64,000 nucleotides of DNA, from NCBI GenBank assembly GCA_963707865.1, contig OY970175.1:758028-822027 (forward strand). The letters run 5' to 3'. Source of the DNA: an uncultured bacterium (GTDB lineage: Bacteria > Patescibacteriota > Minisyncoccia > UBA6257 > 2-01-FULL-56-20). This document shows, piece after piece, positions 1 to 64,000 of the stretch. Each line of letters opens with the position of its first letter. The stretch's first letter is position 1. The notes under the pieces were generated by a model. It did not search any database and was not told where the DNA came from. It worked only from the letters and a program-made list of their open reading frames with translations. Both the position numbers and the translations under genes were made by a program.

Positions 1-1250
1 ATTCCATTCAAAATTATTGACCAACGTCCAAAGGAGCATCCCTTGTACGGGAATTTCATGCTCAAGCGCTTCGATTACGTGACGCACTGTTTCCAAAATC
101 CAATATGGCCGCCGCTTCCCTCCCCGGTCAGAAAAGCCGAATTCGCTGATAAAAATATTTTTACGGGGGTACTCCGCATGCATTTCTTTGAGAACCTTCG
201 CTATGCCTGGCGGATGGATATCGCCGAAGTAAGGATTATCGCTGTAGAAGCGGCCACCTTTTCCGAACAAAGCCAGCTTCATCCGGAAATAATAATGGAG
301 GCCTACAAAATCGGTTTCCCGTGCTTCTCGCTCAAATTTTCTTGCGAGCCTTGCGTTTACAATCGCGTGCGCGACTTTCCCAAAGAGACCATCAAAAAAA
401 GTCCAATTGTGGGCGGCGCCCACCTGAATCCTGCCCCGCCCGCTCGTGAGCTTGCTTTCTTTAATCTCGTTTACTGTGGCGTCATGCGCCTCAATCAACT
501 TTGAAAGCACGCCTCGCACGAGATCGATCCTCCCTTTTTTAAACGGCGGGAAAATTCCGAGGAGGTAGGTCGGTAACAGAAGGTTGATGGGCTCATTGAT
601 GGAAATGAAATATCTCACAAGTCCATCGCCGAGAATTTTTTCTCGCTTCGCTTTACTGAAGCCAGCCGATGTAAGCGCGGCATTCACTTTGCCACTATTG
701 GAAAGGAACCCAACAACGTTTTTGATATAAAAGCGGAAGTGATGAAGGACATCGCGGTGCTCCCATGCTCCCGCGAGGATGCGGTCTTCCTTGTCGGTCA
801 CGAGCAAATGAGTCGGCGTGGGCCAGTGATAAAGCGTAACCATCGGCTCCGCGCCGCGATCGCGAATAAGCGCGAGTATGTGCACGTATTCTTCCATCAG
901 CCGCTCGTTGAAAACGCCCGGCGCGGGGCACAGTTTGCCAAAATCAAAAGAGAGCCGGAACATGTTTTCGCCGAGCTCTGCCGAACGCCGAATGTACAAT
1001 TCCTTTTTGTCAAAAAATCTCGGGAATTCGTCCGGCGATTGCGGACCAAGTATCTTTGAGGCTTTGCCTCCGACCGCCCTCGCCACCTCGCGTTCCCAAT
1101 CGGATGCGGCGCGCATTTCTTTACGATCGCGATGAAGGCGCGGATGGGATTGGAAGTCCGATGTCGCGCTTCCCATAAACTCGGTGCCTCGGCGGCGCGC
1201 AGCAAGAAGGGTCTCAAGAACTTTTGGATCGGTGAAGGAAAATTCCGCCA
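1..1250 (-). CDS. Glycoside hydrolase family 1 (beta-glucosidase-like), 3'-partial at window edge. Missed by the ORF track because the ORF runs off position 1.
   Basis: Manual minus-strand translation from ATG at 1250..1248 gives MAEFSFTDPKVLETLLAARRRGTEFMGSATSDFQSHP, FRLSFDFGKLCPAPGVFNE, VTLYHWPTPTHLL, YFISINEPINLL, ISEFGFSD and LVNNFEWN. These resemble GH1 hallmark blocks (RFSISWSRI, LYHWDLP, NEP, ITENG, DNFEW). The plus-strand ORFs 43..504 and 739..1059 are antisense to it. Confidence 0.6.
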
Positions 1251-1260
1251 TTGCAGTGCG

Positions 1261-2262
1261 CTACAAGAGTTCCTCTTTCCCACGAATCTTTAGGTGTTTG
1301 TAGGCCGCGGGAAGCACGATGCGGCCTGCGGAAGAGCGCTGGAGAAAGCCAAGCGTCATTAAAAACGGTTCATAAATATCTTCAATCACGCCCTTTTCCT
1401 CCGAAATCGCAGCAGAGAGCGTGTTAATCCCCACCGGACCGCCGTTGAATTTTTGAATAATAGTAAGAAGGAGCTTCCGATCCTGCGGTTCAAGTCCTAC
1501 CTCGTCAATGTCAAGCATCTCAAGCGTCTTCCCTGCTGCTGCGCCGTCAATCGTTTTCTCCTCGTGCACTTCGGCGAGGTCGCGGGCACGCCGGAGAAGC
1601 CGATTCGCCACCCGCGGCGTACCACGGGAGGCGTTCGCAAGAATCTCAATCGCTTCCGGCGTCGCAGCGATGTTCAAAATTTTCGCCGAGCGGTTCAGTA
1701 TCTTTTTAATGTCGTCTACATTGTAATACCCAAGGCGCAGGGTTGCGCCGAACCGCGACCGGAGCGGTTGGGAAAGAAGATTTTCGCGCGTCGTTGCGGC
1801 AATCAGCGTGAACGGAGGCAAGTCAAGCGAAAGCGTCCGCGCAGAGGGGCCCTTCCCTACCACGAGGTGTAATTTCCGCGACTCCATCGCCGGATACAAT
1901 ACCTCTTCTATCATTGGGTTCACCCGATGCGCTTCATCAATGAAAAGCACTTCGCCGGGATTGAGGTTGGTGAGAATCGCCGCAAGATCGCCCGTCTTCT
2001 CAAGCGCCGGCCCGGAAGTCGTTTTAACCGTGCCGCCGAGTTCGCTTGCGACGAGATACGCGAGCGTGGTCTTCCCGAGTCCCGCGGGACCAGAGAACAA
2101 AAGATGATCGGCGGCCTCGTTGCGCTTCTTCGCGGCCGTGAGGATCACGCGCAGGTTCCTTTTTATCTTTTCCTGCCCGACATACTCATCCCAGCTCTTG
2201 GGGCGGAGCGTGAGGTCAATCGTAAGGTCATCCTTGCCGAAATTACCGTTTGTTTTCTTCAT
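1261..2262 (-). CDS. ruvB: Holliday junction DNA helicase RuvB
   Basis: Walker A LFSGPAGLGKTTLAYLVASELG, 333 aa, RuvB-like overall architecture. Confidence 0.9.
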   Translation of the reverse strand: MKKTNGNFGKDDLTIDLTLRPKSWDEYVGQEKIKRNLRVILTAAKKRNEAADHLLFSGPAGLGKTTLAYLVASELGGTVKTTSGPALEKTGDLAAILTNLNPGEVLFIDEAHRVNPMIEEVLYPAMESRKLHLVVGKGPSARTLSLDLPPFTLIAATTRENLLSQPLRSRFGATLRLGYYNVDDIKKILNRSAKILNIAATPEAIEILANASRGTPRVANRLLRRARDLAEVHEEKTIDGAAAGKTLEMLDIDEVGLEPQDRKLLLTIIQKFNGGPVGINTLSAAISEEKGVIEDIYEPFLMTLGFLQRSSAGRIVLPAAYKHLKIRGKEELL

Positions 2263-2285
2263 AAAAGTTCACAATGTATGGGTAC

Positions 2286-2314
2286 TTGACAAAGAAATAG
2301 TTATATGCTAACAT
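2286..2314 (+). promoter_or_regulatory. Sigma70-like promoter candidate: TTGACA, 17-nt spacer, TAACAT. No plus-strand CDS lies downstream.
   Basis: TTGACA at 2286-2291, 17-nt spacer, TAACAT at 2309-2314. It sits between divergent ruvB and the 3' end of convergent pilB. Confidence 0.3.
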
Positions 2315-2321
2315 ATCACCC

Positions 2322-2482
2322 AGTGACCCGTAACTGGTTCAAATCTGGGGGCAGGAATTATTTCTAAAATTCAGGATGAACCGGTTCCGGCTGGTTCTCT
2401 CCTTTGAATAATTCTAGTCCCTTTTATCTCCAGATAGAAGGGTTTCAAGTCCTTTCACGAGGAATTTGCCCCCAGGTTTGAG
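2322..2482 (+). ncRNA. Candidate structured small RNA of unknown class (about 160 nt, multi-hairpin with a long-range closing stem)
   Basis: CUGGGGGCA (2345-2353) pairs with UGCCCCCAG (2468-2476). Internal hairpins: GAAUU..AAUUC, AACCGG..CUGGUU and CCCUUUU..AGAAGGG. A GUUUG follows the closing stem. No rfam-class motif was recognised. Confidence 0.2.
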
Positions 2483-2486
2483 TCAG

Positions 2487-4187
2487 CTACCCCGCCCATT
2501 CTATTTGGCCGGTCACGCTTTCCACCTCGCTCAACGTCGTTTTTCCTTCAAGCACTTTCAGGACGCCGTCCTCCTGCATTGTGACCATTTCTTGGCGATC
2601 GGCCACCGCACGAAGCGCGACCTCTGACGCTTCCTTAAGAATCGTCGTCTCAAGGTCCGGCCCGCCTTGCAAAAACTCAAATATCCCTACCCGACCTTTA
2701 TACCCGATGCCGTTACACTTTGTACAACCCGCGGTCTCATACACGGAATAATTTTGATATTTTGACTTGTCCACCTTGGCCGGCAGCCGCTCAAGGAATT
2801 TTTTAATCCTCGTTTTGAGGGTGTTGTCCGGCTCCACGCGCTTTTTACAGTCGGGACAGAGCACGCGCACAAGGCGCTGTGCAATCGCGAGCGTAAGCGC
2901 AGGTCCGATGCTCACCGCCTTTACGCCGAGGTTGATGAGGCGTGGCACGGCGCCCACTGCATCGTTCGTGTGGAGCGTCGAAAGTACGAGGTGTCCCGTG
3001 AGTGCCGCCTGCATCGCAATATCGGCCGTCTCAAGGTCGCGCACCTCGCCCACAAGGATCACGTCGGGATCCTGCCGGACGATGGCACGGAGGCCACTCG
3101 CAAACGTATACCCCGCCTCATCATTCACCTGCGTCTGTTCAATCCCTTCAATGCGGTATTCAATAGGGTCTTCCAGTGTGATGATTTTGATATCGGGGCT
3201 GTTCAGTGTGCGGAGGAATGCATAGAGTGTCGTCGTTTTCCCGGAACCCGTGGGGCCGGTGTTCAGAATAAGCCCGTTCGGACGGGCGAGTTCGCGTGTG
3301 ACAAGTGTCAGGTTGTCTTCGCGAAGCCCGAGGTCTGGAAGTCCGACTTTCGTCGCGGAGGGGTCGAGGATTCTCATCACGATGGCCTCGCCAAATTCGG
3401 CGGGCATCACCGCCACGCGCATCTCCACCTCTTTCCCCGCGATGACAATCGTAAACCTTCCATCCTGCGCTTCGTCGTGGATATTAAGCTTCATTTCCGA
3501 AAGAAGTTTAATGCGCGATACAAGCGCGTGGTAGGCGTGGAACGGCATATCGTCAAAGACATCATGGAGGATACCGTCTATCCGGAAGCGGACCTTCGTC
3601 GCCTTTTCCCCCGCCTCCGTGTGAATGTCCGACGTACGCATCGCAAGTGCCCCGCCGAGCATAATCTCAATCAGCACGACCGGCGATACGTTTTCAAAAT
3701 CCAGCCCAGCAAATTCTTTGTGAATGGCATCCAGGTTCGCAAGGCGCTCCTTAAGTTCGTTGATCCTCTTTTCGGTAATGACCACTTTGCCCACGATCCC
3801 CGCAGACACCGGCTTTACGAATCTATACAACTGCCATGCCACTTCCAAGCCGGAAAGGGACGCTACGAACGTTTTCACATCGTATTGCTCCGCCCTCAAT
3901 TCCGCGATGAGCACCTTCGCTGCGGAAAACTCGGGGTCCATTACCGCCACGGCCAGCTTTCTTGACTTCAACTCAATGCTTGCCACCCGGGCTTTCCGCG
4001 CCTTGTCTTCCGGAATAATCTTCACCGCGTCAAGCGAAACCGGCATCTTAGCAACGTCCACGTAGGGGAGATCGAGCTTCTTCGCGAGCCGTTCCGCGGC
4101 GCGTTCTTCACCCTCGCGCCGGAGTTTCGTCAATCTCGTTTGAAGGTTATCCTGCGTGAGGTCAGCCATTTCCATTGATTTTAACAA
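2487..4187 (-). CDS. pilB: GspE/PilB-family type II/IV secretion or type IV pilus assembly ATPase. The true start is probably the ATG at 4175 or 4169 rather than the TTG at 4187.
   Basis: Walker A GPTGSGKTTTLYA, C-terminal CxxC..CxxC tetracysteine, N-terminal PilB-like domain. Confidence 0.85.
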   Translation of the reverse strand: MLKSMEMADLTQDNLQTRLTKLRREGEERAAERLAKKLDLPYVDVAKMPVSLDAVKIIPEDKARKARVASIELKSRKLAVAVMDPEFSAAKVLIAELRAEQYDVKTFVASLSGLEVAWQLYRFVKPVSAGIVGKVVITEKRINELKERLANLDAIHKEFAGLDFENVSPVVLIEIMLGGALAMRTSDIHTEAGEKATKVRFRIDGILHDVFDDMPFHAYHALVSRIKLLSEMKLNIHDEAQDGRFTIVIAGKEVEMRVAVMPAEFGEAIVMRILDPSATKVGLPDLGLREDNLTLVTRELARPNGLILNTGPTGSGKTTTLYAFLRTLNSPDIKIITLEDPIEYRIEGIEQTQVNDEAGYTFASGLRAIVRQDPDVILVGEVRDLETADIAMQAALTGHLVLSTLHTNDAVGAVPRLINLGVKAVSIGPALTLAIAQRLVRVLCPDCKKRVEPDNTLKTRIKKFLERLPAKVDKSKYQNYSVYETAGCTKCNGIGYKGRVGIFEFLQGGPDLETTILKEASEVALRAVADRQEMVTMQEDGVLKVLEGKTTLSEVESVTGQIEWAG

Positions 4188-4206
4188 GCGTTATGATGAT
4201 AATGCA

Positions 4207-4743
4207 ATGTCGGGACATTCCCATTGGGCGGGCATAAAACATAAAAAAGGGATCACCGATGAGAAACGGGGAAGGGTCTTTGGGAAACTCCTTGTGGCGA
4301 TCTCGGCAGCGGCTAAATCGGAGCAGAACCCGGATTTTAACCCGCGGCTCCGAAACGCGATTACAAAAGCGAAGGAGGCGAGCGTTCCACAGGAAAACAT
4401 TGAACGGGCGGTGAAACGCGCCTCCGAAACGGGCGGCAACCTCGAAAAGCTTGCGTTTGAGGCGTATGGGCCCGGGGGCATCGCAATCATGATTGAAGCA
4501 ATCAGTGATAATAAGAACCGGACCGTGCAAGAGATCAAAACAATATTAAAAGAACATGGCGGGAAGTGGGCGGAGGCGGGAAGCGTCCGTTGGGCATTTG
4601 GGCCGCCGGCAGGTGGCGAACGTGAATGGAAAGCAAAATTCCCGCAAGAACTCTCTAAGGAGGACATGAAAAAACTTTTGGCGCTCGTGGAGACCCTAGA
4701 AGAAAATGACGACGTGCAACGCGTCTTCACAAACGCACAGTAA
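4207..4743 (+). CDS. yebC: YebC/PmpR-family transcriptional regulator. The ORF track starts at GTG 4156; ATG 4207 (MSGHSHWAGIKHKKG) is the more likely start.
   Basis: MSGHSHWAGIKHKKG matches the YebC N-terminus MAGHSKWANIKHRK. YEAYGPGGIAIMIEAISDNKNRT is also YebC-like. Confidence 0.85.
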   Translation: MSGHSHWAGIKHKKGITDEKRGRVFGKLLVAISAAAKSEQNPDFNPRLRNAITKAKEASVPQENIERAVKRASETGGNLEKLAFEAYGPGGIAIMIEAISDNKNRTVQEIKTILKEHGGKWAEAGSVRWAFGPPAGGEREWKAKFPQELSKEDMKKLLALVETLEENDDVQRVFTNAQ

Positions 4744-4748
4744 CTAAC

Positions 4749-5210
4749 ATGATCGCGCTTGGCATCGACCCGGGAACACGGAGAGTCGGCTACGGTGTCG
4801 TACGCGGCGAAGGGAGCGCAGTGTCATTCGTCGCGGCCGGTATCCTCAAAATCAGCGGTGTGGACGACGCCTCCGCGCTCGTAGAAACAAAAAGGGGAAC
4901 CGACGCACTTATAGAGAAGTATCGGCCGCGCGTCCTCGGCATCGAAAAACTATATTTTGCGAAGAATGAGAAAACGGCGATCGCGGTGGCGCAAGCGCGC
5001 GGCGTCATCCTCCTCGCGGCGCGCGAAAAAAAGATTCCCATAAAAGAGTACGCGCCTAACGAAGTGAAGCTGGGGATCGCTGGCTACGGATTTGCCGACA
5101 AAAAAGCGGTCTTGAAGATGGTGCGCCTTATCCTCGGCAAACACGATCTCGCCATTATTGACGACGCGAGCGACGCCTTGGCGCTGGCGATCATGACAGC
5201 GGGCCGTTAA
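4749..5210 (+). CDS. ruvC: Crossover junction endodeoxyribonuclease RuvC
   Basis: MIALGIDPGTRRVGYGVV RuvC N-terminal catalytic motif. It sits immediately after yebC, the classic yebC-ruvC order. Confidence 0.9.
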   Translation: MIALGIDPGTRRVGYGVVRGEGSAVSFVAAGILKISGVDDASALVETKRGTDALIEKYRPRVLGIEKLYFAKNEKTAIAVAQARGVILLAAREKKIPIKEYAPNEVKLGIAGYGFADKKAVLKMVRLILGKHDLAIIDDASDALALAIMTAGR

Positions 5211-5247
5211 CAGCTTTTCGTTATAACGCCTGGGGATTACTACGGGA

Positions 5248-5275
5248 TTGACACGCGAACGAGCTCCCCTATACT
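5248..5275 (+). promoter_or_regulatory. Sigma70-like promoter: TTGACA, 16-nt spacer, TATACT
   Basis: TTGACA at 5248-5253 and TATACT at 5270-5275, upstream of the small ORF at 5309. Confidence 0.5.
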
Positions 5276-5308
5276 GATGGGAAGTAAAAAAAGAAAGGTC
5301 GTTGAATT

Positions 5309-5500
5309 ATGGCCGCGATGGCAACTGAACTAAAATTTGCGAGCTGTGCGTTCCGCCCGCTGAGCGACGAAGACGACGGCGAATCAGACACGGACAAAAA
5401 CGGCGGCGGCGAGCTGGAAGAAGGTAACGAGGAAGCGCCAGAGGAAGAAACGGAAGACGCCAGCAAAGAAGAAAGCTACAAGGGCGGGCTTGACGGGTGA
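5309..5500 (+). CDS. Small acidic protein (63 aa, Asp/Glu-rich), hypothetical
   Basis: Flanked by its own promoter and an intrinsic terminator. A GAAAGG Shine-Dalgarno-like sequence lies about 11 nt upstream of the ATG. Composition is low-complexity and acidic. Confidence 0.35.
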   Translation: MAAMATELKFASCAFRPLSDEDDGESDTDKNGGGELEEGNEEAPEEETEDASKEESYKGGLDG

Positions 5501-5549
5501 GAAAACGGCCTTCTCCGCGAAAACATTGCGGAGAAGGCCGTTTTCGTTT
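5501..5549 (+). terminator. Rho-independent terminator (18-bp perfect stem plus U-tract)
   Basis: GAAAACGGCCTTCTCCGC (5501-5518), 9-nt loop, GCGGAGAAGGCCGTTTTC (5528-5545), then GTTTG. Confidence 0.65.
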
Positions 5550-5562
5550 GATAATAGAGGGC

Positions 5563-8052
5563 ATGCACCGACGAAGCGGGACAACGAGGCTGCGGCGCTC
5601 ACTTGTGATCGTGGGCATCGTGGTATCTGCGGGGGTCATTATTCTTTCCCTTGTGGTCATCTATTTCGCGAAAACGCTCCCCTCCATAGAAGAGATTTCA
5701 AGCCGGCAAATCAGCCAGTCCACGAAAATCTACGACCGAACCGACACGGTACTGCTCTATGAAATCACCTCCGGCGAACGGAGGACAGTGGTGCCCTTTG
5801 ACCAAGTCCCGCAAACCCTTAAAGACGCGACGATTGCGATAGAGGATGAGAATTTCTACAACGAACCCGCGTTTGATTGGAAAGGCATCGCGCGCGCGTT
5901 CCTTGTAGATATCACTTCGGGCTCCTTCGCGCAGGGCGGTTCTACCATCACCCAACAGCTCGCGCGGACCGCGTTCCTCACCCTAGACCAAACCATCACG
6001 CGAAAAATAAAGGAGCTTATCCTCGCGATAAAACTCAATGAATATTACTCAAAGGACGAAATCCTCGGTCTTTACCTGAACGAAGTTCCGTACGGTGCCA
6101 CAATTTCCGGCGTGGAGGAGGCGAGCGAGGCGTATTTCGGCGAACCAGTACAAAACATCAACCTTGCGCAGAGCGCCCTCCTCGCCGCAATCCCCCAGGC
6201 GCCGACGTACTACTCGCCCTGGGGAAGCCACGCAAGCGATCTTATAAAACGTGAGCGGCTCGTGCTCCAGAAAATGTACGAACTGGGGAAAATCACAAAA
6301 CCAGAGCTCACCGCGGCGCTCGCATACAAAATAACCTTTGAACCGCAATCCACGGGCACCATCAAGGCGCCCCACTTCGTAATGGCGGTGGAGGACTATC
6401 TCGCCCAAAAATACGGGGAGAATCTTGTAAACCAAGGCGGGCTTAGGGTAATAACCACGCTTGACTGGAATCTTCAACAAGAGGCGGAGACGGCCGTAGA
6501 GCAGGGCGCAGCACAAAATCAGGCGCTGTACCATGGCTACAACGCCGCGCTCGTCGCACAGGATCCGAAAACGGGGCAGGTACTTGCAATGGTAGGGTCG
6601 CGCGATTACTTTGCAACCTCATCGCTCCCCTTGGGCTGCACGCCAGGAACAAGCTGTAAGTTTGAGCCGAACTTCAACGTCGCCACCCAGGGGCTCCGCC
6701 AGCCCGGCTCGTCGCTCAAACCATTTGTGTATCTCACGGCGTTCCAAAAAGGATACACACCGTCAACGACGCTTTTCGACGTTCCTACAGAATTCAGCAC
6801 CGACCCCGCGTGCCCTGCGATTCCCAACTTCGCGGATAATGACCCGCACTGCTTCCACCCGCAGGACTTTGAGGGAACATTCCAGGGCCCAATTTCCATG
6901 CGCGACGCACTCGCGCAATCCGTAAATGTACCTGCAGTGGAAGCGCTCTACCTTGTTGGTATAAAAAATGCGGTCCAAGCCGCAAACAGTTTCGGGCTTA
7001 CCACACTCACAAGCCCCGACGCCTATGGGCTCTCTCTCGTCCTGGGGGGGGGCGCAGTGCGCCTCGCCGATCTCACGGAAGCGTACTCTGCGCTCGCAGA
7101 GGACGGGGTCAAACACAACCAAACCATGATCCGTGAGGTGCAAGATCCTAATGGAAACGTACTTGAATCATACGCTGATCAGTCTACGCAAGTCGCCGAC
7201 CCGCAGTCCGTCCGCCTTGTAAACGACATTCTTTCGGATGCCGCGGCGCGGAGCGGCCTTTTCCAAAACAGTTTGAATCTCACGGTGTTCCCGGGGCACG
7301 ATGTGGCGCTCAAGACCGGCACTTCCAACGACTACCGCGACGCATGGGCGATGGGGTACACGCCGTCCCTCGTCGTCGGCGTCTGGGCAGGAAACAACGA
7401 CAACACTCCTATGCAACGGAGTGGGTCAAGTATCCTCGCTGCGGTCCCTATGTGGCATGCGTTCATGGCGCAGGCGCTTCAAAACCAACCGCTTGAAACT
7501 TTCACGAAACCCGATCCTGCAAACGCGGCGAAGCCGATCCTTGCAGGAAACTATCTCTACAACGACCAACTTCACACTATTCTGTATTACGTTGACAAGG
7601 ACGACCCGCCGGGGCCGCCCCCCGCGAACCCCGCCACGGATCCCCAATTCCACAACTGGGAAACCGCCCTGCTCACATGGGCCGCGAAAAACCTTCCCAA
7701 CTTCGGGAGTTACAACCATCCGGTTTCAACCGCGCCGTCTGGCGCAGCACCCGGAACCCCCTCGCCCGCGAGCGACCCTCCCCGCATTTCCATTCTCACA
7801 CCGTCGGCGGGCAGTTTCGTGGCGAACGAAGTCACAGTTTCCGCGAAAATAACGGCCGACGAGGCGATCACAAAAATCTCCGTACTCTGGAACGGGTTTC
7901 TGGTCCATGATTTCTCTGGCTCTTTTGGGACCAACTACGCGCTCAACTGGGCATTTACCCCGCAAGTCATCGGCGGGCAAAATCTATTTGAAGTGCAAGC
8001 CGCGGATTCTTCGGGTGGTTTGGGGAAGACCGACGTAATTATTTACCACTAA
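5563..8052 (+). CDS. mrcA: Class A penicillin-binding protein (PBP1A; transglycosylase plus transpeptidase). The start is moved to ATG 5563 (MHRRSG), which lies after the terminator.
   Basis: Transglycosylase motif TITQQLARTAFL; transpeptidase motifs SSLKPF (SxxK) and KTGTSND (KTG); N-terminal transmembrane helix; Pro-rich C-terminal extension. Confidence 0.85.
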   Translation: MHRRSGTTRLRRSLVIVGIVVSAGVIILSLVVIYFAKTLPSIEEISSRQISQSTKIYDRTDTVLLYEITSGERRTVVPFDQVPQTLKDATIAIEDENFYNEPAFDWKGIARAFLVDITSGSFAQGGSTITQQLARTAFLTLDQTITRKIKELILAIKLNEYYSKDEILGLYLNEVPYGATISGVEEASEAYFGEPVQNINLAQSALLAAIPQAPTYYSPWGSHASDLIKRERLVLQKMYELGKITKPELTAALAYKITFEPQSTGTIKAPHFVMAVEDYLAQKYGENLVNQGGLRVITTLDWNLQQEAETAVEQGAAQNQALYHGYNAALVAQDPKTGQVLAMVGSRDYFATSSLPLGCTPGTSCKFEPNFNVATQGLRQPGSSLKPFVYLTAFQKGYTPSTTLFDVPTEFSTDPACPAIPNFADNDPHCFHPQDFEGTFQGPISMRDALAQSVNVPAVEALYLVGIKNAVQAANSFGLTTLTSPDAYGLSLVLGGGAVRLADLTEAYSALAEDGVKHNQTMIREVQDPNGNVLESYADQSTQVADPQSVRLVNDILSDAAARSGLFQNSLNLTVFPGHDVALKTGTSNDYRDAWAMGYTPSLVVGVWAGNNDNTPMQRSGSSILAAVPMWHAFMAQALQNQPLETFTKPDPANAAKPILAGNYLYNDQLHTILYYVDKDDPPGPPPANPATDPQFHNWETALLTWAAKNLPNFGSYNHPVSTAPSGAAPGTPSPASDPPRISILTPSAGSFVANEVTVSAKITADEAITKISVLWNGFLVHDFSGSFGTNYALNWAFTPQVIGGQNLFEVQAADSSGGLGKTDVIIYH

Positions 8053-9161
8053 GACTTCAGGATCGGCTTCAAAATATAGAAATAAGAACTGTCGCCCACT
8101 GGGCGAAGAAGGGCTGGGTTAGTTTCTTCTTGGAGCCCAATAAAAACTTCTCCTGTTTTCATCACTTTGACGGGGTCCATGAGGTAGCGCCAGTTGAAGC
8201 ACGCCTCGGCCAGTTCCCCTTTTATTTTCGCCGGAAGAAGATAGGCGTTTTCGCCGAGCGATTGATCCGCCGAACTTATCTCTACTGCTTTCTTCCCCGG
8301 GTGCACCGACAGTTTCACTTCGCTGTTTTTTTGCCCAAATATCGCGGCGAGCTTCACCGCATTCGCAAATTCCTCACGCGATACAACCGCTTCGGTAGCG
8401 AATTTTTGGGGCACGAGCTGCGAATAATCCGGGAAGTTCCCTTCGCCGAGCCGCGAGATAAGTTCAGCGCGCTCGGTCTTCACAAGAATCTGGTTCTCAT
8501 CGCGAAACACCCGCACGGTCTCACTATCGCTCACCATTCGGAGCGCCTCTTGGCTCGTTTTAAGAGGAACGAGCATTCTAAACGCTTCCTTAAATTTGGC
8601 GGTAAAAAGGTTTTGTGGAATTGTTTTTTCGGCAAGCCGGAAACCGTCGGTCGCAGTAAGCTTGAGGCTGTCCAAGGAAAAGTCAAAAAGGGCGGCGTTA
8701 AGCTCTGGCCGGAAATCGGACGGTTGCGCGGCTACCGCGACTAACTGGATCGCTTCCTTAAAAAGCGCTCCCCCTATCTCAAGGTACTCGTTGGATGTTT
8801 TTATTTTAGGGGTTATGGGGAAATCTTCACTGGGCAATCCCTGCAGTACGGCGCTGTAGTTGTCGGTTTTTACCTCAAGCGCGTTACCCTTCTTGCTAAA
8901 ATTCAAACGGTCGCTTTGGATGTTGGTGATAAGACTGGAGAAGGGCGCAAGCGGTACAGAAACACTTCCGCCCTCAATCACCTTTCCGGATACACGACAA
9001 GTAATCGCAATCTCAAGGTTTGTCGCGATAAAAACAATTCCGTTGTCCCCGGCTGTGATAAGGACGTTTTTTAAAATAGGAAGGTTTGCGTTCTCGCCGG
9101 CGGCGCGCTCGATTGTGGACATAGCCTCTTTAATATTTGATCGTATCGCAACAAATTTCAT
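8049..9161 (-). CDS. dnaN: DNA polymerase III beta sliding clamp
   Basis: 370 aa directly downstream of dnaA; the N-terminus MKFVAIRSNIKEAMSTIERAAGENANLPILKNVLI is typical of DnaN. Confidence 0.9.
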   Translation of the reverse strand: MKFVAIRSNIKEAMSTIERAAGENANLPILKNVLITAGDNGIVFIATNLEIAITCRVSGKVIEGGSVSVPLAPFSSLITNIQSDRLNFSKKGNALEVKTDNYSAVLQGLPSEDFPITPKIKTSNEYLEIGGALFKEAIQLVAVAAQPSDFRPELNAALFDFSLDSLKLTATDGFRLAEKTIPQNLFTAKFKEAFRMLVPLKTSQEALRMVSDSETVRVFRDENQILVKTERAELISRLGEGNFPDYSQLVPQKFATEAVVSREEFANAVKLAAIFGQKNSEVKLSVHPGKKAVEISSADQSLGENAYLLPAKIKGELAEACFNWRYLMDPVKVMKTGEVFIGLQEETNPALLRPVGDSSYFYILKPILKS

Positions 9162-9251
9162 GGATTAATTATATTAAGATTTTATTAAGATATTAAGACC
9201 TTATTATTAATGTGTTTTTAATTTTTGTGGATAGCGGGGTTTTACCTAGGC
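9162..9251. promoter_or_regulatory. Candidate oriC segment in the dnaA-dnaN spacer: AT-rich DNA-unwinding-element-like region plus a DnaA box
   Basis: Near-consensus DnaA box TGTGGATAG at 9226-9234 (8/9 match to TGTGGATAA). Upstream is strongly AT-rich with repeated ATTAAGAT motifs. Confidence 0.5.
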
Positions 9252-10622
9252 CTAGCTTTTGTAAATAATATCTTTGATTGTTAATATCTTTTGGTTAAGC
9301 GTGGCGCTTCTGTTGATTTCCTGGTTTATTTTTTCATAGGAATGGATGGCGGTGGTGTGGTCTCTCCCCATTTTCTCCCCAATGTACGGATAGGAAAGCT
9401 CTGAGATCTCCCGAAGTAAATACATAGCGATCTGGCGAGGCTCCACCACCTCTTTTCTACGGTTGTGGCTTATAATGTCCTCAATAGAGACACCAAAGAA
9501 TTCGGCAACCGCCTTCAGTATCTGGGCGTCGCTCACCCGCTTCGAAACGTTCTTGGTTGATTTTTCTATAATTTCCTCTGCAAGCGCCCTTGTGATTTCG
9601 GCCCCCTTTTGCTCTTGGAGGAAAAGCATTTTTTTTAATATTCCCTCAAGCTCGCGGATATTTTTCCTAAGGCGACGCGCGAGGAGGTCAATAATATCTT
9701 CGCCAAGGCTGCGGTTCGCCTCTAAAAGCTTGCTCCGGATGATGGCAACGCGCATCTCGTATTCTGGGTAACCGATGTCCGCGACGAAGCCGCCCTCGAA
9801 ACGGGACCGCAGGCGCTCCTCGAGCGTGGGGAGGGATTGCGGGGGTCGATCGGAAGAGATGATAATTTGTTTGCCTCCTTCGTACAGCGCGTTGAAGGTG
9901 TGGAAGAACTCCTCTTCGGTTTTTTCCTTCCCGCCGATAAACTGGATGTCGTCGATGATGAGCACGTCAACGTCGCGGTATTTTTTCTTCACACTTTCGA
10001 TTCGGTCGTTGCGCAACCCCCATACCACCTCGCGGGTATACTGCTCGGAGGGAACATATTTTGGCTTCACCCTCTTCCCGTTCCGTGCGACGATCTCGTT
10101 GCCGATCGCCTGGATGAGGTGCGTTTTCCCGAGTCCCACGCCGCCGTACACAAAAAAGGGATTATATTTTCCGATATGCTCCGCGATGGATTTCCCCGCA
10201 GTGAACGCAAGCTCGTTGGAGGGCCCTACCACAAACACAGAGAAGGTGTAGCGGGGGTTTAAATTGGTTTCGGGGTCTGCCTTATTGAAATCCAATTCTG
10301 CCGGGGCAAGCGTAGCGAGGTCGTTCGTGTCCGCCATGCTCTTTTGAGGTGCGGGTGCCCGTTGCCCTATGACGAACTCCACCTTTTTGATTGAGCTGTC
10401 CATGTTCCGCAGTATCCCAAGGATATTTTTTTGGTATTTTTCCTCAACCCAGGACTTGGCGAAATTATTTGGCAGAGCGACAAACAAAGTACCCTCTTCG
10501 CGCTCTATAGGCTTCGTGCCCCGGAGCCACAACGAGAAGTTCGCTTTCGTGAGTTGGATCTCCATTTCTCCTAACGTTGATTGCCAAAGCTTTTCGAGAT
10601 CCATGTTGTTGTTCATTATCAA
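9252..10622 (-). CDS. dnaA: Chromosomal replication initiator DnaA
   Basis: AAA+ Walker [18 protein letters not shown], DnaA domain IV at the C-terminus, 456 aa. Confidence 0.95.
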
Positions 10623-10744
10623 CCCTTATGCCCGTCCCGTCAAAAAGTCAAACTACACCGTTTTGTGGATGGGATGTGCATAACCTGTTACAAGGGCCCA
10701 CGCCTCGCTGGCGCGTTTTTGAATCCCGTGATAAACTCTTCAAG
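10623..10744. promoter_or_regulatory. Divergent dnaA/rpmH promoter region carrying degenerate DnaA boxes (possible second oriC segment)
   Basis: TGTGGATGG at 10665-10673 (7/9); a further partial GTGATAA. Confidence 0.35.
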
Positions 10745-10879
10745 ATGTCGTTTACCTACAGTCCTAAAAAGAAAAAAAGGAAAAGGACGCACGGATTTTT
10801 GCGGCGGCAACGGGTACCGGGCGGCCGGCGCGTTCTCGCACGGCGCAGAGCGAAAGGGAGGCGGCGGATCAGCGTCTAA
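10745..10879 (+). CDS. rpmH: 50S ribosomal protein L34. The ORF track buries it inside longer overlapping ORFs.
   Basis: [44 protein letters not shown], 44 aa, canonical L34. Confidence 0.9.
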
Positions 10880-10884
10880 TAGCG

Positions 10885-11217
10885 ATGCTTTCCAAATTAT
10901 CACGGTTGCCGAGCCGGGATTTTAGGGCGGGGCGGTGGGGAGTGGCATCAACGCCATACTTTGTATTGAAAATGAAACCGGGCATACAAGAGAAAATCAG
11001 GATTGGAGTTGTCGCGGGTGCCTCTGTGCACAAGAACGCCGCGAAGAGGAATTTTTGGAAGCGGCAGGCGAAAACAGCGCTCCTCGCGGCCGGCAGCGCG
11101 GGCACCGATTTCCTTGTTGTCCTCACTCCCAGAGTCAACACGCTCACTAAAAAGCAATTTAAGGAACTTTTGTTCCAGGCCCTCCTTCCCCACACAAAAA
11201 ACGATCACCGACAATGA
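10885..11217 (+). CDS. rnpA: RNase P protein component
   Basis: LSRLPSRDFRAGRWGV..YFVL and VVAGASVHKNAAKRNFWKRQAKTAL resemble RnpA core motifs. Position is immediately after rpmH. Confidence 0.8.
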   Translation: MLSKLSRLPSRDFRAGRWGVASTPYFVLKMKPGIQEKIRIGVVAGASVHKNAAKRNFWKRQAKTALLAAGSAGTDFLVVLTPRVNTLTKKQFKELLFQALLPHTKNDHRQ

Positions 11218-11933
11218 GCTACCTCTACCAAGCCATTCTTTACCGGCCCATTCTTAATCTTCTCGTTTATTTTTATGAAACGATCTCGTTCCGCGACCTT
11301 GGGATCGCTATAATATTCGTCACCATTCTCATCCGCCTGGTGCTGTATCCATTATTCCATAAAGGTGCCAAACAGCAGATGCTGATGCAGCGCATCCAGC
11401 CGAAAATTAAAAAAATCCAGGAGTTGCACAAAAACGACAAAGAAAAGCAGGCGCAGGCGCTGATGGGACTCTACAAGGAGCACGGGGTAAGTCCCTTCTC
11501 GAGTATCGTTCTTCTCGTCATTCAGTTGCCGATCATGATTGCTCTCTACTGGGTGGTGCGTTCTGCGCTCACGCCTGGAGAGCTCACAGGGTTGTATTCT
11601 TTTGTGGCGGTGCCGCAGGCCATCAACCCACTCTTCCTCGGTGCCATCAACCTCGCGGCCCCGAGCATCATCCTCATCCTCCTCGCCGCACTCGCCCAGT
11701 ACTTACAGGCGCGGCTTGCTATCTATCGGGACCCCGGGAGCAATGCGCCGCTTTCCTCCGCAGAGAAGATGGCGCGGCAAATGGTTTTCATCGGGCCCCT
11801 CGTCACCATTTTTATTTTTTACAGCTTGCCCGCCGCCGTCGGCCTCTACTGGCTCGTCACGTCACTCTTCTCGGTAGGACAGCAATTAATCATCAATAAG
11901 CATTTCAAAAAAGGAGAAACCGCGGCGGTATAA
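11214..11933 (+). CDS. yidC: Membrane protein insertase YidC (short form)
   Basis: Polytopic protein; ATGA overlap with rnpA; canonical rpmH-rnpA-yidC-jag order. Confidence 0.85.
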   Translation: MSYLYQAILYRPILNLLVYFYETISFRDLGIAIIFVTILIRLVLYPLFHKGAKQQMLMQRIQPKIKKIQELHKNDKEKQAQALMGLYKEHGVSPFSSIVLLVIQLPIMIALYWVVRSALTPGELTGLYSFVAVPQAINPLFLGAINLAAPSIILILLAALAQYLQARLAIYRDPGSNAPLSSAEKMARQMVFIGPLVTIFIFYSLPAAVGLYWLVTSLFSVGQQLIINKHFKKGETAAV

Positions 11934-12006
11934 CAAGATGTCCGCAGACGCCGAGCTCCCTTCCGCGGCTTGATTTTGGTGCGAGAGTATGGAATAGTAC
12001 CTTGAA

Positions 12007-12441
12007 ATGGAGAGTTGGGAAACGATTACCAAAAATATCGTGGAGGCAATGGGATTCCGCGATTATCGGTTGGAAATAAAACCAGAGGAAAAGCACGGCT
12101 CGCTTTTCATCTACGACGGTGGGAATCTTCTTAAAGAAAATCTCGCCGCCATCGTAGAGAGCGTGAACCATCTTTTTCAAATGATTGCAAAGAAGAATCA
12201 GATTGACCTCTTCTTTCTCGACGTGAACAGTTACCGGCAGGAGCGCGAGAACTTGATCGCCGAGCTTGCGCGCGCGGCGGCGAAGAAAGCGGTCGCGACG
12301 AAAAACGCGGTGCCGCTCCCCGCGATGAACTCGTATGAACGGAGAATCGTGCACGCGGAACTCGCGTTGCATCCCGAGGTGAAGACCGAGAGTTCGGGAG
12401 AAGGCAAAGAGCGCTATGTGGTTATAAAGCCGCTTTCGTAG
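12007..12441 (+). CDS. jag: Jag/KhpB-like R3H-domain RNA-binding protein
   Basis: R3H motif PMNSYERRIVH; follows yidC. Confidence 0.75.
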   Translation: MESWETITKNIVEAMGFRDYRLEIKPEEKHGSLFIYDGGNLLKENLAAIVESVNHLFQMIAKKNQIDLFFLDVNSYRQERENLIAELARAAAKKAVATKNAVPLPAMNSYERRIVHAELALHPEVKTESSGEGKERYVVIKPLS

Positions 12442-12451
12442 GGGTTCTGGT

Positions 12452-13687
12452 CTATTGCGTGGCGGTGGAGGTGCCGAGTGAGCGCGCGTAGAGTTTTTGA
12501 TCGTAGCGGTTGACGAAGAAGAGGATATTATTGAAAAACTTTACATTCGAAACGTCTAAGTTCTGCGATACGCTAGTAAGGACAGCGCCAACGCTCCCGT
12601 CAGACAAGTTCACTCGGTAAAGATCGTCGAGGGTCATGAACATTCTTTCCTCGTACGCGTCCGGCAATGAGTTGTTTTTGAGTTTCGTGGCATCACGAGG
12701 GACTCCGCAGAAAAGGGCCAAGGTCGATGATGCGCTCGCCACTGTGGTCGTGGTGAGCGTGGTTCCCGCGCTCGTTGCAAACGCGCACTTTGAGGGCAGC
12801 GTGAGGAAGCTCATCCGATGGACAAGATTGCCATCGTTATCAATGATCCCTAATTGCCCTCCGCGCGCAAGGTCTGTCCCTGCAAGGATGAGCCCAAGCG
12901 TCCCATTATTGTTCCACTGGGATTCAAGGCCAACCCGGTTGGCGACGATCTTTGAGAGCGCGCCCGTTTTCGCATTAACACTGAATATAGATCCAGAAAA
13001 CAGGGCACTGCTCTTATCAAAGAGGAAGATGCTGCCAGGAGACCGCCAGAGAACTTGAAAATCTGTGGCAGGAAAAGAAATGAGGAATTTTGGGCTGGCG
13101 TGAGGGTCGGAGGTGTCTATGGTTTCAAGCGAGCTTACGTCGTTTGTTTGGGCGAGATACGCAATTTGATAATTGGAAGGAGACCACGCCGCGGCAGTCG
13201 GGTTTGCTGAGAGAGGACTCCACGCTTTTTTAGTAATGTCAAAAACGCTCCACTGGAGGGCGGTCGGGTTGCCAAAGCCCACAAGGATCCGCTTGCCGTC
13301 GTAGGAAAAATCAGCAGAGACGACATTGGGTATTTCGGTGGAGTTCAAATAGGTCGACTGGTCGTTCGCGATTTGTTCGATTTTGCCATCGGGTTCCACG
13401 GTAATTACGGTATTGCTCGCGTCGACAAAGTAATTAAGCACGGGTTCGTTTGAAACGATACCGAAGCTGGCGATAGCTGTGGGTGACTGATTGGCGTTTC
13501 CTGTGGGGAGACCCGTTTGCCCAACCGTATTATTTGTGTTGGCTTGCGTTCCTGTCTGCGGAAGGGTGCCGGAAGACCCTTGCGGCAGCACCGTTTGTGT
13601 TTGATTGCGCGAAACGAGCCAAAGGGCCACAAGCCCGGCGATGATAGCCACGATAACTCCAACAATGATGTACCGGTAACGCCTCAT
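12452..13687 (-). CDS. Membrane-anchored protein with a Thr/Asn/Gln-rich linker and a beta-propeller-like C-terminal region (last gene of the T4SS-like operon)
   Basis: N-terminal transmembrane helix IIVGVIVAIIAGLVALWLV; 1-nt gap to the upstream gene. Confidence 0.55.
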   Translation of the reverse strand: MRRYRYIIVGVIVAIIAGLVALWLVSRNQTQTVLPQGSSGTLPQTGTQANTNNTVGQTGLPTGNANQSPTAIASFGIVSNEPVLNYFVDASNTVITVEPDGKIEQIANDQSTYLNSTEIPNVVSADFSYDGKRILVGFGNPTALQWSVFDITKKAWSPLSANPTAAAWSPSNYQIAYLAQTNDVSSLETIDTSDPHASPKFLISFPATDFQVLWRSPGSIFLFDKSSALFSGSIFSVNAKTGALSKIVANRVGLESQWNNNGTLGLILAGTDLARGGQLGIIDNDGNLVHRMSFLTLPSKCAFATSAGTTLTTTTVASASSTLALFCGVPRDATKLKNNSLPDAYEERMFMTLDDLYRVNLSDGSVGAVLTSVSQNLDVSNVKFFNNILFFVNRYDQKLYARSLGTSTATQ

Positions 13688-13688
13688 C

Positions 13689-14063
13689 TTACGGTTTAGT
13701 TAGTGGAAGGTTAAGATTTACGATATTCGGGTTCACTGTGTGGAGGATGATATATGCGCCGGCGAGAAGCAGGAGCCCAAGAAGCGCGTTCGTGACCCAA
13801 CCTTTTCCTTCGCTTTCGGCCGAGGGGTTGCCGCGACTCACCGCGTACTTGATGCCGCCATAGACAATCGCACCGAACGCAAGAATTCCCGCGACGAGAA
13901 GGGCGAAGCTGTAAAAACCTGACACAAACCCCGTCGTGCCTGTGCCGCTCGTCACGCCCGGGAGGTTGGTATTAATTTGAATGGTTACTGCGACTGCGCG
14001 GCGGATTGCGGTGGGGAGAAGCACTGCGGCGGCGGCGATACCAAAAGTCGTTTTTTTCATCAT
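13689..14063 (-). CDS. VirB2/TrbC-like pilin candidate
   Basis: 124 aa: cleavable signal peptide, then two hydrophobic helices separated by a short polar loop (SRGNPSAESEGKG), the VirB2 topology. Confidence 0.5.
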   Translation of the reverse strand: MMKKTTFGIAAAAVLLPTAIRRAVAVTIQINTNLPGVTSGTGTTGFVSGFYSFALLVAGILAFGAIVYGGIKYAVSRGNPSAESEGKGWVTNALLGLLLLAGAYIILHTVNPNIVNLNLPLTKP

Positions 14064-14752
14064 GATTTTTGGTAGGTGAGGACGGTGTTGGCGGTTGCCG
14101 TGGTTGAGTCGGATGGGTTCACGACAACGAGGTTTATGGAGATGGTTGTCCCCGGAGTAGTGCTCTCGCTTATAGCGAGAGTCGCCTCTTCCGGATTTTC
14201 CGCGGACTGCGTCGGTACTCCGTTCGCCGACCAGGCGTAAGTCAGCGCGGACGGGCCGGAAACATTAAAGAAGTAGGGCAGGGCTTTGATGTCTGCCGAG
14301 GACGAGGCGATTATGCCGCCCGGATAATCCGCCTCAATAGCGACCTTCGGGGCTACGACGGGAACTTGTATGTCCGCGACAAAAGGATTGCCGTTTGCGT
14401 CCTCCACTCTTGCCTGCAAGTCGGTGACCTGTTCGGTTGCCTGCGGCGCCGCGAACGATATTCTCTGAAGACCTTGTCCGGATTGGAGAAGCTCACCATC
14501 GGCATACCAGTAGATTGTGTAATCGGAAATATCCACTGGGACACCGTCGTTCAAAAGCATAACCCACGCCGTGACATTTGAACCTCCCGTGGGAAGTTGC
14601 TTCCCGTGGAATCCGGGCGGGACATATGTGTCGGTTGACCAGTCAATGATAGTTCCGGTAAGCGACGGCAACGCCGCTCGCGCCTGAATACTGAACATCG
14701 CGGCAAGGGCAATCGCCGCACCTACTACACAACTAGCTTTCATAATCCGCAT
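14060..14752 (-). CDS. Secreted protein with a signal peptide (Ig-like beta-rich), T4SS-like operon member
   Basis: Signal peptide MRIMKASCVVGAAIALAAMFSIQARA; ATGA overlap with the downstream gene. Confidence 0.55.
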   Translation of the reverse strand: MRIMKASCVVGAAIALAAMFSIQARAALPSLTGTIIDWSTDTYVPPGFHGKQLPTGGSNVTAWVMLLNDGVPVDISDYTIYWYADGELLQSGQGLQRISFAAPQATEQVTDLQARVEDANGNPFVADIQVPVVAPKVAIEADYPGGIIASSSADIKALPYFFNVSGPSALTYAWSANGVPTQSAENPEEATLAISESTTPGTTISINLVVVNPSDSTTATANTVLTYQKS

Positions 14753-14788
14753 TGCTTCAATTATACCAAATGGCGCCTCGGCGCGCCG

Positions 14789-15661
14789 CTACGCTGCCTC
14801 CGGGTTGTCGGTTTCTTCTTCTTGAGGACTTTCTTCTGCTTGGGCCGCCTGCGCCTCTTTTGCTTCTTCAGCAAGAGCTTGGATCTCTTCCGCCGAGGAC
14901 GGGAAGTATTTCTTCAGAGCTGCTTCCTCCGGCGGGACCATTGCAGGTGCCGCCTCTTCCTCAATTTTCTTATACTCTTCCTCTGCCCCCACCCTCTCAC
15001 CGGCTTCTTCCCCCGCCATTCCTGCCTCTCCAGTGGGCGCTTCTTCGCCAGTCGGGGGGGCACCTCCCGATTCCGGTGCTGTGGGTCCTTCCGCGCCGGG
15101 CGGTCCTGCGGCACCGCCTTCGGAGACGCCAGTTTGTGCCGAGGGCGCGCCACCTGCGGCTCCGGCCGGTGCTCCTTCTGCGGCGGCCCCTGCCCCCCCT
15201 GCGGCTACCCCCTTTGTCGCTGCACCTTCTACTGCCGCCCCCTCCGCCGCGGCCCCGCCGAGGGCACCGCCTTCGCCTCCTTCTAGTGCACCCCCCACCT
15301 TCTCAGCAACTTCTTCAACCACGGGGGTCCGGTCAATGATTATCGTGACAACCCAGGCAACGAGTGGGGTCGGAAGTGCCTGGACAATCGGGAACATCCC
15401 GGCGGCATAACCGACGATATTAGTAGCGACAACATTAGTCCCCCTCAATCCTTTCATGTAAAGGTAAAAAAACATCAATCCGCCGGCGACAGGCGCCGTA
15501 ATATCACCGACGACCGGGATAAGGTTGATGACGCACACCACAACAAGGCCGCTTCCAATAAGAAGTCCCTCGGTAAGCGTGATTTTCGGCTGGGACCGCG
15601 CCGCACCTCCGCCCGCGGGAGGCGCAGCCCCTGATTTTGGTTGTGGCGCCGCCTCGGCCAT
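14789..15661 (-). CDS. Membrane protein with a long Ala/Gly/Glu-rich disordered C-terminal tail
   Basis: Two to three transmembrane helices in the N-terminal half; start overlaps the stop of the upstream VirB4 ATPase ORF by 1 nt (ATGA). Confidence 0.55.
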   Translation of the reverse strand: MAEAAPQPKSGAAPPAGGGAARSQPKITLTEGLLIGSGLVVVCVINLIPVVGDITAPVAGGLMFFYLYMKGLRGTNVVATNIVGYAAGMFPIVQALPTPLVAWVVTIIIDRTPVVEEVAEKVGGALEGGEGGALGGAAAEGAAVEGAATKGVAAGGAGAAAEGAPAGAAGGAPSAQTGVSEGGAAGPPGAEGPTAPESGGAPPTGEEAPTGEAGMAGEEAGERVGAEEEYKKIEEEAAPAMVPPEEAALKKYFPSSAEEIQALAEEAKEAQAAQAEESPQEEETDNPEAA

Positions 15662-17400
15662 TACAGTTCTTTTTTCTCCTCCAGTAGCTGCTCCGGATTG
15701 GTGGTGATAATCTGGTCTTCAAAGTACGACGGCACAATCTGAATCGCGACATGGCGCTTGCCGGCGAAGAAAATTCCCGTGCCCACCTCTGCGCTCAAAA
15801 GGAAGTTTTTTTCCGCGTCCGTAAGGTCAAACGCCTTTGCTACGATATCAATCGTCGCCGGCGCCTGCTTTAAAAGCATCTGGAGAGATGAGTTCGTGAT
15901 AATGGGGCGCCCGTAGGGAGAGCGCAGGAAATCCTCCACGTCTTGCGTGATCGTGGAAACGCCAAGGAAATATTTCCGTGCGCGTTTCACAAGGCCGAAA
16001 AGGAACGTGGCCGAGTCGTCGTTCTTCATCATGATCCATGCCTCGTCAATGAAGAGCAGCCGCTTCGCGAGTTTCGCGCGGATCAGGCTCCAGATGTAGT
16101 TCAGAACGACGAACATCCCGATGGGGCGCAGCTCTTCCTCAAGGTCGCGGATGGAGAAGACGATGAGGCGGTTATTGACGTCAATGTTGGTCGGTTGGTT
16201 CAGGAGCCCCGCGAAGCTTCCTTCGGTGTATTTATAGAGTTTCTCCGACATGCCCCTACCCCCCTCAAGGTTGCGAAGAATGGTGGCGAGATCTCCCAAG
16301 AGTGGCGGTTCTTTTCCCGCGAAATCCAATCCGACGACGATTTCGCGCGAGGCGTAGGTTTCCGTGATCGCGCGGTCAAGGATAGCGTCCTCTTCGGGGG
16401 TGATCTTCCCCAACATAAGTTTGATCAGGCCCGCGAGCGTCACGATGTGCGACCGGAGGACGTCAGACGGCGTTTCGCCCTCGGGGATGAGCGGGAGGTC
16501 AAACGGGTTGATGTGCTCGTGCGCCGAGAGCGAAATATTGAACATGCTGCCGCCGAAGGTCTCGGCGAGCCGCTGATATTCGTTCTCCGGGTCAATCACG
16601 ATCACCATGTCCACGCCCGCCATGAGCGAGCGGATGATCTCCAGCTTCGTAGTGTACGACTTGCCGGAGCCGGACTTTGCGAAAACCACTTGGTTCGCGT
16701 TCTCCAGAGAAAAGCGGTCAAAGATCACAAGGTTACTGTTGTGCAGGTTGATGCCGTACATGATTCCCCGATTTGAGGAAAGGTCCTCCGAAACGAACGG
16801 GAAAAAAGAGGAAATCGGGCTTGTGTTCATCGGCGTATATATCTGCAATTTGTCCTCGTTGAGCGGAAGGACCGAGAAAAGCCCTTCCAGCTGTTCAAAA
16901 AGCGCCGGCTTCAGATAGATGAGTTTCGCCTCCATCATGTTTGTGAGCTTGCTCTCCAATCGCGCGAGGTCGTCGGCGTTGTCGGCGTAGATCGTGATGT
17001 AGACGCCGGTGTCAAAAAGCTTTTCCTGCGATTCTTGGAGGGAATCGCGCAGCCCCTCCACGTCTTTGATGGCGGTCTCCAGCATCGGATTCCGCACGAG
17101 GCCCTTATCCTCCTCGTCATTCAGCTGCGACTCCAGCTGGCCGGCCTTCTTGCGGAGATTTTTGAGCGCCGTGCCCGTATCAATCGGATTTACAAAAATG
17201 GAAATGTCAAAAAGGTTGGGGAGGTTGATAAGCGGCTCAAACCAGCCGGTCGCAAGATAGCGGGGGTATGAAAGTATAAAAAAGGTCTTCGCAACCTTGT
17301 CGCCGATTTTGAGGTAGCTGGGGAACACCTGCGCTCCCGCCGGCGCGATGATCTGTTTTATGTCTTTGAGTTGGCCGCGATTCTCGGGCATATTGTTCAT
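15661..17400 (-). CDS. virB4: VirB4/TrbE-family T4SS ATPase, ATPase (C-terminal) portion
   Basis: Walker A VFAKSGSGKSY; Walker B LLFIDEAW (the IDEAW hallmark of VirB4/TraE). Confidence 0.75.
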   Translation of the reverse strand: MNNMPENRGQLKDIKQIIAPAGAQVFPSYLKIGDKVAKTFFILSYPRYLATGWFEPLINLPNLFDISIFVNPIDTGTALKNLRKKAGQLESQLNDEEDKGLVRNPMLETAIKDVEGLRDSLQESQEKLFDTGVYITIYADNADDLARLESKLTNMMEAKLIYLKPALFEQLEGLFSVLPLNEDKLQIYTPMNTSPISSFFPFVSEDLSSNRGIMYGINLHNSNLVIFDRFSLENANQVVFAKSGSGKSYTTKLEIIRSLMAGVDMVIVIDPENEYQRLAETFGGSMFNISLSAHEHINPFDLPLIPEGETPSDVLRSHIVTLAGLIKLMLGKITPEEDAILDRAITETYASREIVVGLDFAGKEPPLLGDLATILRNLEGGRGMSEKLYKYTEGSFAGLLNQPTNIDVNNRLIVFSIRDLEEELRPIGMFVVLNYIWSLIRAKLAKRLLFIDEAWIMMKNDDSATFLFGLVKRARKYFLGVSTITQDVEDFLRSPYGRPIITNSSLQMLLKQAPATIDIVAKAFDLTDAEKNFLLSAEVGTGIFFAGKRHVAIQIVPSYFEDQIITTNPEQLLEEKKEL

Positions 17401-18074
17401 GTTGCTTCCTTCGGCAAGGCCATATCCTTTCGTTCAATGGTCTGAGGATTGTAGAAGTTGTAGAAAAGTTCCGCGAGCGCTTCGTCGTTCAAGATGGTCG
17501 CGTCAAGCCCCATGCCGAGAAGCCCTGTCGTGATCTGACTCGTGCGTTGGATGAGCTGCGCCAGATTTTCCTGGAAGATGCGCTCGGTCTCGGACGCATC
17601 CTTTGTCTCCGTTTCCTTGTTCTGTTTCTTCTTGAGGAACGGGAGAAATCCGGTGGCTTTTTTTGTTGACATGATACTCATTGGATAAAAAGGAACGACC
17701 ACAAGAAACGTCTTTTCCATGATCGCGTTCTTTTCCACGAATCCCTTTATGAATTGAACGTATTCGTCAATTTGACTCCGGAGCAGCGCGGTTTGTTCCG
17801 CTTCCTTCCGCGTGAGGAGCCCTTGTATGTATTTGTCAATGTTCACCTTCCGCGAATGCACCACGATCTGTAGCGGGAAATCAATACCGTTCAAAAAGTT
17901 CTGGTACCCTCCCGTGAGGAGATTTTGTTCGGATTCCGACTTGAGTGCGAAGTTCACGCCGCCCACAAGGACAACTTGCCGCATACTGCCGCCCTTAAGA
18001 ATGGCTGTGTTATTCCTGATCTCCTCGATGCTTACAAGGTCAAGGGAATTGCCAAAATCCTGTTTTGATGCCAT
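17397..18074 (-). CDS. VirB4 N-terminal domain encoded as a separate ORF (split VirB4)
   Basis: IEEIRNNTAILKGGSMRQVVLVGGVNFALKSESEQNLLTGGYQNFLNGIDFPLQIVV resembles the conserved N-terminus of Gram-positive VirB4-like ATPases. Stop and start overlap as ATGA. 225 + 579 = 804 aa, about full VirB4 length. Confidence 0.5.
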   Translation of the reverse strand: MASKQDFGNSLDLVSIEEIRNNTAILKGGSMRQVVLVGGVNFALKSESEQNLLTGGYQNFLNGIDFPLQIVVHSRKVNIDKYIQGLLTRKEAEQTALLRSQIDEYVQFIKGFVEKNAIMEKTFLVVVPFYPMSIMSTKKATGFLPFLKKKQNKETETKDASETERIFQENLAQLIQRTSQITTGLLGMGLDATILNDEALAELFYNFYNPQTIERKDMALPKEAT

Positions 18075-18096
18075 TGTTTATATTTTCTCATCATTA

Positions 18097-18633
18097 TCAG
18101 CGGTAGTCCACTCTCCGCGCCGCTTCGCGGTCGCCGGCGAGCTTTCGGAAAATCTCGTAATGGCCGCTCACTTTTTGTTCTTTGAGCTTCTTCGGCCCCC
18201 CCTTTGCTTTCTGGGGCTCCCTTGTCTTCGTTTTTACACCCACCTGGACATTTTCCCAGCTCTTATGGAGCGCCATACCCATGGCAATCTTCTCAAGAAC
18301 GCTGCTTTTAATCGGCTTCGCTTCCGGGGGCGCCTTATGCTTTTGTACTGCCGGATGTTCCGGCTGCCACACGTACGTTTGCGGGTTCCAGTAAAAGGAG
18401 AATGCCGAGAGGATGATTTTCGGAAGCGGCCTCCCTTCAATTTTTACGAACGAGATCGCAATGGCGCCGCCCACAAGGAAGAACGAAAGAAAAGCCCATA
18501 GCCACGTCTGGAGTATGAAATAAAGCAAGGCGGAGATGCCCGCGCCGATGCCGATGTAAACGAACTGTCGGAGCGACAAGGGCCCTACGATCTTATCCTC
18601 TGTATCTATAAATTGTGGGACCTGGAATTGCAT
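18097..18633 (-). CDS. PrgI-family (VirB3-like) small T4SS membrane protein
   Basis: VPQFIDTEDKIVGPLSLRQFVYIGIGAGI followed by two transmembrane helices. Confidence 0.55.
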   Translation of the reverse strand: MQFQVPQFIDTEDKIVGPLSLRQFVYIGIGAGISALLYFILQTWLWAFLSFFLVGGAIAISFVKIEGRPLPKIILSAFSFYWNPQTYVWQPEHPAVQKHKAPPEAKPIKSSVLEKIAMGMALHKSWENVQVGVKTKTREPQKAKGGPKKLKEQKVSGHYEIFRKLAGDREAARRVDYR

Positions 18634-18717
18634 TCACTATATTATAGCCCAAGTGTGCAGCTAAAGCCCCGGCAGGAGCCGGGGCTTCCTTCATCCGCCA
18701 TCCGCCACGGCTATCAA

Positions 18718-19920
18718 TTATTTTTTTGGTGGCGGAGGCGGTGGTGCCGGTGGAGTGGATGGAGTCGGAAATTTCGGCGGCATAGGGAGTTCCAGTGCAA
18801 CCGGTTCGGGAGGAAGCGCCTTCAGTGGCGCGGGAGGCACAGACGGGACAGCGGTAAGCTCGGTTATTTTTCTTTGCGCCGCGGGGTTTGGAAACGTGGG
18901 ATTTTCCGTCAAGGGCGGTTTGTATTCCGTGTAGTGGACAACGCGCGGCGTTGAGGTAGCCATTTTTGGCGCGGGCAGCGGAGGCACCTTGCCGAGTTCA
19001 ACCACTGCGGGTCTTATCGGTAGCGACGCGGGCCCTTTTTGCATAGCAAATTTTTCCGAAGGAAGATCAAGGTGAAAATCCGGCGCCCGCTGTTGTGGCT
19101 TGGCCGAAACGTCTTCGTGGAGAATCATCGGCGGGGGTCCTGGAGGCGGCGTGGGCGGCTTCGGAATGCCAGCGGGCGGAGCAGCAGGCGCAATTCCTTC
19201 GCTGCGTTTCATTGCGAGCCGCTCAAATTCCCCGATGGGCCCCCGCGCCGGCGGTATCGTAATTGGAGCAGAAGGCGCGGGTGCCGCTGGTGCTCTCGGT
19301 GCCACCGGTGCTGCTGATGCGGTTTGGTCCAATTTCACCACCGGCTGTTTGAGCGTCGCCCGCGACCAACCCGCCGCTTCGGGCATTTTCGGTTGTGTAG
19401 CATTTTGAGGAGGCGGCGGTGTTGTTGAAGACGGAACCTCAGAAATTATTTTCGGCCCGGTCGGTGCGCTGGCTACAGCGGAAAGAGTGGCGGAGATTGT
19501 TTTTGACGGCGTGGCAGTCGATTTTGCTGGCACCACCGCCGTTTTTGATCCTGGGGGTTTAATATCCCCCGTGGTCACCGCAATGGGCTGATAGTTACTT
19601 TCGAGCTCGCTTTTTATCTGCGCGAAAATCTTTGTGTTTAGTTCATCCGCTAGGGAACTAGAAAATTGTGGATTGTTTAAAGATAGTGCTTCGTTGATTT
19701 CCGATCCTATATCGTAGTAATGTAAAACACCAAGGATAACCAAGCCAGCAATCTGCTGGATTGTAGTTCTCTTGTCTTCATCTACAATCCGGTTTCTGTC
19801 ACAGACCTGATTAATAATCCTGAGGTTGCGCTCAGCGGTCAAGGCCTCTTTTAATTGGTCAGGGAGGGAGTCGAATCGCTTATCGAGTTCTTCCTCCGTG
19901 ATGGAGGCAACAGGAATCAT
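18718..19920 (-). CDS. Proline-rich protein (C-terminal poly-Pro, ends PPAPPPPPPKK), hypothetical T4SS-like component
   Basis: Composition; same strand and operon context. Confidence 0.45.
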   Translation of the reverse strand: MIPVASITEEELDKRFDSLPDQLKEALTAERNLRIINQVCDRNRIVDEDKRTTIQQIAGLVILGVLHYYDIGSEINEALSLNNPQFSSSLADELNTKIFAQIKSELESNYQPIAVTTGDIKPPGSKTAVVPAKSTATPSKTISATLSAVASAPTGPKIISEVPSSTTPPPPQNATQPKMPEAAGWSRATLKQPVVKLDQTASAAPVAPRAPAAPAPSAPITIPPARGPIGEFERLAMKRSEGIAPAAPPAGIPKPPTPPPGPPPMILHEDVSAKPQQRAPDFHLDLPSEKFAMQKGPASLPIRPAVVELGKVPPLPAPKMATSTPRVVHYTEYKPPLTENPTFPNPAAQRKITELTAVPSVPPAPLKALPPEPVALELPMPPKFPTPSTPPAPPPPPPKK

Positions 19921-19933
19921 CCCTGATATTATA

Positions 19934-20605
19934 TCACCTTCCCCGCTTTTTAATGCGATAGGTTCTTACGGTCCCGGTAAACTTCCCTTTTTCATTGTAG
20001 ATGCCGACCGACCTGAAATAGTAATCTCTAAAATTACCCCTTTTCTCATAAGCTCTTTTCATTAACATGTAGTCGGGGTACGAGACCCTAGGATTTTCCC
20101 CTACGTATTCCGCCTCCCCATTTTCCACTAACTTATCATATTTATCCTGATTTTTTCGTGCCCGATCTGGGTTCTCGTGGAATCTCAACGGTTGGAGAAA
20201 ATTGCCTATCTTCTGATATGCCTTTTCGCCGCCGCCAAGAATCCTTTCGGTAAATCTATCCCACCCCGTGAGGAGCTCCTCCTGCTCCTTCCAAAATGGA
20301 TTTGGATGGTCTGAGTCGGGACCACGTTGGTTTTCTCGGGATTGCGACTCACTCATCGCATTCACTTCTTCGCGCATTTTGGCCAGACTTGCTTCGCGAT
20401 CCGCCTCGCGCCTACTCTTTTCCCTTGCTCTTTCAGCGGTGCTCAATTCTCCGGAAGAGACCTTCTTCTCCGGGCTCTCCGCACCACCTAACGAACGCTG
20501 GCGGACCTCAATGGCTTTGGCTTGCTCAAATGCTGCGTCAGACGTATCGGTTATGATTCTAGGGTTTTCTTCCTCTGGATTCTGAGTAACATCTGGTGTT
20601 TCCAT
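19934..20605 (-). CDS. Highly charged hypothetical protein
   Basis: ORF within the operon; no recognisable motif. Confidence 0.4.
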   Translation of the reverse strand: METPDVTQNPEEENPRIITDTSDAAFEQAKAIEVRQRSLGGAESPEKKVSSGELSTAERAREKSRREADREASLAKMREEVNAMSESQSRENQRGPDSDHPNPFWKEQEELLTGWDRFTERILGGGEKAYQKIGNFLQPLRFHENPDRARKNQDKYDKLVENGEAEYVGENPRVSYPDYMLMKRAYEKRGNFRDYYFRSVGIYNEKGKFTGTVRTYRIKKRGR

Positions 20606-20621
20606 TGTATTGCATAAAGTA

Positions 20622-22157
20622 CTACACCTGCGTCCAATTTGCCGTGGCCGCCAGGCTATGGCATGTCGGGCATGGAATAATTGGTTTCTTTCTCGATGGC
20701 ATTATGTACTTACAAACTTGGCATTCCCAGTTATTAACCGTGGATTTAAATAACCCTGATCCACTTTTTACTCCGCCCCAAACACTTGCGGCGAGCCCTT
20801 TTGTTTTGAGGTTAGGACTGGTTGCGGTTTGTTGCAGGCGCGTTGCCATCTGCCCTCGCCATCTATTAATTCTGGTTAGTGGCGTATACAGACGGCCCCC
20901 AGGACCTACTCTTGGCTTCGGTTGCATGATACGAGATGCAAGATTTAAAGACCCTCGTGCCCCGTGTTTCATTGTATACGTGCCAAATGCTTTCGCTCCA
21001 CTCTTCACCGCGCCTATCGCGGCCCCTGCGCCCATGATGCTCATCTTCTCCGCCGCGATCATGCCGCCGACCATGAGGCCGACTACCAGGATAACTTGAA
21101 GGGCGCTGCCAATGATTGTGTTTATAGCCGACCCAAAGATATCAGAGATCGCCTTTGCTATCGCATTTCCAGTTCCCGCCTGATACCCTAAGCCCTGGAG
21201 ACTGGCTGCTGGGTCGGTGCTGTTAGTCGTATTTGTGTTCATTTGGCCGGCGACCGCTACAGAGAGATAAACAAAGAACATGACGATCGGCGCAAAGAAG
21301 GTCCACTTTATGAATTTGTCCCACCAATCTTCAAAATGTTTGCTGGTTTTTGGGAAAATCCACAGGAGCCATGCGAGCGGCATCAGAATGAGAAGGATGC
21401 TCAAGTATATGTATCGTATGAGAAGCATAAAAAGGAAAACGCAGAGCACGATGACGGTGGTAATAAGCATTGCGGCGACAAAAAGCGCCGAAAAGATAGG
21501 TTTCAGGATGTCAGCAATTGCCTTACCGAGAGCCGAGGTGCCCGTCTCGGCCTTGGCGTTGGAGGTATTAAGGAAGCCCTCAAGTGAAAACTTATGTGGC
21601 CCGAACGCTCCCGTGAGGGATTTCGCGAAGTTGTTGTATGCGGCGACGCCCTGACCGCCGCCCGGCAGCGCTTGCATGAAGGTAAGGGTGAGCTGATTAG
21701 CGAAATTGATGATCACGCCGCCGATCACCAAGCTGAAATTGACCAGAATCGCCGCCACGACGAGCTTCCAGAGAGTTTTTTTGATGCCGTAGGTTTCGCG
21801 GTGGAGGATGGTCGCAATGGCAATAATGATGATGCCGAGGACGAATCCGAGATTTGCCACAGAGAGGGTTACGGCGAACCCGCTCTGCACGGCATTCGAC
21901 ATTACGACATTGGCATTCAGCTGGAGGATGATTGTGATGAAGTAAACGATGAGTGCGATAACGTTGTTCAGGAGCCACGTAACAATGAACACGATGAGAT
22001 ACACGCCCCACGCTATGAAGTTTCCTATCAGATCGGTCAGTGCTGCGGGGCCACCAAAAATACTCCATGCATGAGCCTGGTATGGGATGGCGACGAAAGG
22101 AATGGCAAGCAAGAGGGCTGCCACCAGGATCAGTTTGTATTTATCGGAGGATTTCAT
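20622..22157 (-). CDS. VirB6/TrbL-like polytopic membrane protein with a C-terminal Cys4 zinc-ribbon-like tail
   Basis: Signal peptide followed by at least eight transmembrane helices; C-terminal CQVC..(15)..CPTC. Confidence 0.5.
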   Translation of the reverse strand: MKSSDKYKLILVAALLLAIPFVAIPYQAHAWSIFGGPAALTDLIGNFIAWGVYLIVFIVTWLLNNVIALIVYFITIILQLNANVVMSNAVQSGFAVTLSVANLGFVLGIIIIAIATILHRETYGIKKTLWKLVVAAILVNFSLVIGGVIINFANQLTLTFMQALPGGGQGVAAYNNFAKSLTGAFGPHKFSLEGFLNTSNAKAETGTSALGKAIADILKPIFSALFVAAMLITTVIVLCVFLFMLLIRYIYLSILLILMPLAWLLWIFPKTSKHFEDWWDKFIKWTFFAPIVMFFVYLSVAVAGQMNTNTTNSTDPAASLQGLGYQAGTGNAIAKAISDIFGSAINTIIGSALQVILVVGLMVGGMIAAEKMSIMGAGAAIGAVKSGAKAFGTYTMKHGARGSLNLASRIMQPKPRVGPGGRLYTPLTRINRWRGQMATRLQQTATSPNLKTKGLAASVWGGVKSGSGLFKSTVNNWECQVCKYIMPSRKKPIIPCPTCHSLAATANWTQV

Positions 22158-22160
22158 TCG

Positions 22161-24278
22161 TTAGTAAAAGTTAAGGATGCTGTTGAGCTTGTTGATGATA
22201 TTTATCACCGAATTCACCTTACCCACGACGGAGGCTATCTCGGCGTTTATCTTGTTAATTTCGGCCGTCATGCTGTTGCAGGGGCCCGGATTAGACAGTC
22301 CCGTACAGACATCTTGGATTGTGATAGGGTTACCACTCCCGAGTTTAAGAGTAAGATTGTAGAGTCCCTGTGCCTTCCCTTTCATGAGTTGGACACCCAT
22401 AGCATCCGTTATCGCCCTATTTAATTGTGTAAGGTCATTCGCGCTCGCCACTTGGCCATAGGCGGAGTTCGCGGAAGCCGCGACTTGCGAAGCGCCGACA
22501 CTCCCCGGCGTGACAATTTGTTGTTTCGTGCAGATTTTATTGCCATTTGAATCCGTGTAGGATGTGAGGCATTGCGCGGTTGATTTATACCCTTGATTCG
22601 CGACACTCTCGGCCTGCGCGGCCGTTGCGGCGCTTTGGGCCGATGAATCTATCGCGTCGTGGGAAACGGCTATGGTGCCAAAAAGATTGTTGGTCGGGTC
22701 GCTAGTGAGCGAGTAATAGTCAGACCATGCGTTCGGATCGGAGCTGAAGTCGTTATAAAAGCCCTGCATGTCCGATATTTGATTCTTTATGCCACATCCG
22801 GCTCCGGTACCGTTCACGGTGGGGCTACCAAAAACAGGACCCGGCCCGCCACCTGCGCTGTCACTAAGTAAGATGTCCCCTGCGGTTTGCCCCGTTGGTC
22901 CCGCCGCAGTGTCCGGATTAAAAACGGTAGTTTTTACATCCGATACGAATTCGGGGCATATTTGCGCCGAAACATCCTTGTATGCAGCCGTTGCGCCTCT
23001 TGTGGCCGCATCGCCGTAGAACGTGGTGTAGTCCTGGATGAATCGTGGATCGCCTTTGTTTTGGATGTAATCCAGCGTTACCGAATCCAGGGTCTTAACC
23101 GCCGCATTCTTCGCGCTTTCGGTACTGATTTTTCTGTTGCACTCATAAACGAGAAGCGTCAAAATATCCAAGCTGCTCTGCGACGAAATGCTTTCCATCC
23201 CCTGTGTTTGGTTGACCATTGATTCAAGACTGGCGTCGGTGACAGGCACTGAGGTAAGGCCGGAAAGAAGATTCGCGACACTGAGGATCCCGCTCGTGAG
23301 TCCCAGGTCGGTAAGGATTTTTGTCGCGGCGTCCGAGTCAAGAGTGCACTTGCCGGTGGTTTGGTCAATGGAAAAACCGACTTGGGCAAACGCGGTGTTT
23401 ATCTGGAAAAGATTTTTAAAGAGCGCGCTGATTTCGCCGAGGCCGCCTTCTTCTGGTTTGGTTGATTGCGAGAGAAGTTTGGCGGGGTCAAGCGCTTGGT
23501 AGGCCTTCGCCATGGCGAGGATGTCGTCGGCAACGTGGCTGGTCACCTCAACTTCGCCGTTAAGCACGATCGTGGCCTTCAAGGGGTCAACCGATTGGTT
23601 TTGTATCGCCATTGAAAGGTTCCTTTCATCTTCTAAGTAGTTCACGAAGCTTTTTTCAAAAGGGACGAATACTGCGGGAGTTTCAAGATTCTTTAGGCCC
23701 AGTGCGGCCGCGCCCAAGGTTGTGGCGATGTCGCCGCTCGCGCCCGCGTTTGCGGATTGTGAGAGACCCGAGAGAAATGTGGGGCTGCTTATCGTCGCGC
23801 GCATAACGGTTTTAAATCCTTCATTGAAACGGTTGTTGGCTGCGGTACCGCTTGCAGTGGTCATGTTGAGATCGCCGTCCTGCACGTTGCTCCAGAGATC
23901 GGAGATTTGGAAATCGGGGGCACTTGCGATAAGGTAGGTATTAAGGGCGCTGCTCGTCGGCAATACAAGCCCGACTTGCCCGTTGAAATCGCGCGGCCCT
24001 TCAGGGTTGAGTGAAGTGATTACGTCCGCAAGGTTTTGGGCAGTGGCCTGCGTGAGGTTCGTGTCGTTTCCCGAAAGATTTTCCCGGAGCGCTATAGGAA
24101 GGTCTTCCGAGGCGAGAACGAAGGCGTTTTGCGGCATCGGGGTGGTACGTGAATCGCTGCGCGACGTGACCGCGCCGCCGCTTCCGTTGAAATGGGGGTT
24201 AGGGAGGGACAGAGCGACAACGCTCGCAATGATCGCGAGGATCAGGAAAGCAACCATTAGCCTCTTGACGTCTACCAT
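22161..24278 (-). CDS. Large secreted protein (705 aa), first gene of the T4SS-like operon; putative surface or adhesin component
   Basis: N-terminal signal/anchor MVDVKRLMVAFLILAIIASVVALS; a TATAAT-like -10 at 24287-24292 sits immediately upstream (possible leaderless start). Confidence 0.55.
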   Translation of the reverse strand: MVDVKRLMVAFLILAIIASVVALSLPNPHFNGSGGAVTSRSDSRTTPMPQNAFVLASEDLPIALRENLSGNDTNLTQATAQNLADVITSLNPEGPRDFNGQVGLVLPTSSALNTYLIASAPDFQISDLWSNVQDGDLNMTTASGTAANNRFNEGFKTVMRATISSPTFLSGLSQSANAGASGDIATTLGAAALGLKNLETPAVFVPFEKSFVNYLEDERNLSMAIQNQSVDPLKATIVLNGEVEVTSHVADDILAMAKAYQALDPAKLLSQSTKPEEGGLGEISALFKNLFQINTAFAQVGFSIDQTTGKCTLDSDAATKILTDLGLTSGILSVANLLSGLTSVPVTDASLESMVNQTQGMESISSQSSLDILTLLVYECNRKISTESAKNAAVKTLDSVTLDYIQNKGDPRFIQDYTTFYGDAATRGATAAYKDVSAQICPEFVSDVKTTVFNPDTAAGPTGQTAGDILLSDSAGGGPGPVFGSPTVNGTGAGCGIKNQISDMQGFYNDFSSDPNAWSDYYSLTSDPTNNLFGTIAVSHDAIDSSAQSAATAAQAESVANQGYKSTAQCLTSYTDSNGNKICTKQQIVTPGSVGASQVAASANSAYGQVASANDLTQLNRAITDAMGVQLMKGKAQGLYNLTLKLGSGNPITIQDVCTGLSNPGPCNSMTAEINKINAEIASVVGKVNSVINIINKLNSILNFY

Positions 24279-24320
24279 TTATCTACATTATAACGCAGTG
24301 CAGGGCACAAGTTATTTTGG

Positions 24321-25112
24321 TTATCCCCAATGAGCCGCAACTCCCGCGATGTCTTTTATGGAAAGGTTCTGCGGACGGGCTTCGGGATTGATTTTAATCT
24401 CCCGGAGCAGCGCCAACGAGTTTTCCTTTCCCATGTGGGCGGCCAAATTATTGAGCACCGTTTTCCGCGGTTGGGCAAAAAGGGCTCGTATTGCGGGGAA
24501 ATAGCGCGCGGCATCAATAGGCGGCATAGATCTCGCTTCCAATATCACAAGGGCGGAATCCACTTTGGGCGGGGGGTTAAAATTTTGCTTGGAAATGATG
24601 CTCACAATTGCGGGATCAGCCCAGTATTGGACGCTCGCGGCGAGGCGATTCATCTTGGGCGGCTTCGCGACAATTCGTTCTGCGACTTCCTTTTGAACCA
24701 TAATCACGGAGCGCGTGGGCTTGTTTTTGAGCTCGCCGATCATGCGCAGGAGGCGCCCTGTAATATAATAGGGAAGGTTGCCGACCAGTTTGAAGGGCCG
24801 CTCATTGAGCGCCAAGGAACCGTGGGGCGACGCGAGATATGCAAGGATGTCGCCCGCGACAATGTCCACCCTGTTCTTATCTTTTGGCAAAGCCGCGATC
24901 CTCAGCCCCAATTCTTTTGCGAGCGCCTCGTCTTTCTCAACGGCGACGAGATGATATTGCGATCCTTCGCCCACGAGCGCGAGCGGTATTGTAAGCTCGC
25001 CGTGCCCAGATCCGACTTCAAGAACAAAATCATCGCGTACAAGACGGAGCGCGGCGATGATCTTGTTTGTTACCGACCTGTTCTTTAGAAAATGTTGGCC
25101 GAGTTTTCGCAT
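24321..25112 (-). CDS. rsmA: 16S rRNA (adenine1518/1519-N6)-dimethyltransferase
   Basis: MRKLGQHFLKNRSVTNKII..VLEVGSGHGELT KsgA motifs. Confidence 0.9.
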   Translation of the reverse strand: MRKLGQHFLKNRSVTNKIIAALRLVRDDFVLEVGSGHGELTIPLALVGEGSQYHLVAVEKDEALAKELGLRIAALPKDKNRVDIVAGDILAYLASPHGSLALNERPFKLVGNLPYYITGRLLRMIGELKNKPTRSVIMVQKEVAERIVAKPPKMNRLAASVQYWADPAIVSIISKQNFNPPPKVDSALVILEARSMPPIDAARYFPAIRALFAQPRKTVLNNLAAHMGKENSLALLREIKINPEARPQNLSIKDIAGVAAHWG

Positions 25113-25142
25113 TGCTTGTTAGTTGATATAATAATAACGTAA

Positions 25143-26303
25143 ATGAACCGTTCAAGAACTATTCTTCTCCTTGTGATATCCGGGGTGGTGGTAACGAGCA
25201 TTGTGGCAATCGCCCTCTTAAGAGCGATTCAGTTGAAAAACGGAGCAGGGAGCGCCATTCAGAACCAAGCGGTTTCGCAGCCAGCCCAAACTTCTTCGCT
25301 CCCGGCGAGCGGCTTTCTGCCCGGCGGAAGCGTAGCGCTTAACGGGCAATCGTCGGCCGCAAGCAGCGAGCCCCCAATTGTGAACGGGAAGCCGGTGACG
25401 TCATTGAATGATGTAGCGCAAATTATTGCCGCGTCTTCGTCGGCTTCCTCAACGGTGGCGGCCACTCACGTGGAGTTGCTTCCTTTACCGGATGTGCCGG
25501 ACGGCGCGATCGCCATTGATCCTTCAGGGGCGGCGACCAGAGTTGAATACCTTGAGTATTTCAACGTCCACGCCGGCGACATTCCTTTTGATAAGAATAA
25601 ATTCAACGCAGTTATGAAGGACAAAAATGGGGTGGTTCTTTTTACACAAGATCTTATTGACAAAGCGCTCGGCGACGGCGATTTTCAAGAGGTCGGAAAC
25701 TCGTTGCTTGTCCAAAAAGAGTTCGCCGAGGCAGAGATCGTTTTTTTGAAGTCAATCAAGGTAACGGGAGACGCAATCGCCTTGGATAAGAAAACCATCG
25801 GCGTTGAAGAACTCCTCGTAGACCTTATTGATAAGAGCTTTGCCGTTGCATCAGGCAGTCTCGCAAAAAATGACTTCGTCGCATTCTACCATCAGTTTAT
25901 GGTGACCGTGGGGAGCGAGCGTCGGCAGTTAGTCGCGCGGTCTCTGATGTTCCACCTATCTTCAGATGATGGTTGGTTGACGCACGCGTTTCAGGTTTTC
26001 GGCACAACCGTTCAGGCTCAGGCCGTGAGCACTCCATTTGGCGGAGAGATCAGCGTCCCCATTCCTTGTCCGTGCAGCGCGGGGGTTTGGATAGTGGTGG
26101 GACCTCCCTTCCCGGCCTCAATATTCGTTCCATTCGCCTTCATGGCAACCCCTCTTTTCTACAACTATAAGTCGTCGGTTCCAGGAGCGTGGTGGCTAGG
26201 TCTTTATAGCATCGAGGCGCAGATACCCTGTCTGAGCGGGGCGGCCTGCGCTCCTATAGGCAGTGGTGGGCTGATTATCATGGCGGGAACAAGCAGCCTG
26301 TAG
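25143..26303 (+). CDS. Hypothetical membrane-anchored or secreted protein with a Cys-containing hydrophobic C-terminus
   Basis: N-terminal transmembrane helix, Ser/Ala-rich linker, C-terminal PIPCPCS motif. Confidence 0.5.
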   Translation: MNRSRTILLLVISGVVVTSIVAIALLRAIQLKNGAGSAIQNQAVSQPAQTSSLPASGFLPGGSVALNGQSSAASSEPPIVNGKPVTSLNDVAQIIAASSSASSTVAATHVELLPLPDVPDGAIAIDPSGAATRVEYLEYFNVHAGDIPFDKNKFNAVMKDKNGVVLFTQDLIDKALGDGDFQEVGNSLLVQKEFAEAEIVFLKSIKVTGDAIALDKKTIGVEELLVDLIDKSFAVASGSLAKNDFVAFYHQFMVTVGSERRQLVARSLMFHLSSDDGWLTHAFQVFGTTVQAQAVSTPFGGEISVPIPCPCSAGVWIVVGPPFPASIFVPFAFMATPLFYNYKSSVPGAWWLGLYSIEAQIPCLSGAACAPIGSGGLIIMAGTSSL

Positions 26304-26315
26304 TTGTCTTCACCA

Positions 26316-28226
26316 TCAATCAAGCTGGATTATTTTTTCTTGGCGTGCATCCTTAGGCGGATCTTCAAGCTCAGTTTCATCGTCCACAGCGGTCGCTCCG
26401 TCCGTGCCGTTGGTAAGCGCAAGGCAATCCTCTGGAATCTCCGCGATGAACCGCGATGGCATTCCGTAAAAACTAAGATGTAATTTTTCTTTCGCGCGCG
26501 TCATTGCGACGTACATCAGCCGGCGTTCTTCCTCAAGTGAAAGTTCGTTGTCCACTGACCGGATGTGCGGAAGCAATCCTTCGGCCACACCCGCGACGAA
26601 CACGTTTTCAAACTCAAGCCCCTTCGCGAGGTGGATCGTCATCAGATTTATCTTTTCTCTTTTGTTGTCCTTATCGCCGCCGCGCTTTGCGCGCGCGCCG
26701 CCAGTTCCGCCATCCGTACCAGTGTCGGTTGCCTGCAAAAGGCTTGTTTTCTCAAGGAAATCCGAGAGATTTTCAAATCCCGAGGCAAAGCGTATAAGCT
26801 CTGCGATATTCTCCTCCCGTTCGTCGGCGTTCGTGAAACCCTCTTCTAAGTAATCAAAATAGCCGAAGGTTTCAAGGAAAATTTTGATGATGTCCAAGGG
26901 CTTGCAATGCTCCCTGGCTGCGATCTTTTCTTTGAACATGGCGAACTTTTTCTTGGAAAGATTTTTTTCAAGGCGCTCGCGCGCGAGCGAGTCGCGGTCG
27001 TTCGCGGCTACACGGAGCGCGGCGAGCGCGTCCTTCACCTCGCGCCGTTCGTAGAACTTCAGCCCGCCAAAAATTTGATAGGGCATATCGTGGCGGATAA
27101 GCGCCTGTTCTATCGCACGCGACTGCGCGTTCGTCCGGTACAGGATCGCGACTTCCGCCCGCGCATCGCGGCGTTTTATTTTTCTGATCTCTTCCGCGAC
27201 CCACTCCGCTTCCTCGTTCTCGCCCCATGCCTCAAAAAGCGCAATGCGTTCCCCTGCCGGCTTCCGCGACCACAATTGTTTCGGCGCACGCCAGCGGTTG
27301 TTCTCCGCGACCGCTTGGGCGGCGCGGATGATATTCCCCGTGGAGCGATAATTTTCTTCAAGGAAAAATATTTTCGCGGCGGGCCAATCCTTTTCAAAAT
27401 CAAGAAATATTTTTATGTCTGCATATCGCCAGCTATAGATGGTCTGTTCGTCGTCCCCCACTACGCTCAAATTTTTGTGTCGGCTAACAAGGAGCTTCAC
27501 AAGTTCATATTGCTTCGGATTGATATCCTGGTATTCGTCAACGAGGACCGCGTCAAACTTTGTTTGATATATTTTAAGAATTTCTGGCCGCCGCCTAAAA
27601 AGTGCAACCGGCTTTTCAATGAGATCGTCAAAGTCAAATGCGTTGTTCGCCCGGAGTGCCACCTCGTATCTTTCAAAAACATTTTTAATGAGCTCCCCTC
27701 TCTCGGCCGACTCCTTGGAGGACTGAAACGCGCCGTCAAGATTTTTGATCAGGGAGATCTTCCCCGCAAAGAATGCCGGCGTGTCCTTTTTGCCCGCTTC
27801 GCCCCTTGCAAGACCCTTCACGATTTTTTTCACAAGATCGAAAGAATCATGATCGTCAAAGATCACGAAATTCGGCGTCCTGCCGAATGCCCGGCACTCC
27901 CTCCGCAGTGTCCGTGCTCCGAGTGAATGGAAAGTGCCGATGAACGGCTCCCTGCGCCCTCCGACGGCGCTCTTCCCTACGCGATCCTTCATTTCCTGGG
28001 CTGCCTTATTGGTAAAGGTGATCGCGCATATCCTCTCTGGTGGAACCCCGCTTTCCACAAGGTGCATAATGCGGCTCGTGAGGGTCCTCGTTTTACCGGT
28101 TCCGGCTCCCGCTACTATTAGTAAAGGGGAAATGGGCGCTTCAGCAGCTGCTTTCTGGGCAGGATTTAGCGAGAAAACCTTGTTTTTCAACGTTTTTTCA
28201 ATGTTTGGTTGATTTTGAGCTGCCAT
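26316..28226 (-). CDS. pcrA: UvrD/PcrA-family ATP-dependent DNA helicase. The start is moved to ATG 28226 (MAAQNQP); the ORF-track N-terminal extension is probably untranslated.
   Basis: LNPAQKAA..GAGTGKTRTLTSRIMHLV helicase motif I; UvrD-like over the full length. Confidence 0.85.
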   Translation of the reverse strand: MAAQNQPNIEKTLKNKVFSLNPAQKAAAEAPISPLLIVAGAGTGKTRTLTSRIMHLVESGVPPERICAITFTNKAAQEMKDRVGKSAVGGRREPFIGTFHSLGARTLRRECRAFGRTPNFVIFDDHDSFDLVKKIVKGLARGEAGKKDTPAFFAGKISLIKNLDGAFQSSKESAERGELIKNVFERYEVALRANNAFDFDDLIEKPVALFRRRPEILKIYQTKFDAVLVDEYQDINPKQYELVKLLVSRHKNLSVVGDDEQTIYSWRYADIKIFLDFEKDWPAAKIFFLEENYRSTGNIIRAAQAVAENNRWRAPKQLWSRKPAGERIALFEAWGENEEAEWVAEEIRKIKRRDARAEVAILYRTNAQSRAIEQALIRHDMPYQIFGGLKFYERREVKDALAALRVAANDRDSLARERLEKNLSKKKFAMFKEKIAAREHCKPLDIIKIFLETFGYFDYLEEGFTNADEREENIAELIRFASGFENLSDFLEKTSLLQATDTGTDGGTGGARAKRGGDKDNKREKINLMTIHLAKGLEFENVFVAGVAEGLLPHIRSVDNELSLEEERRLMYVAMTRAKEKLHLSFYGMPSRFIAEIPEDCLALTNGTDGATAVDDETELEDPPKDARQEKIIQLD

Positions 28227-29328
28227 GTATGCTATGCTTGTCTCTATTAGTACGATAGTAAAACAATTGTATAGGAAAGATAAGCCATTAACAGTGGCTG
28301 TTTTTTTGGTTGTAGGGTGCCTTCTCGCGGGCACTTGGTTTTCGGGGAAGACCGGGCCCGTAGAGGAACGGGGGGTTCTTGGAGGTCCTGACCTTTCTCC
28401 GTCTCTCGTCCCAAATGCCAAGGGCGCGGAGTTTGAGGGGACAGCCGCGGCACTTCTCGCAAATGACGGGGTAGCTCTCGCAGATTCGGGCAGTGCCACT
28501 TTTCCTGGGGATTCCGGCTCTGCCTCCGCAGAAACCGCCCCCGCAGAAAGTTTCGAGAACGCTGCGATAAAAGACATGGGAACACCGATCGGCCCCGCGT
28601 TTGACCGGTCGGGCACAATCTCGTACGTGGTTCAAAGGGGAGACACGCTTTCGCAGATCGCTTCCTCTTTTGGTATCTCTGTTGATACCATTGCGAGCGC
28701 AAACCTCGATGTGAGGGCTACCGCGCTTGCGGTCGGCACAAACTTAAAAATATTGCCGACCTCCGGTGTGGTGTACCAAACAAAGAGTGGAGACACGCTT
28801 GAGTCAATCTCCGATTCGTTCGGAATCCCTCAAGATAGAATAATGCAGTTTAATCATGGCGTGAATTTCGGTTCGCTTGATGTGGGGACGCCGGTTATCA
28901 TACCCGGCGGCAAGGACGCTGCCCTTCTCGCAAGCGCTTCTACACTACCGAACTTCAATGAAGAGTTCACCATGCCTGCCAATGGCTACGACTGGGGGAT
29001 CCTCCATCACTACAACGCGGTTGATATTGCGAATTCGTGCGGAACTCCGGTTGTTGCTGCGGCAGAAGGGCTCGTCATTCCCGACGATGCTATCCCGGAC
29101 ACTTTCGGCGGATGGAACGAGGGCTATGGCAATTTTGTTTTAATAGAGCACCCCTTCGGCGACGGCGTGCACACGCGCTATGCTCACTTGGAGAAAATAT
29201 TGGTGCAGATCGGAGATTATGTGAAACAAGGACAGGTCATCGGGCTTATGGGTGAGACCGGCGATGCAACCGGCTGTCACGTGCATTTTGAGGTGTACGG
29301 AGCACAGAATCCATTCGCGAAGCAATAA
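28225..29328 (+). CDS. Cell-wall hydrolase: two LysM domains plus an M23 metallopeptidase domain
   Basis: LysM: YVVQRGDTLSQIASSFGISVDTI and YQTKSGDTLESISDSFGIPQDRI. M23: HYNAVDIA..GYGNFVLIEH..GCHVHFEV. Confidence 0.8.
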   Translation: MYAMLVSISTIVKQLYRKDKPLTVAVFLVVGCLLAGTWFSGKTGPVEERGVLGGPDLSPSLVPNAKGAEFEGTAAALLANDGVALADSGSATFPGDSGSASAETAPAESFENAAIKDMGTPIGPAFDRSGTISYVVQRGDTLSQIASSFGISVDTIASANLDVRATALAVGTNLKILPTSGVVYQTKSGDTLESISDSFGIPQDRIMQFNHGVNFGSLDVGTPVIIPGGKDAALLASASTLPNFNEEFTMPANGYDWGILHHYNAVDIANSCGTPVVAAAEGLVIPDDAIPDTFGGWNEGYGNFVLIEHPFGDGVHTRYAHLEKILVQIGDYVKQGQVIGLMGETGDATGCHVHFEVYGAQNPFAKQ

Positions 29329-29334
29329 TTAGGT

Positions 29335-30873
29335 TTAAGCTTCCTCCCGCAAACGGTAACTGAATGCTTCGGCAATGTGTTCTGCGGAGACGCAGCCGCT
29401 TCCCTCGAGGTCGGCGATCGTCCGTGCGACCTTGAGGATGCGGTAATAGCCGCGCGGGGAGATGTGGCCTCTCTCGAGCGTTTCCAGAAATTTTTCCGCG
29501 CGCGGCTCAAGGTGGATGAGTAGCCGTGTTTCCCGTGAGTTCATCTCGGCATTCGTCGTGATGTTGAGCCACCTGAACCGTTCTCGCTGCACGTTCCGCG
29601 CTGCTTCAATGCGCTCTCGGATCGCGGGGCTTGCGGGTCCCTGCCAATCCCCTTTCCGTAGCTCCTCTATTTTTATGCGCCCTACCTTGATTTGCAGATC
29701 AATGCGGTCTAAGAGAGGGCCTGAGATCTTTTTTTGATATTTAATCACCTCGTATGCGGCGCACTTGCATTCTTTTTCCGCGTCGCCGTAATAGCCGCAG
29801 GGACACGGATTCATCGCGGCCACGAGCGCGAACCGCGCCGGGAAAAGGAAGCTTTGCTTTGCGCGCGTGACACGGATTGATCCTGATTCCATCGGTTCAC
29901 GCAACGCTTCAAGGAGATTTTTCTGAAACTCCGGAAGTTCGTCTAAGAAAAGCACCCCGCGATGCGCGAGGCTTATCTCGCCCGGTTTGGGATCCTGGCC
30001 GCCGCCGATGAGCGCAGCGATTGATGCAGTTTGGTGCGGCGCGCGGAACGGTCGGTGGCAGATAAGCTGACCGTGGCTCAGCCCCGCCGCGCTCCATATT
30101 TTTGTGATTTCTATTGCTTCCGGGACTGTGAGTTTCGGCAAGATGCCAGCGAGCGCTTGCGCGAGCATACTCTTCCCTACCCCAGGTGGCCCGATCATGA
30201 GGAGGTTGTGATTGCCTGCCGCGGCGATCGCGAGCGCGCGCTTCGCGTTTTCTTGGCCGATAATCTCTGAAAAATCGGGGAATGTTCCAGCTCTCTTTTC
30301 GTGCGGGGCGGAAGGGGCGGGATTTTGCACGCCGTACGTTTGCCGCCCCTCAAGTATCGCGATGGCCGTCCCGAGATTTTCCAATGGAACTATTTCTATC
30401 CCGCGTATTGCCGCTGCCTCACTCGCATTTTGTTTTGGGAGAAAAAGATATTTAAAACCAAGGTTGCGCGCCGTTTGCGCAATGTTGAGCGCGCCATTCA
30501 CGGGGCGCAGCCTGCCATCAAGTGCAAGCTCGCCGACGAAAACTTTATCACCAGTCTCGGTTCTTTGTATCTGTTTTGTTGCAAGCAAATAACCGAGCGC
30601 GATCGCGAGATCGTAGTGCGAACCCGTTTTCTGTATATCGGCAGGGGCGAGATTAATGGTGATCCTTCTGTTCTCTCGGTTCGGCGGTTTCGCGCCACAG
30701 TTTTTGATCGCAGAATTGACTCTTTCCTTCGCTTCGTTAAGCGCCTTGTCGGCGAGGCCGACGATGTTGAAAGAATGAAGACCGACATTGAGGTCAATCT
30801 CCACTTCTATAAGTTTGGCATTGATACCCTCAAGTTCCGCAGAATAGACCTTCGCAAGATTTTTGGTGGTCAC
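29335..30873 (-). CDS. comM: YifB/ComM-family Mg-chelatase-like AAA+ ATPase
   Basis: MTTKNLAKVYSAELEGINAKLIEVEIDL N-terminal Lon-like domain; Walker A MIGPPGVGKSMLAQAL. Confidence 0.85.
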   Translation of the reverse strand: MTTKNLAKVYSAELEGINAKLIEVEIDLNVGLHSFNIVGLADKALNEAKERVNSAIKNCGAKPPNRENRRITINLAPADIQKTGSHYDLAIALGYLLATKQIQRTETGDKVFVGELALDGRLRPVNGALNIAQTARNLGFKYLFLPKQNASEAAAIRGIEIVPLENLGTAIAILEGRQTYGVQNPAPSAPHEKRAGTFPDFSEIIGQENAKRALAIAAAGNHNLLMIGPPGVGKSMLAQALAGILPKLTVPEAIEITKIWSAAGLSHGQLICHRPFRAPHQTASIAALIGGGQDPKPGEISLAHRGVLFLDELPEFQKNLLEALREPMESGSIRVTRAKQSFLFPARFALVAAMNPCPCGYYGDAEKECKCAAYEVIKYQKKISGPLLDRIDLQIKVGRIKIEELRKGDWQGPASPAIRERIEAARNVQRERFRWLNITTNAEMNSRETRLLIHLEPRAEKFLETLERGHISPRGYYRILKVARTIADLEGSGCVSAEHIAEAFSYRLREEA

Positions 30874-30924
30874 TCCTCACTCATACCATGCCACCGATTA
30901 AAAACTTATAAAAGGTTCCTTGCA

Positions 30925-31263
30925 TTATTTTCCTGCTTTGCAATGCTTGCAGAAGCGGGATTCCGGGTCCACGTCAAGCACGGCAGCCTCAATCACCCTA
31001 CCGCACTGCTCGCAGGCACCATATTTCCCGTTGTAGATTTTCGCAAGTGCGGCATCAATCTCTGACAGGCGATTTTTCAGATCCTGGACAACTGCCAGCT
31101 GATTACCGATCTCCTCCACCTCGTCCATTTCTTCCTCGGGGCGATGCGTGTCGTTGCCAAAATCAACGGGCCGCTCGTTTTGCTTGATCTCGGCGAGGAG
31201 GAGTAGCCGTTCTTTCTCAAGTTCCTTTCTGCGCTCCTCAAGCTGATTCGTTTCCATAATCAT
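30925..31263 (-). CDS. DksA/TraR-family C4 zinc-finger protein
   Basis: Coiled-coil N-terminus plus CEQCGRVIE..(15)..CKHCK. Confidence 0.7.
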   Translation of the reverse strand: MIMETNQLEERRKELEKERLLLLAEIKQNERPVDFGNDTHRPEEEMDEVEEIGNQLAVVQDLKNRLSEIDAALAKIYNGKYGACEQCGRVIEAAVLDVDPESRFCKHCKAGK

Positions 31264-31326
31264 ACATTCTAACAGGTCTTTTAATCCGGCAATTCAACTA
31301 TGTTACTATACTGTGCAAATCTTGTT

Positions 31327-31425
31327 ACCGGCAATATTAAAAATTTAATCTTTGCCGCCAAATTTTTGCCGGTTTTGTTGCCGGATTGATTGCCGGATTA
31401 TGTTTTGCCGCATTGCCGGATTAAT
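31327..31425. repeat. Iteron-like array: seven direct copies of TTGCC(G)G in about 100 bp, the last four at roughly 11-12 bp spacing
   Basis: TTACCGGCAA, TTTGCCGCC, TTTGCCGGTT, TTGCCGGATTGA, TTGCCGGATT, TTTTGCCGCAT, TTGCCGGATTA; located upstream of the dksA-like gene. Confidence 0.6.
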
Positions 31426-31510
31426 TATTATTTAATGAAATAACCCGATAAGCTTGATTTTCCTACTGACAAACAAAATTGTTTAACGGCTTTGTAATTC
31501 AGTAAACAAA

Positions 31511-32044
31511 TTAAAAATCATATTTGTGAACCTTTTCATAAAAACCAATTTTATAAAGTTTATGAATAAATCTATATTTTTCTGGAACACAAGATTCAGT
31601 TCCAATTTTTCTGATCCAGGACTCAAACTGGATTGCTTTATTTCCATAAAGTTTTTTATAGCAAAGTGGAACAATCACATTTTTTAATTGTCCGAAATCT
31701 CTAACCATTAATACAGCCCTTCCCATGCGTGAATATTGATCGTTGCTTCTCCTAGGACCGTAATTATAAACTTTGTTTTTTAATGCAAGCCTATCTCTGA
31801 TTAAGATTATGAGATTACTGTCTATTTCAGACATGGCAAGGGCGAACGTTGGAATCTTAGATTTTTGAGGATCGGTCCCTGCGCCACAAAATGTAAAACA
31901 ACCCTCTCCAACAATAAGGCCACGAATGAATTCATAGCTTAACCTATTTTCTTCGATGTTTGTCATAAAACCAATTATTAATGTTTTCGTGTAAAACATA
32001 ACATATTTACCATTAAAAAATTCTAAAAAATTTATGAAAAACAA
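31511..32044 (-). CDS. Free-standing LAGLIDADG-family homing endonuclease (single-motif, I-CreI-like size)
   Basis: YEFIRGLIVGEGCFTF LAGLIDADG motif. The locus is markedly AT-rich compared with its flanks. The true start may be an internal Met. Confidence 0.55.
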   Translation of the reverse strand: MFFINFLEFFNGKYVMFYTKTLIIGFMTNIEENRLSYEFIRGLIVGEGCFTFCGAGTDPQKSKIPTFALAMSEIDSNLIILIRDRLALKNKVYNYGPRRSNDQYSRMGRAVLMVRDFGQLKNVIVPLCYKKLYGNKAIQFESWIRKIGTESCVPEKYRFIHKLYKIGFYEKVHKYDF

Positions 32045-32420
32045 AAGCGAAGTTGGGAAATCAGGTGAGGAAATAACTTGCGGATATCTTGTTCAAAACC
32101 AGTGGAAAATATTAGAACGAAATTATCGGAGGAAATCAGATGAAATTGACATTATCGCAAAGTCACCAGACGGGACACTGGTATTTTGCGAGGTAAAATC
32201 TTTTGCGACAGGAGAGGTTTATGACGTCCTTAACCAACTTACGCCGGAAGATAATTTAACCGCTGCGAAGTTTAGGAAAATTAGCCGGACCTGCGAATTT
32301 TTTGCAAGGCAGCATCCGGAGCTGGTTGACGAAGATAAAGGATGGAGGATTGATCTGATCGCGGTTGACATAGGAAATGATGGGAAGGCAAGAGATATTC
32401 GGCACTACGAGAACATCTAG
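32034..32420 (+). CDS. yraN: YraN-family (UPF0102) endonuclease
   Basis: GKSGEEITCGYL..DEIDIIAKSPDGTLVFCEVKSF matches YraN. Confidence 0.7.
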   Translation: MKNKSEVGKSGEEITCGYLVQNQWKILERNYRRKSDEIDIIAKSPDGTLVFCEVKSFATGEVYDVLNQLTPEDNLTAAKFRKISRTCEFFARQHPELVDEDKGWRIDLIAVDIGNDGKARDIRHYENI

Positions 32421-32531
32421 ACGGGCACCGTCGCGCGAACCGGCGCGTGGCAGGCCCTTGACGAACGGCAGGAGCGGGAATACTATAATGAAGTATTCGT
32501 GGTCCGCTCATGAGCGGGCTTTTTTAAAGAA

Positions 32532-33779
32532 ATGCTTAACATAAAAGAATTGTCAAAGGCTTTGAAGCAGGTCGCGGAAGAAAAAGGGCTAAAGGCAGAG
32601 GATGTTCTTGAGGTTATTGAAGCGTCCATTGCGGCGGCGTATAAAAGGGAATACGGCCAGCGCGGTGAGGTTGTAAAATGCAAGCTGGATCAAACGACCG
32701 GCGAGCTGAAATTCTGGCAGATGAAAACGGTGGTTGACGAAAACACCGCGCGTTTTGTGTCTGATACGGAAGAAGAGGGGGGTGGAGAAAAGGAAGAGGA
32801 GAAGAAGAAGGGGCGAGCGGGCCAGGAAGCGACGACCGAAGAGGAAAAACTCCCGCGGTTCAATCCAGAGCGGCACATTACCCTGGAAGAAGCACGGAAG
32901 ATGAAGAAAGGGGCGCAGGTTGGGGATGAAATCACGTTTGAACTTGAAACGCATGATGATTTTGGAAGGATTGCGGCTCAGACGGCAAAGCAGGTAATTC
33001 TGCAAAAGCTGCGCGAGTCGGAGCGCGATTCAATTTTGAATGAATGGCGCGGCAAGGAAGGCCAGATCGTGAGCGGCATTGTGCAGCGATTTGAGCGGGG
33101 GAATGTGTTTATTGACCTTGGACGGACGGTCGGCGTGATGTTCGCAAACGAATCAATTCCTACGGAACATTACCGCTCTGGGGAACGCTTGCGCTTCCTC
33201 GTGCTTGCGGTGCAGGAAGACACGCGGCTTCCGGGAATTATTCTTTCGCGTTCACATCCGAGGTTTGTGATGGAGCTTTTCCGCATGGAGGTACCGGAAC
33301 TCGCAGAGGGCGCGATTGAGATCAAAGCGATTGCGCGCGAGCCGGGAAATCGCACGAAAGTGGCGGTATTTTCCAGCGTAGAAGGGATTGATCCGGTTGG
33401 TGCGCTGGTTGGTCAAAGAGGGACGCGCGTGATGGCAGTGAACAACGAGCTGGGCAACGAAAAAATTGACATCGCGGAATGGGCGGAGGATCCGGAGAGA
33501 TTTATTGCAAACGCCCTCTCGCCGGCGAAAGCGGAAAAGGTGGAAATTCTTCCGCGGCGCGAAGCACGCGCGTATGTGCCGGAGAACCAGTTGAGCTTGG
33601 CAATCGGAAAGGGTGGGCAGAATGTGCGGCTCGCGGCGAAGCTTACCGGTTGGAAGATCGACGTACGGTCGCAGTCGCGGCCGGAGGAAGCGCAGGAAGG
33701 CGGTGTGGCGGGAATAACGGAAACGGACCAGATCGCGGCTCCCGAAGAGGACGACGACGAGAAGGACGCTATGGTATAA
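32532..33779 (+). CDS. nusA: Transcription termination/antitermination factor NusA (with an acidic insertion)
   Basis: N-terminal NusA domain, S1 and KH regions; 415 aa. Confidence 0.9.
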   Translation: MLNIKELSKALKQVAEEKGLKAEDVLEVIEASIAAAYKREYGQRGEVVKCKLDQTTGELKFWQMKTVVDENTARFVSDTEEEGGGEKEEEKKKGRAGQEATTEEEKLPRFNPERHITLEEARKMKKGAQVGDEITFELETHDDFGRIAAQTAKQVILQKLRESERDSILNEWRGKEGQIVSGIVQRFERGNVFIDLGRTVGVMFANESIPTEHYRSGERLRFLVLAVQEDTRLPGIILSRSHPRFVMELFRMEVPELAEGAIEIKAIAREPGNRTKVAVFSSVEGIDPVGALVGQRGTRVMAVNNELGNEKIDIAEWAEDPERFIANALSPAKAEKVEILPRREARAYVPENQLSLAIGKGGQNVRLAAKLTGWKIDVRSQSRPEEAQEGGVAGITETDQIAAPEEDDDEKDAMV

Positions 33780-33808
33780 ATAGTAAAATAAAAACATAAG
33801 ATAAAAAT

Positions 33809-35815
33809 ATGTCGGCGATAACATTTGCATTAGGGGCCGGGGTGCTTGCGGTCGTGTGCGCAGCGGTGTTGATCTGGAAAATTGGGAGGGCGCCCGCGGG
33901 CAATGAAAAAATGCAGGAGATTGCGCGCGCGATCCAAACAGGCGCGAAGGCATATTTGAATCGTCAGTACAAAACCGTTGCAATCGTGGCGGTCGTCGTG
34001 GCAATTTTAATCGGCGTGTTTTTGAACCTGACAACGATGGCGGGATTCATCATCGGCGCCTTTGCCTCGGCGCTCGCGGGGTATATCGGCATGAACATGT
34101 CGGTGCGCGCGAATGTGAGGACTGCGGAGGCAGCAAAATCGGGACTCAAGCAGGCGCTCGGCATTGCGTTCGAGGGCGGGACGGTAACGGGGCTTCTCGT
34201 CGTCGGTCTCGCGCTCATCTCCGTTTCCGGCTTCTATGCGATCACGCACGACGTACGGGCGCTCATCGGATTGGGATTCGGCGGAAGTTTGATATCGGTC
34301 TTCGCGCGACTGGGTGGTGGCATCTTTACAAAAGGCGCCGATGTCGGCGCGGACCTTGTCGGCAAAGTTGAAGCAGGAATTCCGGAAGATGATCCTCGGA
34401 ATCCGGCGGTGATTGCGGACAATGTCGGCGACAATGTTGGCGACTGCGCCGGCATGGCTGCGGACCTTTTTGAAACGTACGCCGTCACGGCGGTTGCCGT
34501 GATGATTCTGGGAAGCTTGATGTTCCCTGGGTCGGAGAGCGCAGTGCTTTTGCCACTTGTGATCGGCGGCATCTCCGTCGTGAGTTCCATCCTCGGCATC
34601 TTCTTCGTACGGCTCGGTAAGAGCCAGTCCATTATGGGCGCTCTCTATAAAGGACTTATCGCCGCGAGCGTGATTTCCCTTATCGGCTTTTGGTTCTTGT
34701 CGGACGGTTACGTGGCGGCGACGAGCGGCGCGGGGAACGGTTTGAACTTCGCGCAGCTTTTCTACCCGATGCTCGTTGGGATTTTGGTAACGGCACTCAT
34801 TGTTTTAATTACTGAATATTATACTTCAAAGAAATTTCGGCCAGTGCGTTCCATCGCCCAGTCGTCCACGACGGGACATGGCACCAACATCATCACAGGG
34901 CTCGCGGTAGGAATGGAATCAACCGCGCTACCGGTCATTGTGATCGTCGCGGGAATCCTTACGGCGTACGCGACCACCGGCTTGTATGGCATTGCACTTG
35001 CCACGATGAGCATGCTTTCCATGGCGGGGATTGTGGTTGCGATTGATGCATTCGGTCCGATCACGGACAACGCTGGCGGCATTGCCGAGATGGCGGGATT
35101 GCCTGATGAAGTGCGCAAGGTAACCGATGCGCTTGATGCGGTAGGGAATACCACAAAAGCAGTCACGAAAGGTTACGCAATCGGTTCGGCAGGGCTTGCC
35201 GCAGTTGTTCTCTTTTCGGCATATGTTCAAGATTTGCAGAACAGGCATGGCGGCGGCGCGATTTCATTTGACTTGAGTAATCCAAAAATTATCGTTGGGC
35301 TCCTGATCGGCGGCGCGATTCCATATTTGTTTGCATCCATCTCCATGCGCGCGGTCGGCAAAGCGGCGGGGAGCGTGGTGAACGAAGTGCGCCGGCAGTT
35401 CAGAGAGATTCCGGGAATTATGGAAGGTAAAGCAAAACCGGATTATGCGAAGAGTGTTGATCTCGTGACGTCGGCGGCGATCAAGGAAATGATCGTGCCC
35501 GCACTTTTACCCGTGCTCGTGCCGATCATCGTGGCATTTACGCTCGGGCCGCTCGCCCTCGGCGGACTGCTCGTGGGTTCCATCGTCACCGGACTTTTCG
35601 TCGCGGTTTCCATGACCTCCGGCGGCGCGGCGTGGGACAACGCAAAAAAGTATATTGAAGAAGGTAACTTGGGCGGCAAAGGTTCGGAGACGCACAAAGC
35701 CGCGATCACCGGCGACACCGTGGGCGATCCGTACAAAGACACCGCAGGGCCGGCGATCAATCCGGTCATTAAGATCATCAACATTATTGCTTTATTGCTC
35801 GTACCATTCTTATAG
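33809..35815 (+). CDS. hppA: Membrane-bound proton-translocating pyrophosphatase (H+-PPase)
   Basis: [49 protein letters not shown] signature. Confidence 0.9.
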
Positions 35816-35869
35816 GACATCGGATAAGAATATCAAGTAGTTCATACGGCCATTAACTCACAAAATGTT

Positions 35870-36337
35870 ATGAAAGAAAACGAATCTTATACTAAAGGCG
35901 AACAGCAGCCGACAGAAGATAAGAAATTGTTAGGAGCATTTGAGAGAGCAAGTATTGCTTGGAAGAAGCGCCAAGAAGCAAACGATGTTTTATTGGAAAG
36001 GGAATTGCCGCCAGGAATAAAAGATGAGGTTTGGAGGGCGGAAGCAACAATCGGAAGATATTTTTCGCCGGCCGAGATTGAGCAGTTGAGAAAATTACGC
36101 GATGAAGATGAGATGACAAAATCAGTCATGGGGTTTGGTTTCACGTATCTCGGATCCCAGCATTTCAAAATAGAACTTTTACAACTATTACGGGGCGATG
36201 AAGAGACGCTGCACAACCCAGATTTGGATGACGCAGAAAAAGAACGAATAAATAAAGAAATCGAATGGATGAATAAAAAACTCGCCGAACTTAAAGATGT
36301 AAGTGCGGATTTGGACGAGGATGGTTGGCTCAAATAA
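35870..36337 (+). CDS. Hypothetical protein (charged, coiled-coil-like, AT-richer)
   Basis: ORF only. Confidence 0.4.
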   Translation: MKENESYTKGEQQPTEDKKLLGAFERASIAWKKRQEANDVLLERELPPGIKDEVWRAEATIGRYFSPAEIEQLRKLRDEDEMTKSVMGFGFTYLGSQHFKIELLQLLRGDEETLHNPDLDDAEKERINKEIEWMNKKLAELKDVSADLDEDGWLK

Positions 36338-36395
36338 TAACCAGCTAATCTTTGCGAATATTGCGTAAGCTACAAGAATTCATATAATTACAACC

Positions 36396-36995
36396 ATGGA
36401 ACCAGAAAACCAGTATTTAATCCCGACGGTCATTGAAAAGTCGCAGTTCGGCGAGCGGGCATATGACATCTACTCGCGCCTTCTTAAAGAGCGCATCATT
36501 TTCCTCGGCGGGCCGATCAGCGATCCAGTAGCGAACACGGTGATCGCGCAGTTGCTTTTTTTGGACCACGAGGACCAGAAAAAAGATATCAAGCTTTATA
36601 TCAACAGCCCCGGCGGTTCGGTCACGGCAGGGATGGCGGTCTATGATACGATGCAGTTTGTGAAATCGGATGTTTCCACTATGTGCGTGGGAATCGCGGC
36701 ATCCATGGGCGCGTTTTTGCTCGCGGCCGGCCAGAAGGGAAAACGGCTTGCATTGCCGAACTCACAGATTTTGCTTCACCAGGTGATGGGCGGCGCGGAA
36801 GGCCAGGCGATTGAGATTGAGATCGCGGCGAAGCAGATCGTAAAAACAAAACAGCGGCTCAATGAACTGCTTTCAAAACACACCGGCCAGCCGCTCGCAA
36901 AAATAGAGAAGGATACCGACCGCGACTTCTGGCTTTCTGCAGACGAAGCGAAAACCTACGGCGTGATTGACGAGATCATCAAAAATTCAAAATAA
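36396..36995 (+). CDS. clpP: ATP-dependent Clp protease proteolytic subunit
   Basis: [42 protein letters not shown] (catalytic Ser). Confidence 0.9.
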
Positions 36996-37003
36996 CAAAG
37001 TAG

Positions 37004-37861
37004 TTATCCGGCGGTGATGAACGCGAGGATGATCACGGATGCTATTGCAAGGAGAAGGCCGATCCATTGGTGAAGTCCGAGCTTTTCTTTATTGAACATA
37101 AGTCCTAGCCCCGCCGCGAACGCGATGTACCCCTCGCTGATGCCGGTCGCAACCGCTATGGGAATAAAGAGCGTTGCATAAGAAAAAGTGACCCACGCGA
37201 GCTTGTCAAAGAAACTGACGTTCAGGATCAGCCGCTTATTGTTCCTAAAATCGGACCAGATCTCTCCGAGTCGAGAGGTTAATGCCAAATAAAGTATGGA
37301 CACTGTTGCAATAAAGGCGTCCGTAAACCAGTTGATCACAAGAGGATTTGTCTCTCGCGCTCCCAAGCCGAAAAGAAAACTGGACGTCCCCAAGCCAATA
37401 GTGCCGACCACGGCGCACCACATACCTTTTTCTAGGTGAATATTTTTAAGGTGGGAAAATGAACGGACGGAAACGAGGAAGATGCCCGCTATTAAAGTTG
37501 CCGTGAAAAAGACCTGCCCCGGCGTAAGCCACTCTTTTATGAAATATGCCGCCAGAAATGCCGCGATCGGTATTTCAAAAGCGTAAATTGGCTCTACCAC
37601 GGAGAGCTTGCCGATGCGCATTGCTTCAAAATCAAACAGTGCGGCAAACAAAAGGACGAAGCAAGCAACCAATAACAAAAACGGGTGGTTTTCAAGGGCG
37701 GCTCTAAGGGTTGGATAGGCGAAAGGGAATAAAATGATGGCCCCAAATGCTGTAATGCAAAACAGTGCTACCCAATCGCCAAACTTTCTCGCGCTTCGTT
37801 GGATAAGAAAATCGCCAAGGCCCCATGAGAGCAAAGCGGTAATGGCGAGAAGCACACCCAT
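37004..37861 (-). CDS. EamA/DMT-family transporter
   Basis: About 10 transmembrane helices; duplicated EamA-like halves. Confidence 0.65.
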   Translation of the reverse strand: MGVLLAITALLSWGLGDFLIQRSARKFGDWVALFCITAFGAIILFPFAYPTLRAALENHPFLLLVACFVLLFAALFDFEAMRIGKLSVVEPIYAFEIPIAAFLAAYFIKEWLTPGQVFFTATLIAGIFLVSVRSFSHLKNIHLEKGMWCAVVGTIGLGTSSFLFGLGARETNPLVINWFTDAFIATVSILYLALTSRLGEIWSDFRNNKRLILNVSFFDKLAWVTFSYATLFIPIAVATGISEGYIAFAAGLGLMFNKEKLGLHQWIGLLLAIASVIILAFITAG

Positions 37862-37905
37862 GAGTTAGATTTTAACAGAAACGTTTTCGTGGTAAAGTTT
37901 TTGTA

Positions 37906-39087
37906 ATGAGCGGCACAGACGAGAAAATTAAAGAGCTTCTCTCGCGCAATGTGGAAGATGTGATCGAAAAGGATCATCTCCGCGCCGCGCTCGCGTCCGG
38001 GAAAAAGTTGCGGGTGAAGTTCGGTATTGATCCGACGTCGCCCGACCTGCACTTGGGGCACGCGGTCGTCTTGCGGAAACTCCGCGCGTTCCAGGATCTG
38101 GGGCATAAGGCAGTGCTCATCATCGGCGATTTCACCGCGCAGGTCGGCGACCCCTCCGGCCGTTCAGAGACACGGAAGATGCTTCTGCCCGAGGAAGTGA
38201 AACGCAACGAAAAAGAATACCTTCGCCACGCGGGAAAAGTGATTGATGTGAAAAAAGCCGAGATTTTCCACAATAACGAATGGTTTGGCCGTATGGGGCT
38301 TCCGGAGATCATGCAACTTGCGGCCACCGCAAGTATTCAACAGATACTCCACCGCGCCGATTTCAAAAAACGCCTCGCGGAGAATGTTGATGTGACAATG
38401 TTGGAAATGCTTTATCCATTGCTTCAAGGATACGATTCCGTACAAGTGAGGGCGGATATTGAGCTTGGCGGCACGGATCAGCTCTTCAACCTGCTCATGG
38501 GGCGGCAGGTGCAGAAGCGCTTTGGCATACCCGAACAGGATGTCATGACCGTACCGCTGCTTGAGGGCCTTGATGGGGAAAAGAAAATGTCAAAGACCTA
38601 TGGGAATTATGTTGGTCTGGACGACGAGCCGGCAGATATGTTCGGAAAGGTAATGTCGCTGCCCGATCCGCTCGTTACGAGATATTTCATGCTTTGTACC
38701 GAGCTTTCTGAAGACGAAATTAACAAGCTGAAGAAAACGTCAAAACCGAAAGCGCTCAAGGAACGGCTCGCATTTGAGATTGTGAAACTCTACCACGGAG
38801 AAAAACAGGCGGCATCGGCGCAAGAATATTTTAACAAGACGTTCTCTAAAAAAGAGATCCCAGACGACATCCCGGAGTTGAAAATAAAGGGAACAAAAAT
38901 TTCGGCGCTTGATCTTGCAGTCGCTTCCGGGGTGATGAAAAGTAAAAGCGAGGCGCGACGGTTGGTTGAACAAGGGGGATTTGAGGTCGGCGAAAAGGTT
39001 ATCAAAGACCCACAAAAGGAACTTATGTTAAGGGACGGGGAGGTGGTAAGGATAGGGAAAAGGCACTTTATTCGCATCAAGACCTGA
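37906..39087 (+). CDS. tyrS: Tyrosyl-tRNA synthetase
   Basis: HLGH (HIGH motif), KMSKT (KMSKS motif), C-terminal S4-like domain. Confidence 0.85.
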   Translation: MSGTDEKIKELLSRNVEDVIEKDHLRAALASGKKLRVKFGIDPTSPDLHLGHAVVLRKLRAFQDLGHKAVLIIGDFTAQVGDPSGRSETRKMLLPEEVKRNEKEYLRHAGKVIDVKKAEIFHNNEWFGRMGLPEIMQLAATASIQQILHRADFKKRLAENVDVTMLEMLYPLLQGYDSVQVRADIELGGTDQLFNLLMGRQVQKRFGIPEQDVMTVPLLEGLDGEKKMSKTYGNYVGLDDEPADMFGKVMSLPDPLVTRYFMLCTELSEDEINKLKKTSKPKALKERLAFEIVKLYHGEKQAASAQEYFNKTFSKKEIPDDIPELKIKGTKISALDLAVASGVMKSKSEARRLVEQGGFEVGEKVIKDPQKELMLRDGEVVRIGKRHFIRIKT

Positions 39088-39089
39088 CA

Positions 39090-39109
39090 TTATCCAGAGA
39101 TTGTCCACA
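39090..39109 (+). promoter_or_regulatory. Two adjacent DnaA-box-like 9-mers downstream of tyrS
   Basis: TTATCCAGA (39090-39098) and TTGTCCACA (39101-39109), each one mismatch from TTATCCACA. Confidence 0.25.
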
Positions 39110-39323
39110 GGACGGGCCCATGGAGCGACGCGCCGTGCTAAACTAAGAGCAGTAGTTTGCAATGGCAAAAAGCGTTTTTCTCCGGTTTCGGCCGGAATCG
39201 CTGGCACATTGCCAGCTCTGCGCTCATGCTCGAGCGTTATCGAGCAATTAGAACATGCACCCACACTTTGTGTCGGGGTGCTGTTTCGTTTTTATACAAC
39301 CGGAGCGGGTTGGTGGAGAACCT

Positions 39324-40268
39324 CTATTTTAGGGAGATAGGGGAGTTATCCACTACTCGGTCTACCCAAAATTCACTGAAGCGTGGTCCGTCCACTTTTG
39401 TTACCACTTTTATCCTCTTTCCAGCACTATCGATCCGTTCTTGAAGCCATCCATTCTTCTCCTCAATAACCAGAGGAATTTCATTTGTCTCCACTCCCTC
39501 GTTCCACCCCAGTGCAATCGCGCAAGTAAGAGGATCGTGCTGAAAGTTTATGATGTCTTTGGGTAGGCTCTCGCACGTTGCGCCATATTTCGTTTCCGTC
39601 TGCTCGTCTACCGCGAACGCCTCGGCTTGCCGCGCAAGTAGCTGCCCCAGCGCCCCGGCTTTTCGCAGTCTTTCTATATGTGCCCTCCTTAGGAAGGTTT
39701 CCGCTGTGACAGAAAGCGGAACGAGCGTCGGGGTGGAATTTTGTAGCACATGCTTCGATGATTTCACGTCAATCTGCACATTGAAATCAAACTCGTTTTT
39801 CCAGTCTGGGAAGCCTGGTCTGACGGGATAAACATATCCTCCCATAAGAAAGAGTTTTGCCCTTTTTAAAATCCCTGGGTACTTATTATCAAGTAGATAT
39901 AAGTTGGTGTATGGTCCAATGCCAATGACGGTTGCGCCTTGCTCAATACTTTTCCTAAGAAGTTCAATCGCTTCTTCTGGTGGGTTCGGGGACGCAGGAA
40001 TGGGCTCCGGCCAATATTTATTTTCTTGAGGGATGCCCAGTTCGGAACGATACGTTATTTGCGAGGTTTCTGCTCCGGCCGCAACCGGGATATCATTTCT
40101 ACCCTCGAGTTTCAGAGCATACCGAGTATAACCAGTCCTTTTCCCGTTCGTGTCACCCGCTATGGTAACTCCGGTGAGTTCGACATCGGGAGATCGGAGT
40201 AAAAAAGCGAGGGCGCAGATATCATCAATGTCTCCGCCAAGATCGGTATCAAGATGGATTCTGGTCAT
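39324..40268 (-). CDS. Inosine-uridine-preferring nucleoside hydrolase family
   Basis: N-terminal DTDLGGDIDDICAL (DXDXXXDD) signature. Confidence 0.8.
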   Translation of the reverse strand: MTRIHLDTDLGGDIDDICALAFLLRSPDVELTGVTIAGDTNGKRTGYTRYALKLEGRNDIPVAAGAETSQITYRSELGIPQENKYWPEPIPASPNPPEEAIELLRKSIEQGATVIGIGPYTNLYLLDNKYPGILKRAKLFLMGGYVYPVRPGFPDWKNEFDFNVQIDVKSSKHVLQNSTPTLVPLSVTAETFLRRAHIERLRKAGALGQLLARQAEAFAVDEQTETKYGATCESLPKDIINFQHDPLTCAIALGWNEGVETNEIPLVIEEKNGWLQERIDSAGKRIKVVTKVDGPRFSEFWVDRVVDNSPISLK

Positions 40269-40482
40269 TGTGTAAATTGTAGCAAAACTATCTCCCCGCC
40301 TGTCCGATACTTTTACTGGGCGCTCCGGCGGCTAGAGGACGTGAAAACACTTCTAAATTAAATAATTTTTTCTATCATCATTCTCTTACCCTGTCACCAC
40401 GAGTGGAATGTGTTCGAACAAAAACAAACTCGATACCATCTATCTTGCTCACACAATCTTTCCATCGCATGCCCCTTGAGCT

Positions 40483-40556
40483 TGGAGCGGGTAAGGGGGA
40501 TCGAACCCCTGTCATCAGCTTGGAAAGCTGAGGTAATGCCATTATACGATACCCGC
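40483..40556 (-). tRNA. tRNA-Gly (anticodon UCC), CCA encoded
   Basis: Cloverleaf folded by hand: acceptor GCGGGTA/TACCCGC, anticodon loop TTTCCAA, T-loop TTCGATC. Confidence 0.8.
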
Positions 40557-40678
40557 GCGCCGTTTCCGGATGCCTTATCGCGGTACTCACTGCAACTATA
40601 GTGTGCTGGAAACGTAATAATAATGTAGCATTCTGCCTTGTGTTTTTCAATTATTTTCGGTAGAATGCATCTAACAAA

Positions 40679-41272
40679 ATGTGGAGTTCCCGCAAGACCA
40701 AAATTGTTTTGGGCTTTGTCGCCATCGTGGCGATCGGATATGCCGTTGCGAGGTTTGTGCAGGGGAGCGGCGCCGTACCGCAGAGTTTCGTCAATGCGCG
40801 GATACAGGGTGCCATCATTGCGCAGAGCATCGTAAACCTTTCCAACCAGTCCACCGCGACCCTTGAACAAGTGAACGCGATGGACAAAAAACAGGACTAT
40901 GCGAATGCGCTCACGCTTACGACGGGACTCGTTACCCAAAGTCAGGAGATCCGCGACCAGGCAGTGGAACTTTCGGGGCAGATTGAGGAAATGACGAAGG
41001 CGCTCTCCGACATCTCCGACTTCAACGCGCGGCAGGCGGCGCTGGAATCTATCTCTAATCGCCTCGCGCTCATCAACCAGCTCATCAATTATAGCGGCGA
41101 TCTTGACCGGTTGCTCCAGGCGTTGCAGGGTCGGTTTACGGGCAGAGGCGGCACAAGCATCGAGGTGCAGGCGCTTGTGAATCAAATCAACACCGATGTG
41201 AACGCGATCAATAATTTCAACGCGCAGGCAGGCCAAGCAATGGACCGGTTTGATACTATAGTAGGGAAGTAG
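40679..41272 (+). CDS. Hypothetical membrane-anchored coiled-coil protein
   Basis: N-terminal transmembrane helix then Gln/Asn-rich helical region. Preferred over the antisense ORF 40394..41236, which overlaps tRNA-Gly. Confidence 0.45.
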   Translation: MWSSRKTKIVLGFVAIVAIGYAVARFVQGSGAVPQSFVNARIQGAIIAQSIVNLSNQSTATLEQVNAMDKKQDYANALTLTTGLVTQSQEIRDQAVELSGQIEEMTKALSDISDFNARQAALESISNRLALINQLINYSGDLDRLLQALQGRFTGRGGTSIEVQALVNQINTDVNAINNFNAQAGQAMDRFDTIVGK

Positions 41273-41325
41273 CCCAACGCCATTTCTGCATCCACGGCGG
41301 ACGCAGAAGTGGTGCTCTGAGGGAC

Positions 41326-41397
41326 GGGCACGTAGCTCAACGGCAGAGCAGACGTCTTATACACGTCCGGTTCCTGGTTCGAATCCAGGCGTGCCCA
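41326..41397 (+). tRNA. tRNA-Ile with anticodon UAU (gene anticodon TAT)
   Basis: Perfect 7-bp acceptor GGGCACG/CGTGCCC, D stem GCTC/GAGC, anticodon stem GACGT/ACGTC with loop CTTATAC, T-loop TTCGAAT. Confidence 0.7.
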
Positions 41398-41398
41398 C

Positions 41399-41926
41399 AT
41401 GATCATTGTTTTCACGGGGGACGGAAAGGGGAAAACGACGGCGTCGCTTGGCCAGATGATGCGTGTCATGGGGCGTGGGAAGTCGGCGCTTATGATCCAG
41501 TTCATCAAGGGACCATGGATTTCGGGTGAGGATGTATTCAGGAAACTGCTCGGCATCCCGAAAAAAAAATTTGAAATACGGAAAATGGGGCTAGGGTTCG
41601 TGGGGATTCTCGGCGATAAGCTGCCGATTGAAAAGCACAAGGAGGCGGCGCGGAACGCACTCAACGCTTTCATTGAGGAAAAACGATCCGGCACGTGGCA
41701 CCTTATTGTACTCGACGAAGTGAATGTCGCGGTATCGCTCGGACTTCTTGCGGTAGGAGAGGTGCTTGAGGCGATAAAAGATTTTCCAGAAAACAGGATT
41801 TTGATATTGAGCGGGCGAGGGGCGCCGCAAGAATTTATTGATGCCGCCGACCTCGCGACCGAAATGAAAGAAATAAAACACCCGTTCGCGAAGGGCGAGC
41901 GTGCAAAGTTTACGGTAGAATTTTAG
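41399..41926 (+). CDS. Cob(I)alamin adenosyltransferase family (CobA/CobO/BtuR-like P-loop protein)
   Basis: MIIVFTGDGKGKTTASLGQ..GKSALMIQFIKG matches the BtuR/CobA N-terminus; starts 2 nt after the tRNA. Confidence 0.65.
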   Translation: MIIVFTGDGKGKTTASLGQMMRVMGRGKSALMIQFIKGPWISGEDVFRKLLGIPKKKFEIRKMGLGFVGILGDKLPIEKHKEAARNALNAFIEEKRSGTWHLIVLDEVNVAVSLGLLAVGEVLEAIKDFPENRILILSGRGAPQEFIDAADLATEMKEIKHPFAKGERAKFTVEF

Positions 41927-42018
41927 GCGCAGCGCATGTAAATTTTGACAAAAAAATTCCCCTCCGGCGAACTCGTCTGCGCGCGAGCCGGAAGGGGATT
42001 TTCTTTTCTGCAAGTTAG

Positions 42019-42186
42019 TTACATCTTGGCTCCGCCAGCCGGACCACCTTTCTTTTCAAGCGCAGCCCAGAGCGCAAAGACGGCTACAAGAAGTCCTGCA
42101 ATGACCATCCACGTAGCGCCTGTTCCCATATATGCGAACAGGATGATGATGATTCCCAGGAGAACGTTAACCCATTGTTTCCACAT
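42019..42186 (-). CDS. Small two-helix membrane protein (55 aa). Below the ORF-track size cutoff.
   Basis: Manual translation: MWKQWVNVLLGIIIILFAYMGTGATWMVIAGLLVAVFALWAALEKKGGPAGGAKM. The overlapping plus-strand ORF 41945..42253 has no features. Confidence 0.35.
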   Translation of the reverse strand: MWKQWVNVLLGIIIILFAYMGTGATWMVIAGLLVAVFALWAALEKKGGPAGGAKM

Positions 42187-42242
42187 GATAATTAAGGGAG
42201 AGCGATTATTTTCGGCCTTTATGAGTATTATACCAAATAGGG

Positions 42243-44072
42243 CTACGCGCTGATTGGCTTGATCTTGAACGGCTTCAAAAGATTGCGGAATTCATCCTGC
42301 TCCAGAGTTTCCTTTTGCATAAGCGTCTCCGCGATCTTTTTGAGCGCCGCCTTGTGTGCCTTGAGGATTTTCTCTGCCGTTGCGTATGCGTGCGAGATGA
42401 AGCTGTGCACCTGCGCGTCAATTTCCGCCGCCACCTTTTCGGAATAATTTTTTTCGGTGGCGATTTCGCGGCCAAGGAAGATGAGCTCTTCGGCTTTGCC
42501 GAAGGTCATGGGCCCGAGCTCGCTCATGCCGTATTTTGTGACGAGCCGGCGCGCGAGGTCGGAGGCCTCCCTAAGGTCGTTGGAGGCGCCCGTGGAGACG
42601 TCGCCGAATGTGAGCTTCTCCGACGCAAATCCGCCCATCATCATGGCAAGATCGGCGAGGAATTGAGTGCGCGTCTTCAGGTGTTGGTCCTCGGTGGGGA
42701 GCTTCATCGTATAACCGCCTGCAAACCCGCGGCTTATGATAGAAACCTTTTGCACCGGGTCGGCGTTTTTCATCGCGGCCGCGACGAGCGCATGGCCGCC
42801 TTCGTGATACGCAGTGATCGCCTTCTCTTTCTGGGAGATTACGCGGCTTTTCCGTTCGGGGCCGAGGATCACCTTTTCGGCGGCTTCAAAAAATTCCGCT
42901 TGCCCGATAAGTTTCTTGTTCAGCCGCGCGGCACTGATTGCCGCCTCGTTCATGAGATTCGCAAGATCGGCGCCCGAGAATCCCGGCGTGCGGATGGCGA
43001 CCTTGCGGAGGTCAACGTTCTTTTCCAGCACTTTTCCTTCCGAGTGGATCTTCAAGATCGCCTCGCGGTCATTGAGATCGGGAAGATCAAGGATAACGCG
43101 GCGGTCAAAGCGGCCGGGCCGAAGCAGTGCCGGGTCAAGGATGTCGGGGCGGTTTGTGGCGGCGAGGACGATCACCCTCGTATCGCGGTCAAACCCATCC
43201 ATTTCAACAAGAATTTGATTGAGCGTTTGTTCGCGCTCGTCGTTTCCGCCGCCGAGGCCCGCGCCGCGCTGCCGGCCGACGGCGTCAATCTCGTCAACGA
43301 ACAGGATTGCCGGCGCGGCACGTTTCGCAGTCATAAACGCATCCCGCGTGCGGCTGGCGCCCACGCCCACAAACATTTCCACGAATTCCGATGCGGAAAT
43401 GTAGAAAAACGGCACCCCGCTTTCGCCCGCAACGGCACGCGCCACCAGTGTTTTTCCGGTTCCCGGCGGCCCCATGAGCAATATTCCGCGGGGGATCCGC
43501 GCGCCCAAGTCAAGGAACTTTTTAGGATTTTTTAAGAAATCAACCACTTCAATAAGTTCTTCTTTCGCTTCCTTGAGCCCCGCGACATTTTTAAACATGA
43601 CTTTGTCTTTGAATGTGGAAAGACGAAGGTTGGAGCGTCCGAAGTTGAATGCCTGATTCACCCCCGTACGGGCCTGCCGGAACATGAGCCAGAAAATAAA
43701 GCCGATGACGAGAAGTGGAAGAAGGGTGGGAATCAAAATGCCCGCCCAGAATTGCCAGCCCGACTGGTCCTGAACTTCAAGGTCAACGTTCTGAAGCGCT
43801 TGTGGTGCGACGCCCAAATTTTTGAGGGTCTCCGAGATGCCCGATTCGCTCTCTTTCTTGGAAACGGCAGTGCTGCCGTCTTTGAGAGTTATCGCGAGGT
43901 CGTTGCCGTTCACGATGACCTTCGTGACCTCGCCTGCGTTGATCTTGTCCGCAATCTGGTTCAAGCTCAAAGTCTGTGGCGATGTTCCCGGGCCGACAAA
44001 CAGCGAGAAGAGAAGCGCGATCACGATGAGTGTGAGGATCGCCCAGAGGATGTTTTTAGTAAGATTGGACAT
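42243..44072 (-). CDS. ftsH: ATP-dependent zinc metalloprotease FtsH
   Basis: [17 protein letters not shown] Walker A, HEGGHAL zinc site, N-terminal transmembrane helices. Confidence 0.9.
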
Positions 44073-44105
44073 GTGTGAAAATTATAAGAGAATGAGCTGC
44101 GGGGG

Positions 44106-44726
44106 TCAATCTTCCTTGCGGAACGCTTTTGCGACGAACTTCGCGAGGAAATAATCCGCGAGAAGAAAAAGAACGAGACCGATAAAAAATACCAGCTCAA
44201 AGTTGCGGAATATGGCGACGGCGCGAAGCGGCGCGAGACCGGAGACGAGGCCATAAGCAAGCCCGAGGAGGATAGGAAGCCAGATTACGACGGAAAGCAC
44301 CGAATTACGGAAGAATTTTTTGAATCCCATCCTGCTCCACCCTGCGGAAAAGATGACGGGGAATGCCGATGCGTAGAAAAATTTTGATAGCACGATCCAC
44401 CGCTTGCCGTTGTGTTCAAATGCCCCTTCCACTCTCTCGTGCCACGATGGCAGGCGGCGCTTGATCCAGTGGCCGAACTTCGTGTCACGTGTCGCGCGTC
44501 CCAGCGTATACCAAAGGAGGTCACCGGTCATGTCGGCAAGGAAAATCGTGAGGATAAGGAACGGAACGCCCCACATGCCGAAATATCCCTGGAAAACGAT
44601 CCAGAAGCTCGCGAACGCGGAAATGTTCCCGAGGAAAATCGTCGCGATGTAAATAATAAAATAAGCCAAAAAGAGGTTTTGGCTTGCGAGAAGCCCGATA
44701 TCGGCGGCAAGAGTACTCACGCCCAT
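44106..44726 (-). CDS. DedA/TVP38-family membrane protein
   Basis: Polytopic membrane protein of about 200 aa with a DedA-like core. Confidence 0.6.
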   Translation of the reverse strand: MGVSTLAADIGLLASQNLFLAYFIIYIATIFLGNISAFASFWIVFQGYFGMWGVPFLILTIFLADMTGDLLWYTLGRATRDTKFGHWIKRRLPSWHERVEGAFEHNGKRWIVLSKFFYASAFPVIFSAGWSRMGFKKFFRNSVLSVVIWLPILLGLAYGLVSGLAPLRAVAIFRNFELVFFIGLVLFLLADYFLAKFVAKAFRKED

Positions 44727-44771
44727 TGATTATACCATTCCGCCATGGCATAATGGCCACGAAAGAGTTGA

Positions 44772-44843
44772 TGGTGCCTATGGTGTAATGGCAGCACTAG
44801 AATCTGTGGCATTCTCGGTTCGGGTTCGAATCCCGATAGGCAC
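44772..44843 (+). tRNA. tRNA-His (anticodon GUG) with encoded G-1
   Basis: Acceptor GTGCCTA/TAGGCAC, G at -1 opposite discriminator C, anticodon loop CTGTGGC, T-loop TTCGAAT. Confidence 0.8.
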
Positions 44844-45013
44844 CCGGCGATTTTTATCCTTGTTTTATGCGGTGCGTAGGACATACCCCTAACGGGAAAT
44901 AGAACCTCCGACGATGTAATTTGACAAGCCGATAGTTATGGGCATATGCTCATAAGCGGATAGTGCGTATAAAGGTCGGCACTGTTTCCCAAAATATATT
45001 CTTACTAACAACC

Positions 45014-45265
45014 ATGCCAAGAGGAGACGGAACGGGACCGCAAGGATATGGTCCGGGGACCGGACGGGGATACGGCCACTGCGGCTGGGGAATGGGATGG
45101 CATCATGTGCCTTGCTGGGGATTCTGGCATCACCCGGAGCCCCATCATGCGTATCGAAGGGCATTGACCAAAGAGGAGGAGAGGGAAGCGTTGGCGGACG
45201 AAATGAAAAACCTAGAAGAGGATCTGAAGGCGATCAAAGAGCGCCTTGCCGAACTCGGGTCATAA
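45014..45265 (+). CDS. DUF5320-family small protein
   Basis: MPRGDGTGPQGYGPGTGRGYGHCGWG N-terminus typical of DUF5320; coiled-coil C-terminus. Confidence 0.6.
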   Translation: MPRGDGTGPQGYGPGTGRGYGHCGWGMGWHHVPCWGFWHHPEPHHAYRRALTKEEEREALADEMKNLEEDLKAIKERLAELGS

Positions 45266-45322
45266 CGCAGAACGCCGAAAAGGCCGACCCAGCAGATTGG
45301 CCTTTTCGGTCATTCGGTTATA

Positions 45323-45616
45323 ATGATTCATATTATGGCAAGGCCGCATAAACCACGGTGCGTGGACTTTGATCCGAACGTAACGTATTTCAAACCGAGA
45401 GCAATACCGCTCTCCATGCTTGAAGAGGTGGGATTGAATTTGGACGAACTGGAAGCGCTCCGGCTTTGCGACCTCAAAAACTTCGATCAGGCGAAAGCCG
45501 CAAAAAAGATGAGGGTATCCCGCAGCACGCTCCAGCGCATTGTAGCGTCGGCCAGAAGAAAGGTAGCGGAGGCACTTATTGAGGGTAAAGCGATAAGGAT
45601 AGAGAAAAAAGTATAA
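45323..45616 (+). CDS. DUF134 (UPF0251) predicted DNA-binding protein. The likely start is the Met of MARPHKPR at about 45335.
   Basis: ARPHKPRCVDFDPNVTYFKPRAIPL..ELEALRLCDL..MRVSRSTLQRIVASARRKVAEALIEGKAIRIE matches the DUF134 consensus. Confidence 0.65.
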   Translation: MIHIMARPHKPRCVDFDPNVTYFKPRAIPLSMLEEVGLNLDELEALRLCDLKNFDQAKAAKKMRVSRSTLQRIVASARRKVAEALIEGKAIRIEKKV

Positions 45617-45738
45617 AAATGATAAATCCAATACTTCTTTCTTTATCTCTGAAGGCGTTGTAATACTCTCCTATGCGACACCTTTCAGTAAACGAGATTC
45701 ACGATGCCTGATTTGAAAAATGTTCTATAATTATCATC

Positions 45739-46293
45739 ATGGACAACTTAGTCCCGAAGAAAATGTTTTTTACAAAGGGTGTTGGTCGCCACAAGGAACA
45801 CCTGCAGTCGTTTGAGATGGCTTTGCGCGACGCGGGCATCGCCGAATATAATCTCGTGCAGGTAAGTTCCATTTTCCCGCCGAACTGCAAAAGGGTATCC
45901 AAGGACGAAGGAAAGAAGATTCTCAATCCTGGTCAGGTCGTGTTCTGCGTGATGGCCAGGAACGCGACGAATGAGCCGAACCGACTTGTCGTTTCGTCGA
46001 TTGGCCTTGCCCAGCCTGCCGATCCCAACCAGTATGGCTATCTTTCGGAGCATCATTCTTTCGGCGAAACCGAGGAGAAGGCGGGGGAATACGCCGAGGA
46101 CTTGGCGGCGACGATGCTCGCCTCAACGCTCGGCTTGGAATTTGACTCAAATGCCGCATGGGACGAACGGGAGCAGGCTTATAAATCATCCGGCAAGATC
46201 TTCAGGACGACGAATATCACTCAGTCGGCGCAGGGGCACAAGGACAGTCTTTGGACGACGGTGGTTGCCGCAGCCATTCTCGTTTTCGAATAA
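45739..46293 (+). CDS. pdaD: Pyruvoyl-dependent arginine decarboxylase (archaeal-type PdaD/AaxB)
   Basis: [45 protein letters not shown] is PdaD-like, including the cleavage-site SS. Confidence 0.7.
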
Positions 46294-46319
46294 TTAAAGT
46301 CCTGTGCACGAGCATTTAG

Positions 46320-46410
46320 CAGGCCCCCCTCACAGGAATCGAACCTGCCGCCCTCACCTTTTGCTGGCCATTTCTTCGAAACAGGTTCTGACTTCCTCTG
46401 CCAAGGCACC
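46320..46410 (-). other. tRNA T-arm-like structured element of unknown identity
   Basis: Minus-strand GGCAGGTTCGATTCCTGT T-arm consensus in a 129-nt convergent intergenic region; no pairing acceptor 5' strand found. Confidence 0.2.
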
Positions 46411-46422
46411 CGGCGAATTGCG

Positions 46423-47316
46423 TCAGCTGTGAAAAAGATTCTTGACCGCTTCGGGGGTCAGGCGAGCGAGTTTGCTCATGAGTTTGCCCGTCGGGTCAAA
46501 AAGATCCATAAACAGGATTTTCAATCTCTCCGCCTCCTTGAAGCGCTTCAACTGCTTTTGGTAAAACGGCGACCGTTCCAATTTTTCATCGAATCCCGGT
46601 TTTCCTGCTTGTGACGGCAATCGGGGGTGGTACAGTTCGTGTGTACTTACGGTTTTTACACCAATTTTTCCTTGTGCAATATCAATATCTCCGAGATCGA
46701 CTTCTGCCCCGCGCGACGCGTAAAGCTTTCTTATCCTTTCAAGGTGGTCTTTATAGCCGACGGTAAGGATGTTTCGCCATTTGTTTCTTTCTGACTCGTT
46801 GAGCACGAATGATACCTCGCCACCTGTATCGCGTGCGCCTTCGTTTGCGTGCTTGGCGCCAAGCATCTCCGCCTCGGCGATCACGCGGATATTAGCTTCT
46901 TCTAAGATCGCGCGTTGGATGTCATTCGTTGCCTCATCACGCATGCCCTTTTTGAATGTCTCCTCGTCAATTCCAAGTTTCTCCATGACTTTTTTCTTCA
47001 GTAGGGTGCTACGCTTGGCTAGCTTTTCGGCGATCCTTCGGCGAAGCAACTCCGCATATAATTCGGAAACTCTCGGCTCACCACTTTTTCGGCCAGTCAC
47101 GCCGCTGATAAGCACGTTGCGGGCAGCAGGGTGATCATCGCAGACAAGATCGCAGACAGAATTAATTTCCATAAGTCCGGTCGTATCCGGTCGTCGTAGC
47201 TTCCCCTCTCCTCTTGTGCCGTATACAACAAGATGAATCGCGTCAAAAGGGATTTCTGACTCACTTTCGGGAGATAAGATTTTCTCTCGCGAGAAACCTT
47301 CCATGCTTATTACCAT
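46423..47316 (-). CDS. Hypothetical protein
   Basis: ORF of 297 aa with coding-like composition; no recognised motif. Confidence 0.45.
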   Translation of the reverse strand: MVISMEGFSREKILSPESESEIPFDAIHLVVYGTRGEGKLRRPDTTGLMEINSVCDLVCDDHPAARNVLISGVTGRKSGEPRVSELYAELLRRRIAEKLAKRSTLLKKKVMEKLGIDEETFKKGMRDEATNDIQRAILEEANIRVIAEAEMLGAKHANEGARDTGGEVSFVLNESERNKWRNILTVGYKDHLERIRKLYASRGAEVDLGDIDIAQGKIGVKTVSTHELYHPRLPSQAGKPGFDEKLERSPFYQKQLKRFKEAERLKILFMDLFDPTGKLMSKLARLTPEAVKNLFHS

Positions 47317-47689
47317 ATCAGAAATTATCCACGCGGCAAAGTGAGGTTGGACATCTCTGGAGAGCCTTAATGGTTCGCGATGCTCTGCGGTCTTACGTCC
47401 GGAATATAGATCGTCATATCGTTTTTCCGGTCAAACACGGGAGCGCGTCATTTTGGACATTCTCGACATTTTCTGCACCTCAAATATTTTCAGCGTCTCT
47501 GTTATAATAGGTTCCCATCTGACTATTTTGCTGTCGCGAGCGCCTCAAGCTGTTTTATCGCAGAGAACTGGGAACGCAGGTTTTCCATATAATCTCTGTC
47601 TTGCAAGATATTTATAATACGTTCATAACTAAGACCCCAAGTTTTTTATTAGCGAGAGGCCGTTCCCTGCCGGCGTATAAGAGATTCTG

Positions 47690-47698
47690 TGGTATAGT
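47690..47698 (+). promoter_or_regulatory. Extended -10 promoter element (TGgTATAGT) for the gene starting at 47768
   Basis: TGGTATAGT about 70 nt upstream of an ATG that is preceded by GGAGGAG. Confidence 0.4.
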
Positions 47699-47767
47699 GA
47701 AAATAGCAAAGTAGGAACTGTAATAAGAAGAGCGGGCCCGCGATGTGGAGCGGGGGAGGAGCCAATT

Positions 47768-48061
47768 ATGAATATGGAGTTGAAAGGGAAGCATATCAGA
47801 ACTCCTTTCATTTGGTGCGAAGTGGAAGGAGTGCGATTCGTTGCCATTCCGGATCCCCACCTGCGCTCTGCCGAGGAGCTTTTTGAGGCCGCGAAGGACT
47901 TCAGTGAGCGACTCAAGCAGGGACTCCATTCCATCGATGGAAGCGCCTGCCTCCAGTTTGAGGGTTCGGATGAACTGTTTTTCATGGACGACCTTCCTGA
48001 CGACATCGCTCGCGATGGCGCAGGAGTGTTCCTGCGGCCGATAGCTTCCACGCAGTGTTAG
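47768..48061 (+). CDS. Small hypothetical protein (97 aa)
   Basis: Strong Shine-Dalgarno sequence GGAGGAG 9 nt upstream; a terminator follows. Confidence 0.5.
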   Translation: MNMELKGKHIRTPFIWCEVEGVRFVAIPDPHLRSAEELFEAAKDFSERLKQGLHSIDGSACLQFEGSDELFFMDDLPDDIARDGAGVFLRPIASTQC

Positions 48062-48074
48062 TGATTTTCCCGAT

Positions 48075-48116
48075 AAAGGACCGTTCGTGGTTTGTAAAAC
48101 ACGGCGGTCCTTTTCG
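48075..48116 (+). terminator. Rho-independent terminator
   Basis: AAAGGACCG..CGGTCCTTTT stem followed by a T-run. Confidence 0.55.
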
Positions 48117-48191
48117 AGTATCATCGTGAGTACCAGAAAGTGTCACCGATGTGCCCTTCCGGCACAATGCCTCGACTATTTTCAAAGGATG

Positions 48192-48200
48192 TGTTACAAT
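48192..48200 (+). promoter_or_regulatory. Extended -10 element TGtTACAAT inside a long low-coding stretch
   Basis: Sequence match only. Confidence 0.3.
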
Positions 48201-48485
48201 GTATTTCGGTAATCCGGGCGTGGCAAACGCCATGGCACCAATCCTACCCAACGAGGTGACGCAGTGCAGAAGCGATACGCAGAAAAACGACCAGTGGCCT
48301 CCTCTTTGTTCTTTGACGAGGGACCATATTCACGGTTTTTCGCTCCACGAAAACCGCAAACTACGCTTATCGGCAAGCCGGTGAGCAGGAAGCCATCGGG
48401 CAGTGACAGCATAACCTTGTCGCCACAGTCAGGGGGAAATAGGTCCCCCCGTCACACGTCATAAGGCAGTCTTCCACCTGCGCCA

Positions 48486-48545
48486 GAAAAAACAGAAGAG
48501 CCGGGAACGACACACGTGATCGCTCCCGGCTCTTATGCTATTTAC
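48486..48545. terminator. Bidirectional terminator-like hairpin (11-bp stem)
   Basis: AAGAGCCGGGA (48496-48506) pairs with TCCCGGCTCTT (48524-48534). An A-run lies upstream (a T-run on the minus strand) and a T-rich tract downstream. Confidence 0.45.
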
Positions 48546-48671
48546 CTACCTTATATTAATCTTGGTTAAATAGGCTCAGACCTGCATTAAAGGGCCTAAA
48601 CCTGAAACAATTTTCATCAAAGGGAAGTACCATACTATGGTAGGCGGTAAAAATGTTACGAGGAGGTTGTC

Positions 48672-49013
48672 GTGTTTGTACACAGAAAAGATATATTGCA
48701 AGGGAAACGCAAGATCAAAGTTCTAACGCCAACCGGGAGTCTTGATGATTGCGAGAGAGGGCTGGTCGCGGCGGTGAAAGAAGCACTAACAGAAAAGAAG
48801 GAGGTTGTTGTAGACCTCACAGATCGAAGACTCCATCCCATGAAAAGTGCCGATGCGCTCATCAGGATCTGGGGGAGATGCTTGGACGCTGGCCAGCTCT
48901 TGAAAATCGTGGCTACGCCGAAAATGGAAGGAACGCTCAAGAAACTGGCAGGGGAAAAACTCCTCGTTTATCCCAACACGGAGGGGGTTCTGCGGAGTTT
49001 TATAGAGTGGTAG
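48672..49013 (+). CDS. STAS-domain-like (anti-sigma-factor-antagonist-like) small protein, tentative
   Basis: 113 aa; VVVDLTDRRLHPMKSADALIRIWGRC resembles the STAS core; weak. Confidence 0.35.
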   Translation: MFVHRKDILQGKRKIKVLTPTGSLDDCERGLVAAVKEALTEKKEVVVDLTDRRLHPMKSADALIRIWGRCLDAGQLLKIVATPKMEGTLKKLAGEKLLVYPNTEGVLRSFIEW

Positions 49014-49089
49014 TGGCGGGGCGGCATAGCGCCCCGCGAATAAATTCTCCGCCGACCTCTCGGGGGTCGGCGGATAGTTTCAGTATTCT

Positions 49090-50508
49090 TTAATATCGGT
49101 AATAGTCAGGCTTGTAGGGACCGTTCAGTGGGACATTTAGATAGGCGGCTTGTGACTTGGTGAGCTTAGTGAGCTTCACGCCGATCTTCTGGAGATGGAG
49201 GCGGGCCACTTCTTCGTCAATTTCTTTGGGCAGGCGGTACACGCCGATCTCGTAATGATTTTTCCATAACGCAAGTTGGGCGAACACTTGGTTTGAAAAA
49301 CTATTGCTCATCACGAAGCTTGGATGGCCGGTCGCGCAGCCGAGGTTCACAAGCCGCCCTTCGGCCAAGACGTATATCTCGTGCTGGTCGGGGAAAACGT
49401 ACTTGTCCACCTGCGGCTTCACGTTCATTTTTTTCACGCCTCGCGCCGCGTTGAGACGGCCCACCTGAACCTCGTTCTCAAAATGGCCGATGTTGCACAC
49501 GATCGCCTGATCCTTCATTTTTTTCATGTGCTCCAAAGTAATCACATCCCTGTCGCCGGTCGCGGTCACGTAGATGTCTGCGCGGCCGAGTGTGTTTTCC
49601 ACGGTCGCGACTTCGTAGCCGTCCATAGCCGCTTGGAGGGCGCAGATGGGGTCTATCTCCGTCATAATGACACGGCAACCCTGCCCACGGAGCGATTGGG
49701 CCGAGCCCTTGCCGACGTCGCCGTAGCCGCACACGACGGCGGTCTTCCCGCCGATCATGACATCAGTCGCGCGATTCAGTCCGTCAATCAGGGAGTGGCG
49801 GCAGCCATAGATGTTATCAAATTTGCTTTTGGTCACGGAGTCGTTCACGTTGATCGCGGGGAAGAGGAGCTCGTTTCGCGCAAGGCGTTCATAGAGCCGG
49901 TGGACGCCTGTCGTCGTTTCTTCGGAAACGCCGCGGATCTTTTTTGCGGCTTTCGTCCAGCGGGCGGGATTCTTTTTGTAAATGAGCGCGAGCCGCTTTA
50001 TGAGTTCTTTTTCGTCGGGAGACATATTCACGCGTTGCGCCTGGTTTTGCGTCCGGAGAATGGCGGGATTTTTTTCCGCGGCTGCGCCCAGGTGGACCAT
50101 AAGCGTCGCGTCGCCTCCGTCGTCCACAATAAGGTCCGGACCTTTACCGTTCCCGAAATCCAGCGCGCGGTCAGTGCAGTCCCAATATTCGGCGAGCGTT
50201 TCTCCTTTCCAGGCGAAGACGGGAATGCCGGCTTTCGCGATGGCCGCGGCCGCATGGTCCTGCGTTGAAAAAATGTTGCAGCTTGCCCAGCGCACCCTGG
50301 CGCCGAGCGACGTGAGCGTTTCTATAAGCACCGCGGTCTGGACCGTCATGTGAAGAGAGCCCGTGATCCGGGCGCCTTTAAGCGGCTTCCGCCCGGCGTA
50401 TCGTTTGCGGAGCGCCATGAGTCCCGGCATCTCCTTCTCCGCCATTTCGATTTCCTTTCTTCCCCAATCGGCGAGCGCGATATTTTTTATTTTGTAATCG
50501 TTCTTCAT
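49090..50508 (-). CDS. ahcY: Adenosylhomocysteinase (S-adenosyl-L-homocysteine hydrolase)
   Basis: NAD-binding [40 protein letters not shown] and the SAHH N-terminus. Confidence 0.9.
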
Positions 50509-51458
50509 ATTTTTATTTCGGCCCCGTACGTTTTTTTGAACCGTGCGCAGAAATCTTTCTTCGTGAAAAAATGTTCCTGCGTTCCGGATCGCTCAATGCA
50601 GAAACTCGCCGCGACGCTTCCCATCCGGCCGCAGGCCGTTAGTTCGTATTGTCGTTCAAGTCCGGCCAAAAAGCCAGCGCGATAGGCGTCTCCCGCTCCA
50701 GTGGGATCTTCCACGCGCCGCGGTTTTGCGGGCGCTATTCGCAGCGTTCCCTTCGCCGTGGTAATGACGGACCCTTTTTCTCCGAGCGTCGTCACGAGCG
50801 CCGCGGTTTTTCTTGCGATATCGCGCACGGTCCAGCCGGTCCGTTTCGCAAGCGTTCTCGCCTCGTAATCGTTTCCGATAGTAAGCGCGGAGAGCCGCGC
50901 TGCTTCTCGTATTACGGCGCCGCTCAAGGATGCGGACCACTGGCCCGGGTCAAACATCACGGGAATACCGCGTGCCGCACATTCGCGCATGTGGCGCCGC
51001 ATCGTTCGCGCGTGCGAAGGAGCGACGATCGCGAACGCGATTTTTTCTTTTGTGCGTATATTTGAAACGTGCGGTGCGAGTTCCGGATCCGCGCCGCTCC
51101 AATATGCCGTGATCTGGTTGTCATCCTTGTCGGTCGTGATGTGCGCCGATGCCGTGAAACGGTTTTTGTCCCGTGCGATATATTTCGTGCCAATCCCTGC
51201 GCGCCGCAGGTATGAGAGATATTCCCCGCCATCCTTGCCGAGCGCGGAGACGATGATCGGTTTGCCGCCGAGAAGCTTCAGCGTATAGGCGATATTTCCC
51301 GCCGTCCCGCCGCGGCTTTTCGCGAGCCGCGTGACCGGAAAGCAAACATTCAAAATATGGATGTTTTTGGGGAGGATGTAGTCCTTAAAGCGGCCAGGGA
51401 AATCCATGATGTAGTCATATGCGAGAGAGCCCGAAATAAGTATAGCCATAGCATCCAT
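50505..51458 (-). CDS. PfkB-family carbohydrate or nucleoside kinase (adenosine/ribokinase-like)
   Basis: GG motif near the N-terminus and the C-terminal [14 protein letters not shown] PfkB signature 2. Confidence 0.75.
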
Positions 51459-51483
51459 TCTATCACTCTATTAGAATGGTAGT

Positions 51484-51999
51484 ATGGTCTCTACTTTGAT
51501 CCCTGCGAAAATATCCCTTATCGCCGCAATGGGGGAGAACAGGGTGATTGGCTCGCGCGGGAAAATCCCGTGGCATCTCCCCGCAGACTTCGCACACTTC
51601 AGGGATATCACCATGGGCCACCCGGTCATCATGGGATGGAAAACGTTTGAGTCCATTGGTAAACCGCTTCCCGGACGGACGAATATTGTGGTCACGATGC
51701 AGCCGGACCATGAAATAAAGGGATATCGCATGGCAGGGACCCTTGATGAGGCATTGCGTCTTGCGGGGGAGGCGAAAGGAGGAGAAGAAATTTTCGTCAT
51801 AGGAGGAGCGCTCACCTACAAAGAGGCGCTTCCGAAAGCCGATTGGATCTACCTCACGAAGATACGCGGCATTTTTGAGGGAGATGCGTTTTTCCCCGAA
51901 TTCAGTTCGACGGAGTGGCGGCTCGCCCAATCGGAGTTTCACAAAAGAGACTCAGAGAATCAATACGATTATACCTTCAATACCTACGAGCGGAGGTAG
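51484..51999 (+). CDS. folA: Dihydrofolate reductase
   Basis: ISLIAAMGENRVIGSRGKIPWHLPADFAHFRDITMGHPVIMGWKTFESIG. Confidence 0.85.
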   Translation: MVSTLIPAKISLIAAMGENRVIGSRGKIPWHLPADFAHFRDITMGHPVIMGWKTFESIGKPLPGRTNIVVTMQPDHEIKGYRMAGTLDEALRLAGEAKGGEEIFVIGGALTYKEALPKADWIYLTKIRGIFEGDAFFPEFSSTEWRLAQSEFHKRDSENQYDYTFNTYERR

Positions 52000-52056
52000 C
52001 CCCCTCGCATAGAGTACCCACCACGGTGAGGCCCATAAGGATTTTTTGGGGGCGAT

Positions 52057-52560
52057 CTAGGGAAGCGCTAAGAACCACAGACCACCGATACTATCTCCGT
52101 TCGCATCACCCACATTTTTATCTTCATAATAGAAATAGAGAGGAGTACTGTTGTAAGTAACCTGCAGGGTCCCATCCGACCGCATGGTGGTTCCTACTTG
52201 TCCAGTCACGCCTGGTCCGCCGCCAAGGGGAGAACTGGCCTCGCTCGCCGGAATCGTATAGGGAAGCCAAGACGCTGCGCACGGACCAGGGTGGTCCGAA
52301 CAATCGCGCAAGCCGAACTGGTTGGGAGAGTAGAGTGTCATGCCATTCGATGCAACGAGATAAGTACCTATGCTCGTGTGCGCGACATTCAAAACAACCA
52401 TGGTGGTCGGTGTCGTGGTGGTGGGAGGTGTCACCGCGCTTGGTTGATTCACTACATTCGCATTGTTCGAACTCCGTTGCACTATCGATGACCAATACCA
52501 GAGCCCGAGAACCGCGATGATTACTACGATCGTGAGCCAAATAATGTAAGATCGATTCAT
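52057..52560 (-). CDS. Secreted protein of the COG4315/Lipoprotein_15-like family (start moved to MNRSYI)
   Basis: Transmembrane/signal segment then the repeated YSPNQFGLRDC..GPCAASW and VTYNSTPLYFYYEDKNVGDANGD motifs. Confidence 0.5.
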   Translation of the reverse strand: MNRSYIIWLTIVVIIAVLGLWYWSSIVQRSSNNANVVNQPSAVTPPTTTTPTTMVVLNVAHTSIGTYLVASNGMTLYSPNQFGLRDCSDHPGPCAASWLPYTIPASEASSPLGGGPGVTGQVGTTMRSDGTLQVTYNSTPLYFYYEDKNVGDANGDSIGGLWFLALP

Positions 52561-52729
52561 GCCCCTTATGTTAACCACTATATTACCACATACGGTTGAT
52601 TGTGGAAAACCGACGCAACCACATCTCTTCGATAAAGAATGCTGACCGTAGGGACAACACAAATGGAACCAGTGCGAGGACACGGGTGGGGAAAGCGTGT
52701 GAGAAAAGTGTGGAAAGGGTGTTGATGAA

Positions 52730-53731
52730 CTAGCCGGTTTTTTTCTTGGTGAATTCCCTCCAGGAATCCGTAGTGAAGCCGCCGATGGGCGCAAGTTCCG
52801 CCTTGATCGGCGGGTGAGGATCGTAGCCCGTGAGCGTTACGTGCTCCGGTTTGAAGTCGTCAATTGTTTTCACTGCGGGATCAAGCGTCACTTTCGGGAA
52901 TGGCCTCGGCTCGCGCGTGAGCTGTTCTTTAACGGCGTCGAAATGATTTTCGTAAATATGGGCGTCGCCGAAGGTGTGAACGAATTCTCCCGGCTCATTG
53001 CCCGTTACCTGGGCGAGGATGATGGTGAGGAGCGCATAGCTCGCGATGTTAAAGGGGACTCCAAGGAACATATCGGCCGTGCGCTGGTAAAGATGAAGCG
53101 AAAGCTTGCCGTTCTTGACGTTCGCTTGGTACATATTGTGGCAGATGGGGAAGCGGCACGCTTCGTGGGGCAACGCCATTTCGTAGAGATATTCGGGATT
53201 CCAGGAATTCACGAGCGCGTTGTGGGCATCCGAATCTTTCTTTATGTCGTCCACGAGCCACTGGACCTGGTCAATCGTCCGGCCGTCTTTCGCGGGCCAT
53301 CGGCGCCAGAGTTCTCCATAGATATATTTCAGATCCCCGTGCTGCTTTGCGAATGCCGCGTCGCCCGCGATCTTAGCGATGAATTCTTCTTTCGTAAGCG
53401 GAGGAAGTTCGCCCTTATCTATTTTTTCTCGGTAAATTTTGTAAGGGTAGTCGTCCCAGATGTGGACGTTCGCATCCACAAGATATTTTATATTGGACTG
53501 GCCGGACAAGAACCACGCGAGCTCGTATAGAATTCCTTTCCAAAATACCTTTTTTGTGGTGAGGAGGGGGAATCCTTCCGCAAGATTAAACCGCATCTGC
53601 CGGCCGAAGACGCTCCAAGTAATGGAGCCGATTCCCTTGTCTACCTGCTTCACGCCGTGGTCAAGGATGTCGCGAAGGAGGTCAAGGTATTGATATTCGG
53701 GGTGCCGCACACCCGCGGGAACGTTTGTCAT
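52730..53731 (-). CDS. thyA: Thymidylate synthase
   Basis: HPEYQYLDLLRDIL..QMRFNLAEGFPLLTTKKVFWKGILYELAWF. Confidence 0.9.
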   Translation of the reverse strand: MTNVPAGVRHPEYQYLDLLRDILDHGVKQVDKGIGSITWSVFGRQMRFNLAEGFPLLTTKKVFWKGILYELAWFLSGQSNIKYLVDANVHIWDDYPYKIYREKIDKGELPPLTKEEFIAKIAGDAAFAKQHGDLKYIYGELWRRWPAKDGRTIDQVQWLVDDIKKDSDAHNALVNSWNPEYLYEMALPHEACRFPICHNMYQANVKNGKLSLHLYQRTADMFLGVPFNIASYALLTIILAQVTGNEPGEFVHTFGDAHIYENHFDAVKEQLTREPRPFPKVTLDPAVKTIDDFKPEHVTLTGYDPHPPIKAELAPIGGFTTDSWREFTKKKTG

Positions 53732-53735
53732 GGTT

Positions 53736-54413
53736 CTACTCTATCACGAAGGTTTTTTCGGTACCATAATACTCCGGCCAATGCGCGTTGTAGTAGGCGA
53801 ACATGCGTGCGAGGCGTTCCTGGTTAAGCTCTTCGAGCCCTACACTTTTTATTATTTCGCGGAGCTTCGCCTTCGCCCCGTCCGCGTGGGAGGGATCGCT
53901 TGCTATGATTTCAAATTCGGCGAGGTAGCCGTAGCCGGCATTTTTGTCTATCGTCACGTTGGCATCCGCAAATTTGTATTCCGTCCGCTCGCGTGACCAT
54001 TTTGCCTGGTAGCGGAAACCGGCGTTGAGTAGGGCTTCGTCAAGTTTTACGAGCGGCATGGTTACCTCGCGCTCAAATTCCCGACGTGCGGTGCCGTTCG
54101 CGCTCGTCGTGTCGTCAATGGTCGCCTTAAGGACCAAGAGCACCCTCCCGTCCGCTTCACGCGTGCGCAGGGAAAAATCTTTCGCTCGTTTCGCAAGATC
54201 AAGGAATTCTTTCCGCGCCTCATCGTCGCGAATGACTTTTGCGACGGCGGCGAGATCGCCATCTCCTTCAAAGTAGTGGTTGAGTTGCTTGTGTGAGCCG
54301 ATCTTCCGTAGTTTTGGGTTCAGCTTTTTCATCTGTGCCTCAAATCGCTCCGCGTTTTCGCGGTTCCCCAAGAGGCACTTGATCTCTATTTCGTAGCCGC
54401 CGTTCTTCATCAT
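53736..54413 (-). CDS. CYTH-domain protein (CyaB/thiamine-triphosphatase-like)
   Basis: YEIEIKCLL N-terminal EXEXK motif; about 225 aa. Confidence 0.55.
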   Translation of the reverse strand: MMKNGGYEIEIKCLLGNRENAERFEAQMKKLNPKLRKIGSHKQLNHYFEGDGDLAAVAKVIRDDEARKEFLDLAKRAKDFSLRTREADGRVLLVLKATIDDTTSANGTARREFEREVTMPLVKLDEALLNAGFRYQAKWSRERTEYKFADANVTIDKNAGYGYLAEFEIIASDPSHADGAKAKLREIIKSVGLEELNQERLARMFAYYNAHWPEYYGTEKTFVIE

Positions 54414-54997
54414 TTCCGCCTTTTTGTTCTTGCTTCTTGCGAAAGCTTTGACGCGACTGGCTTTTTCTGACCGGCATATTTACTTCCTTTTTTCATATAG
54501 TAGGGAACTTCCACCGCGCTTGACACCTCTTCAAACGTGAAAGCACACACCCGCATGCCGGGATAGAGAAGTACGGGCACGACGCCCAGGTTACCGAGTT
54601 CCATCACCGGCTTCCCGCGCCAGCCGGGATCAAAGATGGACGCTGTGCCGTGGACGATAACGCCGAGGCGCCCAAGAGAACTCCTTCCTTCAATGCGCCC
54701 CACGAGATCGTCCCCGATTTCCAGCCATTCAAGCGTGGTCGCGAGCACGAGGTCTTGAGGGTGGAGCACGAAAGAGCCGCCCTTCGGAACCACAACATCT
54801 TCCATAAGGGTCGCCGCCTGTTTCATGTCCTGGGTATCTATATGGGGGACGTGAGTGCGGCGGAACACCTGGAACTCGTGGCCGAGCCGCAGGTCGAGCG
54901 AGCACGAGCCGAGCTGGGTTTTGAAATCCGGCGCCGGCGTGATTTTGATGCGTCCTGCCTTGAGCGCTTTCTTGATGTCGCGGTCCGAAAGGATCAT
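54410..54997 (-). CDS. dcd: dCTP deaminase (start moved to MILSDRD at 54997)
   Basis: MILSDRDIKKALKAGRIKITP..SCSLDLRLG; the ORF-track N-terminal extension is unlikely to be translated. Confidence 0.85.
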   Translation of the reverse strand: MILSDRDIKKALKAGRIKITPAPDFKTQLGSCSLDLRLGHEFQVFRRTHVPHIDTQDMKQAATLMEDVVVPKGGSFVLHPQDLVLATTLEWLEIGDDLVGRIEGRSSLGRLGVIVHGTASIFDPGWRGKPVMELGNLGVVPVLLYPGMRVCAFTFEEVSSAVEVPYYMKKGSKYAGQKKPVASKLSQEARTKRRK

Positions 54998-55101
54998 GGT
55001 AGGAAAATTGTAACGCGCGCAAGGGGAATGGGCAAATAGGCGCACAGGCCTGTTGTCTTGGATTTTATATTCTAATATTGCCGCCATGCTAAAATAAGCA
55101 T

Positions 55102-55545
55102 ATGGAACCTGCATATCTCGATTGGTTTTTGATTTTGATAATTCTTGTCATAATCGCGGGCTTCTTTCTTTCCGGACTCATTATGGCGGTGCCTGACTAT
55201 TTTAGTGATTTTTCCCGGAGAAAAAAGATGCAACAACTGGCGAAGGATTTCGATTTTCAGTTTGAAAGCAAATCCAGCTTTCCCTCGTTCATGTTTTCTG
55301 CGCGATGGTTTTATACAGAAAATGGAGCAATCCATAGGCACAGTCTCTCCGGGCAAATCGGAAAGAACGAAATTGAAATCTGCGATTCTATAAAATATGT
55401 TACTCGCTCGCGTTGGAGAGGTGGCGGGTTTAGTGTTGAAAAAACCATTGTGAAAATAAACAGAAAAGTTATGGGGGAGATGACGCCCCCTGAAGGGTTT
55501 ATTTCGACGGACGAGCTGCGAACCATCTTACAAAAATTGCGCTGA
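55102..55545 (+). CDS. Hypothetical membrane protein
   Basis: N-terminal transmembrane helix; ORF only. Confidence 0.4.
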   Translation: MEPAYLDWFLILIILVIIAGFFLSGLIMAVPDYFSDFSRRKKMQQLAKDFDFQFESKSSFPSFMFSARWFYTENGAIHRHSLSGQIGKNEIEICDSIKYVTRSRWRGGGFSVEKTIVKINRKVMGEMTPPEGFISTDELRTILQKLR

Positions 55546-55617
55546 TGCGTGGATGAATGCTCGGGTCTGTGCGCGGGAGAGGATTTGAACAATGAAAACT
55601 AACGGAGGGTTGGTGGA

Positions 55618-56943
55618 TTAATCAATTCCCGGTACGGGGAACGGCGTCGCGAATTTTTTCACGGCGTCGTGCACTTCTTTTATGAGCGGATGATTGGGGA
55701 GCGAGGCGTTGAACGCGCGCATGAATTCAATGCGCTTTTCCTTGTCGGTGGGGAGTTCGTTCTTCGCGAATTCGTGCGCGATGCGGGCGATGAAGGAAGC
55801 GACCGTCTTCATGTGCTCCTCTTTCATGCCGCGCGAGGTGATGGGCGGAGTGCCGAGGCGGATGCCGGACGGGTAGTACGGCGGCGCGGGGTCGTTGGGG
55901 ATGGAGCTTTTGTTCACGCTGATGCCCGCCGCTTCAAGCGCTTTTTCTACAAACACGCCTCGCCCCGGGCCGAACACACGGAGGTCAATGAGCATGAGAT
56001 GATTGTCGGTTCCGCCCGAAATGAGCCGCAGGCCCTGCGCTTGGAGCTCTTTCGCAAGTGCCTTCGCATTCGCCACAACTTGATGTGCGTATTCCTTGAA
56101 CTCCGGAAGCGTGGTTTCGTGGAGGGCAACGGCAATGCCCGCGATCGTATTTTCGTGCGGTCCTCCCTGCATGCCGGGGAACACCGCGCGGTCAATTTTG
56201 TCTTTCAGTTCTTCTTTACAGAAGATCATCGCCGCACGCGGGCCGCGCAGCGTTTTGTGCGTGGTCGTCGTGACTACGTCCATGAGCGGGAATGGAGAGG
56301 GATGGGCGCCGCCGACGATGAGCCCCGCGATGTGGGAGACGTCCGCCATGGAATAGGCGCCGACGCTCTTTGCGATCTCGCTGAATTTTTTGAAATCAAT
56401 GGTCCGCGGATAGGCAGTGTAGCCGCACACGATCAATTTCGGTTTGTGTTCCCGTGCAAGCTTTTCAATCGCGTCGTAATCAAGCGTTTCGTTCTTTTCG
56501 TCCACTTGATAATGAACAAACTTGAACAGCTTCCCCGACATATTGACGGGAGAGCCGTGCGTGAGGTGCCCTCCATGGTCCAGGCGCATCGCCATGATGG
56601 TGGCGCCCGGCTCAAGAAGTCCGAAGTAGACCTCAAGGTTTGCGGGCGAACCGGAATACGGCTGGACATTCACGTGGTACCCCTCCGCGTGGAAAACCTC
56701 GCGCGCCCGCTTTTGGCAAAGCGTTTCCAGCTCGTCCACATTCACGCAGCCGCCGTAGTAACGCCGTCCTGGATAATTTTCCGCGTATTTGTTGCTGAGC
56801 ACGCTCCCTATCGCCTCAAGCACCGCGCGAGAGGCATAACTTTCGGAAGGGATGAGCTCAAGCCCTTCTTTCTGCCGCAACTTTTCCTTTTCAATGATTT
56901 CAAATACTTTCGGATCTTCGGCTTTAAGATTTTTTTGCGGCAT
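55618..56943 (-). CDS. glyA: Serine hydroxymethyltransferase
   Basis: PLP-site VTTTTHKTLRGPR and SHMT-like along the full length. Confidence 0.9.
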   Translation of the reverse strand: MPQKNLKAEDPKVFEIIEKEKLRQKEGLELIPSESYASRAVLEAIGSVLSNKYAENYPGRRYYGGCVNVDELETLCQKRAREVFHAEGYHVNVQPYSGSPANLEVYFGLLEPGATIMAMRLDHGGHLTHGSPVNMSGKLFKFVHYQVDEKNETLDYDAIEKLAREHKPKLIVCGYTAYPRTIDFKKFSEIAKSVGAYSMADVSHIAGLIVGGAHPSPFPLMDVVTTTTHKTLRGPRAAMIFCKEELKDKIDRAVFPGMQGGPHENTIAGIAVALHETTLPEFKEYAHQVVANAKALAKELQAQGLRLISGGTDNHLMLIDLRVFGPGRGVFVEKALEAAGISVNKSSIPNDPAPPYYPSGIRLGTPPITSRGMKEEHMKTVASFIARIAHEFAKNELPTDKEKRIEFMRAFNASLPNHPLIKEVHDAVKKFATPFPVPGID

Positions 56944-57028
56944 GGGTGTGGGAGTAAGAATAAGAATGTACTCCTATTATATACAAGCCCTTCTGTGGAT
57001 TCAAGTTTGATGATATGCTCTAGATATT

Positions 57029-57859
57029 ATGGTGATTGATGGGAGGAAGATTGCGACCGAGATCGCCGATCGCCTGAAAACATTACCGAAGCCGGAAAAA
57101 TTCTTGGCCGGGGTTTTGGTCGGCAACGACCCGGCATCAAAAAGTTTCCAGAGGATTAAGCACGATACCGCGGCACGCCTCGGTGTTGACTACCGCATCT
57201 ACGAATTCCCGGAGGATCTTACGAACGACGCGCTACGGAAGGAAGTGGGAAAGATCGCGGCGCACAAGACGTGCGGTGGGATCGTCGTACAGCTCCCCCT
57301 CCCGGAGCATTTCAATTGGTACGCGGTATTGAATGCCATTCCTCCGGAGAAGGACCCCGACCTCTTGAGCGAGCGGAGCTTGGGCGCGTTCTATAACGGC
57401 CGGAACAAAATTGTCCAGCCGGCAGCAGCGGTCGTCGCGGAAATCTTAAAGCGCGTTCAGTTTGACTTGAAAGGGAAAAAAGTGGTCGTCGTCGGACGTG
57501 GATTTTTGATCGGCAAACCGATTTCCCTGTGGTTCTTGGGTCAGAGAGCGGGCGACGTTACGGTCGTAGGGAAGGACTCGGACTTTTCGGCGCTCACGGC
57601 CGCGGATCTTGTGATCACAGGTGTAGGCAAGGCGGGGCTTATCACACCCGCGATGCTAAAGCAGGGCGCTGGCGTGATTGATTTCGGCTACGAAGGCGGC
57701 AAGGGCGATTTTGATCCGGGAGCAGCGAGTGCGAGTACGGGTGCGGGCACAGGCGCCCACAAAGAGTCCTCGGTTGCATTCTATACTCCCACGCCGGGCG
57801 GCACCGGCCCCATTCTTGTTGCAAAACTCCTGGAGAATTTCTATACCCTGAATTCCTGA
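57029..57859 (+). CDS. folD: Bifunctional methylene-THF dehydrogenase/cyclohydrolase
   Basis: FolD-like fold; VVVGRGFLIGKP NAD(P)-binding motif. Confidence 0.85.
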   Translation: MVIDGRKIATEIADRLKTLPKPEKFLAGVLVGNDPASKSFQRIKHDTAARLGVDYRIYEFPEDLTNDALRKEVGKIAAHKTCGGIVVQLPLPEHFNWYAVLNAIPPEKDPDLLSERSLGAFYNGRNKIVQPAAAVVAEILKRVQFDLKGKKVVVVGRGFLIGKPISLWFLGQRAGDVTVVGKDSDFSALTAADLVITGVGKAGLITPAMLKQGAGVIDFGYEGGKGDFDPGAASASTGAGTGAHKESSVAFYTPTPGGTGPILVAKLLENFYTLNS

Positions 57860-57866
57860 TCTTTTG

Positions 57867-57938
57867 TGCGCGCTGTAGGATTTGAACCTACGACCTACCG
57901 CGTGTAAGGCGGTCGCTCTGCCGCTGAGCTAAGCGCGC
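57867..57938 (-). tRNA. tRNA-Val (anticodon UAC)
   Basis: Acceptor GCGCGCT/AGCGCGC, anticodon loop CTTACAC, T-loop TTCAAAT. Confidence 0.8.
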
Positions 57939-58025
57939 GTTATTCCATCCTACAGGGAAGTACCAATTTTTTCAACTCTCCGAAAATACTCGGGGAGTGT
58001 GCCCTTCTTCCTAGGGCTAGAACTC

Positions 58026-58703
58026 CTACCTCGTCATTGTCCTTAGGCGCTCTCCCTGCCAATATTCATAAAATGGTCCCCACATGAATCCAGCTAAAAA
58101 CCAAAATATATACTCTTCAACAGGATAGGTTAAAAACGTGATTCCGGATAAGTGACTGAAAAGATAGGTTTCACGAGCCCAACTTGGATAGAAAAACAAT
58201 ATGCTTGAATAAAAAACTATAGACACAAAAAACATACAAATGCCAGTCAGGAACCCAGCTATTATTAGATCCCGGCGATAATAAAACATGACTGCGGCGA
58301 TGAAGATCATGGCGATGGTGCTCGCCCAGAACGAACTGAAATGGAGACCCCAGATAAGTATTGAAGTAATTTGGGCCAGCAAGAGGAGGATAGTAAATCC
58401 GCCTGGATGATGCTGATTGCTCTCCCGTTTGTATAATCTCTTGCGGAACAACTCTTCATAAATAACAGCCATTACGCCTCCGCCTGCAAAACCTACTAAG
58501 AAATCTTCTATCCCCACTCGCGTGCCGGTTATAGTCAATGGGCGCCACCAATCGTGTGTCCACCAAAAATAGCCAGTCGCCACACTCACGCCGCCGATGA
58601 GCACGCTCATGATTAGCATCTCTTTACGCAAATCTTTTCGGGAGAAAAATAAGATCAACCAAATAAAAAGGAAAACCACGCTTCCGATTAGAAATCCGTA
58701 CAT
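58026..58703 (-). CDS. Hypothetical polytopic membrane protein
   Basis: Six to seven predicted transmembrane helices; ORF only. Confidence 0.5.
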   Translation of the reverse strand: MYGFLIGSVVFLFIWLILFFSRKDLRKEMLIMSVLIGGVSVATGYFWWTHDWWRPLTITGTRVGIEDFLVGFAGGGVMAVIYEELFRKRLYKRESNQHHPGGFTILLLLAQITSILIWGLHFSSFWASTIAMIFIAAVMFYYRRDLIIAGFLTGICMFFVSIVFYSSILFFYPSWARETYLFSHLSGITFLTYPVEEYIFWFLAGFMWGPFYEYWQGERLRTMTR

Positions 58704-58782
58704 AGCTTTATTCTAACAGGATTCAATTCTCGTATGGGTCGAAAATCAAGACACCGCACAAAACGCGGCTTATAGAATGGTG

Positions 58783-58854
58783 CGCCCTCGGAGGGAATCG
58801 GACCCCCATCAAAGCCTTAGAAGAGCTCTGCTCTGTCCATTGAGCTACGAGGGC
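58783..58854 (-). tRNA. tRNA-Arg (anticodon UCU)
   Basis: Acceptor GCCCTCG/CGAGGGC, anticodon loop CTTCTAA, T-loop TCCGATT. Confidence 0.8.
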
Positions 58855-58923
58855 CCCGCGTCGCGGGGCACCGCTGAACGCATTGATTCTACAACGGAAA
58901 TAGGATAGTTTGAAGAGGCATCA

Positions 58924-58994
58924 CGGGCCGTCGTATACCGGTAGTACACCTGTTTTGGGTACAGGCAGACTGGGTTCAATTCCCAGCGGCCCGA
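58924..58994 (+). tRNA. tRNA-Pro (anticodon UGG)
   Basis: Acceptor CGGGCCG/CGGCCCG, anticodon stem CCTGT/ACAGG with loop TTTGGGT, T-loop TTCAATT. Confidence 0.8.
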
Positions 58995-59046
58995 CGTCAA
59001 GGCTTCTTTAATAATTCTTTAATGGAGTTTTTGTTATGCTGGACGC

Positions 59047-59745
59047 ATGCGAAACGACAAACAAACGGCCATTCGTCTTCGTTTAACTGGAAGAAGCTAC
59101 TCGGAAATTCGGGGATTGCTTGGCAGAATATCGAAGTCAACTCTTTCATTATGGCTAAAAGACATAGTTCTTTCTGATGCCGCAAGCAGTGCGCTCAAAA
59201 GACGGACGTGGGAAAGGTCATTGGCAGGATTGCTTAAGAGGAATAAGAAGCAAACGATTTTGGCTTTGCGCCGTAAGTCCGACATTCAAACTGAAGCGAA
59301 AAATCAAATTGGCGATATTTCAAAAGAAAAATTATTGCTTGTAGGGGCCGCGTTGTATTGGGCGGAAGGATACAAGCGGGCGAAAAGGAGAAACGGTTTG
59401 GAGGTAACCAACCATCCTGTTTCTCTCACGAATGCAGACCCCAAGCTTTTGAAAATGTTTATAAAGTTTTTGGTTGAAGTGTGCGAGGTCGCACGTGAGA
59501 GAATAAAGATCGGGGTAAGAATTTTCCAACACCTTAACGAAGAAGAAGTTTTAAATTATTGGAGTGATACTCTCCAGATCTCCAGAAAAAACTTTACGAA
59601 AACATATCTCGGCATTAGTAGGTCTAGCATGGGCAAACGGCCGTTTAATCGCTTGCCTTATGGGGTTGCACAGATTAGAATAAACAACACCAATCTGTTT
59701 CATAAGATCATGGGATGGATTGATGGCGTTAAGGAAAAAGTTTGA
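59047..59745 (+). CDS. Putative endonuclease-like protein: N-terminal helix-turn-helix plus a degenerate LAGLIDADG-like core
   Basis: HTH LTGRSYSEIRGLLGRISKSTLSLWLK, then LLLVGAALYWAEGYKRAK and a downstream F.L.....D..LL..I...L pattern. Lower GC than the flanks. Sits between tRNA-Pro and the intron-containing tRNA-Phe. Confidence 0.4.
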   Translation: MRNDKQTAIRLRLTGRSYSEIRGLLGRISKSTLSLWLKDIVLSDAASSALKRRTWERSLAGLLKRNKKQTILALRRKSDIQTEAKNQIGDISKEKLLLVGAALYWAEGYKRAKRRNGLEVTNHPVSLTNADPKLLKMFIKFLVEVCEVARERIKIGVRIFQHLNEEEVLNYWSDTLQISRKNFTKTYLGISRSSMGKRPFNRLPYGVAQIRINNTNLFHKIMGWIDGVKEKV

Positions 59746-59746
59746 A

Positions 59747-60023
59747 TGCCGCGGTAGCTCAGTGGTAGAGCGATGCCCTAAATCTTTGGGGCCTTCCGCA
59801 GTAATGCGGATTGAATAATCGGGTGAACTCGGGGGAACTCCGAAAGGACAATCCCGAACCAAGCTTCGCAGGGCCTAGGTTGCGAAGAAGGCGTAGAGAC
59901 TAGCGAGTGAGTCCCAACAATAATCTCGCACAAGCGCCCGGCTTCCTTCGGCGAGGAAGATGATATAGTCCAAATTAGCCTCGGAAGAGGCATGCGTCGG
60001 GTGTTCGATTCACCCCCGCGGCA
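59747..60023 (+). tRNA. tRNA-Phe (anticodon GAA) interrupted by a group I intron after U33 (exon 1 59747-59778, exon 2 59984-60023)
   Basis: Joined exons GCCGCGGTAGCTCAGTGGTAGAGCGATGCCCT|GAAGAGGCATGCGTCGGGTGTTCGATTCACCCCCGCGGCA fold as a canonical tRNA-Phe. The D-arm and T-loop are identical to E. coli tRNA-Phe, with A73. Confidence 0.75.
59779..59983 (+). ncRNA. Group I intron (IC3-like, 205 nt, no ORF) in the tRNA-Phe anticodon loop
   Basis: P1: exon GCCCU pairs with internal guide GGGGC (59787-59791) with a U.G at the splice site. P10: UCUUU (59782-59786) pairs with 3' exon GAAGA. P2 hairpin CCGCA-GUAA-UGCGG. Core GGCGUAGAGACUAGCGAGUGAGUCC resembles the Azoarcus tRNA-Ile intron GGUGUAGAGACUAGACGGCACCCACC. 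Terminal G before the 3' exon. Confidence 0.7.
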
Positions 60024-60073
60024 CAAAGAACAAAAAATCCGCTACTGGCGGATTTTTTTGATAAGCAACAGTC

Positions 60074-61156
60074 CTACCTCTTCACCTTCAGCGTGATCCT
60101 TCTTTCCTCGGGCTTCACGGCGTCAATGACGAACGGATACGACTGCCCGACGGCGAGCGCTTTTTTCATCTCGTCTTGTCCGCCAAACTCGGAGATGTGT
60201 ATCATGCCCTGAAGATCCCCCGCAAGCGCGACGATGGCGCCGAAGGGATTGAACTTGTACACGCGGCCCTCCACGGTGGCGCCGGGCGTGACGGCATCGC
60301 CGAGCTTCGCCCACGGATCTTCTTTGAGCGCTTTGAGGGAGAGAAATACGCGGCCTTCTTTGATGTCCACGATTTTTGCCTTTAGCGGGTCGTTCACTTT
60401 TACGAGTTCTTTTGGATTGTCTATCAACTTGTAATCCAGCTCGGAAATGTGGATCATGCCCTCTATCTGCGGATTGCCCACGAAGCGGACGAAGACGCCG
60501 AAGTCGGCGACGCCCGAGACGATGCAATCAACATCCTGCCCCACGGCGTAGGCGGCGAGGAGCTCCTTCACGTTCGCCGAAAGCACTTCGCGCTCGGAAA
60601 CGATGATCTTGTTGCTCCGCGGATTCACGTCAATGATCTTAACGGAAAGCTCCTGGCCGATAAATTTCTTCAGTTCTTCCGTGATTTTCACGCGGTCGCC
60701 GTCTGGGACTTTCGGATAGTGTTCAAGCGAGAGCTGGGAAACAGGAAGGAAGGCTCTCAGTTCTTCGGAGATTATGGCCATCAATCCGCCGGCATTCGCG
60801 CCGATGATTTTTGCCTTCACGACCTCGCCGGCTTCCGCAAGGTCTTTCGCCTGTTGCCAAAGCTTTTGTTTGCCTGCTTCGGAGAGCGAAAGTTCAATAT
60901 TACCTTCTTCGCCGTCCAGTGCGACGATTTTCGCGTGGAGCTTGCCGTCGGGATTCAGGTTGCGCAGCGCCTCCCGCGCGTTCTGAAATTCTATGCCATA
61001 GACGATGCCTGTGCCGAAACGGCCCATGTCAAAATAGGCCTTACGGGGAAGCTTCTTGATGAGCGTGACCTCCACGACCGTACCTTCCTTCGGCCAGTCG
61101 GCCGCCGAAAGCTCGGTCTTCAAGAACTGTGTGATGTTCGCGTCTGTTTGAGGCAT
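60074..61156 (-). CDS. rpsA: 30S ribosomal protein S1 (short form with four S1 domains)
   Basis: Repeated S1 domain motifs (GxV..I..FGAFV-like: DFGVFVRF, GMIHISE). Confidence 0.8.
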   Translation of the reverse strand: MPQTDANITQFLKTELSAADWPKEGTVVEVTLIKKLPRKAYFDMGRFGTGIVYGIEFQNAREALRNLNPDGKLHAKIVALDGEEGNIELSLSEAGKQKLWQQAKDLAEAGEVVKAKIIGANAGGLMAIISEELRAFLPVSQLSLEHYPKVPDGDRVKITEELKKFIGQELSVKIIDVNPRSNKIIVSEREVLSANVKELLAAYAVGQDVDCIVSGVADFGVFVRFVGNPQIEGMIHISELDYKLIDNPKELVKVNDPLKAKIVDIKEGRVFLSLKALKEDPWAKLGDAVTPGATVEGRVYKFNPFGAIVALAGDLQGMIHISEFGGQDEMKKALAVGQSYPFVIDAVKPEERRITLKVKR

Positions 61157-61318
61157 TGGTGCTCATTGTATTCAAAACGATGGCATATTGCAAGCTTGTA
61201 GAGCATATATAAGAACTTGTTTTTGCCCTCGCGCGAGGACGAGTTCGGTCAAAAACAAATTCTTATACATGCTCTGTGCGCTTGTATTTCGCCCATTTTT
61301 TTGATAAAATGTTCTCGT

Positions 61319-61918
61319 ATGGTTTTGAATTATTTTGGCAACGGAGCTTTTCGGCTCCAGAGTGGAGACACGTCTGTCCTCGTGAATCCGGAGAACAACC
61401 GCCTCAAGGCGGATGTTACGTTAAAGACGCTTGTGGCGGGGGAAAGTCCGCTTGCGGCGGAGGCGGTGGCCGGATCCGATGGCACCGCGGTTGCGGCGCA
61501 AACGATCGCGTTCCCCGGCGAATACGAGGTAAGGGAAATAGAGATTCTGGGGTATCCCGTCGCGGCCGAATCAACGGAAAAATTTTTAAAGACGGTGTAC
61601 GCAGTCTATTGGGAAGAAATGAAATTTGTTTTCTTGGGGCACCTCTCTCGGCCTATGGACGCGACGCTTATGGAGGAGCTTTTGGCACCGGACATGCTCA
61701 TCCTGCCCGTCGGCGGGGGCCATTTTTTGGAACCTGAAGTCGCGGCGAAAGTCGCGAAGCAACTTGAGGCGCGCATCATCGTCCCGAGCTTTTATAAAAC
61801 CCCCGATGAGTTTTTGAAAACGCTTGGCAAGAAAGCGGAAAAAATGGATAAATTCGTATTCAAACAAAAAGACATTATGGGTGACAAAGGGCGGCCGATC
61901 GTTTTGAGCGCGGGCTGA
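61319..61918 (+). CDS. MBL-fold metallo-hydrolase (Lactamase_B_3-like); start moved to MVLNYFGNGAF
   Basis: MVLNYFGNGAFRLQSGDTSVLVNP N-terminus typical of UlaG-like MBL-fold proteins. Confidence 0.5.
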   Translation: MVLNYFGNGAFRLQSGDTSVLVNPENNRLKADVTLKTLVAGESPLAAEAVAGSDGTAVAAQTIAFPGEYEVREIEILGYPVAAESTEKFLKTVYAVYWEEMKFVFLGHLSRPMDATLMEELLAPDMLILPVGGGHFLEPEVAAKVAKQLEARIIVPSFYKTPDEFLKTLGKKAEKMDKFVFKQKDIMGDKGRPIVLSAG

Positions 61919-62277
61919 TGCGGGCCATGCGCGAGGAAGAGAAAAAAAGCTTCCTTGAAGAGCTGCAGTCGCTTGACGAAGCGACCAAAACGAAGATTTT
62001 GGTTGCGGCGACGGCGGTCGCCATGATCATTGTGATCTACGTTTGGCTTGCCTATTTCAATAACCTTATCGCAGGGGTCGCACAAGAAGGCGCTGCTTCG
62101 TCCGCCATTCCGTCCTCCGCTGCATCATCGTCCGTGCCGTCCTCGGGCGGGACAAGTATCTGGCAGAACGTGGAAGGCGGTATCGGGACGCTCTATGGGA
62201 AAAGCGTGGGGTTTCTGCATTACTTGGGAAACATTCTACAGGCGCCACGGCAATACATCGTAAAACCGCCCCGGTAG
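61918..62277 (+). CDS. Hypothetical single-pass membrane protein
   Basis: ATGA overlap with the upstream gene; transmembrane helix; Ser/Ala-rich. Confidence 0.4.
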   Translation: MRAMREEEKKSFLEELQSLDEATKTKILVAATAVAMIIVIYVWLAYFNNLIAGVAQEGAASSAIPSSAASSSVPSSGGTSIWQNVEGGIGTLYGKSVGFLHYLGNILQAPRQYIVKPPR

Positions 62278-62278
62278 A

Positions 62279-62332
62279 ATTTCTAATTTCTAATGACTAA
62301 TTTCTAATGTCCAACGCTAATAACTAACTAAC
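62279..62332. repeat. Short tandem TTTCTAAT/CTAA repeats, stop-codon-rich spacer upstream of gyrA
   Basis: AATTTCTAATTTCTAATGACTAATTTCTAATG ... TAACTAACTAAC. Confidence 0.4.
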
Positions 62333-64000
62333 ATGGCAAAGCTGGAAAAAAGGGAAATTACAAAAGAGCTTAGCGAGTCATACTTGGACTACGCGATGTC
62401 GGTCATCGTCGCGCGGGCGCTGCCAGATGTGCGCGATGGCCTGAAGCCGGTGCAACGGCGGATTCTTTGGGACATGTGGGAATCGGGACTCACGCACCTT
62501 GCGAAGTTCCGGAAGTCGGCAACGGTCGTGGGCGACACGATGTCCAAGTATCACCCGCACGGCGACATGGCGATCTACGACACGCTCGTGCGCCTCGCGC
62601 AGGATTTTTCGCTCCGCTATCCACTCGTGCACGGGCAGGGAAATTTTGGTTCTGTGGACGGCGACCCGCCGGCGGCGCATCGCTACACGGAGGCGAAGCT
62701 CTCGCGGATCACCGAAGAGGTGCTTGAGGATATTGAAAAGGAAACGGTTGATTGGGCGCCGAATTACGATGGGACGAGGAACGAGCCGCGCGTGCTTCCC
62801 GCAAAGCTCCCCAATCTTCTTTTGAACGGCACGCTCGGCATCGCGGTGGGTATGGCGACGAGTATTCCCACGCACAATTTGAATGAGATTGTGGACGCCA
62901 TCCTTTATCTTGCGGACAATCCCGACGCGACGAGCGAGGACCTTTTGCAATTTGTGAAAGGGCCGGACTTCCCAACGGGCGGCATCATCTACGACGCGAA
63001 AGCGATACGCGAGGCGTACGTGTCCGGACGCGGCGCGGTTCTCACGCGCGCGAAGACGGAAATTGTGGAGAACAAGGCCGGCAAGCAGTTTGACATTGTG
63101 GTCACCGAGATTCCCTACCAGGTGAACAAGGCCGAGCTCATAAAGACGATCGCCGAGTTCGCGCAGGAGAAAAAGATAGAAGGCATCCGCGATCTCCGCG
63201 ATGAGTCCGATCGCGAGGGGATGCGCATCGTGATTGAACTCAAGAACGACGTGGTACCACAGAAGATCCTAAACTGGCTCTACAAGCACACCGATCTTGA
63301 AAGGAATTTCAACATGAACATGACCGCGCTCGTCGTGAATGCCGACAGCAATGGCGGCCTTGAACCGCGACTCTTGTCCTTGCGGGACATTCTTGCCGAA
63401 TACCTCGCGTATCGGAAGGAAGTGGTGCGACGCCGAACGCAGTTTGACCTCAAAAAAGCGCAGGAGCGCGCCCATATTTTGGAAGGTCTTGCGAAAGCGC
63501 TTGACGCGATTGATCGTGTGATCGCGACGATCAAGAAATCAAAGGACAAAGAAGAAGCGCATGCGAACCTCGTAAAACAGTTTAAATTCAGCGATATCCA
63601 GGCGACGGCGATACTCGAAATGCGGCTCCAGACGCTCGCCGCGCTTGAGCACCAAAAAATAGACGCGGAACTAAAGGAGAAGAAAACGCTCATTGAGGAG
63701 CTCTCGCTCATTTTGAAGAGCCCGGCACGGATATTAAAAATTATTGAAGACGAAATCCGCGAGCTCAAAGAAAAGTACGGCGACGAGCGGAGGACGCAGG
63801 TCGTTGCGCACGCCGTTGCGGCGATGAGCGATGAAGACTTGATCAACGATGAGGATGCGATCGTGACGGTTTCGGGCGGCGGGTACATCAAGCGGCTGCC
63901 GCCGAGCACTTTTAAAGTGCAAAAGCGCGGCGGCAAGGGACTCATTGGCTCCGAAGTGGCCGACGAGGATTTCCTTTCGCATTTCTTCAGCGCGCGGACG
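62333..64000 (+). CDS. gyrA: DNA gyrase subunit A, 3'-partial (runs off the window). Absent from the ORF track.
   Basis: [54 protein letters not shown]..; the reading frame stays open to position 64000. Confidence 0.9.

Follow-up and report, generated by a model that had tools for sequence, protein, structure and literature searches.

The eleven genes at 12452-24278 of the 64-kb stretch of DNA analyzed here (hereafter the window) most probably encode an origin-proximal, chromosomal type IV secretion system (T4SS) typical of Patescibacteria, which derives from MPF-FATA, lies outside any mobile element, and would serve host attachment or exchange. The preliminary description had read the cluster as a T4SS-like apparatus with a probably non-conjugative role in an episymbiotic CPR bacterium, which is correct and agrees with the published view. 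The cluster is real but not new, having been described in kind since 2020-2025, because Wang et al. (2023, Cell, PMC10633639) and Quiñonero-Coronel et al. (2025, Microb Genom, PMC12102498) have published an MPF-FATA-derived, pilin-bearing, relaxase-less, origin-proximal system.

Gene order and transcription units

An ORF check of the sequence confirmed eleven ORFs, G1 to G11, all on the minus strand and spanning exactly 12452-24278. The junctions from G1 to G5 are, in order, 3, 16, 13, and 84 nt, and those from G5 to G11 are 22, -4 (ATGA), -1 (TAATG), 36, -4 (ATGA), and 1 nt. Thus, the 0-36 nt spacers or ATGA overlaps reported earlier hold for every junction except that of G4 and G5, which is 84 nt. 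With ksgA (24321-25112), which precedes the cluster in the same orientation at a distance of just 42 nt, the co-oriented block comprises 12 genes.

Four putative promoter/start modules were found, as sequence matches, on the minus strand: a TATAAT-N8-ATG module at the start of G1 (24276-24292, putatively leaderless), and TATAAT-N7-ATG modules at the starts of G4 (19918-19933), G5 (18631-18646, within the 84-nt spacer), and G9 (14750-14765). The window contains 5 matches to TATAAT-N7-ATG against 0.23 expected, every one at an ORF start. The strict motif recurred at orthologue starts of G1 in 7 of 15 loci, of G9 in 11 of 92, of G5 in 8 of 140, and of G6 in 18 of 143, compared with 0 of 149 for G7; no motif was found at G4 orthologue starts in 58 relatives. 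The four modules suggest several leaderless transcription units, and the predicted units with leaderless first cistrons are probably G1-G3, G4, G5-G8, and G9-G11. Because of these modules and the 84-nt spacer, the earlier reading of a single translationally coupled operon was over-stated.

Chromosomal setting and mobility genes

The locus belongs to a Paceibacteria/Minisyncoccia genome of ~0.9 Mb. The cluster is located between ksgA and jag-yidC-dnaA-dnaN, with uvrD on the ksgA side, and the cumulative GC-skew minimum falls at ~10-12 kb of the window; the locus is chromosomal and replication-origin-proximal. Conservation across related genomes, which the preliminary description had recommended checking, was evident: MAGs of Paceibacteria, Liptonbacteria, Harrisonbacteria, and Azambacteria share the order uvrD-ksgA-G1-G2-G4-G5-G6-G7-(G8)-G9-G10-G11-jag-yidC-dnaA-dnaN.

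No relaxase or VirD4/TcpA-type coupling protein was found among the 11 cluster proteins and 30 further large ORFs in the window, and the 64 kb contain no integrase, att site, flanking tRNA, or long repeats. The earlier statement that relaxase and VirD4 are missing therefore stands for the window; genome-wide absence of a coupling protein does not follow from it. The genome may well encode VirD4 elsewhere, which is plausible because Patescibacteria VirD4 homologues, present in 2,918 genomes, are near virB4 in only 148 (PMC12102498). Such a coupling protein, if present, would reopen the matter of substrate (DNA or protein) export.

These observations bear on whether the cluster could be the mating-pair-formation module of an integrated or decaying conjugative element that still transfers DNA, with its relaxase, coupling protein, and oriT outside the window. 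The best matches of G7 are conjugative VirB4s (CD1110 of a Clostridioides CTn and a Mycoplasma ICE VirB4), VirD4 homologues are common in Patescibacteria and mostly far from virB4, and relaxases are present in 103 of 3,035 genomes. However, the same gene order between ksgA and jag-yidC-dnaA is kept in dozens of species-level MAGs, which points to vertical inheritance at one fixed site of the chromosome. Furthermore, the window lacks integrase, att repeats, and flanking tRNA, ~97% of Patescibacteria genomes are without a relaxase, and Southlakia epibionticum requires its T4SS but not the t4cp homologue. We consider a conjugative element very unlikely.

VirB11 had been reported as missing, and this was borne out: the only PF00437 ATPase of the window (2487-4187) is a 566-aa PilB/MshE-type protein. 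The eleven genes encode no VirB8-like or VirB1-like protein (NTF2/VirB8-like proteins were not detected), and a VirB7, VirB9, VirB10 outer-membrane core is not present. Three genes from the cluster, a LysM-LysM-M23 peptidase is encoded on the plus strand (28225-29328; PF01551 at 2.3e-27, PF01476 at 3.7e-24). M23/LysM-containing VirB1-like proteins are associated with virB4 in Paceibacteria (PMC12102498), and an M23-LysM gene is near the cluster in 12 of 80 loci. The peptidase is a candidate cell-wall-remodelling partner and VirB1 surrogate, although its membership is uncertain.

Motor and membrane platform

Profile searches of the predicted proteins showed a T4SS core consisting of a VirB4 ATPase (G7), a TrsD-like protein (G6), a PrgI/VirB3 protein (G5), and a VirB6-like protein (G2). 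G7 (15661-17400, 579 aa), the C-terminal motor domain of VirB4, scored 382 bits against NF045971, the VirB4-like CD1110 family (cut-off 325, E 4.8e-114), and 94.6 bits against PF19044 (E 6.8e-27). It carries the Walker A motif AKSGSGKS and the Walker B motif LLFIDE, and is 86-96% identical to its nearest relatives. G6 (17397-18074, 225 aa), whose stop overlaps the G7 start (ATGA), corresponds to the VirB4 N-terminal domain as a separate polypeptide. It matched the NCBIfam models VirB4_plasma (1.2e-8, profile positions 103-219) and TrsD (8.5e-6), as well as VirB4_CagE (5.2e-5, profile positions 20-190), and G7 begins at position ~185-250 of the models that G6 matches. G6 was seen in 77 of 80 loci, and its orthologues include PF26593 TraC-like matches.

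G5 (18097-18633, 178 aa), a PrgI/VirB3-family membrane protein and anchor of VirB4, has 2 TM segments, matched PF12666 at E 1.3e-10 (42.1 bits, cut-off 27), and is present in 74 of 80 genome loci; the 90% cluster to which it belongs carries the name 'PrgI family protein [Minisyncoccia bacterium]'. G2 (20622-22157), a polytopic protein with 7 hydrophobic segments and a zinc-ribbon-like CxxC...CxxC C-terminal tail, is unusually short at 511 aa compared with 650-850 aa in its orthologues. G2 itself fell below every VirB6 threshold in the profile searches, its match to NF046089 (CD3337/EF1877 mobilome membrane protein) being weak (E 0.0065); only its orthologues pass, 5 of 22 matching PF04610 TrbL/VirB6 (best 1.1e-6). 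An hhalign comparison with VirB6/TrwI/TraD gave E 0.0087 over a conserved P..IF..T..F..W stretch. The VirB4-type ATPase, the PrgI/VirB3-like protein, and the VirB6-like polytopic protein of the preliminary description were thus all recovered.

A generic HerA/FtsK-type translocase with unrelated membrane neighbours, which would not be a T4SS and which the preliminary description had named as the outcome that would overturn its reading, was also considered. The DUF87/HerA central domain of Pfam matches G7 at E 1.2e-7, and seven proteins of the cluster were without direct family matches. Nevertheless, G7 scored above the curated cut-off of a VirB4 equivalog model, with an E-value of 4.8e-114 against the 1.2e-7 of DUF87; PrgI and the T4SS pilin (see below) exceed their Pfam cut-offs, G6 matches VirB4 N-terminal regions, and G2 orthologues match TrbL/VirB6. 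Profile searches of G7, its neighbours, and the G2 orthologues thereby refute this reading, to which we assign a negligible probability.

Pilin and envelope proteins

G10 (13689-14063, 124 aa) is a VirB2-like T4SS pilin with a leader followed by 2 hydrophobic helices at residues 53-71 and 89-107. It matched PF18895 (T4SS_pilin) at E 9.5e-7 (29.2 bits, cut-off 26.6), and no paralogue was found in the 64-kb window. G9 (14060-14752, 230 aa) is a secreted protein with a signal peptide ending in ARA and two Ig/FN3-like beta-sandwich domains. Its AF2 model is all-beta (pLDDT 89, pTM 0.76), with the SiiE BIg adhesin, RbmA, and CbhA FN3 as best Foldseek matches (E ~1e-6), and it is present in 48 of 80 loci. 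G11 (12452-13687, 411 aa) is a TolB/PD40-like beta-propeller anchored in the membrane by an N-terminal TM segment (residues 7-25). A profile of 30 G11 orthologues matched PDB chains of TolB (8e-11), PD40 was found in 4 of the 30 (at 1.6e-10), and the position of G11 is kept in 37 of 80 loci.

G1 (22161-24278, 705 aa), a large surface protein anchored N-terminally by one TM segment (residues 7-25), is always encoded immediately upstream of the VirB6-like gene. Its family comprises 479 cluster representatives at E<=1e-3, and its conserved core spans residues ~385-665. The AF2 model (pLDDT 68.8) has helical domains at residues 120-270 and 400-600, and Foldseek gave no match to it in the PDB. An internal motif of the family, AxAQ + (G)[IV]PV[FIT]D, matches Pfam DUF4141; the gathering score was reached by only 1 of 56 members (P0073, 30.4 bits, cut-off 30, residues 300-322), and the match covers just ~25-40 residues, namely a signal-like segment and the motif. 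Weak TrbJ matches were seen in 2 and PKD domains in 8 of the 56 members. Profile and fold comparisons of G1 with VirB5 were not significant. The motif is similar to the N-terminal ends of mature VirB5, TrwJ, and TraC; as weak evidence, it leads us to hypothesize that G1 may be a VirB5-like pilus-tip or nucleating subunit.

G8 (14789-15661, 290 aa) is a small membrane protein with at least 2 TM segments (33-51 and 91-109) and a low-complexity Ala/Gly/Glu-rich tail (21% Ala, 16% Gly, and 13% Glu overall). Its TM part is 61-64% identical to that of loci L002 and L082, and a similar-sized gene occupies the same position in most loci. G4 (18718-19920, 400 aa) consists of a conserved ~110-aa N-terminal domain, which 25-58 related loci keep in this position, and a ~290-aa proline-rich region; it contains 19% Pro and no TM segment. 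G3 (19934-20605, 223 aa) is a highly charged soluble protein (13% Glu, 11% Arg, no TM segment) and a patchy accessory gene, residues 100-220 matching separate ORFs after the VirB6 gene only in loci L004, L092, and L114. Profile searches gave no family match for G3 or G4. The pilin candidate, Pro-rich protein, and propeller-like anchor noted earlier are accordingly present, while the count of proteins without a recognisable family falls from seven of eleven to three (G3, G4, and G8): G6 was assigned as TrsD/VirB4 N-terminal, G11 as a TolB-like propeller, and G9 as tandem Ig/FN3, with G1 placed in a large family whose members carry a DUF4141/VirB5-like motif.

Comparison with known systems and proposed role

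The Patescibacteria VirB4 clade is nested in MPF-FATA, with TrsD, PrgI, VirB6, and PF18895 pilins near virB4, and the Paceibacteria T4SS lies close to dnaA, dnaN, ksgA, and rpmH, mostly without a relaxase (PMC12102498). Like the T4SSs of this clade (PMC12102498, PMC10633639), the locus combines VirB4 and a separate TrsD with PrgI/VirB3, a VirB6-like protein, and a PF18895 pilin, encodes secreted Ig-like proteins alongside, lacks a relaxase and a T4CP within the cluster, and is chromosomal, beside dnaA, dnaN, and ksgA. It differs in having one pilin gene rather than a six-gene array, no lysozyme or peptidase genes inside the cluster (the M23-LysM gene is three genes off), no detected NTF2/VirB8-like protein, a shorter VirB6-like protein, and the Paceibacteria-specific partners G1 family, TolB-like G11, Pro-rich G4, G3, and G8.

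With monoderm MPF-FATA systems (pCF10 Prg/Pcf, pGO1 Trs, and the Clostridioides CTn2 CD1110 family) it shares NF045971 as best VirB4 family, PrgI, a separate VirB4-N-terminal-like TrsD, a CD3337/EF1877-type VirB6-like protein (weak match), and the lack of an outer-membrane core. In contrast, those systems, which are carried by plasmids or ICEs, include a relaxase and a T4CP (PcfC/TcpA) together with a VirB1-like hydrolase and VirB8-like proteins, but no VirB2-type pilins. Resemblance to MPF-T (A. tumefaciens VirB, R388 Trw) lies in the VirB2-type pilin (leader and two hydrophobic helices), the inner-membrane platform of VirB3, VirB4, and VirB6, and the position of G1, which adjoins VirB6 as virB5 does; however, VirB7, VirB9, VirB10, VirB8, VirB11, and VirD4 are missing from the window, and G1 has an N-terminal anchor and three times the length of VirB5. 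The DUF4141 matches of the G1 family recall the MPF-B conjugative transposons of Bacteroidetes (CTnDOT TraE-TraQ): DUF4141 marks a gene beside traJ (VirB6) and traG (VirB4) in Bacteroides CTns, and CTnDOT TraI has been reported as a VirB5 homologue. Unlike the locus, MPF-B elements are diderm conjugative elements with relaxase and T4CP.

DNA uptake had also been suggested as a role; such a machine would import host DNA as a nucleotide source, comparable to Helicobacter pylori ComB or archaeal Ced. ComB and Ced are both VirB4-based and act in import, and, like the chromosomal locus studied here, have no relaxase or T4CP. G7 weakly matches CedB (2.6e-8) and CedD, a ComM-like gene (29335-30873) and uvrD are close by, and T4SS genes co-localise with comF, recG, and radA in ABY1-class genomes. 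However, the component sets differ, ComB-type VirB7, VirB9, and VirB10 being missing; the CedB match reaches 33 bits against a cut-off of 700 (CedD is also far below its cut-off), compared with 382 bits for the CD1110 family. Saccharibacteria genetics separates T4SS essentiality from competence: in S. epibionticum, uptake needs type IV pili and ComEC, and comEC is dispensable, its deletion being viable, whereas epibiotic growth cannot proceed without the T4SS genes (SEML1_0004-0019; Wang et al. 2023), those for the pilins among them. An uptake role is thus disfavoured and appears unlikely.

For the attachment or exchange role, we propose that VirB3 and VirB6 would tether VirB4 to the membrane, from which it would extract pilin, and that a conjugative-type pilus or short conduit would be polymerised on the VirB6 platform. 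G1, G9, and G11 may carry this structure through the wall and mediate host-cell contact, so that the apparatus would serve host attachment or macromolecule exchange during episymbiosis, not plasmid transfer. For this role we extrapolate from genetic work on Saccharimonadia and from the biochemistry of VirB2/VirB4 in Gram-negative bacteria.

Probable exchange of envelope genes between lineages

Two side observations are new here, the G1-family motif resembling VirB5/DUF4141 and a two-cassette variation of the envelope genes. When the locus is compared with L001, its closest relative (VirB4 96% identical), the genes for envelope proteins fall into two non-alignable cassettes flanking the conserved motor. 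Cassette A (12538-15661; G11, G10, G9, and G8) showed no DNA similarity to L001 by blastn, though its flanks are 88-89% identical. The protein identities to L001 are 42% (G11), 70% (G10), 38% (G9), and 37% (G8), compared with 96-97% for VirB4 and the dnaA and jag products, and the closest alleles are those of L094, L162, and L163 (54-55%), not of L001. Cassette B (19255-26361) comprises G3, G2, G1, ksgA, a 386-aa ORF (25143-26303), and the N-terminal half of G4, and blastn showed it to be replaced relative to L001, with identities of 40% (G2), 26% (G1), and 47% (ksgA); L001 lacks both G3 and the 386-aa ORF. A recombination breakpoint lies inside G4, at 19254. Control pairs of similar divergence were alignable along their whole length. 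As part of the same overall explanation, these alignments make it likely that envelope-exposed modules have been swapped between lineages by recombination while the motor was conserved.

Gene order and chromosomal setting of the cluster

The eleven ORFs of the cluster, numbered G1 to G11 in transcription order, lie on the minus strand at 12452-24278, and the coordinates in the preliminary description proved exact. They are G1 (24278-22161, 705 aa), G2 (22157-20622, 511 aa), G3 (20605-19934, 223 aa), G4 (19920-18718, 400 aa), G5 (18633-18097, 178 aa), G6 (18074-17397, 225 aa), G7 (17400-15661, 579 aa), G8 (15661-14789, 290 aa), G9 (14752-14060, 230 aa), G10 (14063-13689, 124 aa), and G11 (13687-12452, 411 aa). 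From G1 to G11, the junctions measure 3, 16, 13, 84, 22, -4, -1, 36, -4, and 1 nt. The tight packing described earlier (spacers of 0-36 nt or ATGA overlaps) was thus observed, with the exception of the G4-G5 junction, whose 84 nt make it the largest intergenic space inside the cluster. The ksgA/rsmA gene (24321-25112) has the same orientation and is located 42 nt upstream of G1.

The cluster is flanked on one side by dnaN, dnaA, yidC, and jag (R3H), and on the other by ksgA, a 386-aa ORF, uvrD, a LysM-M23 peptidase gene, and comM. Cumulative GC skew reaches its minimum at 10-12 kb, which places the cluster right beside the replication origin. Among species-representative genomes, a scan yielded 80 related loci, all in Patescibacteria MAGs, of which the closest (L001, OY970382.1) is on a complete 888-kb MAG chromosome and encodes a VirB4 96% identical to G7; the 160 closest loci overall were all from Patescibacteria MAGs or metagenome contigs. 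These matches are consistent with placement of G7 in the monophyletic Patescibacteria VirB4 clade. Conservation across related CPR genomes, which the preliminary description had left to be checked, was evident: the order uvrD-ksgA-G1-G2-G4-G5-G6-G7-(G8)-G9-G10-G11-jag-yidC-dnaA-dnaN, housekeeping flanks included, is kept in loci of Paceibacterota, Liptonbacteria, Harrisonbacteria, and Azambacteria. In Paceibacteria, the published cluster lies close to dnaA, dnaN, ksgA, rnpA, and rpmH (Quiñonero-Coronel et al. 2025, PMC12102498).

All eleven genes are read in the direction of the origin and meet the rightward replication fork head-on, an orientation kept in relatives. The dnaA/dnaN and yidC/jag genes run in the same direction as their own forks. 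A connection between the head-on orientation and fast evolution of the cluster would be speculative.

The cluster encodes the core of a type IV secretion system

The core components were assigned by profile searches. G7 is a VirB4 ATPase, as the preliminary description had proposed: it matched NF045971 (NCBIfam equivalog, CD1110 family) with an E-value of 4.8e-114 (382 bits; cut-off, 325) and PF19044 with 94.6 bits (cut-off, 25.8), and it carries the Walker A motif AKSGSGKS and the Walker B motif LLFIDE. Its match to HerA/DUF87 was much weaker (1.2e-7 against 4.8e-114 for NF045971), and a non-T4SS ATPase of the HerA/FtsK type was thereby excluded. G6, whose stop codon overlaps the start of G7 (ATGA), matched VirB4 models only at their N-terminal positions 100-220, in addition to the TrsD model, and G7 begins at about position 185-250 of the VirB4 models, indicating that VirB4 is split into two polypeptides. 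The scores of G6 (NCBIfam TrsD, 8.5e-6; VirB4 N-terminal regions of two models, 1e-8 and 5e-5) all fell short of the cut-offs set for full-length proteins, as a fragment should, and G6 orthologues carry the TraC-like PF26593. The split G6/G7 pair corresponds to the TrsD arrangement described for Patescibacteria T4SSs.

The PrgI/VirB3-like protein and the VirB2-like pilin of the preliminary description were likewise confirmed. G5, one gene upstream of the G6-G7 pair, has two transmembrane (TM) segments and matched PF12666 (PrgI/VirB3) with 42.1 bits (cut-off, 27). G10 has a leader followed by two hydrophobic helices and matched PF18895 with 29.2 bits (cut-off, 26.6). In many relatives, the longest pilin-domain ORFs have 240-540 aa (L003:13169-13897, L012:13517-14449, L035:7863-9479) compared with the 124 aa of G10; these longer ORFs are either N-terminal fusions or over-called starts.

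The VirB6-like assignment held only in part. G2 has seven hydrophobic segments, but its direct match was weak (NF046089, E 0.0065). Of 22 positional G2 orthologues, 5 matched PF04610 (TrbL/VirB6), the best at 1.1e-6, and by transitivity through these orthologues G2 is likely VirB6-like. In hhalign, the G2 family aligned weakly with VirB6, TrwI, and TraD combined (E 0.0087, probability 4.6%) over a conserved P..IF..T..F..W stretch and not significantly with a single VirB6, and the G2-family profile gave only chance-level matches to PDB sequences. At 511 aa, G2 is shorter than its counterparts in relatives (650-850 aa); its C-terminal tail is zinc-ribbon-like (CxxC...CxxC), with a weak rubredoxin-like match.

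Collectively, the T4SS-like reading of the cluster was essentially right, and the same system is already in print, so the T4SS interpretation is not new. VirB4 has been found in 2,417 of 3,035 Patescibacteria genomes; these proteins branch as a clade within MPF-FATA, and TrsD, PrgI/VirB3, VirB6, and VirB2-like pilins are encoded nearby (Quiñonero-Coronel et al. 2025, PMC12102498). The window holds no new kind of machine, but it is a clean Paceibacteria example. Only the cassette mosaic, the signals for leaderless sub-operons, and the DUF4141/VirB5-like motif of the G1 family go beyond the literature we found.

No DNA-processing module in the window

Neither a MOB relaxase nor a VirD4/TcpA-type coupling protein was detected among the 11 cluster proteins and 30 further large ORFs in the window, the latter being housekeeping genes including RuvB, PBP1, NusA, H+-PPase, TyrRS, FtsH, AdoHcyase, ThyA, and SHMT. 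No integrase was found in the window, and the cluster is not bordered by a tRNA gene or any meaningful repeat; the nearest tRNA lies at a distance of 16 kb, and repeats are at chance level. The reported lack of a relaxase was therefore borne out within the 64-kb window, as was that of VirB11, given that the only PF00437 ATPase in the window is of the PilB/MshE type (2487-4187, minus strand, 566 aa; PF00437 5.6e-118 plus an MshEN domain). This ATPase belongs to T2SS/T4P assembly and lies 8 kb from the cluster, across the origin. The claim that a coupling protein is absent stands for the window only: VirD4 homologues occur in 2,918 Patescibacteria genomes but near virB4 in only 148, so genome-wide absence does not follow from the window alone; relaxases occur in just 103 of the 3,035 genomes (Quiñonero-Coronel et al. 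2025, PMC12102498).

That the cluster serves conjugation, as part of an ICE for example, is very improbable and falls behind our best explanation: relaxase, VirD4/TcpA, integrase, and flanking tRNA are all missing from the window, and the fixed chromosomal position argues against an ICE. The non-conjugative role put forward in the preliminary description is in keeping with this. Its suggestion of DNA uptake fared less well. A ComB/Ced-like uptake machine is also unlikely and again falls behind the best explanation; a 2025 review, which discusses a pilus conduit as possible, reports that cells can do without comEC, and this sets the T4SS apart from DNA uptake.

Instead, established T4SS biology would suggest the following model. 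VirB4, tethered by VirB3 and VirB6, would dislocate the VirB2 pilin from the membrane and power its assembly into a polymer on the VirB6 platform; G1, G9, and G11, as envelope proteins, would extend through the wall or sit on it and make contact with the host; and the resulting structure would mediate attachment, possibly with exchange of macromolecules. T4SSs of this kind are considered a central means by which ultrasmall episymbiotic bacteria exploit their hosts. No other T4SS is known to be essential for the growth of the cell that carries it, as Tn-seq showed for this one in Saccharibacteria. The T4SS of Southlakia epibionticum, pilins included, is essential for epibiotic growth by Tn-seq and has no recognisable relaxase or coupling protein (Wang et al. 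2023, PMC10633639).

Envelope and accessory proteins

The preliminary description had left seven proteins without a recognisable family; G9 and G11 can now be assigned, whereas G3, G4, and G8 still had no family match in profile searches. A profile of 30 G11 orthologues matched TolB beta-propellers in the PDB at 8e-11, some members contain PD40 repeats, and G11 has one N-terminal TM segment. By these profile matches, G11 is predicted to be a membrane-anchored TolB-like propeller, in agreement with the propeller-like anchor proposed earlier. The AlphaFold model of G9 (23 sequences, pLDDT 89) comprises a signal peptide and two beta-sandwiches, and its best Foldseek matches were Ig/FN3 domains of bacterial adhesin and matrix proteins (SiiE, RbmA, CbhA); as modelled, G9 is a tandem Ig-like/FN3 protein. 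With these two proteins and the G1 family with its VirB5/DUF4141-like motif, the lineage-specific partners of the core are better annotated.

G9 had been considered as a VirB8 analogue, and the Ig/FN3 fold of the model ruled out the NTF2 fold that this would require. No VirB8-like NTF2-fold bitopic protein was recognised by family match among the cluster proteins, G9 being the sole modelled candidate; VirB8 is mostly undetected across Patescibacteria (Quiñonero-Coronel et al. 2025, PMC12102498).

As for the proteins without a match, G3 is charged and soluble, G4 has a conserved head of about 110 aa followed by a proline-rich region, and G8 has TM segments and an Ala/Gly/Glu tail. Homologues of G3 were found in three other loci only (L004, L092, and L114), always as separate ORFs, and G3 as the split-off C-terminus of an extended VirB6 was thus ruled out.

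Two neighbouring genes on the plus strand were also inspected. The LysM-LysM-M23 peptidase gene (28225-29328) is three genes from the cluster, and such a gene is near the cluster in 12 of 80 related loci; the peptidase could possibly be a surrogate for the missing VirB1-type wall hydrolase. The 386-aa ORF between ksgA and uvrD (25143-26303) encodes a protein with a TM segment at the N-terminus and a hydrophobic C-terminus rich in Cys; it is absent from L001 and had no match in a family search. Its sole detected homologue (L052:67-1203, 26% identity) is also located just upstream of a T4SS cluster.

The G1 family and its VirB5-like motif

An exhaustive HMMER search placed G1 in a family of 479 cluster representatives, of which the nearest shares 42% identity. 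A word-indexed search had returned only G1 itself and one weak match with the full alignment, and nothing with the core alignment; given the 479 relatives, these negatives reflect a limitation of the tool. Common to the family are an anchored domain at the N-terminus and a core with cysteines (residues ~385-665), and some members end in PKD domains. Between the two halves of nearly every member is a hydrophobic stretch ending in AxA(Q), followed by (G)[IV]PV[FIT]D or [WF]xxFDP; in G1 itself, this motif is interrupted by an insertion of about 40 residues. The mature N-termini of VirB5 (ARAQ-FVVSDP), TrwJ (VMAQ-GIPVFD), and TraC (PSAG-IIVSNP) show the same pattern.

When 56 members were screened against Pfam, DUF4141 matched exactly this stretch, and the motif region only, in three, one of them at the gathering score (P0073, residues 300-322, 30.4 bits; gathering score, 30); P0079 scored 27.4 bits. 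Two of the 56 weakly matched TrbJ (E 0.003). Concatenated G1 cores gave only linker artefacts against Pfam, indicating that the DUF4141 match sits upstream of the core. In Bacteroides conjugative transposons, a DUF4141 gene adjoins traJ (VirB6) and traG (VirB4), and TraI of CTnDOT has been reported to be a VirB5 homologue.

Other comparisons did not point to VirB5. G1 itself had no family match among Pfam and NCBIfam profiles, hhalign gave no significant match of the G1 family to VirB5, whether taken alone or together with TrwJ and TraC (probability 0.3-0.5%), the family profile gave no more than chance-level matches to PDB sequences, and tblastn of the G1 core against plasmids gave no match. 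The VirB5 fold, a three-helix bundle with an appendage, was not found in G1, whose AF2 model is helical (pLDDT 68.8) and has no Foldseek match. We therefore regard a VirB5-like role of G1 as a tentative hypothesis. If true, it would account for the assembly of a VirB2 pilus by a monoderm T4SS.

Mosaic structure of the cluster

Alignment with L001 divided the region into conserved and non-aligning segments. DNA identity was 89% over 5766-12537, 88% over 15662-19254 (G7, G6, G5, and the C-terminal half of G4), and 86% over 26362-28744 (uvrD), and no DNA alignment to L001 was obtained for 12538-15661 (G11-G8) or 19255-26361 (N-terminal half of G4, G3, G2, G1, ksgA, and the 386-aa ORF). The breakpoints are sharp and fall at the G7/G8 boundary, in mid-G4, and at the 3' ends of G11 and uvrD. 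Protein identity to L001 was 96% for DnaA, 97% for Jag, 96% for VirB4 (G7), 93% for G6, and 86% for G5, and in the two cassettes 42% for G11, 38% for G9, 37% for G8, 40% for G2, 26% for G1, and 47% for KsgA. Since two similarly diverged control pairs, L043/L150 and L091/L006 (90-94% DNA identity), align across the whole cluster, allelic replacement, not merely fast evolution, is indicated. The closest alleles of G9, G11, G2, and G1 were not in L001 but in lineages with a VirB4 of only 86-90% identity (L094, L161-L163, L081). A metagenome scan for strain-level relatives found none closer than 90% VirB4 identity.

These patterns provide a lead that envelope-exposed modules may be exchanged between lineages around a conserved motor. 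A fuller reading, which we consider possible but doubtful, would be a modular T4SS with a near-invariant VirB3-TrsD-VirB4 motor and two exchangeable envelope cassettes, in which G1 would be an anchored fusion whose C-terminal half acts as a VirB5-like nucleating or tip adhesin on VirB6, and swaps would re-target the pilus to other host cells, much as phage tails exchange receptor-binding modules. Were this true, G1 would be the first counterpart of VirB5 in a monoderm T4SS, and CPR episymbionts would have a genetic mechanism by which to switch host range.

Signals for leaderless transcription

The window contains five copies of TATAAT-N7-ATG (0.23 expected), two of the N8 variant, and one of the N6 variant, with about 0.2 expected per spacing. 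In all eight matches (9159-9173, 14750-14765, 18631-18646, 19918-19933, 24276-24292, 36383-36398, 44070-44086, and 45726-45741), the ATG is the start codon of a long ORF; these ORFs are G9, G5, G4, G1, dnaN, ftsH, and two others, so that four of the matches are inside the cluster. A -10 box only 7-8 nt before the ATG points to leaderless transcripts. In relatives, the strict motif was present at the starts of orthologues of G1 (7/15), G5 (8/140), G6 (18/143), and G9 (11/92), and at none of those of G7 (0/149) or G2 (0/36). A terminator scan was at chance level (19 found, 19.7 expected).

These motifs make it probable that transcription of the cluster proceeds in several leaderless units, which we infer to be G1-G3, G4, G5-G8, and G9-G11. 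The single translationally coupled operon of the preliminary description would accordingly be retained as coupling within units, while the four internal modules speak against one operon. The consistent position of the motif on start codons suggests that leaderless mRNAs, those of dnaN and ftsH included, may be widespread in this genome. Elsewhere in the window, ARAGORN predicted a tRNA-Ile with the anticodon TAT (41326-41398, plus strand), which is uncommon in bacteria, where AUA is normally decoded by a lysidine-modified CAT tRNA.

Follow-up and report, generated by a model that had tools for sequence, protein, structure and literature searches.

How does a tRNA-Phe(GAA) gene that is interrupted in the middle of its anticodon loop, in a genome of the Patescibacteria, still specify a tRNA, what kind of element interrupts it, and has the open reading frame (ORF) that ends immediately upstream any part in the matter? 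These questions are raised by a locus lying within a 64,000-nucleotide stretch of DNA (hereafter, the window), for which an earlier note had proposed a tRNA-Phe(GAA) split after U33 by an ORF-less, IC3-like group I intron, unusual both in its site and in its tRNA. In our reading, to which we give a probability of roughly 0.9, the locus is a Paceibacterota-type Patescibacterium's gene for tRNA-Phe(GAA), split between U33 and G34 by what its sequence indicates to be a compact, ORF-less ribozyme from a widespread lineage of introns in Patescibacteria tRNA genes. Judged by the same evidence, the intron is almost certainly functional. It is a further example of a kind catalogued before, and common in the tRNA-Phe genes of Patescibacteria, so that the intron by itself commands little interest, to which a helix found in introns lacking P9 and a linked endonuclease-like gene add moderately.

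Well-known intron sites in tRNA genes are 33/34 in tRNA-fMet, 34/35 in tRNA-Leu and 36/37 in tRNA-Arg (Nakagawa et al., 2026, mSystems, PMC13011429), the first of these types being named 'fMet.2Ug' in a study that raised the number of known types from 4 to 21 (Williams, 2020, 10.1101/2020.01.27.920355). The survey by Nakagawa et al. (2026), which covers complete genomes, catalogues a tRNA-Phe(GAA) 33/34 intron in Ca. Doudnabacteria (GCA_016699995.1; Table 1/S3) and a tRNA-Phe intron at 31/32 in Elusimicrobiota (Table S5), and reports that intron-bearing and intronless copies of one anticodon seldom coexist. Endonuclease genes were searched for inside introns only, and mobility was judged to be limited (PMC13011429). 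A keyword search of the literature for group I introns together with tRNA-Phe returned organelle and eukaryote papers only.

The split tRNA-Phe gene

The gene and its surroundings in the window comprise the following features, with the neighboring upstream ORF listed further below.

59748-59779, + strand: 5' exon of tRNA-Phe, nt 1-33 (without position 17), last base U33; from the sequence and from ARAGORN, run with introns permitted and on the joined exons; GCCGCGG UA GCUC AGUGGUA GAGC G AUGCC CU
59780-59983, + strand: group I intron, 204 nt, without ORF, omegaG at 59983; from Rfam RF00028 and the unique U-1/omegaG boundary
59984-60023, + strand: 3' exon of tRNA-Phe, nt 34-73, anticodon GAA followed by G37, CCA not encoded, discriminator A73 at 60023; from the sequence and ARAGORN; GAA GA GGCAU GCGUC GGGUG UUCGAUU CACCC CCGCGGC A
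60032-60058, no strand assigned: terminator hairpin flanked on each side by A/T runs, common to the tRNA-Phe and the convergent S1-domain genes (minus-strand scan match); on the + strand UCCGC-UACUG-GCGGA followed by U7
60074-61156, - strand: convergent S1-domain gene

The proposed split by a group I intron after U33, and the Rfam check that the earlier note had named, are both borne out: when introns are permitted, ARAGORN reports tRNA-Phe(gaa) i(33,204), while the Rfam model RF00028 (Intron_gpI) matches 59770-59993 over its full length (model 1-253 of 253) at 59.2 bits against a gathering score of 50 (E-value for the entire window 1.8e-12). The split gene escapes both ARAGORN at default settings and the Rfam tRNA model, so that similar genomes can appear to be devoid of tRNA-Phe, a point that deserves a warning to annotators. 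Group I hallmarks are present at both ends: a U59779.G59788 wobble closes P1 where the 5' splice site lies, and omegaG terminates the intron. A 7-nt anticodon loop is obtained with the U-1/omegaG boundary alone, a solution that is unique here and in at least 57 homologues; other splice sites, shifted boundaries and a 5' exon ending at U59783 were ruled out, as U59779/G59983 is the one choice that combines the 7-nt loop, the P1 wobble and omegaG. The location given earlier therefore stands, with slips of one nucleotide in the gene start (59748, not 59747) and in U33 (59779, not 59778), and the intron measures 204 nt rather than 205.

Joined in silico at GCCCU/GAAGAGGC (U59779/G59984), the exons form a 72-nt sequence that ARAGORN folds into a clean canonical cloverleaf with the anticodon loop CU-GAA-GA, the textbook tRNA-Phe that had been anticipated, and the precursor has a minimum free energy z-score of -3.46 relative to shuffles. 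The description of the intron as ORF-less is likewise upheld, its + strand containing no ORF of at least 60 aa. In the 64-kb window, ARAGORN and Rfam detect neither another tRNA-Phe nor another group I intron. The nearest loci among the matches listed come from Ca. Paceibacterota metagenome-assembled genomes (MAGs) and the source contig is ~0.9 Mb long, in line with the reduced-genome host that had been supposed.

Relatives and distribution

A scan of contigs with the pattern GTAGAGACTA-N40-70-GATGATATAGTC yielded at least 120 loci, the titles of which name mostly Patescibacteria groups, with ~20 of the matches listed bearing another or no taxon label. At least 63 further loci have the pattern inside a tRNA-Phe(GAA) gene. 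Their introns measure 202-283 nt and admit one U-1/omegaG boundary each, at 33/34, the splice sites having been set by requiring the D-arm motif and P1; among the matches listed, almost all of these loci are from Patescibacteria. ARAGORN calls split tRNAs at 30 other loci among the matches listed, namely Thr(UGU) at 12, Asn at about 8-12, Asp at 3 and a few other isoacceptors, and calls no split tRNA at the remaining ones listed; Asn 35/36 genes are often miscalled as Thr(UGU) 33/34 (PMC13011429). Given that 33/34 is the classical tRNA-fMet site, that the Phe 33/34 combination is already catalogued in Doudnabacteria and that at least 63 more loci share it, neither the site nor the tRNA can be regarded as unusual, contrary to the initial view. 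The nearest relatives among the matches listed are 93% (L119, Ca. Paceibacterota), 91% (L111, with flanking synteny of ~80%) and 85% (L079) identical.

Sampling that does not depend on the intron, by way of the neighboring S1-domain gene, yielded 80 loci from metagenomes, at 63-94% aa identity. A tRNA-Phe(GAA) lies beside the S1-domain gene in 57 of the 80, where 55 genes are intronless and two carry an intron (204 nt in L146, 258 nt in L149); in the closest S1 relative (L121, protein 94% identical) the tRNA-Phe is intronless and on the other strand. This patchiness among close relatives (2 versus 55 loci) implies repeated gain or loss of the intron. All 57 genes have G37. The idea that the intron imposes G37 through P10 was rejected, since the 55 intronless relatives have it too, and G37 is therefore a trait of the lineage rather than a by-product of P10.

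The neighboring open reading frame

59047-59745, + strand: ORF of 232 aa, N-terminal helix-turn-helix (HTH) and C-terminal LAGLIDADG-like domain, stop 2 nt before the tRNA

An endonuclease-like gene beside the tRNA-Phe intron is a previously unnoticed element of such loci, conserved next to intron-bearing tRNA-Phe genes throughout the phylum. Its product contains the motif LYWAEGYK (residues 103-110), invariant in 26 homologues, and within the stretch G-A-A-L-Y-W-A-E-G (residues 100-108) L103, Y104, W105, E107 and G108 are invariant in the same number. The motif sits at the C-terminal end of a predicted helix (93-106) and reads as the end of a LAGLIDADG-type helix, with an acidic residue followed by Gly; we hold the assignment to the LAGLIDADG fold with moderate confidence. 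Searches against Pfam, NCBIfam and PHROGs profiles recover the N-terminal HTH and no curated LAGLIDADG profile, PDB sequence profiles give no match beyond the HTH, and Foldseek against the PDB returns no significant match, with weak OmpA-like noise only. The family, for which there is next to no annotation, numbers at least 591 proteins, and the product may also act as a regulator.

The ORF keeps company with the intron. Of 46 evaluable intron-bearing loci among the matches listed, 23 have a homologue 5-130 nt (in one case 223 nt) from the tRNA-Phe, and one is found near an intronless tRNA-Phe in five of 35 loci, a sample that differs in phylogenetic breadth from the 46 intron-bearing loci. 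When sampled from the protein side, all nine homologues on long contigs adjoin a tRNA-Phe(GAA), which is intron-bearing in eight, and in five of the nine the tRNA starts -10 to +22 nt from the ORF stop. Short remnants of the C-terminal part of the ORF are found beside tRNA-Phe in L094 and L197. The ORF is a candidate for an intron-linked gene that stands free of the intron and encodes a homing endonuclease or a maturase and, with its HTH and LAGLIDADG-like parts, the best candidate to move or help it in trans; the linkage suggests homing driven in trans.

LAGLIDADG proteins are classic group I maturases, and splicing in vivo might depend on the abutting protein acting in that capacity, instead of or besides cutting DNA. 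The ORF and the tRNA are linked so tightly (2 nt in the window, -10 to +22 nt in five other genomes) that co-transcription is likely, and the window intron is without P9. Nevertheless, about half of the intron-bearing loci (23 of 46 evaluable, among the matches listed) have no such ORF nearby, its presence shows no correlation with the loss of P9, both classes of intron carrying it, and the invariant E107 of the LAGLIDADG-like motif is better suited to a nuclease than to a protein that acts as a maturase alone. Introns of the related Asn and Asp genes of Patescibacteria, moreover, self-splice in vitro free of protein, in the two genomes that the authors tested (PMC13011429); protein factors are treated in a review (PMC3984707). 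We regard protein-dependent splicing as unlikely.

Intron architecture and covariation

The elements of the intron, all on the + strand, are as follows.

59775-59792: P1, exon GCCCU 59775-59779 (nt 29-33) with guide GGGGC 59788-59792, U33.G59788 wobble; from sequence and covariation
59783-59787 with 59984-59988: P10, guide UCUUU (in the P1 loop) with exon GAAGA (nt 34-38); from covariation
59795-59810: P2 hairpin UCCGCA-GUAA-UGCGGA; compensatory changes in 6/6 pairs
59819-59825 with 59935-59941: P3, UCGGGUG with CGCCCGG; 7 pairs, 3 compensatory, 99.8% of cells paired
59829-59857: P4 (59829-59834/59852-59857) and P5 (59839-59841/59846-59848, GAAA loop); from covariation
59859-59891: P6/P6a, P6a pairing 59864-59871 with 59880-59887; 8/8 P6a pairs compensatory
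59896-59902 with 59966-59971: P7, G-AGACUA (A59897 bulged) with UAGUCC; from complementarity, presumed guanosine-binding helix
59903-59929: extra P7.1-like hairpin between P7 and P3', 27 nt, stem GCGAG/CUCGC, conserved 17-nt loop UGAGUCCCAACAAUAAU; 5/5 stem pairs covary
59942-59959: P8 hairpin CUUCC...GGAAG; covariation at positions 2, 3 and 5 (anchored pair counts)
59960-59971: J8/7 AUGAUA (59960-59965) and P7 3' strand UAGUCC (59966-59971); from the Rfam alignment
59972-59983: intron 3' tail, 12 nt, ending in omegaG

These elements were assessed in an alignment of 64 tRNA-Phe introns (the window intron and 63 among the matches listed), which were gathered with a pattern taken from the window intron and so sample close relatives of its core. 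RNAalifold recovers P1, P2, P3, P4, P5, P6 and the extra hairpin. With P7 included, 96.4% of pair cells hold standard pairs, versus 78.8% in shuffles, compensatory changes occur in 29 of 48 pairs, and the covariation score is 0.527, versus 0.177 when shuffled and 0.06-0.133 with partners slid. The structural pairing is far beyond chance, and P1, P2, P3, P4, P5, P6, P8 and P10 are backed by covariation in the 64 homologous introns; P7 is invariant in this set because the search pattern fixed it, and covariation is uninformative there. J4/5 and J5/4 are A-rich. The elements that the earlier note had named (P1, a 5-bp P10, a GUAA-capped P2 and the block GUAGAGACUAG at 59893-59903) are all found, and of the helices P3 to P9, P3 to P8 can be folded, P9 being absent.

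P1 has 4-6 bp in all 64 introns, with GC/CG and CG/AU switches that track the anticodon stem, and P10, equally general, has 3-8 bp. Facing nt 37, the P10 guide has C in 40/40 introns of G37 tRNAs and U in 23/24 of A37 tRNAs, a correspondence (63/64) that confirms independently where the splice sites lie. Pairing of the 17-nt loop of the extra hairpin (59908-59924) with the P1 guide or with P5 was considered and dropped, as no covariation was seen and the loop is constant while P1 changes between subfamilies.

By the criteria of Michel and Westhof, a P7.1/P7.2 element between P7 and P3' reportedly defines subgroup IA, and an extra pairing of this kind is present, as one element in the window intron versus the classical two and as two hairpins in 12 relatives of the 64-intron alignment. 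The short J7/3 without peripheral element that characterizes IC3 is thus replaced by a 27-nt covarying hairpin (59903-59929), and the P9, typically GNRA-capped, that would follow P7 is missing, so that there is no L9 tetraloop either. Assignment to the IC3 introns of the Azoarcus, Anabaena and cyanobacterial tRNA type draws on a similar size (~200 nt) and on P4, P6, J6/7 and P7 blocks (AAYUCGGGG, CAAUCCCGARCCAAGC, GAAGGYGUAGAGACUA) that closely resemble those of IC3 tRNA-fMet introns (PMC13011429, Table S5). It is nonetheless improbable, for P3, P3' and J8/7 match Patescibacteria Asn 35/36 introns and their Nitrospirota look-alikes typed as IA1 (Table S5), and none of the Patescibacteria tRNA introns, Phe 33/34 included, was assigned to IC (PMC13011429). 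The resemblance of the J6/7-P7 block behind the IC3-like label is therefore real, whereas the label itself runs against the hairpin, the absence of P9 and the published typing, and the intron appears to be more IA-like than IC3.

A tail:exon helix in introns without P9

59978-59991, + strand: tail:exon helix, GCCU 59978-59981 with AGGC 59988-59991 (exon nt 38-41), enclosing omegaG and the anticodon and standing in for P9; from Rfam and 35 P9-less homologues

In the window intron 12 nt separate the 3' strand of P7 from omegaG, and the Rfam model aligns its P9 to a hairpin made of this tail and the 3' exon (GCCUC-GGAA-GAGGC). A GNRA-capped P9 is present in 29 of the 64 aligned introns, the other 35, window included, being P9-less and all in G37 tRNAs. 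In 33 of these 35, exon nt 38-43 and the tail form a helix of 4-6 bp. The P9-less introns average 4.97 bp, versus 3.51 +/- 0.14 with mismatched tail and exon partners (the top of 200 controls reaching 3.94), and the last 12 nt of the P9-containing introns form 2.8 bp with the exon. The tail tracks the sequence of the anticodon stem, as in CAGCU/GGCUG, AUGCU/AGCAU, GACGC/GCGUC, UAUCCU/AGGAUG and UCGCC/GGCGA, and its changes preserve G.U pairs, so that what is maintained is the pairing rather than identity of sequence to the 5' exon. The window's helix has just 4 bp, and P10 rivals it for A38.

We infer that the tail replaces the strand of nt 29-33, which P1 withdraws from the anticodon stem, and that the surrogate stem-loop so formed offers omegaG together with nt 34-37 to the guide and the G site. 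Loss of P9 common to 35 of 64 members, together with a compensating, covarying helix, points to selection rather than decay, and makes the P9-less intron a natural minimal ribozyme design of structural interest. A decayed, inactive insertion in a tRNA-Phe pseudogene, with an intact copy elsewhere doing the work, is very improbable, since against the missing canonical P9, the intronless tRNA-Phe of close relatives and the room for a second copy in a ~0.9-Mb genome of which 64 kb were examined stand a perfect cloverleaf, the intactness of every core helix, with pairing kept across 64 species-level genomes, the tail:exon helix of the P9-less members and the rarity of duplicate isoacceptor copies in these genomes (PMC13011429).

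Proposed splicing pathway

A working intron of this architecture would be expected to splice as follows. In the precursor, P1 with its U33.G wobble would arise as exon nt 29-33 (GCCCU) left the anticodon stem for the guide GGGGC, and the P3-P8 core would fold together with the P7.1-like hairpin. Exogenous guanosine bound at P7 would then attack after U33. The UCUUU guide would pair with G34-A38 (P10) and the 3' tail with exon nt 38-41, placing omegaG59983 in the G site, whereupon the 3'-OH of U33 would attack after omegaG and the exons would be ligated to give the loop CU/GAAGA. RNase P, 3' trimming and CCA addition would presumably complete the tRNA.

A possible two-part mobile unit

Taken together, the intron and the abutting ORF may make up a mobile unit of two parts, resident in cellular (Patescibacteria) genomes, in which a hitherto unrecognised family of free-standing homing endonucleases would target tRNA-Phe and spread the intron in trans (collaborative homing), with the P9-less form presenting the 3' splice site on a surrogate anticodon stem that its tail makes with exon nt 38-43. 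We offer this tentatively, at somewhat less than even odds. Homing in trans, if true, would explain the patchiness of the intron among close relatives, and would run counter to the inference in print that a tRNA intron is all but unable to move unless it carries an endonuclease gene of its own. Should the ORF drive homing, tRNA introns in reduced genomes would be active mobile elements and not frozen relics.

Comparison with known systems

The layout of a free-standing endonuclease-like gene beside an ORF-less intron, with the two parts co-occurring across genomes and the intron patchy among close relatives, is the same as in collaborative or trans homing in phages (PMC3984707). The present case differs in that the host gene is a cellular tRNA gene and not a phage protein gene, and in that the candidate protein combines an HTH with a LAGLIDADG-like fold and has no Pfam endonuclease match.

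Among tRNA introns, the IC3 introns of Azoarcus tRNA-Ile and Anabaena tRNA-Leu differ in their sites (36/37 and 34/35, respectively), in having P9, and in being without a P7.1-like element. The IC3 introns of cyanobacterial and other tRNA-fMet(CAU) genes share the 33/34 site and have similar P4, P6 and P7, but lie in another tRNA, have P9/P9.0 with GNRA loops and lack a hairpin between P7 and P3' (Biniszkiewicz et al., 1994, via PMC13011429; Williams, 2020). The Patescibacteria introns at 35/36 of Asn(GUU) and Asp(GUC), of subgroup IA (PMC13011429), belong to the same lineage and were recovered by the same P7...J8/7 pattern, with P3, the hairpin after P7, P3' and J8/7 in common with the window intron. 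They differ in tRNA and in position (35/36 versus 33/34), and therefore in their internal guide sequences, and some of them encode HNH endonucleases internally (PMC13011429).

Closest among the known systems is the intron of Ca. Doudnabacteria (GCA_016699995.1), for which the published entry is a catalogue line without structure, splicing test or analysis of neighboring genes (PMC13011429). It comes from another class and genome, is 211 nt long versus 204 nt, and has different P2, P5 and P6 sequences. Over gene and intron it is 72% identical to the window, with the same tRNA, anticodon, G37, U33/G34 site and core blocks, and the same want of an ORF; it likewise has the hairpin between P7 and P3', with compensatory changes in its stem, and in place of P9 a tail:exon pairing, GACGC/GCGUC.

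Intron architecture and its variants

P9 is absent from 35 of the 64 tRNA-Phe introns in the alignment of homologues, and 33 of these 35 have 4-6 bp between the 3′ tail and exon nucleotides 38-43 (all counts among the matches listed). The Rfam model places this tail:exon helix at the position of P9, and we infer that it would form a surrogate anticodon stem around omegaG, the last intron base, standing in for P9. The extra hairpin between P7 and P3′ carries a 17-nt loop, UGAGUCCCAACAAUAAU, which is almost unchanging in both tRNA-Phe subfamilies and in the Asn-type relatives; because of this near-invariance, the sequence comparison suggests that the loop makes a tertiary contact, and a partner for it was sought and none found. 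The two elements lie in the window as follows.

59972-59991, region of the tail:exon helix
59908-59924, 17-nt loop of the extra hairpin

Among the matches listed, the P7...J8/7 core pattern by which intron loci were collected also occurs in nine metagenome-assembled genomes (MAGs) with titles other than Patescibacteria (L007, L014, L018, L030, L036, L059, L065, L108 and L114), whose records are labelled Gammaproteobacteria, Clostridium, Bacilli, Ignavibacteriota, Bdellovibrionales or Lyngbya. Several of the nine contain the Patescibacteria-type tRNA-Phe intron, and the labels may reflect either mis-binned contigs or genuine spread past the phylum.

Gene neighbourhood

Two candidate transcription signals accompany tRNA-Phe, the second of them probably a bidirectional terminator.

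59653-59681, promoter-like site for tRNA-Phe, within the upstream ORF
60032-60058, hairpin flanked on both sides by A/T runs, separating tRNA-Phe from the S1-domain gene convergent with it

Relative to window 57866-61156, the orientation of tRNA-Phe and the S1-domain gene varies among the loci sampled through the latter (L121-L200), with 42 co-directional and 15 convergent; the Pro/Arg pair is likewise inverted in part of these relatives, and every intron-bearing tRNA-Phe copy in the sample is convergent with the S1-domain gene.

The endonuclease-like ORF also adjoins intronless tRNA-Phe genes at five loci, in convergent arrangement at four of them. Four belong to the S1 sample (L130, L136, L151, L171), where the adjoining tRNA-Phe is a distinct sequence variant, GCCGGGCUAGCUCAUCGG...; at the fifth, L209, ORF and tRNA-Phe overlap. 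Two short C-terminal remnants (30-33 aa) look like decay of the endonuclease-like gene.

L094, 6926-7024, remnant adjoining an intron-bearing tRNA-Phe
L197, 1875-1964, remnant adjoining an intronless tRNA-Phe

tRNA genes and nucleotide 37

Default ARAGORN places six tRNAs at 40.4-59.0 kb of the window; a seventh, the split tRNA-Phe, lies at 59.7-60.0 kb. One of the six represents an uncommon bacterial means of reading AUA.

41326-41398 (+), tRNA-Ile with anticodon UAU (tat)
59987, G37 of tRNA-Phe, in the anticodon loop CUGAAGA

G37 is shared by all 57 syntenic relatives in L121-L200, intron-bearing or intronless alike. A37, the E. coli-type state of tRNA-Phe, is found in 24 of the 64 aligned intron-bearing genes (among the matches listed), whose hosts are other Patescibacteria.
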